Of a DNA stretch of 32,000 nucleotides, positions 1 through 32,000 are shown piece by piece. The translations under genes and the position numbers were made by a program. This stretch comes from Candidatus Heimdallarchaeota archaeon B3_Heim. Its GTDB lineage: Archaea; Asgardarchaeota; Heimdallarchaeia; Hodarchaeales; Hodarchaeaceae. Numbering within the stretch: the stretch's first letter is position 1; each line of letters starts with the position of its first letter. The notes under the pieces were generated by a model. The model was not told the DNA's origin. It made no database searches and saw only the letters and a list, made by a program, of their open reading frames with translations. The DNA lies in assembly GCA_003144275.1 (NCBI GenBank), contig NJBF01000023.1, positions 1 to 32,000 of the forward strand. Reading direction: 5' to 3'.

Positions 1-12
1 CAGTACTTCGTA
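1..12 (+). repeat. Left terminal inverted repeat of IS
   Basis: CAGTACTTCGTA is the exact reverse complement of 1269-1280. Confidence 0.92.
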
Positions 13-89
13 ACTATGGGAGAGGGTGATCTTCATGAAATCTCGAAGAGGAAAGACTTAAATGCGGAGAAAAGCAATTAGTAGTCATT

Positions 90-1268
90 ATGAACAAAAT
101 AAAACTACCTCGCTTTCCACCACGGAAAGCACGAAATACATCGACCCTTATAAACTTTGTAGTACGCTGGTTAGATAAATATCAACTCTTATTAAACCCA
201 GTTCCAAGTAGCTCGCCTTTCAACCTGAAGGATAGATTGAAATTACTTTTACTTACCGCTATAGATCGAACCTCAATTTCTCGCAAAGCTCGAGATCTAC
301 GAGAGCAAAACCTCCCAATTCCCTCGGGTGAAGCTACTTTAGCATGGTTAAAAACCAAATCCGTTGAAGATATAACAGCCTCGCAACAAACTGGTTTCTA
401 CCAATTCTTAGAGAGTCTGCCTGAGAACTTTCAGTTTGCTCGGAAGCAAGGAATGTTGCTAGCGATCGACTTCCATACTGATCCTAATTATGCAAAAACT
501 TTATCCGCTTATATCTGTAAAGGTAGGAAGAAAGCCAGTACCCACCAGTTTTATCAATATATCACAGTCATTTGGTTAAATGCACCCGAACCAATCACGT
601 TAGGAGTCCAACTTCTCCCTACAAAGCATTCGACTTTCAAGACTGTTCAGAGCCTTTTGACACCTCTACTCACTCAAGAACGAATTGTTGGAGTACTTGC
701 GGATGGTGGATTTTATAATTATGATTTGATCCAGTGGTTTATTCATAAGCAAATTTTTTTCATCATTCGAGGACGTGTTAATGCAGGTGTTAAACCTTTG
801 GTGCAAAAATACCAAGAAGAGTTACGTCAAAAAGGAACACATTTGGTTGTAGACTATCGTGTGAATAAAGGCCATACTCGGAAACGACTTCCCGTTAAGC
901 TCGCTCTTTGCCGAGCAGGTGATCGTATCATGGCTTTAATTGTACCTCCCACCTGTGTTCTCTCAGGAAGACGGATTTATGATCTTTATCGGCAGCGTTT
1001 CACGATTGAGACCTATTATAGGCAGATGCATCGCTTTCAGATTTTTAGTTGCTCCCAACACCCAGCTGTCCGATTTATTATCGTTCTTCTCGCATTTTGG
1101 TTATGTAATTTCTGGGCCTACTTTAAAGCGCTGCTTAATCTCTTAAAACCAACTAGTCGTAGGTGTCGGGTGGATTTTGTTTATACAGCAAACGATTTTT
1201 GTGAATTTCTCCGCACATCATGGGATCGGACGCTATTTAACGGACAAGGGGTATTTTCGAGGAGGTGA
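90..1268 (+). CDS. DDE transposase (ISH3/IS4-like)
   Basis: Candidate catalytic triad in LAIDFH, VLADGGFY and YRQRFTIETYYR (Y-x2-R-x2-IE-x2-(Y/F)R signature). The stop codon abuts the right TIR. Confidence 0.92.
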   Translation: MNKIKLPRFPPRKARNTSTLINFVVRWLDKYQLLLNPVPSSSPFNLKDRLKLLLLTAIDRTSISRKARDLREQNLPIPSGEATLAWLKTKSVEDITASQQTGFYQFLESLPENFQFARKQGMLLAIDFHTDPNYAKTLSAYICKGRKKASTHQFYQYITVIWLNAPEPITLGVQLLPTKHSTFKTVQSLLTPLLTQERIVGVLADGGFYNYDLIQWFIHKQIFFIIRGRVNAGVKPLVQKYQEELRQKGTHLVVDYRVNKGHTRKRLPVKLALCRAGDRIMALIVPPTCVLSGRRIYDLYRQRFTIETYYRQMHRFQIFSCSQHPAVRFIIVLLAFWLCNFWAYFKALLNLLKPTSRRCRVDFVYTANDFCEFLRTSWDRTLFNGQGVFSRR

Positions 1269-1280
1269 TACGAAGTACTG
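1269..1280 (-). repeat. Right terminal inverted repeat of IS
   Basis: TACGAAGTACTG, reverse complement of 1-12. Confidence 0.92.
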
Positions 1281-1791
1281 CAACGGTTAATGTCCAAATA
1301 CCATGAAAAATACCCATGTATTGTCATAAATTATAGAATTAATGAAATCAGATTTTTCTATCTCTCTTTAAATAACCCCATTGCTAGATTTTGAGAGAGT
1401 TAAAATCCCTCTCATACCTTCTTTTTAAAACTAGCATATGGATTTTCACAAAAGGTCATTTTCCTCTTTCGTGTCATAGCGGTAGCAGAAGCGTTTCTCA
1501 AGCAATTTCAAGTCATTCATGGCATTACACCTTAAACTGATGAAATTTTCCCACATCTTAAGGATTTTTTAAACAAAAATGGTTAATTCAAATAATCGAT
1601 TGAAAAACAAATCAAAAATGAAAGGAACTTGCTAATTAGCAGACTTTTCCTTTTTTGGTGCTCTTGGTTATCGTTTTAGAATGACTTAGAAATGACAATG
1701 CAAGTACTGAAAATAAGTTGAACTTGATATTGTAAAGAAATCTGGCATTGCTGGTAAATTTCTTTAACACATCTAAATCTCAATCTCAAAT

Positions 1792-2814
1792 ATGTTTAAT
1801 CCTGCACAAATTGGCTCATTAAAGATACCAAACCGATTTATACGTTCAGCAACGGCTGAATTTGCAGCAAATCCTGATGGTACAGTAATTGATGAATATT
1901 ACAAGCTGTACACCGATTTAGCGCTAGGGGAAGTTGGTTTGATAATTCAGGGACATCTCTATATAATGGATGAAGGAAAAGCACATGATAAAATGGCGGG
2001 GATAGCCCATGATTATCATTTAGATGGACTTAAACGAATTGTTCAATCTATTCATAATACTAGCACTGGAAGTAAAGTTGCAGCACAATTAAACCATGGT
2101 GGGTTTCATTCTGTTTCTAAGAAAGCTCCTTCCAAGCGTGATGAAAAGAACGACAGAGTTATGACTGAAGACGATATTGAAAATATCATTTTAAATTTTG
2201 GTAATGCTGCTCTAAAAGCAAAGCAAGCTGGTTATGATGCTGTACAAATTCATGCTGCACATGGATATCTTGTAAGTCAGTTTTTATCAAGTAAGTTAAA
2301 TCAAAGAACTGATTCTTGGGGAGGTAGTTTAGAAAATAAAGCACAAATACTTCTATCAATTTATCAAAGGATTAGATCGCAAGTAGGATCTAATTTTCCT
2401 GTATTAGTTAAAATGAACAATTCGGATGAACCTCATGAAGGATTTCCTGTGGAAGAAGCAGCTAAAGTTGCTAAATGGTTGGCAGAAGAGGGTTTAGATG
2501 CAATCGAGGTAAGTGGTTTACGCTCAACACGAACTAAATTTGAAGACGAGGCATATTTTTCTAAAAATGCAAGAATAATTAAAAAGAACATTGGCGATAT
2601 GCCTCTTTCGGTGGTTGGCGGATTTCGGTCTTTAAAAGTAATTCAACAACTCCATCAGGAGTTTGCAGACTTTGTTTCCATTTGTCGTCCTTTTATAAGA
2701 GAACCTGATCTAGTAAAGAAGTTTCGTGAAGGAAAGGAAATATCAGACTGTATTTCGTGTAATAAATGTTTCAAACCACCACTCATAATTACCTGTCTCG
2801 ATAAGGAAAATTAG
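1792..2814 (+). CDS. NADH:flavin oxidoreductase (Old Yellow Enzyme family)
   Basis: IPNRFIRSAT, GEVGLII, AAQLNHGG, AGYDAVQIHAAHGYLVSQFLS..N.RTD.WGGSLEN, CRPFIREPDL and a C-terminal CISCNKC. Confidence 0.93.
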   Translation: MFNPAQIGSLKIPNRFIRSATAEFAANPDGTVIDEYYKLYTDLALGEVGLIIQGHLYIMDEGKAHDKMAGIAHDYHLDGLKRIVQSIHNTSTGSKVAAQLNHGGFHSVSKKAPSKRDEKNDRVMTEDDIENIILNFGNAALKAKQAGYDAVQIHAAHGYLVSQFLSSKLNQRTDSWGGSLENKAQILLSIYQRIRSQVGSNFPVLVKMNNSDEPHEGFPVEEAAKVAKWLAEEGLDAIEVSGLRSTRTKFEDEAYFSKNARIIKKNIGDMPLSVVGGFRSLKVIQQLHQEFADFVSICRPFIREPDLVKKFREGKEISDCISCNKCFKPPLIITCLDKEN

Positions 2815-2860
2815 AATCATCTTTTTTCTTAAGACAGAAGTTTATTGCTTAAAATCATTA

Positions 2861-3832
2861 TTATAAACGATCGACTGGACCAGTACGAATAGAAGTTCGT
2901 GATTTCTCAATGAGAGAGCTCATACGTTCGATTTGGACTAATAGTAATTTTACGTCATCTTCAGTTAAAGAAATCCCTTTTTCTTTTGACGTTTCTAAAA
3001 TAGCAAGAATAATATGATTTATATTCGACAAATCATGATTTATGATGTCAATAAAGGTATTTCGCTCGAATTCCAATTTTCTCTGGTGGTATCGTTGTAA
3101 ATATGTCCACCGAAGTGTGGGAAACATCACTAAACATAACATCGTGGTTGCGAAGACAAGAGCGCGAAATTCTGAGGTCAATGGAAAAACAAGACGAAAT
3201 AGAATTGATAAAATAAGACCTACAAAAGCTAATAGTGAGATAATTAAAAATAAATAATGGTAAGTTGATACACCGTATTTTTTCTGGTAATCTCGTCTAT
3301 ATTCAGATACTGTTTGGATACCATACCAGGTCCCAGTTATTAAAGCAAATAGAGTACTGAAATTCACTACCCATGGCGGATTGTAACCAAATAAAGGTAT
3401 ACTATTCTGAATCTCCAAAATCTCCAAATCCACGAAAAGGTAAGAGACAAATGCAATAATGCCAACTAAGCATAAAAGACTCCATACAATTAGACCAGAT
3501 TTAGTTAAATTGAACTCAAGTTTTAGAGCAAGAGCTAAGAAAAAGAACGTTATGATAGCTGCAATATTTACCGTTTTAATTAGACTAATAAGGTTAAAAA
3601 CGAGTATCGTAGATTCTGGATTAACTAGGGAAATCCAATTATAACCTAGTAGATTTCCAGTATAAAAAAGGAAAATCCAAAGAAAAAATCCGAAATATGT
3701 GATATTATAATAGCTTTGGGCTTGCTTCCTTAATTGGAGAACTCTCAAACCATAGAATATAATCCCCATTATAGAAAGAAATAAACTGAAAGAAACAAGG
3801 ATGTTGACTAGCAGGAGTATAAGCATTTTCAC
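2861..3832 (-). CDS. Seven-TM membrane protein with C-terminal HisKA (DHp)-like helix pair and no HATPase domain
   Basis: About seven hydrophobic segments, then TFIDIINHDLSNINHIIL (H-box-like) and IERMSSLIEK (second DHp helix), then stop. The start may be ATG 3826. Confidence 0.7.
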   Translation of the reverse strand: MKMLILLLVNILVSFSLFLSIMGIIFYGLRVLQLRKQAQSYYNITYFGFFLWIFLFYTGNLLGYNWISLVNPESTILVFNLISLIKTVNIAAIITFFFLALALKLEFNLTKSGLIVWSLLCLVGIIAFVSYLFVDLEILEIQNSIPLFGYNPPWVVNFSTLFALITGTWYGIQTVSEYRRDYQKKYGVSTYHYLFLIISLLAFVGLILSILFRLVFPLTSEFRALVFATTMLCLVMFPTLRWTYLQRYHQRKLEFERNTFIDIINHDLSNINHIILAILETSKEKGISLTEDDVKLLLVQIERMSSLIEKSRTSIRTGPVDRL

Positions 3833-4064
3833 CGCCCCAATTGTTGAACCACCTTAAAAATCAAGACCAAATTCCTCAGTACTGGTGAAATAGTGACACT
3901 TCCTTAAAAATACTATCCTATTCGGAAAAATTCCTATCACTAAGTAAATCAGGTCCTAGCGGTTATTTAAGCAGATAATAATGATTTTCGTGGATTCCTT
4001 TTTTATATACATTGGCTTTACCCTTCCTCATCTTCACAATGGTCTAGATGAGACTAATTTTGCT

Positions 4065-4163
4065 AAACAAAGAGTCTTTTTCCTGCAAGATTTTCCCTAT
4101 TCTTCTTAAGAAAATCTTTCCCTTCTTTTGCCCAAAACAAAACAAAGAGTCTTTTTTTTTTTT
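4065..4163. repeat. 17-bp direct repeat pair followed by a T12 tract
   Basis: AAACAAAGAGTCTTTTT at 4065-4081 and 4140-4156. The T run spans 4152-4163. Confidence 0.8.
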
Positions 4164-4280
4164 ACACGAGAACGGTAGGTACCATTATCGTGGGATCAAT
4201 ATTTTGAGGTAATGTTTGTAAAATCATGATAGTTCATTCCTTAACTCTAGTTTAGCTTCATGATTTTATTAAATAGAACA

Positions 4281-5356
4281 CTAGTTGATCATTTGTTCTG
4301 TTTCTCTATTTCTACTCCAAGCTTTTGATGTTAACAAGACCAAATAATAAATCCCTAATAACAACCCGACTGACATAATTACCTTTATTTCCTGTGGTGC
4401 TTGCTTGCTCAGACCACTGAGGGTAAAGAGCAGTGAAACACTGATCCAAAGCGTAGTGATGGTCACATCGAATATAGAACGTTTCCTTCGCTTAAGAGTA
4501 ACTTGTTCAGCTTTTTTTGAAGCGTCAGTCGACAGTGATGCCTCTTTGTGCCCCAAAGTGAAAGTAATTGCCTTATTTGGACATATATCGGTGCATTTGA
4601 GACATCGGATGCAGTCTAAGCTACGTATCTCGCCGTGCTTTTTGAGGTCACCCAGTACATCCACCTGCATCGGACAATTGCGGTTGCATTGCCCACAACC
4701 CACACATTCATTGCTTACCAACCGCACTTTACCCATACAACCGCTTCCAAAAATTTTGAGTAGTGCACCGATCGGGCATAGGTAACGGCACCAAGCTCTT
4801 CTCCCAAAAATAAAGATGAGTACTGGACCATATAAAACCGCGGTAAGCAGGATGGAAATCCCAGTTTGTTGTCCCCCCACGGTTCTATATCCGCCAGCTG
4901 TAATGTAAACATGGTTGGGAAAGTTTTCAACCATGTCACTAGCAAGGAGCTGTAGATCTTCATCACCAAAGCAACGAAAGCTAAGGCGCCTAAATGCAAT
5001 AATACCCTACGAGGAACCTTATTTTTTCGTGTTTTCTCCATCCCCACCTCGATTAGTTCCAGATAACCACCAAACCAGCAGAACCAACCGCAGAAAACTC
5101 GACCAAATAATAATGCGGAGATAAATACAAAAATCCAGAAGAAAAACCCAGCATTGAGCACTCCCCGCGAAAGTCCTGAGAATAATGCTTCGATTCCGAT
5201 GCTACCAACAATCTGAATTCCCATTGGATACCAAGTAATCAGATGCGTAAAAATTAACAACATTAAGAATAATCTGCTGAATGTACGAAGTGTTTGCCCC
5301 CTAATCGTGACTGCATTCCTCGAAATGGTCTTTTTGGTACCCATTATATCAAACAT
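4281..5356 (-). pseudogene. Membrane 4Fe-4S binding protein (NapH/FixG-like polyferredoxin), split by a 1-nt frameshift
   Basis: ORF 4715-5356 carries the N-half (TMs, FGRVFCGWFCWFG). ORF 4281-4934 carries the C-half (RRAWCRYLCPIG, CVGCGQCNRNCP, CIRCLKCTDICP). Adding one G to the G6 run (C6 at 4873-4878 on +) joins them as ..IEPWGGQQTGISIL.. Confidence 0.85.
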
Positions 5357-5448
5357 CTTTTTTTCTGTAGGTAAATTCGATTTTTATTTGGAATTCTATT
5401 TGATCATAACCTTTAGCTGGGATTTTTCCCTGCTTCACTCTATTCTAA

Positions 5449-5613
5449 TCATTCTTCTATTGATATTTTGTCAAGAGTATCTTTGATGCATTCAAGTCTT
5501 TCAATAGTGCTTGTTAAACATTCTTTAGCGTGTTCAAGTGACTCTGTTTTAGTCATTTTATTATGATGTTCGCCTTTATGTTTACCACAGGTACATTTTT
5601 TCTTTTCTGACAT
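5449..5613 (-). CDS. Small Cys/His-rich protein, 54 aa (below the ORF-track cutoff)
   Basis: MSEKKKCTCGKHKGEHHNKMTKTESLEHAKECLTSTIERLECIKDTLDKISIEE*. A strong SD (GAGGTGA, + strand 5620-5626) lies 6 nt before the ATG. Confidence 0.8.
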   Translation of the reverse strand: MSEKKKCTCGKHKGEHHNKMTKTESLEHAKECLTSTIERLECIKDTLDKISIEE

Positions 5614-5659
5614 ATTTATTCACCTCTACTTCACTTTAGAATCTGGATTAATAGCGAAT

Positions 5660-5675
5660 AATAAAGCTTTATATA
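5660..5675. promoter_or_regulatory. Likely bidirectional BRE/TATA region between the small Cys/His gene and the HxlR gene
   Basis: Perfect palindrome ATAAAGCTTTAT (5661-5672) overlaps TTTATATA (5668-5675) in an 85-bp divergent intergenic region. Confidence 0.55.
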
Positions 5676-5698
5676 ATCATCACTCCTAACCTTAGTAG

Positions 5699-6103
5699 TT
5701 GCATTGGTGGTTTAAAGAATTGACAAAAGCACGACAAATTGTTGAAGAATGTTTTCCTGTTTCCTTAAATGGTGTGTGCCTAAAACCATTGGCTAAAAGT
5801 TTAAGATTAATAAGTAGTAAGTGGATGATATTTACTTTGATGGCACTTCCTCCTGATTCGACCCCAGTACGATATTCGGGAGTTAGAAATCGAGTAAAAC
5901 AGATTGTCTCTAAAAAAATCAGTGATACAACACTCTCAATACGTTTAAATGAATTAGTTGAGAAAAAGATTGTCGAACGAAAACAGTTTAATGAAATCCC
6001 TTTACGTGTTGAATATAATTTGACAATAAAAGGTACCGAGTTACAGAAAAGTCTTCAACCACTGATAGAATGGGCGATTCAAGATTGTCACCAAAAATCC
6101 TAA
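5699..6103 (+). CDS. HxlR-family winged-helix transcriptional regulator
   Basis: CLKPLAKSLRLISSKWMIF, VRYSG, ISDTTLSIRLNELVEKKIVERKQFNEIPLRVEYNLT.KG. The TTG start is uncertain. Confidence 0.88.
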   Translation: MHWWFKELTKARQIVEECFPVSLNGVCLKPLAKSLRLISSKWMIFTLMALPPDSTPVRYSGVRNRVKQIVSKKISDTTLSIRLNELVEKKIVERKQFNEIPLRVEYNLTIKGTELQKSLQPLIEWAIQDCHQKS

Positions 6104-6188
6104 CACACTTTTTTGATTTCTAAGAGTTCCTCTCTTCATCATCAATGTGAGAATGACATTTACAGTTAGAGTAAGTGTATGTATATAA

Positions 6189-6515
6189 TCACTTTTTGTA
6201 ATCCTCACGAACTGGATAGAAAACATCAACAACGTAGCAATCCGTAATAGCTTTCGCAGAATGTTTCACGTCAGATGGAATAGCAACAACTCCACCAGCA
6301 GTTAGTTTTGTAACTTCACCATCTAAGTCGAACTCGAACTCCCCTTCAATAAGATTTGTGACCTGTTCATGAGAATGACTATGTTCCTGAAGGATTGCAC
6401 CCGCACTAATTGACCAGTGTACTACTGTAAGGTTTTTTGTATGTATAAATCTTCCTTTAAATCCAGGGATAATTTCCTTTTCTTCAATCTCTAGTTTATT
6501 TGTGATTAACATCAT
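6189..6515 (-). CDS. Cupin domain protein
   Basis: EHSHSHEQ..LIEGEF and G.VVAIPSDVKHSA cupin metal motifs, with a GGAG SD upstream. Confidence 0.9.
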   Translation of the reverse strand: MMLITNKLEIEEKEIIPGFKGRFIHTKNLTVVHWSISAGAILQEHSHSHEQVTNLIEGEFEFDLDGEVTKLTAGGVVAIPSDVKHSAKAITDCYVVDVFYPVREDYKK

Positions 6516-6839
6516 TCCAGCTCCATTAATCTCATTCTAGGCTTTCTACTTTTTATTTTGATCCATTGCTCAAAACTTTACTGATATCCTCAATCTGTGA
6601 TTTATTCAAAGAATAAAGGTTTGATTACTGATTTAATTAACTTTGCATTGATTTTTTCAACAATACGTCCTTGGATCCTGTCAAAAAAAGTATCGTATAC
6701 TATATGGACTTCTTTCTAAAATGTACCTTTCAATATATTTATCGGTATATGCAAACTAGGAGATACGTATTTATGTTGGGTATTCTTTAGTTCCATAGGC
6801 AACAAAAAGCATGATTTAGTTGTATGTTGATAAAAGAGT

Positions 6840-7748
6840 GTGGAATTAGTGAGTAGACCTTCAACAATATCGTACGGTGCAATGGCAATTGCCATTCTTG
6901 GTTGGGGATTATCTACCACTTTCATTGAATTTGGTTTGGAATTCATTGCACCCTTCCCTTTTCTGTTTTTTCGATTCGGACTCGCAACCATTACATTAAC
7001 TCCTCTGGTTATTCTCTTCCGTGCCTCAGAATTTCTTGAATTAATAAGAAATAAATGGACATGGGTAATTGGAATTTCTGAATCCCTGGGATTGATTTTA
7101 CAATATTTAGGTCAAGAACGTGATGTGGCAGCAGGATTAGCCGCATTACTGTCATTAAGTTTCATAGTCATTGTCCCTTTTATTTCACCCTTCATACTAC
7201 ATGAGAAATTGGCAAAAAATCACTTAGTCGCCATGTCTGTTGCATTTATTGGAGTAATTTTCATTTCAAGTGAGGGGAATATGATTAATTTAACAGGTAG
7301 TTCGATTCTAGGTATTATCCTACTTCTTGGTGCAGCTGTTGGTTATGCATTTTACATCATATCAACCTCAAGATTGACGACCATAGAAAAACCAAACGTG
7401 GATACCTTTACTCTATTTTTCTCCGTCTTACTGATTATATCGCTTTCAAGTCTTTTTGCATCACTTACATTCAGTAATCTACCATCTGTCCCAAGAGAGG
7501 GAATACAATGGATTGTATTACTGACAATCTTTTCTACCCTGATCGCGTTTTTTGCTTATTTCAGAGCATTACAGGAGATTTCAGCAAATGTAGCTTCGGT
7601 ATTATTACCTTTACAGGTTCTAGTTCCGTTTGTTATAGATTTTTTTATTCTAGGTAGGATATATTCATTGTGGGTTCTTACAGGATCCTTCTTGATAATT
7701 ATAGCTATGTTGATAGTTGTAATCCACCCGCACCTTGAATCATCATGA
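6840..7748 (+). CDS. DMT superfamily (EamA) transporter
   Basis: About 10 TM in two repeats, with WGLSTTF..., FLFFRFGLA and AFFAYFRALQEISANVASVL. Confidence 0.88.
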   Translation: MELVSRPSTISYGAMAIAILGWGLSTTFIEFGLEFIAPFPFLFFRFGLATITLTPLVILFRASEFLELIRNKWTWVIGISESLGLILQYLGQERDVAAGLAALLSLSFIVIVPFISPFILHEKLAKNHLVAMSVAFIGVIFISSEGNMINLTGSSILGIILLLGAAVGYAFYIISTSRLTTIEKPNVDTFTLFFSVLLIISLSSLFASLTFSNLPSVPREGIQWIVLLTIFSTLIAFFAYFRALQEISANVASVLLPLQVLVPFVIDFFILGRIYSLWVLTGSFLIIIAMLIVVIHPHLESS

Positions 7749-7792
7749 ATCTAAAACTGATTTCAGAAGCTCTATTGCCACTACTTCCATTT

Positions 7793-9055
7793 CTAGTATT
7801 TTAGCTTATTCTGAGTTCTTCTTAAATAAATTAAGAAAAGCAAAGCAAGAATTGAGAAGAAACTAGCAAAGAGAAAGATTGGGAAATAACTTGTAGGTTC
7901 AAGAACACGTAGTATACCCACCAAAATAGGTCCCAACGCACCAACCAAGTTTGCAACCAACATAACTAGACCAAATGCTTGACCTTTATTTTTAGAATTC
8001 TTCGCTACAAGACTATTTGTACTAGGCCAGAAAATTGCATTGACAATTCCATGAAAAATGTATGCTAGAAATAGAATGGGTAACATTTCTGCAAAATAGA
8101 TGATTACCAAAATAACCACAGTAAATAACGCACCAAAAGATAGAACCCTATCTTCTCCATGTCTATCACCAAAATATCCCCCTAATAACTGTCCTGTTGA
8201 GCCTATCAATGTTGAAATACCAATATACAATGCAGCATCAGTAATTTCTATTCCTTTTACTTCTGAAAGAAAGGGAGATAATATAAAGTATATCATGCCC
8301 CTGTTAAGTGACATTGCGATCATAAAAGCGAAAATTATGAGTAATATAATATGAGAATTCTGAATATTCTTTTTGGTTAATTTTTTCCCATTATTAACGA
8401 GTTTGGATGCCATTTTTGCCACTGATCTATGATTTTCAGGCTCATAGCGTCCAACAAATATCCAAAAAACAATCGTGATTATAATCAATGGAATAGTCCA
8501 GAAAAGATAGAGCTCTTTCCAAGTGAGAGTTCCTAACAAAAAATATACCGATATAGGTCCAAGAGATGCTCCTAAACCACCCCCGATCCCATGAAGTGCC
8601 AATACTTGATTATATTTGCTACTTAGCGAATGTGTGGTGGGATCTTCATACGCTGTAGTAACCCAAGATAATCCAGGAGGATGATACAATGATACTCCTA
8701 ATCCCAAGAATACAACTCCACAGAGCATCATAACGAAAAAATTTCCCCAGAATCCAATAATAATTGTCCCGATTGTTGTTAAGACTAAACTCAAAGTCAT
8801 CAACACACCACGACGACGATTATCAGCTAACTTACCGAAAAATGGTGAAGGTAATGCCGCTGAAAGAGTCCCAACTGTTCCTATTGTCCCTAATCCAAGC
8901 CATCCTATCGAGGAAGAATCTTGAAAAAGATCAGAACCGACTAATAGTAATATAACGGGAAAAATAAAGAAGGGAATTTCCACTGAAGCATGTATGATGA
9001 ATGCTGCAATCAAGCTTATTCGAGGTGGAATTTCATTTTGTCCTACATGATTCAA
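7793..9055 (-). CDS. MFS transporter
   Basis: About 12 TM. Motif A in both halves (GKLADNRRRG, GYFGDRHGED), plus GVSLYHPPG. Confidence 0.9.
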   Translation of the reverse strand: MNHVGQNEIPPRISLIAAFIIHASVEIPFFIFPVILLLVGSDLFQDSSSIGWLGLGTIGTVGTLSAALPSPFFGKLADNRRRGVLMTLSLVLTTIGTIIIGFWGNFFVMMLCGVVFLGLGVSLYHPPGLSWVTTAYEDPTTHSLSSKYNQVLALHGIGGGLGASLGPISVYFLLGTLTWKELYLFWTIPLIIITIVFWIFVGRYEPENHRSVAKMASKLVNNGKKLTKKNIQNSHIILLIIFAFMIAMSLNRGMIYFILSPFLSEVKGIEITDAALYIGISTLIGSTGQLLGGYFGDRHGEDRVLSFGALFTVVILVIIYFAEMLPILFLAYIFHGIVNAIFWPSTNSLVAKNSKNKGQAFGLVMLVANLVGALGPILVGILRVLEPTSYFPIFLFASFFSILALLFLIYLRRTQNKLKY

Positions 9056-9103
9056 GTGAAAGCATCCCGCAAAAAATAAGTGATCTGGATGTAGCTGCCG
9101 AAA

Positions 9104-9685
9104 TCATGAATTCTCATACGAAATGTGAGTTGTTTTGACCTCTGGTTGGTCCCCTTTTTCAAGCTGTTCCTCAGTAATCTCTTCAAATAACTGAAAAAAC
9201 GCTTTTTCTACATTATCTCCATTTTTTGCTGAAGTCACAATAGTCGTAATATTCGGATACGCTGAACGAGGAAGTTCCACTCGAAGTTCTGTCAAATCGG
9301 ATTTATTCCCTAGTAGAATCATAGGTATTTGCTTTCTAATGTTATCTGTACACTCTTTCAGCCAAGATTGTACATTTCTGTAAGTTTGAGCATTTGTTAG
9401 ATCATAGATGATAATAGCTCCACTTGTCCCTGAATAAAAACGAGAACGAAATCGTTTAAAGTGTGTTTGACCAGACATATCCCATAAAACGAAGCGAATT
9501 GGTTTTTTAGTTTTTTTCGTCACGGTATTAAATGGAGAAATATCAACACCAATTGTCGTTTTATAAATACTGGAAAATTTCTTATGAATGAAGCGATTAA
9601 CTAAAGATGTCTTTCCAGTGCCTCCATCACCAATTAAAATTACTTTCAGAGATTTACTTTCTGTAGATTTTGTCATAAATATCAT
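9104..9685 (-). CDS. Ras-superfamily small GTPase (Rab/Ran-like)
   Basis: G1 GDGGTGKT, G2 TTIGVD, G3 WDMSGQ, G4 NKSD, G5 SAK. No C-terminal Cys prenylation motif. The start may be 9685 or 9676. Confidence 0.95.
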   Translation of the reverse strand: MIFMTKSTESKSLKVILIGDGGTGKTSLVNRFIHKKFSSIYKTTIGVDISPFNTVTKKTKKPIRFVLWDMSGQTHFKRFRSRFYSGTSGAIIIYDLTNAQTYRNVQSWLKECTDNIRKQIPMILLGNKSDLTELRVELPRSAYPNITTIVTSAKNGDNVEKAFFQLFEEITEEQLEKGDQPEVKTTHISYENS

Positions 9686-10383
9686 TTCCCAGCTAGAAGG
9701 CGATTAGCGAGTTCCAACGGCAGGTGATGCTTTTTTATCCCAGCAATTGTCTGTGTGGGGTCATATGCTACACGTATAAATTTAGTATTGAAAGACTCCA
9801 TATCAAAAAGAACATATGACGCACGATTATCACCATCACGTGGTTGCCCTACTGATCCGGGGTTCAGAATAATACGGCTGTCCTGTTGTTTTAAGAATGA
9901 GATATGGGTGTGGCCTAAGAATAAGACATCTATTTCAATCAATTCCATAAAATCAAATGTTGATTGGATATCTTCTTCATCTTCTGGATATATATATTGA
10001 TCTAATGGATACTCGGGACCAGCATGAATCATCATTGCTCTGTGATTATCCAGATATAAAGTATACATCAATGGTAATCCATGGAGTAGTTTTCGCTCAT
10101 TTACAGTTAATCCTTGAGTTGCAAGCTCAATTGACGGTAGAGAATCATTACGATAATGTATCGGAATATCTCCTAATGCCGCAGCTTGATCATGATTTCC
10201 TTTGATGACAACTTCGCATCGAGCTAATGCAAGATGAATAGTAGGAATGGGTTCTGTGTAATAACCGACAAGGTCGCCTAAACAATATATCCTGCTTACT
10301 TTATGCTTGTGAATATCTGTAAGAACGGCTTGAAAAGCACTTAAATTTGCATGAATATCCGATATAATAGCAACAGTTGTCAT
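9682..10383 (-). CDS. Calcineurin-like metallophosphoesterase
   Basis: SDIHAN, LGDLVGY, GNHD, HAG, GHTH, NPGSVGQPRDGD. Its stop overlaps the GTPase ATG (ATGA). Confidence 0.93.
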   Translation of the reverse strand: MTTVAIISDIHANLSAFQAVLTDIHKHKVSRIYCLGDLVGYYTEPIPTIHLALARCEVVIKGNHDQAAALGDIPIHYRNDSLPSIELATQGLTVNERKLLHGLPLMYTLYLDNHRAMMIHAGPEYPLDQYIYPEDEEDIQSTFDFMELIEIDVLFLGHTHISFLKQQDSRIILNPGSVGQPRDGDNRASYVLFDMESFNTKFIRVAYDPTQTIAGIKKHHLPLELANRLLAGK

Positions 10384-10520
10384 TCGAACAGCCTTACGTC
10401 ATTATATGTCAAAAAAATCCCCCATGCAGAATATATAACTAATGAGTTTCATATTTAAGAATTTTATTTCTAATTCTGCATAGAACGTTGTTATTATTAA
10501 AGGTAGGATAAGTGCATTAA

Positions 10521-11903
10521 ATGACTGAAATGATAAATCATTACCGTTACACTGTGTTTTTCTTATTTTTAATCCTAAATTTTTACACGTTTGTATTTTC
10601 AGAAGGTCTACCTGCACAATATTCCTTAATAGCAGATGAACGATCGGAAAATCAGGCAGACATCATAGATTCAATCTACAATCGGTATTCCCCAAATGGA
10701 AATATAACAATTTTAGTTGCAGTTGACAGTAATTTAATAGGGACTAATAAGTACTTTTCTGATAAGACAAATGCACAAGCAGTATTTAATGGTTGGCTTG
10801 TTCCTTTCGAAATACGTTTTAATATAAGTTTCCATGTTTTGAATGTTACAACGTTCATTCCAGGTGAAAAAGATTCATTAGATATCAGTATTATTAAAGT
10901 CGCAGAATATTTATCCTGGAATTTCGCTGATACTCAAGATGACCCCTTAGTAGATGGAAATAAGTACGATTTCCTAATAATTTATCAAGAAAAATATGAA
11001 GGGGGCCGCAATCGGGCAAATTCCGTAAATGGCAATGCCTTGATAATAGCTCATGAACAACCTGGCTACCCCTTTTCTATGTGGACTTCAAGGCAATTGA
11101 TTCTCTTACACGAGGTCGGCCATATTTTTGGAGGTGAACATTACGATGAGGGAATTATACCTCCCGAATGGTTTGGTTCCTCAGAATTGAGTATTATGTC
11201 GTATGATAATCTCTCAACCTTGAAATCTGATGGATGGGATCCCGAAGAAATGCCCATTGATGACCACAACTTCGCAATAATTAATTCCTCAAAATATCGA
11301 TTTGATCGCAATGATGCAGATCTCGACTCACTTCCGAATTATTATGAATTCCGGTATGAAATGGATCCTACAAGTGACGATACTTTACAGGATCTTGAGG
11401 ATGATGGGATGACAAATATAGAGGAATATATCTCAGGAACACATCCTAGATTAAGCGATACAGATGGGGATTTGTTTTCAGATTGGGCTGAAAACCTTTT
11501 TGGGTCTTCACCCCTTAACTTATCAGATTTACCAACAATACCCGAGCCTGTAATTTTTCCACAGTCAGAAGATCAATCAATATTTCACGATCAGACAATT
11601 AACATCAAATGGCGAGCGGTGGCCCAGATTAAGGATTCATATTCGATATATACTAATGATTCCCTTATTAAACAAGTAGATTGGGACCAAGAAATCATTC
11701 AATATACATTTGTTCCACAAACAAAAGGTAACTGGGAAATTACCTGTGCTGTAACCGATGACCAGGGACTTAGTGTACAATCAAGCGTATGGATCGAGGT
11801 TATAAATGAAGAAAGCCCTGGAATTATCCCTTTTATCTTCCCCTGGTTTAGCCTATTGTTCTTAATGATTATAATCAAAATTAGAGCAAATAAAAAAATA
11901 TGA
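10521..11903 (+). CDS. Surface-anchored zinc metalloprotease (metzincin) with Asp-rich TSP3-like Ca-binding repeats and a beta-sandwich domain
   Basis: N-terminal signal/TM segment; HEVGHIFGGEH (HEXXHXXGXXH) and Met-turn SIMSY; repeats DADLDSLPNYYE, DLEDDGMTNIEEY, DTDGDLFSDWAE; C-terminal SPG-hydrophobic-KIRANKK anchor. Confidence 0.85.
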   Translation: MTEMINHYRYTVFFLFLILNFYTFVFSEGLPAQYSLIADERSENQADIIDSIYNRYSPNGNITILVAVDSNLIGTNKYFSDKTNAQAVFNGWLVPFEIRFNISFHVLNVTTFIPGEKDSLDISIIKVAEYLSWNFADTQDDPLVDGNKYDFLIIYQEKYEGGRNRANSVNGNALIIAHEQPGYPFSMWTSRQLILLHEVGHIFGGEHYDEGIIPPEWFGSSELSIMSYDNLSTLKSDGWDPEEMPIDDHNFAIINSSKYRFDRNDADLDSLPNYYEFRYEMDPTSDDTLQDLEDDGMTNIEEYISGTHPRLSDTDGDLFSDWAENLFGSSPLNLSDLPTIPEPVIFPQSEDQSIFHDQTINIKWRAVAQIKDSYSIYTNDSLIKQVDWDQEIIQYTFVPQTKGNWEITCAVTDDQGLSVQSSVWIEVINEESPGIIPFIFPWFSLLFLMIIIKIRANKKI

Positions 11904-11925
11904 AATTCTTCCTCAAAGGAATTAC

Positions 11926-12693
11926 TCATTGGGATAGAAAATAGAGCACCTTTAAACGACCATGAAGCTCAGTAAACAAGCTTTTCCAATGTGACCCTAT
12001 TCCAATGAGCGCGAGGAGATAGGAAACTTCTCCAGAATTATCCTCCACTACTCGAAATAAAATATCAAGTAAACCTCCCTTACGTACGTAATCATTAATT
12101 ATGAGTACTCTTTTATTCCTAATCGCAGGCCTTTTTTGATTGAAATATACCGTAGAGACAAGTTCTTGATCTATAAGATAGGGGTATTGGGATATTTGGT
12201 CTGGTCTTGTAGATGGTGGACGATAAGAAACCGTATACCAAGGTATATTTAGTGTCTGGGAAAATCCAATTGCTAAAGGTACTGCTTCTGAATGAGTTAA
12301 AATGACGTCAAATCTATTATACAGGTTTTCTTTATAGCAAACGAAGTAAGCAAGGAAGTTAAGGGTTGATGGTGTACTTAATAGCTCTGTCAAATCCACT
12401 TGAATGGGTTGAGCCTGAATATCTATATAGATTCTAGGTATCAGTAAATCAGGTACTAAGTTAACTTCCTCCAACAGATAGGATTGAAATAAATCCATCT
12501 TTTTACGAGTTAACTTCGTTTCACCTCTTAAATACCGAGTAAACTGCGAATACGATATATTTAGATCTGAGTTATCAATGTAAAATTCTTTAAATGCCAG
12601 ATAAAACTCATTGGTAGATCGGTACTTCTTTAAACTGAGCCGCAGTCCATAAAGTACCTGATACTGATCCCAAAATCGCTTTTCATCTTTCAA
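11926..12693 (-). CDS. HTH plus type I phosphoribosyltransferase-fold protein (PurR-like regulator or PRTase)
   Basis: N-terminal helix ISYSQFTRYLRGE, EAVPLA motif, and PRPP loop VLIINDYVRKGG (ND in place of DD). Confidence 0.72.
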   Translation of the reverse strand: MKDEKRFWDQYQVLYGLRLSLKKYRSTNEFYLAFKEFYIDNSDLNISYSQFTRYLRGETKLTRKKMDLFQSYLLEEVNLVPDLLIPRIYIDIQAQPIQVDLTELLSTPSTLNFLAYFVCYKENLYNRFDVILTHSEAVPLAIGFSQTLNIPWYTVSYRPPSTRPDQISQYPYLIDQELVSTVYFNQKRPAIRNKRVLIINDYVRKGGLLDILFRVVEDNSGEVSYLLALIGIGSHWKSLFTELHGRLKVLYFLSQ

Positions 12694-12751
12694 GTTGATC
12701 CCATTGAAAACTCTTTTATTGTAATTTTTTGCGATAAAACAATTAGTTTGT

Positions 12752-12810
12752 TAGAATCATTGTAGTTTTAAAGCTTTTAAAGCTTTTTTCTTCATGATTC
12801 TACAATATTC
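12752..12810. promoter_or_regulatory. Divergent promoter core flanked by an inverted repeat (candidate operator)
   Basis: TAGAATCAT (12752-12760) and ATGATTCTA (12794-12802) bracket tandem TTTTAAAGC x2 (12766-12783). Confidence 0.5.
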
Positions 12811-12881
12811 GTCACGGAAACATCTTGGTTATGAAGGGAATACTTATCTAAACTAGTTTTGGTAGAAGTGTTCGAGTATCT

Positions 12882-13730
12882 ATGACCATTTTTCAATCAA
12901 CTGAAAAAGATGTGCAAATATCGAGACAAATAGCTCTCATAGCAGCCTTTACTGCAATAGTTTTTCTTTCAACTTCATTATTTTATATACCACTAATTTC
13001 TTCCACAGGTTTTTTTAATTTAGGGGAAGCTTTTATTTATTTAGCCGCTATAATTGGGGGACCCATAGTTGGAGCTATAGCTGGAGGATTAGGAGCAGCA
13101 ATGGCCGATATGGTACTTGGATACGGATATTTTGCCCCTGCGACTTTAGTTCTTAAAGGATTAGAAGGCTTTGCTGTAGGTTTTCTTTTTAGGAAAAGTC
13201 GTAATATTGATCGAAATATTCGCTATATCTTACTTGGTACGATTTCACTGTTTCTAATTGGTTTTTCTGCGTATGTAACCACTCCTGCATTGAATGGAGT
13301 CGAAGGATCATCAATTATTCAAATCACCTTTCGGTTGTTGGACCCTAGTTTAATACCTCAACATCTTCTTGATCCTACCATTGAAGATGTTTACCAGACA
13401 TTAGTAATTGACATTCCTGGAATTTTAATTCTAGCTACCGCCTTATTAATATGTCTAATAATGTGGTTCATCGAATTGAGGATGGGAGAGAAAGGACAGA
13501 TGATTCTTTCTTGCTTATTAGCTGGACCTATTATTGTTGTAGGTTACTTTTTATATGAGATTTTTATTTTGACTCTCTCCCCAGACCCTGCTGTGGCTTT
13601 TCAGTTAGCGGTGACAGAGGTTCCATTTAACATAGCACAAGTAGTATTTGGAACTTCGATTGCTATTCCTATTGTCTCATACCTACAAGAACTTGGTATT
13701 TTACAAGATGAAAGAGTACCTCCTTCATAG
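12882..13730 (+). CDS. ECF transporter S component with an internal insertion
   Basis: IALIAAFTAIVF, GFFNLGEAFIY..AIIGGP..GAIAGGLGAAMAD..LGY..FAP.TLVLKGLEG, and C-terminal EVPFNIAQ. Confidence 0.88.
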   Translation: MTIFQSTEKDVQISRQIALIAAFTAIVFLSTSLFYIPLISSTGFFNLGEAFIYLAAIIGGPIVGAIAGGLGAAMADMVLGYGYFAPATLVLKGLEGFAVGFLFRKSRNIDRNIRYILLGTISLFLIGFSAYVTTPALNGVEGSSIIQITFRLLDPSLIPQHLLDPTIEDVYQTLVIDIPGILILATALLICLIMWFIELRMGEKGQMILSCLLAGPIIVVGYFLYEIFILTLSPDPAVAFQLAVTEVPFNIAQVVFGTSIAIPIVSYLQELGILQDERVPPS

Positions 13731-13770
13731 AAAGAACGAGGACAATAAATGAATAATTTCCATAAGCGTA

Positions 13771-14643
13771 TTGACGGATATGGTCATTTCTTTCCTTTTA
13801 GAATGTATCATTGGAGAACTACTATTGTCTTTAGTTGATATTCGAAATTTATCAGTCTCTTATCAAGAAGAATCTAGCTGGGCTTTAAGAGATATTAATA
13901 TTACAGTAGAGAAAGGTGAACTCATCGTTATTGCTGGTTCTAGCGGATGTGGTAAAAGTACCTTAGCTCAGACAATAGTAGGACTAATTCCTACTTTTGT
14001 TAAGGCGAAAGTAGAAGGAACAATCAAGATCAACGAAACTCTGGTAAATGAACTATCAAGAAAACAACTTGTTAATATCATAGGTTATGTTCCCCAATAT
14101 CCATCCGATTTTACGACATCCCTGTTAGTGGAAGAGGAAGTAGCTTTTTTACTTGAGAATCTGGCCTATCCATCGGAAGAAATTCAAACTCGTATCCCCC
14201 AAGTTTTACACAAACTCAATATTCTTGATCTTCGAAACAAATTGATACCAGAATTAAGTTCAGGCGAGTTGCAGCGAGTAGCAATAGCAACTGTATTGGC
14301 ACACCAACCACAAATACTCATATTAGACGAACCAATGGCTCGTATCGATCCTAAGAGTGAAATCATGTTAGCTGATCTTTTGAAGGATTTATCTGAACAG
14401 GGGCATCTTATTCTTGCATTTGAACATAGATTAGATTATCTCTTGTCTCGAGCTGATCGTCTATTACTTCTAGATAATGGGAAATTGATCGGTGATGGTA
14501 AACCACAGACGCTTTTGGACAAAATAAGGGATATCGACTTACCTGAAGTATCAGAACTTAAGTGGCCGAACATAACACAGAGAAGTTTAACTTTAGAAGA
14601 AGCAAAATCTTCAATACTTGAGATTTTTAGAAAAGAACGATAA
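13771..14643 (+). CDS. ecfA1: ECF transporter ATPase
   Basis: Walker A GSSGCGKST, LSSGELQRVAIA, ILDEP, FEH. The true start is probably a little downstream. Confidence 0.9.
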   Translation: MTDMVISFLLECIIGELLLSLVDIRNLSVSYQEESSWALRDINITVEKGELIVIAGSSGCGKSTLAQTIVGLIPTFVKAKVEGTIKINETLVNELSRKQLVNIIGYVPQYPSDFTTSLLVEEEVAFLLENLAYPSEEIQTRIPQVLHKLNILDLRNKLIPELSSGELQRVAIATVLAHQPQILILDEPMARIDPKSEIMLADLLKDLSEQGHLILAFEHRLDYLLSRADRLLLLDNGKLIGDGKPQTLLDKIRDIDLPEVSELKWPNITQRSLTLEEAKSSILEIFRKER

Positions 14644-14685
14644 TTAACGAATAATGAATGGGATAATATATAGTAAGGGATATTA

Positions 14686-15474
14686 ATGGTTACCGTTAGC
14701 GTAGAAGATTTATGGTTTCGCTATTCTGGATCAAAAGGATATATTCTTAAATCTTTTACACTAAAAAAGGGAACTCCAAGCACTATTGGACTATTGGGCA
14801 TAAATGGTTGTGGGAAAACAACTTTGTTGAAATTATTAGGTGGGATTCTTTCACCTTCCAAAGGAAATATCAGAATAAATTCCGAACTGAGGGAAGGGAT
14901 TAGGGAGCCTAATCGAATTATTTACATTCCTGAAAATGCGAGACTATTTTTGGTTGGGCCAACTCTTCGTAAGGATCTGAATCGTGTTGTAACTGATCTA
15001 GAGCTCGTAAATCTACTAATTGAAAAATATAAATTGGGTTTTTTGGCTGACAAGAAGATTTACAACTTAAGTGAAGGCCAACGAAGACTTTCAGCTCTTT
15101 TTATTGCATTCCAGATTCCGAGTAAGTTAGTATTATTAGATGAACCAACAATAGGTCTTGATCGAAAAGGAAGACAACTTCTATTTCATCTACTTGAAGT
15201 AGCAAAAGAACAAGGAAAAATCGTTTTTGTATCAACTAATGATTCGCGAATCTTCCCAAAGCTAGATGAACTAGTAGTAATTCGCGATGGGCTGTTATTT
15301 CAAAGAGGATCACCAAAACATGTATTATTTATGCTCGAAGATAATTCAGAATTAATTCCAAATCAGATACCTCGGTTGATTCGCTCCCTTGAAGTACAAC
15401 TTAAGCAAAAATTACCACACTGCCTCACTCCAGAAGAAATGAATCACGTTATCGAGGAATGGAGGGTGAAATAA
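14686..15474 (+). CDS. ecfA2: ECF transporter ATPase (second subunit)
   Basis: GINGCGKTT, LSEGQRR, LLDEPTIGLD. The H-switch reads STND. Confidence 0.85.
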   Translation: MVTVSVEDLWFRYSGSKGYILKSFTLKKGTPSTIGLLGINGCGKTTLLKLLGGILSPSKGNIRINSELREGIREPNRIIYIPENARLFLVGPTLRKDLNRVVTDLELVNLLIEKYKLGFLADKKIYNLSEGQRRLSALFIAFQIPSKLVLLDEPTIGLDRKGRQLLFHLLEVAKEQGKIVFVSTNDSRIFPKLDELVVIRDGLLFQRGSPKHVLFMLEDNSELIPNQIPRLIRSLEVQLKQKLPHCLTPEEMNHVIEEWRVK

Positions 15475-16190
15475 TGTCATTTATGCTTAGAAGATTGTAT
15501 AAAGGATTTTCATATCATCCTGATGCGATACACATACATCCTCTAGTTAGTTTGACCATTCTAGGTTTACAATTTCTATTCCTATTAATTGGGAATGATA
15601 TTACAATTTTAATTCCTTTATTAGTTCTTATAGTTATAGAAAATTTGTTTTACGGGAATTTCCATGGGATGATAAGCCTTCTTAGAGCTATGATACCTTT
15701 ACTAGTTTTTCTTGGAATTTTAACCTTTTTATTCGGAGGCTTGATTCTGGCATATCTTCTGATTTTACGTCTGTTGGTTGGAGCGCTTTCCTGTTCGATT
15801 TTTTTTGCTGTAACTAATCCTTCTGATCTAGCACGATTTCTTGAAAAATGCAGAATTCCAACTAAATTAGCTCTAATACCGTCTCTTGCCTTAACAATGG
15901 TTCCTCGAGTAGCAAAAGACGCAGAGGAAACATTTGACACACTTGAATTACGAGGTGAAATTCAAGGATTCTTCCTTAGATGGTTGCCAAAAACTCTAGC
16001 AATTTTTGTCGCCTCAATTTTATACCGATCTGAATTTCTAGCACAATCTCTCTATTTTCGTGGGTTTGGTATTCAAAAAAGAACCTATTATAGAACGGTT
16101 CCCTTCCAACGAATCGATCTCATCAGGAGTACTCTCTGGCTTTTATTTATCCTTCTCCTACCTATATTAAAAACTTTTAAAATTTATTAA
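15459..16190 (+). CDS. ecfT: ECF transporter transmembrane T component
   Basis: TMs, TNPSDL, and two XRG coupling motifs (ELRG, YFRGF). It follows two ATPases and an S unit. Confidence 0.87.
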   Translation: MEGEIMSFMLRRLYKGFSYHPDAIHIHPLVSLTILGLQFLFLLIGNDITILIPLLVLIVIENLFYGNFHGMISLLRAMIPLLVFLGILTFLFGGLILAYLLILRLLVGALSCSIFFAVTNPSDLARFLEKCRIPTKLALIPSLALTMVPRVAKDAEETFDTLELRGEIQGFFLRWLPKTLAIFVASILYRSEFLAQSLYFRGFGIQKRTYYRTVPFQRIDLIRSTLWLLFILLLPILKTFKIY

Positions 16191-16845
16191 CCTGAAGCAC
16201 AACCACTCTTCCTTGATAGATACGAAGATGAGCATATCTACCCATGTTAATAGCCATTACGGGAAAAAGTTTATCAGCAAAGGATTTGCCTAATAATAAA
16301 GACTGAATGATTGTAAACGATCCACCATGTCCAATTAATGCGATTTTATGTGTTTTTCCATCTCTTTTTGAATCTACTAGTTGCGAAAATCCAGAAGATA
16401 CACGTTCCCAAAATAATTGAATACTCTCTCCATTAGGAAAGGTAAAATCCTTGTGTACATTTAACAATCGTGCGACAAGAGGCTCATGCTTTCCTACCTT
16501 ATTCATAGGGAAGAATTTAGGATAAGATGGATCTTCCTTTATTTCTGATTTATATTTTCCAGCCCAATCCCCAAGATCAATTTCTGCTAACCATTCCTGT
16601 TCGCTAAGAGGTGGTTTTATATCAAAAGCATCATAGATATAGGCCGCGGTTTGTTTAGTCCGAATAAAAGGGCTGACAATAAATTCAGAAAATGATTGCG
16701 TATGGAGCTCTTTAGCTGTGAATTTTGCTTGCTTGATACCTATTTCACTCAATGGAGAAGAAGGTGATGTCCAATGTTCTGGAGGATTTTCTGGTTGTGC
16801 ATGTCGAATCAAGAATAGATCTATTTCAAGGTTTTTAAGATTCAA
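16177..16845 (-). CDS. Histidine phosphatase superfamily protein (PGM-like)
   Basis: LIRHAQ, LSEIGIKQA, SPFIRTKQTA, LAEIDLGDWAG, FPNGES, IGHGG. Confidence 0.9.
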   Translation of the reverse strand: MNLKNLEIDLFLIRHAQPENPPEHWTSPSSPLSEIGIKQAKFTAKELHTQSFSEFIVSPFIRTKQTAAYIYDAFDIKPPLSEQEWLAEIDLGDWAGKYKSEIKEDPSYPKFFPMNKVGKHEPLVARLLNVHKDFTFPNGESIQLFWERVSSGFSQLVDSKRDGKTHKIALIGHGGSFTIIQSLLLGKSFADKLFPVMAINMGRYAHLRIYQGRVVVLQVNKF

Positions 16846-16893
16846 TTAGATTCTTTCCGAATAACTGAGGATAGGAAGAGGAAATACCCTTCC

Positions 16894-18000
16894 TTATAGA
16901 TTTTTCGCTTGTCCGTAGCTATTGAAAGCTTTCAAGAACATCAATGCACTTGTATAAGCCGCTGATGCTAAAGCATGCTCAGTGCTCGCATCAACATCAT
17001 ATAGTTCATCAAAATGTTCTACTATGGCAAGCTTACTATATTTCAAAAAAGTTTCATTTACAGGAACACCTGTTTTATGATAATTCTCACTGGTCCATTT
17101 GAAAATGGTTTCAAACAGCTCTGGTTCAAAGATTTTAAGAACATCCCATGCAACAGTCATCCAATTTGTTCCCACATTTCCTTTGCCAATTACATCTTTA
17201 GGAAATCTCTTAGCAATGATATCGAGTGGAGTACCAGTGATTCCATGTTGAGCGATTTTCACACCAAAAGGTTTGATGGCTTGGCCGATATCTGATGTCA
17301 GTTGAATGTCAATCCCTTCCTGTCGTATTGGATTACCACGTTCATCATATTGAAATCCATGAACAGAACCATTTGCGATTGCAAGAAAATGAGGGTGGAC
17401 ATCTTGTTCTTTCAATGACTCAATGAAGGTTGTTGCCTCACTTACTGTAGTCATTACTAGCCCTGTTTTTGGGTCTTTTTTTCCTATCTCTCCAACCTCT
17501 ACCTCTAATCCAAATTTTTTATGCCCCAGTTTGTCCTCAATGAAATGAGTCACTTCAGTGGTTGCTTTGATGTTCCCTGCTAACCGTTCCTTATCATTGG
17601 TTCCTGATTCATCATATAAGAAGCTTGCATCAATGGCAAAAGAGGTATACCCCGCTTCAATTTGAGCTGTGATTAATTCTTTCACTCCAGGAATATCCTC
17701 AGGTTTTCCTACCTTGATATGATCCCCGTGGATAACATAATTAGAGTATTGGACTTCTGTGGCTACACCTCTCACAAATTTTCCATATTTTGCTGGAGTA
17801 AGTCCTGTGTATCCTCCTTTTAGATCTGATTCCGATTTAGCTAATTCAAAAGCTATTGGTGAATCTGTATCCTTTGCAGCTTGTAAAATTCCTTTTACCA
17901 CTCCCTTACCTATTCGTGTATTACACGCCATAATAATACTCTTTGTAGGATGAAGCTTTTCGTAAAAAGGCTTTCCCCACATTGGTTTATAATCAGACAT
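16894..18000 (-). CDS. fba: Class II (metal-dependent) fructose-bisphosphate aldolase
   Basis: IHGDH, SFAIDAS, EVEVGEIG, LAIANGSVHG, AQHGITG, KGNVGT. Confidence 0.88.
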   Translation of the reverse strand: MSDYKPMWGKPFYEKLHPTKSIIMACNTRIGKGVVKGILQAAKDTDSPIAFELAKSESDLKGGYTGLTPAKYGKFVRGVATEVQYSNYVIHGDHIKVGKPEDIPGVKELITAQIEAGYTSFAIDASFLYDESGTNDKERLAGNIKATTEVTHFIEDKLGHKKFGLEVEVGEIGKKDPKTGLVMTTVSEATTFIESLKEQDVHPHFLAIANGSVHGFQYDERGNPIRQEGIDIQLTSDIGQAIKPFGVKIAQHGITGTPLDIIAKRFPKDVIGKGNVGTNWMTVAWDVLKIFEPELFETIFKWTSENYHKTGVPVNETFLKYSKLAIVEHFDELYDVDASTEHALASAAYTSALMFLKAFNSYGQAKNL

Positions 18001-18282
18001 TATTTTAACTCCGCAGAATAATTGTATTTAGATAATTAGATCTATTTACTGAAACATTTAAAACTTGGCTAGTTAATCAAACTTATAAAGGTACTAGTCT
18101 ATTATACTCTGGGGATAGGTATTATTTTACTCTTATTTCTGGAATATTAAGAGTGGTTAGAGTGCGTGCATTTTACCTACCCCCTCAATCTCTTAGATAC
18201 GGTCTTTTTAAGATTTTTTAAAAACTAGGTTACTTGTTTTTATATGTAAAGTTTAGGGCTTTGCTGGGGGAAAAGGGAAAAT

Positions 18283-18333
18283 AGTCAAGTCAAGTCGAAA
18301 AGCTAACATCATCAACTCAACTCAACTCAACTC
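18283..18333 (+). repeat. Two pentamer microsatellites
   Basis: (AGTCA)2 AGTC at 18283-18296 and (TCAAC)4 TC at 18312-18333, ending 12 nt before the TTG at 18346. Confidence 0.85.
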
Positions 18334-18345
18334 TATATTATCCGA

Positions 18346-18897
18346 TTGAACCAGTCTCCTACTTTTGATTTCTGGAGGATTAGCTTAAATAAAGAAAAGA
18401 TAACTGTTATTTCTAAAAATCCTCAATTTGTGGGGAAAGTGATTGATGTGCAAACAGAACGAAGACAAGGCATGTCAGATAAAGAAATGTTTGAATTTCT
18501 TTCAAAAGAAGAATTAGGCACAGTTGCAACTAGAACTAATTTAGTTAAACGATTAGAACAGTGGGGCTTTCTTCTTAAATCTCCAAAAGGAGAATACAAG
18601 CTTGATGATAGAATGAAAGTAATGACCATAGCGGTTGATAATGTTGATCCATCGTTAACATCAGGGGAATTCTCAAAATGGCTTAAAGAAAAACGGGTTG
18701 TTGTTGAAAAAGATCCTATACAATATAATCCACAAAAATCACTCTTGTATAATCGTTTAGCGTTAATTGTCAGTGATTTAACCGATGACAGAGTAATTCA
18801 AAGCACAGAACAAAAGTTTCAAAATATCTCCATGAGAACTCAACTAGATACTTTCTTAAGAAATGATCTCCAGGATGACATGGTGCAAATTGAATGA
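18346..18897 (+). CDS. Stand-alone protein resembling the C-terminal core segment of type IA topoisomerases (no TOPRIM, no catalytic-Tyr region)
   Basis: MSDKEMFEFLSKEELGTVATRTNLVKRLEQWGFL matches the Topo IA/III pattern E..L...M...GLGT.ATR..II..L..RG(F/Y), and VDPSLTSGEFSKWLKEK resembles the following P.LT.PE.TA.WE..L segment. Matched from memory, not by search. Confidence 0.6.
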   Translation: MNQSPTFDFWRISLNKEKITVISKNPQFVGKVIDVQTERRQGMSDKEMFEFLSKEELGTVATRTNLVKRLEQWGFLLKSPKGEYKLDDRMKVMTIAVDNVDPSLTSGEFSKWLKEKRVVVEKDPIQYNPQKSLLYNRLALIVSDLTDDRVIQSTEQKFQNISMRTQLDTFLRNDLQDDMVQIE

Positions 18898-19073
18898 AGT
18901 CAATCTTAGATATTAAACCCGAATTAATCAGAATTAAGACTGATAGATCAGGAAAATGTGTCCTTTGTGATAAACAGTCTGAAGAAAGGATTTTAAGTGA
19001 AAATAACAAAAAAGTATTCTTCTGTAGAGACCATTTTGAAGCTCTTTGCACTAAATTGAAAAATTTCCATTAA
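18894..19073 (+). CDS. Small zinc-finger protein, 59 aa (below the ORF-track cutoff)
   Basis: MKSILDIKPELIRIKTDRSGKCVLCDKQSEERILSENNKKVFFCRDHFEALCTKLKNFH*, with CxxC...CxxH. ATGA overlap with the upstream stop. Confidence 0.78.
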   Translation: MKSILDIKPELIRIKTDRSGKCVLCDKQSEERILSENNKKVFFCRDHFEALCTKLKNFH

Positions 19074-19096
19074 AATAAAAGGAAGGTTGAAATAAA

Positions 19097-19585
19097 ATGA
19101 GGAAAAGAGGATTTGTATTTATTTGTAGTATAATATTATTGATCAATATTGGTTCAGTTAAAGCGAATCAAATATCAATTATCGGAGGAGCAACAACTAC
19201 AACATCAAGTCAACAATCGGTTTTTATACCAGTTGGTGACTATCATGTGTTTATTAATGCTAGTGGTTATTTAGGCTCATCAGTTGCTTACTGCACAGCT
19301 TCTAATAGCACAACAACACTCTTTACTTGGACTACAAGTGATAGTGTAGATAGTTGGACAGGTCAGATTACCTTTTCTAGTTCAAATACTATTAACTTTA
19401 CGTTTGAGATTCAGACTATCTATACGACTTCTTATGAAATGACTTTTCAGATCATTTTGACAGATCTGGATGTTGCCACCATTACGAAGACTGGTATAGT
19501 TGCAGATGCGACTTGGGGTATAGAATTCATTGGATTAGCCTTAATTTGCGTATCATTAGTTCTTTTACGTAAAAGACGGTTATAA
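19097..19585 (+). CDS. Small surface protein (signal peptide, Ser/Thr-rich beta domain, C-terminal TM plus basic tail)
   Basis: MRKR + hydrophobic stretch + VKA cleavage site; C-terminus WGIEFIGLALICVSLVLLRKRRL. Confidence 0.8.
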   Translation: MRKRGFVFICSIILLINIGSVKANQISIIGGATTTTSSQQSVFIPVGDYHVFINASGYLGSSVAYCTASNSTTTLFTWTTSDSVDSWTGQITFSSSNTINFTFEIQTIYTTSYEMTFQIILTDLDVATITKTGIVADATWGIEFIGLALICVSLVLLRKRRL

Positions 19586-19591
19586 AAAGAA

Positions 19592-19613
19592 TTCTTTTTT
19601 TCTCACTTTTTTT
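19592..19613 (+). terminator. Archaeal oligo-T terminator
   Basis: Two T7 runs (19595-19601 and 19607-19613) directly after the 19585 stop. Confidence 0.5.
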
Positions 19614-19711
19614 CGTATTAATAAAATCTTGTTCCAAATAAAAAACTAGATAAATAAAGCAAAAATTTTAGAATTTTCAATTAGAATTTATAGAAAGGGG
19701 TATTACAAAAA

Positions 19712-20359
19712 ATGAAAGAAGGTTTAGGTGGATCTGTATCAATATTTTTGAGATTATCAAATGCAAAGGATAGAATTCAATTTATCCTAAATAAAAATGG
19801 CTTTGATAGAATCCCAATTAAACAACCATCATTACAATATTCGGGTTTAATAGCAGCTCCAGTAAGATACGAAATTGCACAGAAAAACAATGTTATGATC
19901 AGGTATAATCCAGAAAGATATTTATTAGATGCTGTTGGATCTCTTGATGATATAATTACTACTATTGACGATCTTATCAAAGCATTTGAAAACCTAGGAT
20001 ATGACCTTGAAGACATGACTAGATATCTGGAATTTAATACACATCTTGAGGAGGGAATTGAAACAACAATGGCTAGTTTTTTTGAGAAACAAGTTGAATT
20101 AGGATCATTAAATAAAATTGGGAATTTATTAAAGGAAGAAAAATTAAGTGTATTCCAATTACATCTTTCTAATTCAATATCCCCTTTACATGATAACTGG
20201 CTTTCTTTTCGAATAAATCCTGATATTAATAGTAATAAGATTGTATTTATTAAAGTAACAAAACGAACAGAAACTTTTAAAGCCATGATAGACTTCTTAA
20301 CAAATTTTAATACAAGATTCGATGAAATCGTGAGTATTTTAGGGGAAGATGGACTATAA
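19712..20359 (+). CDS. Hypothetical protein
   Basis: 215-aa AT-rich ORF whose stop abuts the next ATG. No motif recognised. Confidence 0.7.
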   Translation: MKEGLGGSVSIFLRLSNAKDRIQFILNKNGFDRIPIKQPSLQYSGLIAAPVRYEIAQKNNVMIRYNPERYLLDAVGSLDDIITTIDDLIKAFENLGYDLEDMTRYLEFNTHLEEGIETTMASFFEKQVELGSLNKIGNLLKEEKLSVFQLHLSNSISPLHDNWLSFRINPDINSNKIVFIKVTKRTETFKAMIDFLTNFNTRFDEIVSILGEDGL

Positions 20360-20788
20360 ATGTCTGATAATGTTAATTGGCGAGAATTCCTTTTTAATAT
20401 TCTTAAAGGTAGTGAAAATAGGCCTGATGAAACTGCAGGAAGCACAGCAGGAGAAACAAAGAGAATATCTATGCAAAGAACAGTAATCGATCAAATAGAG
20501 GTTACACAAGGAATTGAAACAAACAAGGTTGTATTTAAAACGATTTTTGAGTTACTCAGTAATATAGATATGAGACTAAGAAAGCTAGAAAATCTATTCG
20601 TTTTTGAAGAGGAAGATGATTCATTATCATCATCTTCAAGAGAAGAAAGTAAAGCAAATATTATTTCTTTATTGCAAGAATCTGATATGACACTTTACCG
20701 ATATGAAATTGCAGATCATTTAAATTTAGATTTGGAACTGGTTTCAGAAATTGTAAATGAATTAAAGAATGACGGGTTGATTGATTAA
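20360..20788 (+). CDS. Hypothetical protein with coiled coil and C-terminal winged helix
   Basis: LSNIDMRLRKLENL heptads, then IISLLQE...YRYEIADHLNLDLELVSEIVNELKNDGLI. Confidence 0.7.
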   Translation: MSDNVNWREFLFNILKGSENRPDETAGSTAGETKRISMQRTVIDQIEVTQGIETNKVVFKTIFELLSNIDMRLRKLENLFVFEEEDDSLSSSSREESKANIISLLQESDMTLYRYEIADHLNLDLELVSEIVNELKNDGLID

Positions 20789-20966
20789 AATGTCAAATCA
20801 CATAGAAGAGGGCGATTCCATTCAGGGAGAAGTTATTAGTTGCCAAGCTAGAACTATAGGAAAAATAACAATAGTCCCAGGGTCTGGTTCTCACCGTGCT
20901 CAAAGAATAGTAATAAAAAGAAACGCTTTTTGTATCATAGACACACCTATACGAATAAGAAGGTAA
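20781..20966 (+). CDS. Small hypothetical protein
   Basis: Overlaps the end of the upstream gene. No motif recognised. Confidence 0.4.
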   Translation: MIKMSNHIEEGDSIQGEVISCQARTIGKITIVPGSGSHRAQRIVIKRNAFCIIDTPIRIRR

Positions 20967-21124
20967 AGCCTACTATATTTCTAATTGAATTCAGAACAAA
21001 AGGAGAATTTTTCGACGGATTTTCATATCTTTAGTAATTTTATAGTCGGGGTATCTTTAAGTTTACATATATAAGTTTGAAAATTGTAAAGTTTTTAATG
21101 GGTTGATTCAAATCCTTTTGTATA

Positions 21125-21739
21125 ATGGCAACAAGTGATTATCTTGATCCTACCTTCTTCATTGACAGTGACTCACCAATAATTCAACAAAAAGCGATTG
21201 ATCTACAATCCCAATCAGCAGATGCAGTGGATCTGAGTATTTCTATATTCAATTTTGTACGAGATACGATTAAATACAAAATAAATATGTCTTATTATGC
21301 TGGTCCTGATGATTTTAAAGCTAGTGCTACATTAAAACGAAAAGAGGGATTTTGTATCCCCAAATCGATTCTATTAGCCGCATTATATCGTAGCTGTAAG
21401 ATTCCTTCAAGATTGCATTTTGCTGATATTATCAACCATCGTAGTCCTGATTATTTAGTAAAACTCATGGGTACAAATGTATTCTATTTTCATGGGTATG
21501 CAGAGGTTTTTCTAAACGATCAATGGTACAAGCTTACTCCTTCTTTTGAAACCGAACTGTGTCTGAAACATGATTTTCCCATTTGTACCTTCAATGGATC
21601 AAATGACGCCACGTTTCCTTCAAAAGATCTACAAGATAGACCCTTCATTGAGTATCTGAAGGATAGGGGTGTTTTTGCAGATCTTCCTTTTTCCGAAATG
21701 GTGACTACATTCCAAGGGTATTACAGTGGCCATTTTTGA
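21125..21739 (+). CDS. Transglutaminase-like (papain-fold) protein
   Basis: IFNFVRDTIKY, GFCIPKSILLAALYRSCKIPSRL (catalytic Cys), FHGYAEVFLNDQW (His). Confidence 0.87.
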   Translation: MATSDYLDPTFFIDSDSPIIQQKAIDLQSQSADAVDLSISIFNFVRDTIKYKINMSYYAGPDDFKASATLKRKEGFCIPKSILLAALYRSCKIPSRLHFADIINHRSPDYLVKLMGTNVFYFHGYAEVFLNDQWYKLTPSFETELCLKHDFPICTFNGSNDATFPSKDLQDRPFIEYLKDRGVFADLPFSEMVTTFQGYYSGHF

Positions 21740-21984
21740 AGACTGGTTCAATGCTTTACGCTTTTATTTCCACAGTAGGAAGTTCACAATTGATCAAAAT
21801 CTAAAGTCTTTATGTTAACAGAAAAGGGAAAACTCATCAAGAATGCACTAAATTAACCCATAAGTCACTTCTATTTGGATTATACATCCTCGATTTTTTT
21901 TAAATACTGATTCTTTCCTTAGTCCAGCAATATTTATTTTCTGCTACAGATCTTAGTTAGTTGGTATTTCTGGAGAATAAAACA

Positions 21985-22641
21985 ATGGTATTTAGACTAC
22001 TTTGAATAAATGGTTCCCCCAAAAAACCCGCTGCGAAAACAAATTCACAATTTTTACTCAATACTACCTTACAAAGTGCTAAAGAACAAGGAATTGAAAC
22101 GACATTAATAAATTTGCCTGATTACAAGATCAACCTGTGCAACGGGTGTGAAGTGTGTACCACAAAACCTTGCCCTCTTGATAAGGATGATGATTATCCA
22201 AAGATCGAAGCTCTGATTCAAGAGCACGATGGTTTGATAATTGCCTCTCCTTCATACTGGACTGGTCCTCCTGGCATTTTAAAGAATTTTTTTGACCGTT
22301 CACGTGACAATAAGATGCCTAAACAATTATGGGAAGGAAAATTATTTTCAGCTATTGCTGTGTCTGGTTTACGGGTGGGAGGACAGGAAACAGTTGTCTC
22401 CCATTTGATTACTTTTGGTTTAGCACATGGAATGTTAATTGTTGGAGGTACAGGTCACCCATGGTTTACTGCTCCCTTTCCTATGGGTTCCATGATGTAT
22501 GATGAAGTCATTGATGGAGAAGTAAAAGTTAAATTTCGACATGTGAAGAATGATATCATTTCTATTCGTGACTCTGAGGCTTTAGGCAAACGGATAGCTG
22601 AATTAGGAATAAAGTTATTCACTAGAACGAGTAAAGATTAA
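21985..22641 (+). pseudogene. Iron-sulfur flavoprotein / NADPH-dependent FMN reductase with an in-frame TGA at codon 7
   Basis: ATG 21985 (GGAG upstream) reads MVFRLL*INGSPKK..., in frame with ORF 22114-22641. Isf-type CNGCEVCTTKPC and IASPSYW, LKNFFDR motifs. TGA at 22003-22005. Confidence 0.85.
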
Positions 22642-22652
22642 TAACGTGACAT

Positions 22653-22922
22653 TTGGTGGAATTATTGGAAGATCCCTTCGCTCGTAAAAAATTGGAAAAA
22701 ATTGATTCGAAAACAGGATGGGGTAAAAGAGTTTACTATGTCTTATATGGATCCCAGGATGAAGATTTCTGTGATAAATGTAAGAAAACATTTAGCGATG
22801 ACGAATACAACATTTATAGTGATATTTCGGAGTGTTGTTATTGTCTACCCTGCTTTTTCAAAGGTTTTAAATTTACAACATTAAGACATTTGCGTTTTTT
22901 TAGATCTCTCTCACCAAAGTAA
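22653..22922 (+). CDS. Small Cys-rich (putative Zn-binding) protein
   Basis: FCDKC...ECCYCLPC. Starts 11 nt after the flavoprotein stop. Confidence 0.55.
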   Translation: MVELLEDPFARKKLEKIDSKTGWGKRVYYVLYGSQDEDFCDKCKKTFSDDEYNIYSDISECCYCLPCFFKGFKFTTLRHLRFFRSLSPK

Positions 22923-23186
22923 TGAGACGAATGATCTAGTCGGTATTTATTATTATTTTTAAAAGTGTAAATAATTTCAATAATTAAATCTCTACTCTCG
23001 ATATCAAATTGAACGATTTTGATCCTGTAATTCTAAATAATCCATCCACTTGCGTCGATTACTGTTCCAATGCTCCTGGAGATTTAAACGAACATAGTTA
23101 TTACTTAATAGAATAGTATAAATCTTATCACTCATAGTATCACTTTACAGTTTTTCATTCATCATATTCCTTTTAATCTCCCAAAA

Positions 23187-24005
23187 ATGCTTCTCAACCT
23201 AGATCCTTTCTTTCCTTTTAATATTCGAAAAATTTTTGGTGTACTGACTTTGAAAATAAAACATGCTCTTGTCCGAGAACCTAGTGACACCTTTTCTAGT
23301 TGTATCTCTTCTCACCCACTGCATAGTTCTGTTAGTAGAATGCAAGCTAAAGTGCAGCACCAGAATTATTGCGAAGTTCTATCTGATTTTGGATTAGAAG
23401 TTATGAAACTCCCACCTGACAATTCATTTCCTGATGGTTGTTTTGTTGAAGACACAGCAATCATCCATAAGAACAGAGCATTAATTTCACGAATGGGAGC
23501 CATCAGTAGAAGAGGAGAAGAGCAAGCAGTCCTTGAATACCTATCGGAATCTTTGAAAGTTAAGGTTACTGAAGCCCCAGGTACTATTGAAGGGGGAGAT
23601 GTCCTTCACCTACCTAGTTTTCTAATTTCTGGAGTCTCACAGAGAACAAATAAAGTAGGGGTAAGGCAACTCTCAGATTGGTTACAAATTGAAGTCAAAA
23701 CAGTAATCGATAACTCTATTATTCATCTTAAAAGTCATGTGACCTATCTTGATTCAGGTACTGTGATTGTTAATGAGAATGTCTCCAATCATCCTGTTCT
23801 TGAATCTCTTACTAAAATTGTAACCGTGTCAAGGGAGAATTATGCTGCTAATACATTAACAATTAATAATACCGTTTTACTCCCAACTGGATTTCCTGAC
23901 ACATATCAACAATTAACAAACAATGGGTTTGAAGTCATCACTCTCAATGTGTCTGAGTTTCAGAAGTGTGAAGGCGCCTTAACGTGCCTATCACTTCTAT
24001 TCTAA
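23187..24005 (+). CDS. Dimethylarginine dimethylaminohydrolase / amidinotransferase family protein
   Basis: FPDGCFVEDTA, SRRGEE, IEGGDV, HLKS, GALTCLS (Asp/His/Cys catalytic positions). The true start is probably TTG 23250. Confidence 0.9.
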   Translation: MLLNLDPFFPFNIRKIFGVLTLKIKHALVREPSDTFSSCISSHPLHSSVSRMQAKVQHQNYCEVLSDFGLEVMKLPPDNSFPDGCFVEDTAIIHKNRALISRMGAISRRGEEQAVLEYLSESLKVKVTEAPGTIEGGDVLHLPSFLISGVSQRTNKVGVRQLSDWLQIEVKTVIDNSIIHLKSHVTYLDSGTVIVNENVSNHPVLESLTKIVTVSRENYAANTLTINNTVLLPTGFPDTYQQLTNNGFEVITLNVSEFQKCEGALTCLSLLF

Positions 24006-24049
24006 TTTAACTAGAAGAGTATGCTTTATTCTATGCATCTTGATTTCAG

Positions 24050-25525
24050 TTAATCAAACCGTTTCCAGTCAAACGTCTTTCGAATGTTCATACTCCAGCG
24101 AACGATCACATCAGGACCAATATAATAACTAATTTTAACCCCAGGTACCTCAGTATAGAGAGAAGCGAAACGATACAATAGCGTATGAGTCCAAGATAAG
24201 GGGATGTTCACTATCCCAACCATTAACCCCTTTTTATCATTATAAAACACATTGGAAAAAGGGAAAAACTTGAAATGTTGAAGTATTCTTTGGACATCAT
24301 CACTCGGGAGGTCATAAATAAGGAAATAGACCCATGAACCAAGTCCGATGTGAGAAAATGTGGGAAACCGATTGATGATTTTATTTCGAAGTAAATTTGT
24401 CCAATCAACATTGATGCTTTTTCTGGATCGTTTTAGCTGCGTTTCGAGAGCCTTATAATCCATGGTGGAATATTGATAAATATAACCCAGCAGTTCAGCT
24501 TCCTGACGCGATACCTGATAATAATCATAATCAGGATCTAGATTGTACTCGAATCCAATATTTCCTACAATCAGCTCACGTTTCCAACTTCCACCTGGTC
24601 GCAGCAATGGTGGTCTCAATTTCCATCTTTCTTCAGGCTTAGCCGTTAAACCAGCAAGGTTCCAATTTCGGTATTGTTTTGTTGGGATAGTAAAAGCTCC
24701 TGGTGAAATCCCAAACGTAGATTCCAAGCTTGAAATTATTTCAGAATTCGCATACGGATACTGGACGACTGCGACATGTTTTTGCAATGGGGGAGCTGGG
24801 AAGTTATAAAAAACATATTCTAGTACCTCTTCAGGAATCTCCTGAAGAGTAGTTTCATGAAGAAAAACAACGGTTTGATAACCAATTTTTGCCATATCTA
24901 AAGAATAAAACATGCTAAGTAGTGAACATTCAAGTAGAAAATCCAACCGACTTGTAACCGTTCTGACATCTTGTCGTGTTCCATAAGCCAATTCTTTTAA
25001 CTTCGGGAATTTATCTAAAGATTTCGAAAAATTTGGATTAGCAAGCTTTTGAATTATCTTAACATCCGTTTTCCGTAAAGAGAAATTATAGTCTCTCGTA
25101 AGTTGAAAAATGACTTTTCTAAAATTTTCTAAAGAAGGTTTATTTTGTAATTGTTCATAGATCTCCCCTTCACGGGTATTTGCCTCGTATATTATGAGTT
25201 TTCTTGGTATTAATACATTTATTCCATCCATATGAAATAGTACAGAATGAAAACGTGTGGCATACGATTCTACAAACTGAATATAGTCCAAATGCTTCCA
25301 CTTCTGGTAGAAGGGCAAAGTAAACTCCAGAAATATTTTTTCAGCTAAATCTCCCCAATTTCGCCATAATTGATATTTATGTTGTTCAGAATGCATCAAG
25401 ACGCGAATGTTACTCCAAATATTGAGGAAATCACCAATGAATGCTTTCTCTTGTTGTAAATTAATCGATTCGGCTGAATCCTTAAGAACCATTCCAAAAA
25501 CCATCAATTTTTTCTTGAAAACCAA
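24050..25525 (-). CDS. Large transcriptional regulator with two tandem Lrp/AsnC-like HTH+RAM modules
   Basis: Module 1: DVKIIQKL...LKELAYGTRQDVRTVTSRLDFL...LDMAKIGY. Module 2: EAELLGYI...YKALETQLKRSRKSI..DWTNLL...FSHIGLG. The N-terminal ~130 aa is helical and unrecognised. Confidence 0.7.
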   Translation of the reverse strand: MVFKKKLMVFGMVLKDSAESINLQQEKAFIGDFLNIWSNIRVLMHSEQHKYQLWRNWGDLAEKIFLEFTLPFYQKWKHLDYIQFVESYATRFHSVLFHMDGINVLIPRKLIIYEANTREGEIYEQLQNKPSLENFRKVIFQLTRDYNFSLRKTDVKIIQKLANPNFSKSLDKFPKLKELAYGTRQDVRTVTSRLDFLLECSLLSMFYSLDMAKIGYQTVVFLHETTLQEIPEEVLEYVFYNFPAPPLQKHVAVVQYPYANSEIISSLESTFGISPGAFTIPTKQYRNWNLAGLTAKPEERWKLRPPLLRPGGSWKRELIVGNIGFEYNLDPDYDYYQVSRQEAELLGYIYQYSTMDYKALETQLKRSRKSINVDWTNLLRNKIINRFPTFSHIGLGSWVYFLIYDLPSDDVQRILQHFKFFPFSNVFYNDKKGLMVGIVNIPLSWTHTLLYRFASLYTEVPGVKISYYIGPDVIVRWSMNIRKTFDWKRFD

Positions 25526-25647
25526 TTTAGAGAAAACGAATTTCAGTTACTTTTATGCATTTTTCCACCTTCATTAATCTTATCTAATTTTTCACATGGA
25601 ATCCTAAATGCTCTCAGAAATAAAATAAACAAACGGATGAATGAAAA

Positions 25648-25818
25648 ATGATACGAAATATTCGAAATCGTCTCCAAATACTGAAACCAACACGAATTGA
25701 CTTCTACAAATTCTTACCTTTAGTTTTTATTGTGGTATTATTAATGATAACGATAAGTTTGGGCATTGCAGATCCCACTACACCCCCTCCAAGACCACCT
25801 AATGGTGATGGTACTTAG
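25648..25818 (+). CDS. Secreted peptide precursor, 56 aa (below the ORF-track cutoff)
   Basis: MIRNIRNRLQILKPTRIDFYKFLPLVFIVVLLMITISLGIA|DPTTPPPRPPNGDGT*: basic n-region, long hydrophobic h-region, G-I-A signal peptidase I site, short Pro-rich mature part. Confidence 0.72.
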   Translation: MIRNIRNRLQILKPTRIDFYKFLPLVFIVVLLMITISLGIADPTTPPPRPPNGDGT

Positions 25819-25841
25819 GAATAATTATACAATAAACAGGT

Positions 25842-27208
25842 TTGAAAATGATGTCGGGGACAGTGCTATCCTTTAATCCTGCTATTAACCGCGGATTACT
25901 CTCAGCTCTCTTACCAATGACTTTCATACAGGACTTCCACATTCAGCATTCAGAAATAATCTGCTATTTCACAAAGAATTATGAAGAAATCCTTCCTCAA
26001 GTGCAAACATTTTTGGATGCAATCGGAGAAATTGCAGAGACGCAGTTCTATTTTGAAATGCAAACTAGCAGGATTGGGGCATTAAAAATATATGATACAG
26101 AACCACTCACGTTGAATGAACATTTACTGTTTGAAAACAACATTGATTGCGAATTAAAAAAGAATATAATCCAATGACACTTATTAGCACTAAAAGCTGT
26201 GGTGAACTCATGTTTCAAAAAGAAAACAGTTTGTACAACCAGAACGAACTGTACTACTCAAAATTCTTGTGGAAACATCAGCAACCCAAAGACGCAAGTC
26301 TTCCGAGGGACTACCAAAAACCAACCAAGAAAACCTGGGGATGACCAATTACTCACCAAGAATTAACCACTGAAAATGCCTTTACAAATCCGTTTCAATC
26401 CTATATCATTACGGATGATGATGTAATCCTTTATTATACGCAATCTTTTGCGGAAATAAGTGGTCTCAATCCATCCCAGTCATCCTCCCGTCTCTCACAG
26501 CTAAATACCCAAGATGTAAACTTTAACCTTCTTGAAGATTCACATTTAATATATAACGTTTATTCCTGTCATAAAAAGTCACCTATTCCCCTACCCTATC
26601 AACAAATGTGGATTGAAGACCTTATTCATGAATTACGCACTGCTAGCCTCATAATGGGACTTGGAACTAGATTGATACAAGAAACATCTAGTTCTTCGCT
26701 TCCTTATCTATTTAAAACCCTTAGAACAGCCTCACATCGACAGAAAATGAGCACTTTAATTGCCTCAGATTTTATTCAACTTTTAAGCTCTCCTCCCTCA
26801 TTATCTCCGGCTACTTTGTCAGGAGTAATTTCCAAAAGCTGGAGCTCCTCTCCAGATCCTTCTAGGGTCAGATTTCATGTTCAAGCAAATAATGGCTGTA
26901 ATGAGCCGTATTTCAACGCAAATCCCGTTATTTATGGCAGTGAACATTTTCTAGCTAATTTTTGTATTACTACTCTCACCTGGTTTGAAAACGAACCCGT
27001 TACGATTGAATTGGAACAAATAAACCGCGTTTCGATCAGGCTTAGCTTTTGTATTCCCTATGATCACTATTTATCTTCGTTACAAAGCTATCGGTTAATT
27101 AATCATTATTTTCAATACATAGCTGCTTATTTTAATCTCCGTTGTTGGTTAACTCAATCAACCTTCAATATTGTTTTCCCCTTATTAATTGACCAAAGTA
27201 ATAGTTAA
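25842..27208 (+). pseudogene. Disrupted cytoplasmic PAS-HisKA-degenerate HATPase protein
   Basis: The frame of ORF 26606-27208 is open from 26345 and encodes PAS-like AFTNPFQSYIITDDDVILYYTQSFAEISGLN, then EDLIHELRTASLIMG (H-box-like). The HATPase-length C-terminus has no recognisable N/G boxes. Upstream pieces lie in other frames, with TGA at 26175-26177 and 26342-26344. Confidence 0.55.
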
Positions 27209-27705
27209 TTGGGGGGAATACTTGCATCAGGATCCTTATACCCGTAATAGGCTCCCATATCTACGGAAACATTATTTATTCTCAAATAAGTGAATATCTG
27301 TCCCGCATGAAACCATTCATGACCAATTTCGTCGAATATTTCGTGGTACAATGAAGATTTTTCTTCCTGATAAAAAAACTTCACTTTTTTCTCTCGTGCG
27401 TCCTCCAAATGTTCCTCAAGATATGTAATTAATTTTTCAAGTCCCTCATCATAAAGCTTCACCAAACCTTGTGCATTTAAAGGAAAATTTTGCTTTTCAA
27501 GTTCACTAAATTCTTCTCCTGATTTTAATTCACCTTTAAATAATTCAAGGAGCATTAATGGACTAGAGGCCAAATGATTCGCTAATTCAGCTGTACTCTT
27601 CATTCCAGAACCAGGTTTCCAGTCCCAGATATCAAGGGGAATCATTTTCAGTAAATATACTATGCCTTTTCGGCGTTTTTGCATTGTGGCAATTAGTTCC
27701 TCCAT
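27205..27705 (-). CDS. DinB/YfiT-like family protein
   Basis: WDWKP..GMKSTAELANHL and HEWFHAGQIFTYLR metal-binding His pattern. Confidence 0.87.
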   Translation of the reverse strand: MEELIATMQKRRKGIVYLLKMIPLDIWDWKPGSGMKSTAELANHLASSPLMLLELFKGELKSGEEFSELEKQNFPLNAQGLVKLYDEGLEKLITYLEEHLEDAREKKVKFFYQEEKSSLYHEIFDEIGHEWFHAGQIFTYLRINNVSVDMGAYYGYKDPDASIPPN

Positions 27706-27783
27706 ATTGTAACATCCGAAATCAATTCATAACTGAAGTACTTTTAAAGGTGACTCCCCTAGCAGCTTTGAGATTGATCTGTT

Positions 27784-29337
27784 ATGGAGTTAATGGACAG
27801 TTTACTGCAAGGATTGACTATTGACCAGCGGGATTATCAGTTGCAGGCGGTGCAAGAAATTCTCACCCACCACAAAGAATCGCGTTCAATTCTGTTAAAC
27901 TATCCATATGGGACTGGAAAAACAATCATCGCTCTTCTTGTTCTATTAAAACTCCGGATGGATGAACCAAGTAAACAATTCATCTTCACTTCTGCTCGGG
28001 AGGCTGCTGGTTTACGATGTCGTCAAGCTGTGGAGATGGGAAAAGAATTTGGGTTTGTAGACCGACTAGGTTATCTCTTTAATCCTCAAATTGGAGGAAA
28101 AGGATTGAATCTATCACAAAAGTTAAAAATGTACCAAGCTTCCCAAGTCATCTTTTCTCCTATCCAAACTCTTATGAATGATCGTTTTCAGATTAAATCT
28201 CGTCTCAAAGTTGATATTTTTGCCAATGTTTCTCTTTGCATTGTTGATGAAGCCACAGATCTACTTGCCCGATCCATGACTGGCTTTCGTTTATCGAAAT
28301 ACTTCCAAGAATTATTCCAAGTTCGAAAACAAACGAACAATTTTCCCATACTTGCCATGTCAGGGACAAGAGATCAATACAAAGCTCAATTTATTATGCA
28401 AGTACTTGGTGAAGACGCTCACCAAATGTCCCGTTTAGACTTATCACCCTATGAAACCATCACTCAAATCAAACCGATAGTACGGGAAGATTATATCAAG
28501 AATGATCAAACGATTTCTAATTTATTGACCAAACCTGTCGGGACCATTCAAGAAATCCTTGATCCCAATCTAAGTCGTTTAGAAATTGTCAAACTGTCAT
28601 ATGGAGGAGTCCTTGATCGATTACGAGGTGATCAAAGTACCTATCCAATCAAACTGGGCAAATATCGAGTTACAACTAATGATGATCGTATCCAACTAAT
28701 TAATGCTTTTGCCCTACTTTTTAAACTAACACACGCCCGTTTACTTCTCCTTGAAAGCACTCCTGGGGAATATCTCAAATATACAAAGAAAGAGGAAAAT
28801 AAGGAAGTTTTTTCTTCTCTGATAGAAGTAAGTTCACAAATCATCTCCTATCGAGTTGATTTGCCTCGTTATGATAAGCCTGAGGAAGTTACAACCCGTG
28901 GATTAATCCATCCGAAAATAGAAATGGCTATAAATATAATTCATGAACACATCATTCGAGGGGCCAAAGTACTACTATTCACACGCTATTTAGCTTTGGG
29001 TGATCAATTACGAATGATACTGGAAACCCTACAGTATCCTGGGGTCAAATATCTTTCTGGTAAAACAAAGGAAGAATCACGTCATATTATCCTTAATCAA
29101 TTTCGTAAAGAGGATGTTAATGTTCTGATTTTCACTCCTGTAGGTGGTCGGGGATTAAATTTAGAGGAAGCGGACGTGGTTATCCATTTAGATATTACTA
29201 GTAATCTAGATGATATGACACAACGTAGGGAACGGGCAAGAGGGTGTATTGAGTACGTTCTTGTCTTACAGGGGACAAGTGAAGAAGCGAAAGTAAAGGA
29301 GTATGCTAAGCTAACTAACGCTTCAACGGTTGAGTGA
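27784..29337 (+). CDS. SF2 helicase, Hef/FANCM-like, without nuclease domain
   Basis: RDYQ, PYGTGKT, IFSPIQTLMND, IVDEAT, AMSGT, HPK, LLFTRY, GGRGLNL, QRRERARG. Confidence 0.83.
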   Translation: MELMDSLLQGLTIDQRDYQLQAVQEILTHHKESRSILLNYPYGTGKTIIALLVLLKLRMDEPSKQFIFTSAREAAGLRCRQAVEMGKEFGFVDRLGYLFNPQIGGKGLNLSQKLKMYQASQVIFSPIQTLMNDRFQIKSRLKVDIFANVSLCIVDEATDLLARSMTGFRLSKYFQELFQVRKQTNNFPILAMSGTRDQYKAQFIMQVLGEDAHQMSRLDLSPYETITQIKPIVREDYIKNDQTISNLLTKPVGTIQEILDPNLSRLEIVKLSYGGVLDRLRGDQSTYPIKLGKYRVTTNDDRIQLINAFALLFKLTHARLLLLESTPGEYLKYTKKEENKEVFSSLIEVSSQIISYRVDLPRYDKPEEVTTRGLIHPKIEMAINIIHEHIIRGAKVLLFTRYLALGDQLRMILETLQYPGVKYLSGKTKEESRHIILNQFRKEDVNVLIFTPVGGRGLNLEEADVVIHLDITSNLDDMTQRRERARGCIEYVLVLQGTSEEAKVKEYAKLTNASTVE

Positions 29338-29398
29338 ATCCAACGTACACTACGTCGTTTTAGATCTGACCCCATTTACCTGAACTTTCACCTTCGAT

Positions 29399-30736
29399 TT
29401 AAAGCTCTGATCCACAGAAAGCACAGAACTTAGCATTTGGTAACAATATATTACCACAAGAATAACATCTCTCTCGGTTGTCAGAGATAACTGTAGGAAT
29501 GAAATCTGGCTGGTGAAGAAGGATTCTAGAATTATCTTCTTCAACCGAATCTGAAACAAAGAGAGGGTGTGTAATTGGTGTCACTTTGAATACAATCAAA
29601 GTTAGGACTACTATCATTGCTACGAAGAAAGATACTTGTATTAAATAAAACATTAATTCTAAAGCCTCAGATTCGGGAATTAACACATCTCCAACAAGAT
29701 CGAGAAAAATCGGAACCGCTCCAGAAACTACAATAAACCCTATTAGAAAAAAACTAAAACTGAACAAAGCCCCTGATTTATCTTTAGTCTCTGTAATGAT
29801 CTGTATCCAGATTGGTTTATACTTGTCTTTATTTTTTTGAAGTAGCTGTATAAGAAAGTATATTGATGCTGCTGCTCCAACTCCAAGAGCAATCAATGTC
29901 CAAGAAAGGATTAAAACTGTTATAATGGGAGATCCTACCTCAGGAAGATCAATATCAGAAAATTGACTCAAGGCGGCGAAACCGTTTGTCCCTGCATGAA
30001 ATAGGATAGGCCATAGGATATTTCGTGTCTTTAAATATAGAAAACCTAGAAGGAGACCACCCAGCAAAGTGCTAATAAAGTGCTCTATTGCGAAGCCTAA
30101 TGAGCCATTATATAGATCAGTGGGTGTGTGTTGTAATGAAAACAATAGGCTTGAAAATATTAATGCCCACGCTTGTCCGATCCCTCTTCGCTCAAATAAT
30201 GGAATTAACGTCCGTCGAAAGACTAATTCTTCCCAAATCGGGGCTCCTATAGCGAAAACACTAAAAAATAAAAATAAAAAAACCGGATCATTAGCTAACA
30301 CTGCTGTAGGACTAATTGTATCATAAGGCGATTCAGTTGTGAAGCCCTGCTCCTTTAAAAATGTATCTATCGGTAATAGAATGATGAAAATCAAAAAAAT
30401 ATTCATTGCATGCAAGAGGTAAGTAGTAAGAATATGCTGGCCTTTAGGAGTTGTTTTTTCTTCAGGCTCAATTCTACCATATCTATATAAAATTGTAAAT
30501 CCTATAATAGCCCCAATTTGGGCGCCAAAGTTCAGGATTAGGTGAAATATAGGTTCGTTTGTTTCTGTTACATGCAATATGTCATTAAAAATTCCGAAAA
30601 AGATTCCAAACCTGAAAACGTTTCCTATAAGATCAAAACATGATACAAGAAGTAAAATTACAGCAAAAACATAAGCTATATCTTTTGTATGAATTCTCGT
30701 TTTATCTTGCGATGTATTATCCAATGAATGTTCCAT
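29399..30736 (-). CDS. CPBP (type II CAAX / Abi) intramembrane metalloprotease with C-terminal zinc ribbon
   Basis: WEELVFRR (EExxxR), FSLQH (FxxxH), HAGTN (HxxxN), terminal CYSC...FCAFC. SD GAGGT upstream. Confidence 0.9.
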   Translation of the reverse strand: MEHSLDNTSQDKTRIHTKDIAYVFAVILLLVSCFDLIGNVFRFGIFFGIFNDILHVTETNEPIFHLILNFGAQIGAIIGFTILYRYGRIEPEEKTTPKGQHILTTYLLHAMNIFLIFIILLPIDTFLKEQGFTTESPYDTISPTAVLANDPVFLFLFFSVFAIGAPIWEELVFRRTLIPLFERRGIGQAWALIFSSLLFSLQHTPTDLYNGSLGFAIEHFISTLLGGLLLGFLYLKTRNILWPILFHAGTNGFAALSQFSDIDLPEVGSPIITVLILSWTLIALGVGAAASIYFLIQLLQKNKDKYKPIWIQIITETKDKSGALFSFSFFLIGFIVVSGAVPIFLDLVGDVLIPESEALELMFYLIQVSFFVAMIVVLTLIVFKVTPITHPLFVSDSVEEDNSRILLHQPDFIPTVISDNRERCYSCGNILLPNAKFCAFCGSEL

Positions 30737-30754
30737 TTATCATTACCTCAAAGT

Positions 30755-31708
30755 TTAAGATGGAAGAAAAAAGATTCCGAAAAAGAATGCACCTAACGCT
30801 ACCCACAATGACCAACGAGTGTATTTTCGTGCTTTTTTCCCGCCCTGAGATTTTTCTACAAAGATCGTATAACTCGTTAAGACTAGAATTGATGCAAAAA
30901 CAGCATCAAAAAACCAGAATACCAGATTCTTATAAATAAATGTTCCTGCAACAAGTGACGAAACTATTGCAATAGCAAAACAGATTGTTGCAACAATGCT
31001 TGCCATTTTTGTTCCGTACTTCACTGCTAATGAATTAAGATGCTGCTTTTTGTCTCCCTGAACGTCTTGAATGTCCTTTGCCACTTCTCGTCCCACACTC
31101 ATAAAGAGTGTCGTGTTTAGAATGATTAGACATGCTGTTATGGTCATTCCTTTTTGGGGATTTAGCAAAAAAAATCCCATGAACAATGGGGCAACATAGC
31201 CTATAGATACCCAGACATTACCGATAAACCCTAATTGCTTGACACCAAAATTATACCCTACACCAATTATGACGAATATTATCGTGAAGATTAGAAGGGC
31301 AATGGTTACCTTATAAATCAATACAAGACCGCTTATAATGAGAACAGCTGTTAAATATATTAAAAAAGTTAAAATCTTTACAAAATTTCTCGAAAGGTCT
31401 CCGCGGGCTAATGGACGGTCAAGACGTTGATTTGCTATATCGGTCTCGACATCAAAGAAGTCATTAATCGCCTGGTTTCCCCAAGTGAGAAGCATAGTAG
31501 CAAATAGACCAAATACTAGTCCTGGCCACTCCAACACACCGTTATTAAATAAGAATGTAATGAAGTCGGGGTTACTCCCCTCAAGAACAAAAACAATGAA
31601 GCCAGCAGAGAGAACGGCAAAACTACTTAAAATCCCAAGGGTAAAACGTAAAAGGTCTAATATTGCCCTAAATTGTGTCATACTCACGGTTGTCTCTCCA
31701 CTGATCAA
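30755..31708 (-). CDS. UbiA-family prenyltransferase, probable digeranylgeranylglyceryl phosphate (DGGGP) synthase
   Basis: NQAINDFFDVETDIAN...RPLARG and GREVAKDIQDVQGD motifs with multiple TMs. The likely start is ATG 31681. Confidence 0.88.
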   Translation of the reverse strand: MISGETTVSMTQFRAILDLLRFTLGILSSFAVLSAGFIVFVLEGSNPDFITFLFNNGVLEWPGLVFGLFATMLLTWGNQAINDFFDVETDIANQRLDRPLARGDLSRNFVKILTFLIYLTAVLIISGLVLIYKVTIALLIFTIIFVIIGVGYNFGVKQLGFIGNVWVSIGYVAPLFMGFFLLNPQKGMTITACLIILNTTLFMSVGREVAKDIQDVQGDKKQHLNSLAVKYGTKMASIVATICFAIAIVSSLVAGTFIYKNLVFWFFDAVFASILVLTSYTIFVEKSQGGKKARKYTRWSLWVALGAFFFGIFFLPS

Positions 31709-31872
31709 AATACGATAGAGCTGAAATTATGAAGGCATGAAACGACTTGGATTTTCTTCCTCAAATGTATTTTTCTCACGGAATTGCTAATTCCGAACTG
31801 AGAATTATTACTTGTTATCCCAAAGACAATATTGCCTGTCGAACCAGAATCAATAGCCAACATATAACTCAA
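31705..31872 (-). pseudogene. Possible N-terminal fragment of an ASKHA-fold kinase/ATPase
   Basis: AGGTGA SD 5 nt before TTG 31872. It reads MSYMLAIDSGSTG (phosphate-1 loop-like) and stops after 55 aa. Confidence 0.3.
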
Positions 31873-32000
31873 TGAACTCACCTAGAGACTAAGAAATCTG
31901 CAAAAATCTTCAGATAATGAACTAAAAGAGGAGTAGTTCAAGTTACGATTACCTTTAGGGAGTCTTTTATAAGGAGTATCTCAAATAAATATGTGGTTTG

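Follow-up and report, generated by a model that had tools for sequence, protein, structure and literature searches.

Two adjoining genes on the minus strand of the window (the whole stretch of 32,000 nucleotides that we analysed) encode a 233-amino acid phosphoesterase of the Metallophos_2 family, MPE-A, and, downstream of it, a 193-amino acid GTPase of the Ras family, GTPase-A (Table 1). The overlap of the GTPase gene with that of a calcineurin-like phosphoesterase by the letters ATGA, reported in the preliminary description, is present. An alternative in-frame ATG of GTPase-A at position 9676 fits the starts of the orthologs better; if this is the start, GTPase-A begins 5 nt after the MPE-A stop and the overlap is gone. 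The two genes are tightly coupled whichever start is true. Measured between longest open reading frames, the genes overlap by 4 nt in the window and its three nearest relatives; in the other fetched loci, 2–7 nt lie between them. No terminator-like site was found inside the pair. A reading of the pair as a defence system was rejected, as it had no support from the PADLOC defence models, to which MPE-A had no match and GTPase-A only a weak P-loop match (PtuA, 2e-4).

Table 1. Features of the MPE-A/GTPase-A locus, in positions of the window
Feature	Position	Strand	Basis or conservation
MPE-A gene, 233 aa, first of the pair	9682..10383	-	Pfam Metallophos_2, 8.4e-23
GTPase-A gene, Rab-like (Asgard RasL-type), 193 aa	9104..9685	-	Pfam Ras, 4.7e-39
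ATGA stop/start overlap (MPE-A TGA and GTPase-A ATG)	9682..9685	-	Read from sequence
Intergenic region, 137 nt, common with divergent zincin-like gene; presumed promoter region of the pair	10384..10520	.	
MPE motif I SDIH; Asp9 and His11 are metal ligands	10351..10362	-	Invariant in MPE-A, MPE-B and relatives
MPE motif III GNHD, residues 62–65	10189..10200	-	Intact in the window and 14/16 A orthologs
MPE motif GHTH, residues 157–160	9904..9915	-	Invariant
Signature NPGSVGQPRD of the 3rqz-like MPE family, residues 174–183	9835..9864	-	Invariant block
P-loop GDGGTGKT, residues 19–26; T23 is the 'Ran-like' residue	9608..9631	-	
Switch I/RabF1 YKTTIGVDISP, residues 41–51, including switch I Thr44	9533..9565	-	Aligns with Rab11 TIGVEF segment
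G3 D69-M70-S71-G72-Q73; Ser71 codon 9473–9475; catalytic Gln kept	9467..9481	-	
G4 NKSD, residues 127–130, guanine specificity	9296..9307	-	N127, K128 and D130 in 62/62
G5 SAK, residues 152–154	9224..9232	-	62/62
Family-specific C-terminal tail TTHISY, residues 185–190, without Cys	9116..9133	-	

By its sequence, GTPase-A is a member of the Ras superfamily (PF00071). The hallmarks of this superfamily are G1 GxxxxGK[ST], the switch I Thr, G3 DxxG, G4 NKxD and G5 SAK, and all of these are present in GTPase-A (P-loop G19–T26, T44, D69–G72, N127–D130 and S152–K154) and invariant across the 62 orthologs. T44 is found in 62 of 62 orthologs and P51 in 60 of 62. The motifs quoted in the preliminary description are likewise all in GTPase-A, namely GDGGTGKT, GVDISP (residues 46–51), PIRF..WD (as PIRFVLWD, 62–69), IGVD, FYSGT (83–87), IIYDLT (92–97) and WDMSGQ (68–73), and the Glu-rich tail indeed contains no Cys. 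Compared with the consensus of the RabF motifs F1–F5, reportedly defined by Pereira-Leal and Seabra in 2000, IGVD (F1), RFRS (F3) and YDLT (F5) are near to Rab1/Rab11, and RFVLW (F2) and FYSGT (F4) match in part. The best PDB matches to the full-length protein are Rab11, Sec4, Rab1 and a Thorarchaeota Rab (119–100 bits, with 104.6 bits for the Thorarchaeota protein, PDB 7ezb), and the atlas neighbours of GTPase-A fall in Rab-like, IFT27 and Rab11/Rab30 clusters. The last 12 residues are free of Cys in all 62 orthologs (the window's copy ends in TTHISYENS) and, among the paralog tails listed for this genome, none has a prenylation-type Cys end.

These features place GTPase-A, as judged from sequence, in the Asgard RasL or archaeal Rab-like group (Klinger et al. 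2016; Surkont & Pereira-Leal 2016, PMC4915359), with which it shares a G domain with all G motifs, the RabF-like IGVD, RFRS and YDLT, and the absence of a C-terminal Cys, which is generic in archaeal Rab-likes (PMC4915359). Dozens of paralogs per genome are also usual in this group; this genome has 49 PF00071 matches, in line with the earlier statement that Asgard archaea have expanded Ras-superfamily GTPases. GTPase-A differs from other RasL proteins in its fixed DMSGQ Ser, its TTHxSY tail and its long stem branch. Approximately 67 orthologs are found at ≥55% identity, after which identity drops sharply to 45%, and in the GTPase tree, from which Ras, Rho and Ran were absent, the orthogroup forms a polytomy with Hodarchaeales paralogs on a stem of 1.08–1.14. 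Eukaryotic Rab11, Sec4, Rab1 and Rab7 resemble GTPase-A in sequence, catalytic Gln and switch layout, and Rab7 ranks top for the N-terminal part; however, the GTPase-A orthogroup lies outside the eukaryotic Rab clade (Ypt1/Rab1, Rab11-like and EukProt sequences; support 99/96), and the protein has neither a prenylation Cys nor a hypervariable region and keeps RabF2 and RabF4 only in part.

MPE-A belongs to the Metallophos_2 family (PF12850, with a further match to Metallophos, 3.4e-11) and is predicted to be catalytically intact, with a complete metal-binding set of SDIH, LGDLVGY, GNHD, IHAGP and GHTH. Two of 16 A orthologs have GNND instead of GNHD. The closest solved relative is PDB 3rqz (7.9e-28, full length), and MPE-A shares the metal motifs and NPGSVGQPRD with YfcE/MJ0936/3rqz-type enzymes (PF12850; PDB 3rqz, 2gju, 1nnw, 3qfm); it differs from them in its long stem (1.17 in the MPE tree) and in its coupling to a small GTPase, which is found only in the Hodarchaeales A and B clades. 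We know of no YfcE/3rqz-type member this near to MPE-A with a known substrate, and nothing usable was found in the literature on the 3qfm protein. A search with the NPGSVGQPRD pattern returned 592 relatives in archaea and bacteria. Elsewhere, members of the family are fused to Ppx-GppA/HD, DHH/DHHA1 and CBS domains, a hint that the substrate may be of nucleotide type; no MPE–Ras fusion is found among the 120 longer MPE homologs listed. We also considered that MPE-A might be Vps29, and rejected this identity: Vps29 proteins have about 180–190 amino acids, the PDB match to Entamoeba Vps29 is weak and local (35 residues, 7.8e-5), and the genome has its own MJ0936/Vps29-type gene elsewhere, whose 166-amino acid product aligns over its full length to Vps29 and MJ0936.

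The pairing of the two genes is conserved wherever GTPase-A is found. Of 400 Asgard genomes, 17 have an ortholog of GTPase-A, and these 17 belong to a single genus among the 85 Asgard genera sampled. Within the Hodarchaeales, the archaeal order held closest to eukaryotes, 17 of 24 genomes have a GTPase-A ortholog, and in 17 of 17 the gene immediately upstream, on the same strand, is an MPE-A ortholog (58–97% identity); the remaining seven genomes have neither gene and hold only MPE paralogs of ≤45% identity. In 79 loci from other lineages, no small GTPase adjoins the MPE homolog. Both genes are under purifying selection (dN/dS of 0.02–0.16 for GTPase-A and 0.05–0.16 for MPE-A), and the long stem branches in both proteins indicate that they evolved in parallel. 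Thus, the synteny survey proposed in the preliminary description found the linkage conserved, and the pairing of GTPase and phosphoesterase, as seen in these genomes, is real; because only one genus has the module, the adjacency in part reflects shared ancestry. An obligate operon partner is a further difference from other Asgard RasL proteins, as Asgard small GTPases are reported as generally not in operons with regulators (PMC10933270), and we found no description in the literature of a GTPase–metallophosphoesterase pair in Asgard archaea. MglA–MglB and the Asgard GTPase–roadblock/longin operons similarly place a prokaryotic small GTPase beside a dedicated partner gene, but the partner here has a calcineurin-like phosphoesterase fold and is not a roadblock/longin GAP/GEF platform.

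The same genus carries two additional GTPase–phosphoesterase cassettes, for a total of three. The paralogous cassette B consists of MPE-B followed by one or two GTPases and is found in 18 genomes of the genus. In cassette C, GTPase-C is followed by MPE-C, a Metallophos_3 enzyme unrelated to Metallophos_2, and the two lie side by side in each of the 15 genomes with GTPase-C; outside the genus, the closest relatives of either gene lack the partner. Nearly all A and B MPE orthologs have retained the full set of metal-binding and catalytic motifs, and the motif III His is absent from MPE-C (GNV). The tail TTH[IVL][SPT][YF], found in 50 of 62 GTPase-A orthologs, is absent from the cassette-B GTPases. 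On an origin of cassettes A and B by joint duplication of both genes, the trees give no single answer: GTPase-A and GTPase-B are joined in a quick tree (SH-aLRT 89) and separate in a careful one, the joint clade was not rejected by an AU test (p = 0.40), and A and B form a polytomy in the MPE tree. The proposal in the preliminary description of a GTPase–phosphatase signalling pair is therefore supported as regards the pair, by the conserved linkage (17/17) and the two further cassettes, with signalling as its putative role.

The preliminary description had also read into GTPase-A a mixed Rab and Ran signature that might be informative about the divergence of these families. We assessed affinity to Ran by ranking PDB matches separately for regions of GTPase-A, with a sister paralog as a control. 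Residues 10–75 match Ran with 46.5 bits and Rab7 with 49.8 bits, and the window's copy shares with Ran the P-loop GDGGTGKT, a Pro after switch I (in the GV..P segment) and an acidic tail without Cys. These features would fit a Rab/Ran intermediate that keeps a record of the Ran–Rab split, which we consider extremely improbable. The same N-terminal region of the sister paralog, which has the P-loop GDGAVGKT, also draws Ran/Gsp1 (42 bits); a homolog search with residues 10–75 only returned the orthogroup alone. Moreover, no Ran is found among the top 60 PDB matches to full-length GTPase-A, all of which are Rabs with at least 100 bits, and the top 60 matches to residues 76–174 similarly contain Rabs and no Ran. 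The Ran P-loop of the window's copy is not conserved across orthologs, in which position 23 is T in 35, A in 20, V in five, and S and C in one each, and the commonest P-loop in the paralogs of this genome is GDGGVGKT. Ran ends in a helix and an acidic DEDDDL-type terminus. The GTPase-A tail, with its motif TTH[IV]SY[ED], has no Ran-type acidic end and is disordered in the AlphaFold2 model. The occurrence in a single archaeal genus, the long derived branch among Hodarchaeales paralogs and the Rab-type atlas neighbours also argue against an intermediate, as do published trees, in which no Asgard sequence is sister to one single eukaryotic family (bioRxiv 10.1101/2024.02.28.582541). On these comparisons, the resemblance to Ran arises incidentally, from a P-loop position that varies and from traits shared by all archaeal Rab-likes. 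The mixed signature is therefore not supported, as the Ran likeness is limited to residues 10–75, T23 varies and the remainder matches Rabs only, and neither is the bearing on Rab/Ran divergence, as the family occurs in one genus of the 85 sampled and its Cys-less tail is generic.

What the two proteins do together can be approached from their motifs and gene order. The reading that we lean towards, and hold to be somewhat probable, is that GTPase-A and MPE-A work as a pair and constitute a lineage-specific two-gene switch–enzyme module of one Hodarchaeales genus. The two genes would be co-transcribed and translationally coupled; GTPase-A, with its nucleotide-binding motifs and catalytic Gln intact, would cycle between GTP and GDP; in one nucleotide state it would bind MPE-A, gating or localising the phosphoesterase; and MPE-A would cleave a phosphoester or phosphoanhydride, probably nucleotide-derived. 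What the genomes show is the gene order, the overlap, the joint occurrence, the purifying selection on both genes, the intact active-site motifs and the recurrence of the theme in three cassettes; the binding, the direction of control and the substrate are what we infer here. Eukaryotic small GTPases recruit phosphoesterase effectors in this way.

Alternatively, the genes might be co-transcribed and yet functionally independent, their adjacency being synteny inherited within a young clade. All three cassettes are indeed within one genus-level group, and the wider synteny at the pair is also kept, including the ECF transporter genes and, in most pair loci, the divergent zincin-like neighbour. 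Co-folding may point the same way: in three orthologs the TGA stop of the MPE gene, two codons and the ATG of the GTPase gene are in one frame, so that a natural read-through fusion could be modelled, and AlphaFold2 gave this ortholog fusion a pLDDT of 90 and a pTM of 0.67, with a disordered tail, no confident interface and an alignment that was mostly unpaired. We nevertheless regard independence as unlikely, because the flanks differ by subclade (MFS/EamA versus Hsp20/Cdc48) while the pair itself stays unbroken at its overlap or short gap, because no genome of the order has one gene without the other (17 have both and seven have neither), and because a GTPase is paired with an MPE in three cassettes, drawn from two unrelated MPE families, in a genome with only seven Metallophos_2-type matches and ~45 GTPases among thousands of genes. 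By analogy with Vps29 in retromer, it is also conceivable, although we think it very unlikely, that MPE-A serves GTPase-A chiefly as a scaffold or regulator (a GAP/GEF platform) and not as a catalyst. Vps29, which functions with Rab7 and TBC1D5 and in retromer helps to control Rab7, is a PF12850 MPE-fold protein tied to a Rab-type GTPase; it is reported to be a scaffold linked to the Rab7 cycle (PMC3101248, PMC5770787) and to be catalytically dead (PMC3101248). The GNND orthologs, the GNV of MPE-C and the weak local match to Entamoeba Vps29 would fit such a role; however, every metal-binding and catalytic motif is intact in the window's MPE-A and in almost every A and B ortholog, the likeness to Vps29 is local only, and a separate protein of this genome is the one that aligns to Vps29 in full.

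A more specific mechanism is suggested by the residue at the position of Ras Ala59. This residue is Ser (Ser71, in DMSGQ) in 62 of 62 GTPase-A orthologs, as is Gln at position 73, and the same Ser is found in 13 of 13 GTPase-C orthologs (WDLSGQ). As the alignments have it, Ser71 is a fixed, distinctive trait of GTPase-A and a known autophosphorylation motif: Johnson et al. (bioRxiv 10.1101/2021.06.23.449327) report that Ser or Thr at position 59 leads to autophosphorylation in H-RAS (A59T), RALA, RAB1B and EF-Tu or their variants, and that folding of the protein protects this phosphate from a generic phosphatase. They describe no dedicated phosphatase partner, whereas a phosphoesterase is co-encoded here. 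Thus, GTPase-A and GTPase-C might transfer the gamma-phosphate of GTP to this Ser, altering exchange and effector binding, and the MPE might erase the buried phosphate and reset the switch, which is a possible but rather doubtful account. It is consistent with the invariance of the Ser and with the rarity of DxSGQ, which occurs in four of the ~34 paralogs of this genome with a recognisable G3, both MPE-linked ones included. In addition, the recruitment of two unrelated MPE families (Metallophos_2 and Metallophos_3) indicates phosphoesterase chemistry, and not one substrate pocket, as the shared element. However, cassette B keeps an intact MPE partner although its GTPases carry Ala here (DIAGQ or DVAGQ), no phosphatase was recognisable beside the two other DxSGQ paralogs, members of the MPE-A family occur widely with no GTPase partner and the fusions of the family indicate nucleotide substrates, and MPE-C lacks the motif III His. 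Only tentatively, then, do we propose a kinase-free phospho-switch on the GTPase cycle, set by a self-phosphorylated Ser, reset by a co-translated MPE and recruited at least twice (cassettes A and C).

Asgard genomes encode Ras-like GTPases by the dozen, and hardly any of these can be assigned a partner. The MPE-A/GTPase-A pair, although of a value limited by its distribution in one genus and with no bearing on the origin of Ran or on the Ran–Rab split, provides a rare partner for an Asgard small GTPase that can be read from the genome. Because three GTPase–phosphoesterase operons are conserved in one genus, a GTPase switch can be cloned and tested along with its likely partner. If MPE-A acts as an effector, the pair would show an archaeal small GTPase in control of a phosphoesterase, a logic common in eukaryotes; if Ser71 autophosphorylates and MPE-A removes the phosphate, the pair would be a natural case of position-59 regulation with its own eraser.

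The gene for the Rab-like GTPase of the window (GTPase-A, a name used here for its orthogroup as well) lies directly behind that of a metallophosphoesterase (MPE-A), and we find that this pair, cassette A, stays together in every genome of the order found to carry GTPase-A. GTPase-A is found in 17 of the 24 genomes of the order, and in all 17 an MPE-A ortholog (58–97% identity) immediately precedes it on the same strand; neither gene is present in the remaining seven genomes, two of which are 96% complete. The longest ORFs at the pair loci overlap by 4 nt or are 2–7 nt apart, and the pair is intact while its downstream neighbours vary by subclade (MFS/EamA versus Hsp20/Cdc48). A small GTPase is next door at 1 of 80 MPE-homolog loci from all phyla, and that one is a member of the orthogroup. 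Comparative genomics thus supports the preliminary description, which had proposed that the two genes form a signalling pair, and the linkage, a lack of which would have spoken against it, is conserved in all 17 GTPase-A genomes.

The pair and its surroundings in the window
Feature	Position	Strand	Remarks
MPE-A ORF, 233 aa	9682-10383	-	Pfam calcineurin-like phosphoesterase, Metallophos_2 8.4e-23
GTPase-A ORF, 193 aa	9104-9685	-	Pfam Ras family 4.7e-39
Zincin-like protein, 460 aa	10521-11903	+	HEVGH zincin motif; weak Reprolysin_5, 0.0025
255-aa protein	11926-12693	-	no Pfam match; adjoins pair in most relatives (conserved)
Membrane protein, then two ABC ATPase-like genes and one further gene	12882-16190	+	

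All motifs quoted in the preliminary description are present, and NCBIfam gives both proteins generic names only. ATGA is common to the MPE-A stop and the GTPase-A start; because a second ATG in GTPase-A, at 9676, better fits the ortholog N-termini, the overlap may instead be an equally tight 5-nt gap. The source genome (3.95 Mb, 94% complete, the window being its contig C47) has 49 Ras-family matches. The 460-aa protein, divergent from the pair, has hydrophobic segments at both termini and keeps its position in most pair loci. The C-terminal half of the 255-aa protein contains a phosphoribosyltransferase-like acidic/hydrophobic stretch, VLIINDYV, and the genes that follow, also beside the pair in relatives, look like an ECF-type transporter module.

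In three A orthologs (L014:4022-4033, L108 and L110), the MPE stop TGA is followed by exactly two codons and then the in-frame GTPase ATG (junctions GK*QSM, GK*NSM and GK*STM), and read-through of these stops would give an MPE–GTPase fusion. The AlphaFold2 model of the predicted read-through product, built on a mostly unpaired alignment, had a pLDDT of 90 and a pTM of 0.67 (a confident interface being estimated at ~0.85), with linker and tail below 50 pLDDT; this leans against a confident interface. No natural MPE–Ras fusion was found among the longer MPE homologs listed, and a PADLOC search of the pair gave no defence-system support.

About 67 database proteins share 55–99% identity with GTPase-A and the next ones only 45%, a sharp drop that defines a discrete orthogroup. 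It was found in 17 of 400 Asgard genomes (8 candidates scored per genome, no more), all of one genus-level group. Across 62 orthologs, the G1, G4 and G5 residues, switch I Thr44, and D69, S71, G72 and Q73 are invariant; the family-specific tail TTH[IVL][SPT][YF] is found in 50 and a C-terminal Cys in none, and dN/dS against relatives is 0.02–0.16. Close homologs have the source names Hodarchaeales or Hodarchaeota, with Thorarchaeota on some records. The orthogroup pair is also present on JBHLRO010000033.1 (L015) and P0039, records that give ‘Candidatus Thorarchaeota archaeon’ as their source; since L015 covers a 30,616-bp contig range identical to that of the pair locus in G014, a genome of the same genus, this NCBI label looks outdated or wrong.

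The best 60 solved-structure matches to full-length GTPase-A are Rabs (Rab11 at 118.8 bits, also Sec4, Rab1, Ypt7, Rab35 and Rab10) and the Thorarchaeota Rab 7ezb (104.6 bits), with Ran absent. The Ran likeness that had been noted is seen for residues 10–75 (Ran 46.5 bits versus 49.8 for Rab7) but not for residues 76–174, which match Rabs only. A control, a sister paralog with the P-loop GDGAVGKT, also pulls Ran/Gsp1 at 42 bits in the same region (Ypt6/Rab7, 53–50), so the Ran signal is mostly generic; the GGT P-loop contributes a few bits to the Ran score. The P-loop Thr at position 23 is under no constraint (T35/A20/V5/S1/C1 across the 62 orthologs), and the commonest P-loop in own-genome paralogs is GDGGVGKT. 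The Cys-less tail is likewise a generic feature: no prenylation-type Cys end is present among the paralog tails listed for this genome, and such tails are reported to be general in archaeal Rab-like proteins (Surkont & Pereira-Leal, PMC4915359).

Atlas neighbours of GTPase-A are Rab-like, IFT27 and Rab11/Rab30-type clusters. In trees sampling Hodarchaeales paralogs and eukaryotic Rab1/Rab11 sequences, the GTPase-A proteins form a clade with 100/100 support, whose long stem measures 1.1 changes per column; it is placed on an unresolved backbone among the Hodarchaeales paralogs and outside the eukaryotic Rab1/Rab11 clade (99/96). Published work has identified no Asgard sequence as the specific sister of any one eukaryotic family (bioRxiv 10.1101/2024.02.28.582541). 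As a derived family of one genus only, GTPase-A is a poor witness for the Rab/Ran split, which predates the last eukaryotic common ancestor, and its full-length matches, variable P-loop Thr, generic tail and narrow distribution speak against the reading as a Rab/Ran intermediate.

Among solved structures, the uncharacterised 3rqz matches MPE-A from end to end (7.9e-28); the alignments to 2gju, 1nnw and 3qfm are weaker, and that to Entamoeba Vps29 is only local (35 residues). We dismissed MPE-A as a Vps29 candidate because the MJ0936/Vps29-type protein of this genome is a separate 166-aa gene. The metal-binding motifs are all intact in the window copy and in 14 of 16 orthologs, and dN/dS is 0.05–0.16. 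The other two orthologs (L009:5800-6513 and L010:1679-2437) have GNND for GNHD in motif III; a close relative of one keeps GNHD, and the general-acid His seems to have been lost recently, in one lineage. Archaea and bacteria widely carry members of the family (31–39% identity), and its fusions in other organisms to Ppx-GppA/HD, DHH/DHHA1, ATP-grasp and CBS domains hint at nucleotide-type substrates.

Two further GTPase–phosphoesterase groups are found in the genus. Cassette B, in which an MPE paralog (41–45% identity to MPE-A) precedes either a single GTPase or two in tandem, is present in 18 genomes of the genus, with no copy found in the source genome. At its loci (L004:4965-6370, L005:4169-6129, L095-L104) the GTPases are Rab-like, with DIAGQ and without the tail, and the flanks encode a MoxR-type AAA protein, a VWA (CoxE) protein, a radical-SAM-like gene and a weak MAPKK1_Int/roadblock-like match (3.7e-4). 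Cassette C is in the source genome (C54:37908-39393; locus L001:4626-7374), in the order 93-aa ORF (no Pfam match), GTPase-C (WDLSGQ), 4 nt, a 309-aa Metallophos_3 enzyme (MPE-C, 6.1e-20) and a DUF63 membrane protein. GTPase-C and MPE-C adjoin in 15 of the 15 genomes of the genus with GTPase-C, and the nearest relatives of cassette-C genes outside the genus have no such partner beside them. MPE-C also matches PADLOC PDC-S10 (1.4e-13) and, weakly, MPPED2 in the PDB. A and B may have arisen by whole-pair duplication.

The DMSGQ G3 motif, flagged in the preliminary description, is the truly fixed unusual feature of GTPase-A: Ser71, at the Ras Ala59 position, is invariant in 62/62 orthologs, as is the WDLSGQ Ser in 13/13 GTPase-C orthologs. 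DxSGQ occurs in only 4 of the ∼34 own-genome paralogs with a recognisable G3, both MPE-linked GTPases included. H-RAS, RALA, RAB1B and EF-Tu with Ser/Thr at position 59 are reported to autophosphorylate, with this phosphate shielded from lambda phosphatase in the folded protein (Johnson et al., bioRxiv 10.1101/2021.06.23.449327). Together with the fixed Ser71, these results suggest a cycle in which a self-phosphorylating GTPase switch would be reset by its own eraser phosphoesterase. We consider this cycle unlikely: cassette-B GTPases have Ala at that position, and motif III of MPE-C reads GNV for GNH, without the His. Moreover, the two DxSGQ paralogs that are not MPE-linked, both WDLSGQ, at C23:16561-17127 and C4:10452-10994 (L121, L122), have no recognisable phosphatase neighbour; the 222-aa and 245-aa proteins beside them lack a Pfam match even at E = 1.

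We found no paper on GTPase–metallophosphoesterase operons in Asgard archaea. We lean slightly towards control of the enzyme by its partner, in which the Rab-like GTPase-A would control the phosphoesterase MPE-A. The pair is most likely a lineage-specific switch–enzyme module, in which the GTPase and a predicted-active phosphoesterase act on or through each other.

Follow-up and report, generated by a model that had tools for sequence, protein, structure and literature searches.

Does the short reading frame at 18346-18897 in this Hodarchaeales genome encode a free-standing piece of topoisomerase, or is it what is left of a larger gene? In the window (that is, the whole 32,000-nucleotide stretch of the B3_Heim contig analysed here), this forward-strand ORF starts with TTG, encodes 183 amino acids that contain LGTVATRTNLVKRLEQWGFL and PSLTSGEF, and has an in-frame TAA upstream at 18304-18306; an ORF of 59 amino acids with CxxC (C22 and C25) and CxxH (C44 and H47) pairs follows it through an ATGA overlap. 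The features that an earlier note on this DNA had named are all present, and that note had offered four readings of them: half of a split enzyme, a stand-alone mini-topoisomerase module, a partner of TopA or reverse gyrase, or a relic of a mobile element. Only the last of these is supported (by the insertion, the truncated copies and the sporadic occurrence described below), and we propose, with a probability of about 0.7, that the locus holds a relic of a type IA topoisomerase gene of a mobile element together with its Zn-finger partner gene.

The Pfam profile Topoisom_bac (PF01131) matches the window ORF over 80 residues (ORF residues 32-114 to profile positions 313-393 of 411) with 14.2 bits (E = 0.022), which is below the cut-off of 35.1 bits, and the full-length relatives of the ORF likewise remain under that cut-off (18.6-29.1 bits). 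A search of 1.8 billion representative proteins yielded 18 relatives, the best full-length ones being P0004 (813 aa), P0005 (842 aa), P0006 (681 aa) and P0008 (718 aa), among others; P0004-P0012, P0020 and P0021 were set as the members of the family. The full-length relatives align to the window ORF by their last ~170 residues (E = 2.4e-44 to 2.5e-10, 33-52% identity), with P0004 as the top match (residues 640-811 of 813, E = 2.4e-44, 52% identity), and 13 of the 13 family-invariant C-terminal residues are retained in the window. Intact family members span 650-930 aa, and the full-length relatives conserve a TEKxE...DxD TOPRIM-like signature, SYPRTE and LGTxATR. When the PDB was searched with a profile of eight full-length members, only Topo III, TOP3B and Topo I were matched, weakly and collinearly, and the family tyrosine motif was aligned to that of Topo III; in the profile alignment, the window ORF corresponds to approximately residues 508-609 in E. 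coli Topo III and adds further helices.

Structure prediction points the same way. An AlphaFold model of P0006 (pLDDT 81.5, pTM 0.69; 14-sequence alignment) was used for a Foldseek search in which all of the top 50 matches were type IA enzymes (E down to 2e-19, ~610-690 columns); the TM-scores of these matches are low (~0.3), which we take to reflect a differing domain arrangement in the model. Matches in the ESM Atlas, by features and by structure, were type IA as well (TM 0.54-0.61 over 450-500 residues). A model of the fragment alone is confident for residues ~60-165 only (pLDDT 70-94), which form a compact helix-turn-helix and helical bundle, and residues 1-55 are disordered because the domain II strands with which they would pair are missing. 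In Foldseek, the fragment alone matches TOP3B best (probability 0.98, E = 0.18), in a list that mixes MarR/PadR/DtxR-type regulators with topoisomerases (E = 0.2-1.5); a PDB sequence search with the fragment alone gave OppA matches only (E = 0.06), which we judged to be spurious. The relatives' motifs, PDB profile matches and fold therefore place the family among the type IA topoisomerases, as a very divergent one, and the resemblance of the window ORF to topoisomerase IA is real homology. The topoisomerase IA assignment of the earlier note was thus right, as was an Asgard origin, and the assignment is secure because of the sequence and fold of the full-length relatives only, and not because of the fragment's own Pfam score.

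The part of the gene that is present in the window is smaller than the ORF. Homology to the relatives begins only at ~18385-18391 (residue 14-16); residues 1-15 are unrelated to the family and represent junction sequence, and the gene-caller version of the ORF (P0001) begins with a GTG at 18439 and has 152 aa. The two coding features are as follows.

~18385-18391 to 18894, forward strand: 3' remnant of a divergent type IA topoisomerase-like gene (E = 2.4e-44 to P0004)
18894-19073, forward strand: Zn-finger gene, 59 aa, whose ATG overlaps the upstream TGA (ATGA)

Of domain II the remnant keeps the last strands, and of domain IV the C-terminal half with its helix-turn-helix, after which comes a helical tail specific to the family; LGTVATRTNL, and with it the G-x-G-T-x-x-T-R helix-turn-helix, lies in the domain IV part. 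The catalytic tyrosine motif (Y-x-R-T-D/E) is found neither in the window ORF nor upstream of it in any frame, and TOPRIM (catalytic Glu, DxD) is missing from the ORF, in which homology starts at ~640 of 813 family positions. The four-domain toroidal fold is likewise absent from the fragment, which covers approximately one-quarter of the P0006 fold. A remnant that lacks both TOPRIM and the tyrosine would be unable to cleave or religate DNA. Translation into a polypeptide of 152-183 aa may nonetheless continue, as may expression of the Zn-finger gene, which is intact.

Both genes lie in an insertion that is specific to the B3_Heim genome and is bounded by host genes. Its parts and flanks are listed here from left to right.

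16894-18000, reverse strand: class II fructose-bisphosphate aldolase family gene, left host flank
18223-21086: the insertion, ~2.9 kb, low GC, missing in sister species
18238-18281, forward strand: left-end motif, common to L025:2467-2509 (84% over 43 nt)
18283-18384: junction or filler with short tandem units, for which homology to the missing gene part is not supported
19097-19585, forward strand: cargo, 162-aa protein with no family match
19712-20359, forward strand: cargo, 215-aa protein of unknown function
20360-20966, forward strand: cargo, 142-aa protein and an overlapping 61-aa ORF
21044-21074, forward strand: right-end motif GTCGGGGTATCTTTAAGTTTACATATAT, with host homology resuming 12 nt later
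21125-21739, forward strand: transglutaminase-like gene, right host flank

The GC content of the insertion is 0.27-0.33 versus 0.34-0.41 in the flanks. The aldolase-family protein is 89-95% identical in the four closest sister species, and in the two closest ones that retain both flanking genes (G013, with 93% nucleotide identity in the aldolase region, and G020) the place of the insertion is taken by an unrelated spacer of ~0.5-0.7 kb, the distance from the aldolase-family to the transglutaminase-like gene being 3.1 kb in the window versus 0.5-0.7 kb in these two species. Besides the topoisomerase remnant and the Zn-finger gene, the insertion contains four ORFan genes, and counterparts of the genes at 19097-20966 were found at none of the related loci. 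The 215-aa protein occurs only sporadically in the genus, with one distant match among 21 genomes, and the 142-aa protein has a C-terminal winged-helix-like segment (HTH_Crp_2, E = 4e-4, sub-threshold); by eye, the 162-aa protein starts with a signal-like segment and ends in a hydrophobic anchor. The window contains no tRNA that could have served as a target, and no Rfam family was detected within 17900-21400.

At the left side, no frame stays open across 18001-18345. A decayed vestige of the missing gene part at 18270-18390 seemed plausible by eye, with weak collinear HMM matches (E = 0.24 and 0.16), and was rejected in favour of a sharp breakpoint because the score against the closest relative was 9 and the mean of dinucleotide shuffles was 11; a protein motif match at 18036-18080 is a chance match in a stretch that is conserved with the sister genomes. 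Tandem units, (TCAAG)2 and approximately four of CAACT, occupy 18287-18331, exactly between the left-end motif and the truncated gene, and may have arisen as filler or by slippage during the deletion.

The start of the left motif (18238-18253) and 21059-21074 in the right motif form a 16-nt imperfect inverted repeat (14/16). A near-identical right-end motif occurs 0.6-2 kb downstream of the Zn-finger gene at four other loci (L025, L001, L002 and L029), in a ~30-nt form of low copy number, GTCGGGG(T/C)ATCCTTAAG..ACATATA, and is present at two to four other places of the B3_Heim genome (C11:16543, C32:48555, C38:7783 and C62:133). Its core has 0-3 copies per genome and is present in 7 of 22 genus genomes, with zero hits for the reversed control. 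A role as promoter was discarded, with an ORF directly downstream of 0 of the copies in the own genome. The left and right motifs would be the ends of an element, and the right-end motif may mark where a family of elements ends or attaches.

The family itself is rare. A genome search and tblastn with eight full-length members found it in the B3_Heim genome (93.97% complete, 103 contigs) only as the remnant (C47:18385-18894), besides two ordinary full-length topoisomerase IA genes elsewhere in this genome, and it was found in none of 40 related genomes, the 21 other species of the genus included; pattern scans of IMG/VR, GTDB species representatives and JGI metagenome contigs added no further relatives. 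The source contigs of the relatives are named Hodarchaeota or Promethearchaeota, so far placing the family on Asgard-derived contigs only. In the closest copy (L032, 88% nucleotide identity over 18391-19141), the open frame continues upstream for at least another 136 codons, the catalytic tyrosine motif among them, and the similarity to the window ends abruptly at 18391. The contigs that hold intact copies reach 45 kb and consist of unidirectional, mostly ORFan genes, giant ORFs among them. At L007, the intact topoisomerase-like gene adjoins a gene for a 966-aa protein with a primase-like region (2887-5787; phrog_19458, E = 5.7e-17), with a gene for a 479-aa P-loop ATPase with weak terminase/FtsK-like matches at 822-2261 and a Rho_N-like protein, just under the Pfam cut-off, encoded directly upstream of the topoisomerase-like gene. 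Together, the primase-like and ATPase genes resemble a replication module, as an unclassified mobile element or virus of Asgard archaea might carry. At L002:173-1086, ahead of the topoisomerase-like gene, lie genes for a 161-aa nuclease-like protein (weak NOV_C) and a 138-aa SAP-domain protein; by eye, P0010 (934 aa, L024:6742-9546) has a long N-terminal extension with similar nuclease and SAP segments, and these parts may be fused in it.

Several further copies are damaged.

L025: starts at family residue 251
L001: starts at residue 497
L029: starts at ~residue 683, by our reading of the frame
contig holding P0013: 79 residues left
L002 (contig of a Hodarchaeota MAG): whole frame at 1109-3388, interrupted only by two TAA stops

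The stops in L002 lie at 2312-2314 and 2555-2557, and the second replaces the catalytic tyrosine codon (GVVS*PRTEYEG), which reflects either recent inactivation or selection against the active enzyme after integration. The small downstream ORF is intact at L025, L001, L029 and L002. Truncation points differ throughout, no two loci sharing one. The apparent survival of the 3' end is partly ascertainment because all such loci were found with C-terminal or Zn-finger queries, and the idea that nested 5' truncations keeping the 3' end are evidence for selection was dropped on account of this query bias. The earlier note had suggested a search for stand-alone homologs of 150-200 aa, and the shorter forms that we found are truncated or stop-interrupted copies and do not make up a conserved family of that length; the note had also held that homologs occurring only as full-length enzymes would make the ORF a decay fragment, which is largely what we observe.

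A small Zn-finger ORF lies directly behind or overlaps the topoisomerase-like gene in the window and at all eight other loci that could be read (L001, L002, L007, L023, L024, L025, L029 and L032), and among its homologs C22, C25 and C44 are conserved, as is usually H47. The tight coupling described in the earlier note therefore extends, as a homologous pairing, to every locus read, and the topoisomerase-like gene and the Zn-finger gene are, by their sequences and order, a conserved two-gene unit. A Pfam scan of the 59-aa ORF (E up to 1) returned only weak matches to DUF7455 and DUF7354, none of them significant, and there was no profile match to the topoisomerase Zn-ribbon family (PF01396, Zn_ribbon_Top1). 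Unlike cellular type IA enzymes, the family chain has no C-terminal Zn ribbons and is accompanied by this separate small gene, the product of which would stand in for the fused ribbons.

Neither stops nor frameshifts interrupt the 170 codons of the remnant, and its divergence from L032 was compared with that of the neighbouring gene.

Window versus L032, topoisomerase remnant: dS 0.53, dN 0.078, dN/dS 0.15
Window versus L032, Zn-finger gene: dS 0.26, dN 0.043, dN/dS 0.17

With L025 as outgroup for the assignment of substitutions to lineages, the window lineage has accumulated 13 synonymous and 12 non-synonymous substitutions since the L032 split (dN/dS ~0.24) and the L032 lineage 14 and 12, with the same dN/dS; a relative-rate count against L025 gave 6 versus 7, that is, no acceleration. 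The lineage dN/dS values and the relative-rate count therefore give no sign of relaxed constraint. By a rough estimate, a frame of 510 nt that evolves neutrally in a genome as AT-rich as this one would usually be closed once divergence exceeds a few percent. A long-dead pseudogene would look different; the truncation must therefore have happened recently unless constraint still acts on the fragment.

We envision that mobile elements or viruses of Hodarchaeales or other Asgard archaea carry a very divergent gene for a type IA topoisomerase, from which the remnant stems. In these elements the gene would lie within a replication-type module with the small Zn-finger partner gene behind it, and the encoded enzyme probably relaxes or decatenates the DNA of the element. 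A fragment of such an element would have inserted between two conserved host genes, and the gene there lacks everything upstream of approximately codon 640, from the N-terminal region through TOPRIM to domains II-III and their catalytic tyrosine. The remnant is most likely a recent relic that has not yet been disrupted. The type of element, the role of the enzyme and the lack of function of the relic are what we infer here; the element itself was seen in neither complete nor excised form. Counting against a relic are the fully intact Zn-finger gene and the open frame with its 13 invariant residues and a dN/dS of ~0.24.

A rival reading is that, after loss of the catalytic part, the C-terminal helix-turn-helix and helical module and the Zn-finger protein were exapted as a two-protein unit that is kept by selection. 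The pair could bind DNA or have a regulatory role, or it could be a dominant-negative decoy that interferes with incoming elements of the same family (superinfection exclusion). For such a unit speak the open frame with its retained invariant residues, the low dN/dS of both genes in pairwise comparison with L032 (0.15-0.17) and in the window lineage (~0.24), the compact fold modelled for residues ~60-165, and the existence of several independent loci at which the 3' part and an intact Zn-finger gene remain and the 5' part is lost or stopped. However, those loci were found by C-terminal or Zn-finger searches, such that 3' retention is partly ascertainment; every truncation point is different, the fragment is missing from all 21 other species of the genus, residues 1-55 of its model are disordered, and low dN/dS can predate truncation. 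We therefore consider exaptation unlikely. Less probable again is a reading that joins several of the observations, in which undescribed small integrative elements of Hodarchaeales have conserved ends, the topoisomerase IA-like protein and its Zn-finger subunit are the strand-transfer or replication-initiation enzyme, and the remnant pair binds the ends. On that reading, the topoisomerase IA-like protein, as the only large gene, might by analogy form a 5'-phosphotyrosine link in the manner of a relaxase or Rep protein, beyond any help with DNA topology, and the C-terminal piece with the Zn finger would be the end-binding part, for example as an immunity factor.

Three further explanations are very improbable even when taken together. 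A chimeric join in assembly or binning could produce an apparent truncation, and the genome is a 103-contig draft with short tandem repeats at the junction; however, both flanks of the insertion are collinear with the sister genomes on one 71-kb contig, and similarly truncated copies are present in other samples, which were assembled independently, leaving an artefact with a very small probability. A naturally split type IA topoisomerase, with TOPRIM and the tyrosine half encoded elsewhere, is slightly less probable still. Split type IA enzymes do exist, namely the reverse gyrases of Nanoarchaeum equitans and Methanopyrus kandleri, in which both halves are present and needed (PMC8185306), and, as in those cases, the window holds a partial type IA polypeptide, one that ends exactly where the family proteins end. 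However, there is no second half: the own-genome search found no N-terminal half and, besides the remnant, no match to any part of the eight full-length members, the other weak matches being only the two ordinary full-length topoisomerase IA genes, and the break lies inside domain II and not at a domain border. The half-enzyme proposed in the earlier note is thereby contradicted, and its stand-alone mini-topoisomerase module or partner of TopA or reverse gyrase found no positive support, the intact relatives having 650-930 aa. Finally, an ordinary winged-helix regulator with a chance resemblance to topoisomerases might be suspected from the sub-threshold Pfam score and from the regulators among the Foldseek matches of the fragment; this simple alternative, which the note had itself raised, did not materialize and has next to no probability, as the ORF shares 45-52% identity over 170 residues with the C-terminal ends of proteins that have the type IA fold over their whole length and its motifs, and its top fold match is TOP3B (probability 0.98).

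The mobile-element relic that we favour can be set against known systems. The fold of type IA enzymes (E. coli Topo I and Topo III, human TOP3B, Saccharolobus Topo III and the reverse gyrase module) is common to the full-length relatives, which also have TOPRIM, domain II, domain III (Y-x-R-T) and domain IV (G-T-x-x-T-R) in the type IA order. The family is only ~10-14% identical to the solved enzymes and falls under the Pfam gathering score, and it has extra N-terminal regions (SAP-like by eye in P0004 and P0005) that known type IA enzymes lack. Type IA enzymes are encoded by plasmids and giant viruses, and a Nucleocytoviricota cluster is among the ESM Atlas matches of the family. [quoted passage not shown] As in remnants of prophages and other integrated elements, there is a strain-specific low-GC insertion with a sharp breakpoint, and there are differently truncated copies and nonsense mutations in another copy; unlike typical remnants of this kind, the one in the window has a signature of purifying selection, and an intact partner gene is always beside it.

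In summary, the family behind the fragment is a rare and very divergent type IA topoisomerase branch that escapes standard profiles and appears to be undescribed, no description having been found in the searchable literature. The fragment is what mobile-element decay ordinarily leaves behind, and it should be annotated neither as a mini-topoisomerase nor as a split enzyme. The family lengthens the list of mobile-element topoisomerase variants in the archaeal lineage that is closest to eukaryotes, and provides a marker for spotting integrated elements and their remnants in Hodarchaeales genomes.

Follow-up and report, generated by a model that had tools for sequence, protein, structure and literature searches.

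A fast-evolving divergent cassette of a double-Lrp regulator and a small export-signal-like gene in a Hodarchaeales genus, a candidate for archaeal peptide signalling

Genes of the locus

Within the window (the whole stretch of 32,000 nucleotides that was analysed), a regulator gene that we call reg stands divergent to a small gene, pep, which is followed by two further genes, d1 and d3:

24050..25492, minus strand: reg, 480 aa if begun at ATG 25492, as is likely; extended to a TTG at 25525, the longest open reading frame (ORF), 491 aa
25493..25647: divergent intergenic control region between reg and pep
25648..25818, plus strand: pep, the small ORF, 56 aa, stop codon TAG
25848..26177, plus strand: d1, 109 aa; TTG 25842 is another possible start
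26178..26347: spacer between d1 and d3, where the other orthologue clade has a gene for a longin-like protein of ~145 aa
26348..27208, plus strand: d3, a soluble histidine-kinase-like protein of 286 aa

The 56-aa ORF that the earlier note had placed at 25648–25818 on the plus strand exists as claimed, including a 15-aa tail past G-I-A41 with six prolines. The distance of 122 bp that it gave to the regulator is correct for the longest ORF, from TTG 25525, but the orthologue alignment makes ATG 25492 the likelier start, with a gap of 155 bp. The same note had put a PAS-HisKA-like gene 23 nt downstream of pep; the neighbour at that distance (from TTG 25842) is d1, a separate conserved gene of 109–111 aa, and the PAS-HisKA-like gene is d3, 529 nt from pep. 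Neither reg, d1 nor d3 has a membrane segment, and none of the cassette genes encodes an exporter, a protease or an importer. Rfam had no match within 23900–27400, and an identity as a defence system or toxin was dropped, as PADLOC returned no defence-family match at the cassette. Separately, a gene for an SBP_bac_5 protein (OppA-like, peptide-type) lies on the same contig ~14 kb off (C47:40205-41689), an observation that is weak evidence for peptide signalling.

The reg protein begins with an N-terminal domain of ~135 aa (helical hairpin/small alpha-beta), which is followed by two Lrp/AsnC-like modules:

residues ~139–200 and ~201–280: module 1, a winged helix-turn-helix (wHTH) and a RAM domain
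residues ~326–378 and ~379–460: module 2, again wHTH and RAM

Its AlphaFold model (pLDDT 89, pTM 0.88) superposes twice on Lrp/AsnC structures, wHTH then RAM, and the best Foldseek match was the fused double-Lrp-fold protein NirDL (4ch7, E 5e-8), with single Lrp/AsnC regulators next in rank. Matches among AFDB clusters were named Lrp/AsnC and included tandem forms of ~480 aa, and the family profile found PH0140, PH0061 and LrpA in the PDB (E 1.5e-5 to 0.04) as well as, weakly and over the first module, PH1519. Pfam yielded nothing significant for reg, with neither HTH_AsnC-type nor AsnC_trans_reg at the curated (gathering) score; sub-threshold wHTH matches were to HVO_A0114, MarR and HTH_24, and HTH_AsnC-type reached E 0.026 in one member, with none for AsnC_trans_reg. 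Profile and fold together back the earlier description of two Lrp modules and an N-domain of no known kind, and by its fold reg is a predicted DNA-binding protein of Lrp/AsnC type. No look-alike of the N-domain was found, and no TPR repeats were seen in the model, in Pfam or in the fold searches. The first wHTH is the most conserved part of reg; the N-domain and the first RAM domain are the most variable and are candidate sensing parts.

Alignment of the intergenic regions revealed a block at ~25551–25587 that is conserved among close orthologues and consists of an A/T-rich ATGCAT element and a TTCATTAAnnTTATCTA element, both of which may be promoter or operator elements. Inverted repeats in 25493–25647 were weak ones only. 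A Shine–Dalgarno-like GGATGA (25635–25640) stands 7 nt ahead of the pep ATG, and in the second orthologue clade a clear GGAGG lies 8–9 nt ahead of a TTG start of pep. Two metatranscriptome runs gave short contigs over reg (24756–25052 and 25114–25371) and over the d1/d3 spacer (26187–26422) and none over pep; at a depth of ~2–3 and with DNA carry-over possible, they are uninformative on expression.

Of the first 17 loci examined, 16 have d1 downstream of pep, as do several paralogous cassettes. It has an alpha-beta-beta-alpha-beta-beta core (residues ~15–85, pLDDT 86–96) of no recognisable family, the best structural Z being 6.8, to unrelated folds; nothing supports d1 as a RAM domain on its own or as kin to part of reg (Z 4.3 to a RAM domain of NirDL). 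In most orthologous loci d1 and d3 lie in different frames and are often split by the longin-like gene, and each is conserved alone, so one broken PAS-HisKA-HATPase gene spanning 25842–27208 was rejected; no remnant of the longin-like gene is detectable in the spacer 26178–26347. The d3 start is placed at ATT 26348, which aligns with the Met of the orthologues, no ATG, GTG or TTG preceding 26606. Selenocysteine or read-through at the in-frame TGA 26342 was rejected because the frame 26147–26341 is poorly conserved and another frame is used in one orthologue (L038), and the orthologues' d3 Met falls at the window's ATT.

Of the PAS-kinase-like gene described in the earlier note, a putatively PAS-like N-terminus and an H-box are retained, but the ATP-binding boxes are lost and the gene is not the immediate neighbour of pep. 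The DHp helix of d3 carries H94-E-L-R-T, invariant in 11 orthologues (His codon 26627–26629), matches the DHp of ERS1 and CpxA (E 0.012–0.027) and aligns at its H-box with that of a true kinase from a paralogous cassette. The C-terminal domain is placed like HATPase_c but lacks the G1 (DxGxG) and G2 (GxGxG) boxes, and its candidate N-box Asn is not invariant. Pfam gave no HATPase_c or HisKA match at E<0.1 and no PAS match; protein-language features place d3 at 0.95 with HisKA/PAS clusters, and it is from these features that the PAS-like N-terminus is read. The dN/dS of d3 is 0.18. It is probably a soluble PAS-like/DHp pseudo-kinase with a degenerate ATPase domain. Recurring neighbours of the cassettes are kinase-like proteins, response regulators, a hybrid kinase and small GTPases.

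The small gene, its pairing with reg and its divergence

At 35% GC, frames that stay open for 57 codons are not unusual. Searches with tblastn found pep matches adjoining reg orthologues (E 1e-18 to 1e-5), an HMM built from 17 members found 46 copies in 18 of the 24 genomes of the order, and 15 relatives are already annotated as hypothetical proteins in public records. A reg HMM placed a pep relative beside 42 of the 45 reg-family members of the genus, nearly all of them divergent, so the recurrence beside homologous regulators on which the earlier note had staked its proposal is observed. This pairing, and purifying selection on pep (dN/dS 0.25–0.36 in close pairs), are why we regard the ORF, on comparative evidence, as a real gene and not a chance frame. 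Conversely, 38 of the 46 HMM matches lie 200–450 nt from a reg relative and divergent to it. The pairs are paralogous within genomes, with up to 7 pep and 9–11 reg matches each. Among 201 genomes of the phylum, the full-length reg family turned up only in this Hodarchaeales genus, and it accounts for 274 of 1.84 billion representatives. No fused or longer form of pep was found among proteins of 99–2000 aa, which is weak evidence.

The pep product has the layout of a signal peptide followed by a short tail:

M1–K21: n-region, with six K/R
F22–I34: h-region, 13 aa
T35–A41: c-region, TISLGIA, with G at -3 and A at -1
D42–T56 (nt 25771–25815): tail, the 15-mer DPTTPPPRPPNGDGT, with six Pro

Relatives share this plan, with a basic head of 16–25 aa, a hydrophobic core of 13 aa, a small-residue stretch of 7 aa and a Pro/Gly-rich tail of 9–15 aa. 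In the 17 members and in the paralogue subfamilies the core of ~13 residues is flanked by K/R on one side and, at position -7, by a polar, small or charged residue on the other. The seven c-region residues are rich in S, T, G and A, and small residues at -3 and -1 (G-I-A, A-S-A, G-S-A) are kept across subfamilies though the residues themselves differ; among the 17 members, -3 is G in 16 and A in one, and -1 is A, T, S or G in all. Four genuine signal peptides of substrate-binding proteins from the same genome (h 11–16, c 7–10) are similar in make-up, and both they and the family-wide n/h/c pattern agree with the signal-peptide-like layout that had been claimed. Pro at +1 blocks signal peptidase I in studied systems; the two of 17 members that have Pro directly after G-x-A would therefore need an alternative site after the Gly. 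The n-region is long for a signal peptide (16–25 aa, charge +4 to +8) and carries a conserved R-x-R-L...K-P, and a long conserved basic n-region is not required for plain export. A twin-arginine signal was rejected, as no RR motif adjoins the core, and a class III (pilin-type) signal was rejected, as no G or A precedes the hydrophobic stretch.

The tails consist of Pro, Gly and Thr with almost no charge. The idea that the mature parts would be variable is borne out between regulator clades, each of which has its own tail motif, but not among orthologues, where the tail is the best-conserved part of pep (51% versus 28–34%) and is not hypervariable.

A sister genome (G013) allowed a closer comparison: 11.4 kb of the window align with it at 95% identity, and from 26360 onward the identity is 94–99%. 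Against this background, reg, pep and d1 share 63, 46 and 61% DNA identity and 52, 44 and 56% protein identity, respectively, with a sharp identity edge at 26300–26360; a second reg–pep pair in the same two genomes is nearly identical. The divergence was recorded in one species pair of metagenome-assembled genomes (MAGs), and the sharp mosaic edge could be partly a matter of assembly, since MAG contigs can be chimeric. Divergence of a whole cassette inside ~95% identical genomes is the mark of a putative specificity or recognition locus.

Readings of the cassette

We tentatively favour, at somewhat less than an even chance, a self-contained, fast-evolving regulatory cassette of one Hodarchaeales genus, in which an export-tagged mini-propeptide serves as a cue for reg. 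Transcription would run in opposite directions from the shared 155-bp control region into reg and into an operon led by pep, continuing with the 109-aa d1 and then with variable two-component-type proteins (here d3). Sec would insert or export the pre-peptide, and signal peptidase I would cleave it either behind G-I-A41 or a turn sooner, behind G39, so releasing a protease-resistant, Pro-rich tail of 15 aa. This tail would be an extracellular cue specific to its own reg, acting after uptake or via some receptor, and reg would then alter transcription from both divergent promoters, its own included. A pre-protein of ~50 aa must be targeted post-translation, which is poorly documented in archaea.

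The peptide cell–cell signalling module proposed in the earlier note gains from the conserved pairing, the clade-specific tails, the fast divergence relative to the flanks and the signal-peptide layout, which make the reg–pep cassette a credible candidate for archaeal peptide signalling. Against a simple pheromone stand the cytosolic nature of all cassette partners, the long conserved basic head and a tail that varies less among orthologues than the rest of pep. A stronger version, in which the cassettes would be allelic pherotype modules and each Hodarchaeales lineage, as well as each of the several paralogous channels in a cell, would secrete its own short Pro/Gly-rich peptide, to be read by a matching double-Lrp receptor, we consider doubtful.

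The same head and partners bear on a serious rival, somewhat less likely than the export-tagged cue: that pep is an uncleaved, N-in/C-out single-span (tail-anchor-like) membrane micro-protein of ~50 aa. Its basic head, on the cytosolic side, would bind d1, reg or kinase-like proteins and tether or modulate them at the membrane, and its Pro-rich stub would cap the helix outside. Parallels would be the small membrane regulators MgrB and SafA of bacterial sensor kinases, or a transcription factor sequestered at the membrane. The head is conserved, long and strongly basic and the partners are all cytosolic; between the flanking K/R and D/P there are always 20 residues, without indels, a length that would also suit a membrane span; and 15 of 17 members have a conserved Pro as the third residue of the hydrophobic stretch. 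Because that stretch ends 15 residues before the stop, it cannot emerge from the ribosome until translation has terminated, a trait of tail-anchored proteins. Longer proteins (75–94 aa) of similar head-plus-helix build are the partners of more distant relatives of reg. However, no member has a hydrophobic residue at -7 (three have K, R or Q), so that the hydrophobic run comprises only ~13 residues, few for a membrane span but usual in an h-region. Subfamilies with no other tail or c-region residue in common still have small residues at -3 and -1, and the clade-specific tails of 9–15 residues would be left unexplained.

The evidence for export applies equally to an exported peptide that does something other than signal, whether at the surface, in adhesion, in competition or as a bacteriocin-like product, for which reg would be the dedicated transcription factor and the divergence the trace of an arms race. 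The CPBP family is linked in bacteria to bacteriocin immunity and peptide maturation, and a nearby gene for a CPBP-type intramembrane protease is hypervariable, as the cassette is. The other orthologue clade lacks this gene at the syntenic position, though, and defence-family matches are absent at the cassette; the almost uncharged Pro/Gly/Thr tails of 9–15 residues are unlike known antimicrobial peptides, and the recurring company of the cassettes is regulatory, which leaves such a role improbable. Finally, a cis-acting or export-reporting leader, in which aIF5A-dependent stalling at the Pro-rich end, or the released signal-peptide head, would tune d1 and the genes beyond it in their expression or activity (compare SecM, MifM and VemP), could draw on the runs of 3–7 Pro directly before the stop in many members, the short pep–d1 spacers (23–55 nt) and the conserved head, but is very improbable given several paralogue subfamilies with Pro-poor tails, purifying selection over the whole peptide and a hydrophobic segment that is still in the ribosome tunnel at the stop codon. 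In that position the pulling-force release of MifM and SecM cannot work, and a force-released arrest peptide of this type was rejected on geometry, the segment ending 15 residues before the stop.

Returning to the export-tagged cue for reg, a co-fold of reg, d1 and pep scored 0.00, with partner pLDDT <40, and counts neither for nor against contact.

Meaning and comparison with known systems

To our knowledge, the known archaeal signals are small molecules, and the literature searched contained neither a description of peptide-based cell–cell signalling in Archaea nor a published description of the reg–pep pair. The cassette offers a concrete candidate, with peptides of 9–15 residues, one soluble regulator and one target region of 155 bp. 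Hodarchaeales is the group placed nearest to eukaryotes. If the pherotype reading were true, the closest known archaeal relatives of eukaryotes would sense density, or recognise kin or partners, by means of peptides, with components that have no relation to those of bacteria. Even if pep is membrane-bound, it would represent an undescribed micro-protein family that co-evolves with a lineage-specific double-Lrp regulator and is wired to two-component-type, longin-like and small-GTPase genes. Specificity or recognition loci are rarely identified in uncultured archaea.

With MgrB–PhoQ and SafA, small bacterial signalling regulators that span the membrane once, pep shares a length of ~50 aa, a predicted N-in orientation, one hydrophobic segment, a short tail that would lie outside and a place among signalling genes, but its kinase-like partner d3 is soluble, its c-region resembles a peptidase site and there is no homology. 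The modules of reg, a wHTH and a RAM alpha-beta sandwich, are those of Lrp/AsnC proteins, and two are fused as in the siroheme decarboxylase NirDL/AhbAB; reg differs in its ~9–15% identity, in having no Pfam match at gathering score and in the added N-domain of ~135 aa. Autoregulation is typical of Lrp proteins, as is the binding of small ligands between their RAM domains (PMC2995911).

The comQXP locus of Bacillus and agrBDC of Staphylococcus, both polymorphic pherotype cassettes, likewise comprise a three-gene block with its peptide gene highly diverged in close relatives, next to a conserved adjoining kinase-type gene and conserved flanks, with a sharp boundary. Their proteins are unrelated to those found here, the cassette has no modifying enzyme or membrane receptor kinase, and polymorphism here means one MAG species pair.

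By membership, judged from the predicted fold of reg, the pair is not an RRNPP system (Rap–Phr, NprR–NprX, PlcR–PapR, Rgg–SHP and AimR–AimP, of Bacillota and phages): reg is a double Lrp/AsnC protein with an N-domain in place of a TPR array, the host is an archaeon, and the cassette includes a third co-evolving gene, d1, and two-component-type genes past pep. It nevertheless resembles these systems in that a tiny gene, putatively encoding an export-tagged propeptide, adjoins the gene for a cytosolic regulator, divergently as in many Rgg–SHP pairs, in that genomes have several paralogous pairs whose peptide and regulator diverge together, and in that the activity would reside in a short peptide from the C-terminus.

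A conserved small gene divergent from a fused Lrp-type regulator

The 56-codon ORF first described in the earlier note is present at 25648–25818, and its surroundings are as follows.

24050–25492 (−): reg, double-Lrp regulator
25493–25647: divergent control region
25648–25818 (+): pep, the small ORF, 56 aa
25848–26177 (+): d1, 109 aa, after pep in 16 of the 17 first loci and in several paralogues
26348–27208 (+): d3, 286 aa, PAS-like at its N-terminal end, H-E-L-R-T box invariant

Because an open frame of 56 codons is not significant on its own in DNA of 35% GC, we judged its reality by conservation. Searches with tblastn at loci carrying relatives of the 491-aa neighbouring ORF gave matches at the same place and orientation (E 1e-18 to 1e-5), and with larger flanks taken 17 of 18 loci proved to contain a similarly organised small ORF. 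An HMM built from those 17 members detected 46 copies in 18 of the 24 genomes of the order (Hodarchaeales), 38 of them, by coordinates, divergent from a reg-family match 200–450 nt away; HMMs of pep and reg, applied to 25 further loci, gave 22 divergent pairs, one tandem pair and three alone. The recurrence of such an ORF beside homologous regulators, a point on which the earlier note's proposal turned, was borne out, with 42 of 45 reg genes adjoined by one (family tree of 44 regulators). Close orthologue pairs have a dN/dS of 0.25–0.36, 7 of the 10 differences listed within pep in a cold-seep metagenome strain variant fall at third codon positions, and the start is preceded by a GGAGG or GGATGA element. 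By this conservation pep is a real gene. Fifteen of its relatives are already in public records as hypothetical proteins, none assigned to a family; the entries for relatives of the window genome go under the names Heimdallarchaeota, Hodarchaeota or Candidatus Hodarchaeum. The metatranscriptome contigs at hand cover regions outside pep.

Orthologue alignment places the reg start at ATG 25492, giving 480 aa. The protein had no significant match in Pfam; its family profile matched PDB entries for archaeal Lrp/AsnC proteins (E 1.5e-5), and a confident model (pLDDT 89) comprises two wHTH+RAM modules preceded by an N-terminal helical hairpin and a small subdomain. The closest structural match of this model is the fused double-Lrp-fold NirDL (E 5e-8), single Lrp/AsnC regulators come next, and similar tandem forms in the AlphaFold DB are named Lrp/AsnC, all of which bears out the earlier description of a pair of Lrp-type modules with an N-terminal domain of unknown kind. 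By its predicted fold reg is a distant, fused Lrp/AsnC member with an added domain; PMC2995911 summarises the features of this superfamily. The full-length family occurs in all nine sampled genomes of the genus, the rest of the 201 phylum genomes giving single-module matches only, and 1.84 billion representatives yielded 274 matches (E ≤ 0.001). Distant full-length relatives in metagenomes have head-plus-helix small ORFs of 44–94 aa upstream or in a divergent operon. Conservation within reg is highest in wHTH1 and lowest in the N-domain and RAM1. Two copies of the direct repeat GAAAAC(C/G)AATTT lie 15 nt apart at 25517–25543, between the candidate reg starts TTG (25525) and ATG (25492) and also upstream of both; the repeat may be an operator or may have arisen by chance.

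Divergence of the cassette and its surroundings

The window and the sister genome G013 are 95% identical in DNA over 11.4 kb (6700–18068) and 94–99% identical at 26360–29400 and 30800–31400. Between 24050 and 26347 identity lies far below that of these stretches: 63% in reg, 56% in the control region, 46% in pep, 61% in d1 and 53% in the d1–d3 spacer, with protein identities of 52, 44 and 56% for reg, pep and d1. The right edge of this block is sharp, at 26300–26360. Genomes G003 and G018, whose flanks are 72–80% DNA-identical to the window, are more distant than G013, yet their cassettes are nearer the window's (74/57/71% and 72/53/64% for reg/pep/d1), and the regulator tree sets the G013 reg as outgroup to the other three (support 100/100). 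A second reg–pep pair of a different subfamily, in the window genome at contig C19:55314–55427 (−) and 55634–57022 (+) (locus L078), is nearly identical in G013, with the same tail (ending ...MNGPLGSGID). From these identity contrasts, the tree and the near-identical second pair, we infer that the cassette was exchanged or diverged independently of its surroundings; reg, pep and d1 evidently moved together and the kinase-like d3 did not, a pattern known from a single species pair, and contigs assembled from metagenomes can be chimeras. As the left flank (21000–24000) is only 67–95% identical to G013, the variable zone may reach leftwards past the cassette. Within 21800–23000, about 21800–22000 and 22600–23000 are without counterpart in G013.

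Further genes in or near the window are listed here.

90–1268 (+): DDE-type transposase gene (Pfam DDE_Tnp_1, E 1.6e-12), at the window start
29399–30736 (−): Rce1-like/CPBP intramembrane protease with a C-terminal zinc ribbon
30755–31708 (−): UbiA-family prenyltransferase gene
Contig C47:40205–41689: SBP_bac_5 (OppA-like) substrate-binding protein gene, on the same contig as pep, 8 kb beyond the window end and ~14 kb from pep

The CPBP protease gene, 18 nt downstream of the prenyltransferase gene, forms a second divergence island against G013 (58% protein and 55–69% DNA identity, flanks 94–99%). It gave weak, sub-threshold NCBIfam matches to CPBP members, among them MroQ, whose family name is linked to AgrD maturation, and in the other orthologue clade it shows no synteny with the cassette.

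Regulatory company of the pair

What had been taken for one PAS-HisKA-like gene 23 nt downstream of pep is two genes, d1 and d3, the second being PAS-like with an H-box. The d1 core is a small alpha-beta-beta-alpha-beta-beta domain, for which structure comparison found no convincing relatives. The H-E-L-R-T box of d3 aligns with DHp domains, its protein-language features point towards HisKA/PAS families, and the glycine boxes of the ATPase are lost from its C-terminal domain; by these sequence features d3 is a predicted soluble kinase-like protein retaining the acceptor His. Before 26606 the d3 frame is without ATG, GTG or TTG; an ATG at 26341, corresponding to the region where the orthologues start, is shifted by one base from this frame, and ATT 26348 aligns with the orthologues' Met, an arrangement shared by G013. 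Since d3 is under purifying selection (dN/dS 0.18, window versus G013), it probably starts at the ATT or via a frameshift.

Other species of the genus (loci L041, L042, L043, L045, L047 and L049) have a further gene inserted between d1 and d3, longin-like and coding for ~145 aa, with sub-threshold Pfam Longin/Fuz_longin_1 matches; it is absent from the window's clade, and no remnant was detected in the 170-nt spacer (26178–26347). In the paralogous cassette L052 (G001 contig C6), pep and a d1-like gene precede a 692-aa hybrid kinase (REC-PAS-PAS-HisKA-HATPase_c) and a response regulator, and other paralogous cassettes hold a lone receiver (L068), a small GTPase (L056) or multi-wHTH proteins (L067, L071). 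The recurring company of the cassette is regulatory.

Peptide release and competing readings

All pep members share four parts: a basic head of 16–25 residues (3–8 Lys/Arg, consensus R-x-R-L...K-P); an uncharged core, about 13 residues long, whose third position is a conserved Pro; a seven-residue Ser/Thr/Gly/Ala-rich c-stretch whose first residue is never hydrophobic (T, G, S, Q, K or R) and whose last three follow a small-bulky-small pattern (G-I-A in the window; A-S-A, G-S-A or G-A-G in paralogue subfamilies); and a nearly uncharged tail of 9–15 residues (46% Pro, 14% Gly, 12% Thr). Some tails of one paralogue subfamily (loci L058, L065) end in Cys (...APPPTC, ...AAPPTC), which hints at a possible C-terminal modification there. 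In four genuine substrate-binding-protein signal peptides from this genome the core spans 11–16 and the c-region 7–10 residues, with the same make-up, and the match favours a cleavable Sec signal, in line with the earlier note. A simple reading is weakened by a head that is longer than in those genuine signals (6–14 residues), more basic and conserved, by a fixed distance of 20 residues from K/R to D/P, by Pro at +1 of the putative cleavage site in two members, by a tail that is the best-conserved part among orthologues rather than the most variable, and by size, as a 50-residue protein is necessarily targeted after translation. On balance, cleavage of pep seems somewhat more likely than not.

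The best-supported reading, which we hold tentatively, is that pep is a mini-propeptide that would be exported and cleaved to set free a short Pro-rich peptide, which the cognate double-Lrp regulator would sense specifically, and that reg would control both divergent promoters. The peptide signalling first suggested is partly supported: the conserved gene, the pairing and the signal-like layout speak for it, the conserved tail and atypical head against it. In the main rival, a serious one though somewhat less probable, pep would stay uncleaved as an N-in/C-out micro-protein, its basic head acting at the membrane on partners in the cytosol. Lesser alternatives are export of the peptide for a role other than signalling, compatible with the same layout, and a cis-acting or export-reporting leader. 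Searches for defence systems (PADLOC) and for RNA families (Rfam, 23900–27400) gave no match.

A literature search found no paper on such regulator–peptide pairs. If pep is indeed released and sensed, the RRNPP pairs come closest in working and the divergent Rgg–SHP pairs in layout, although reg–pep is not an RRNPP member because its receptor is not a TPR protein; the divergence pattern of the cassette is reminiscent of the polymorphic comQXP and agr cassettes.
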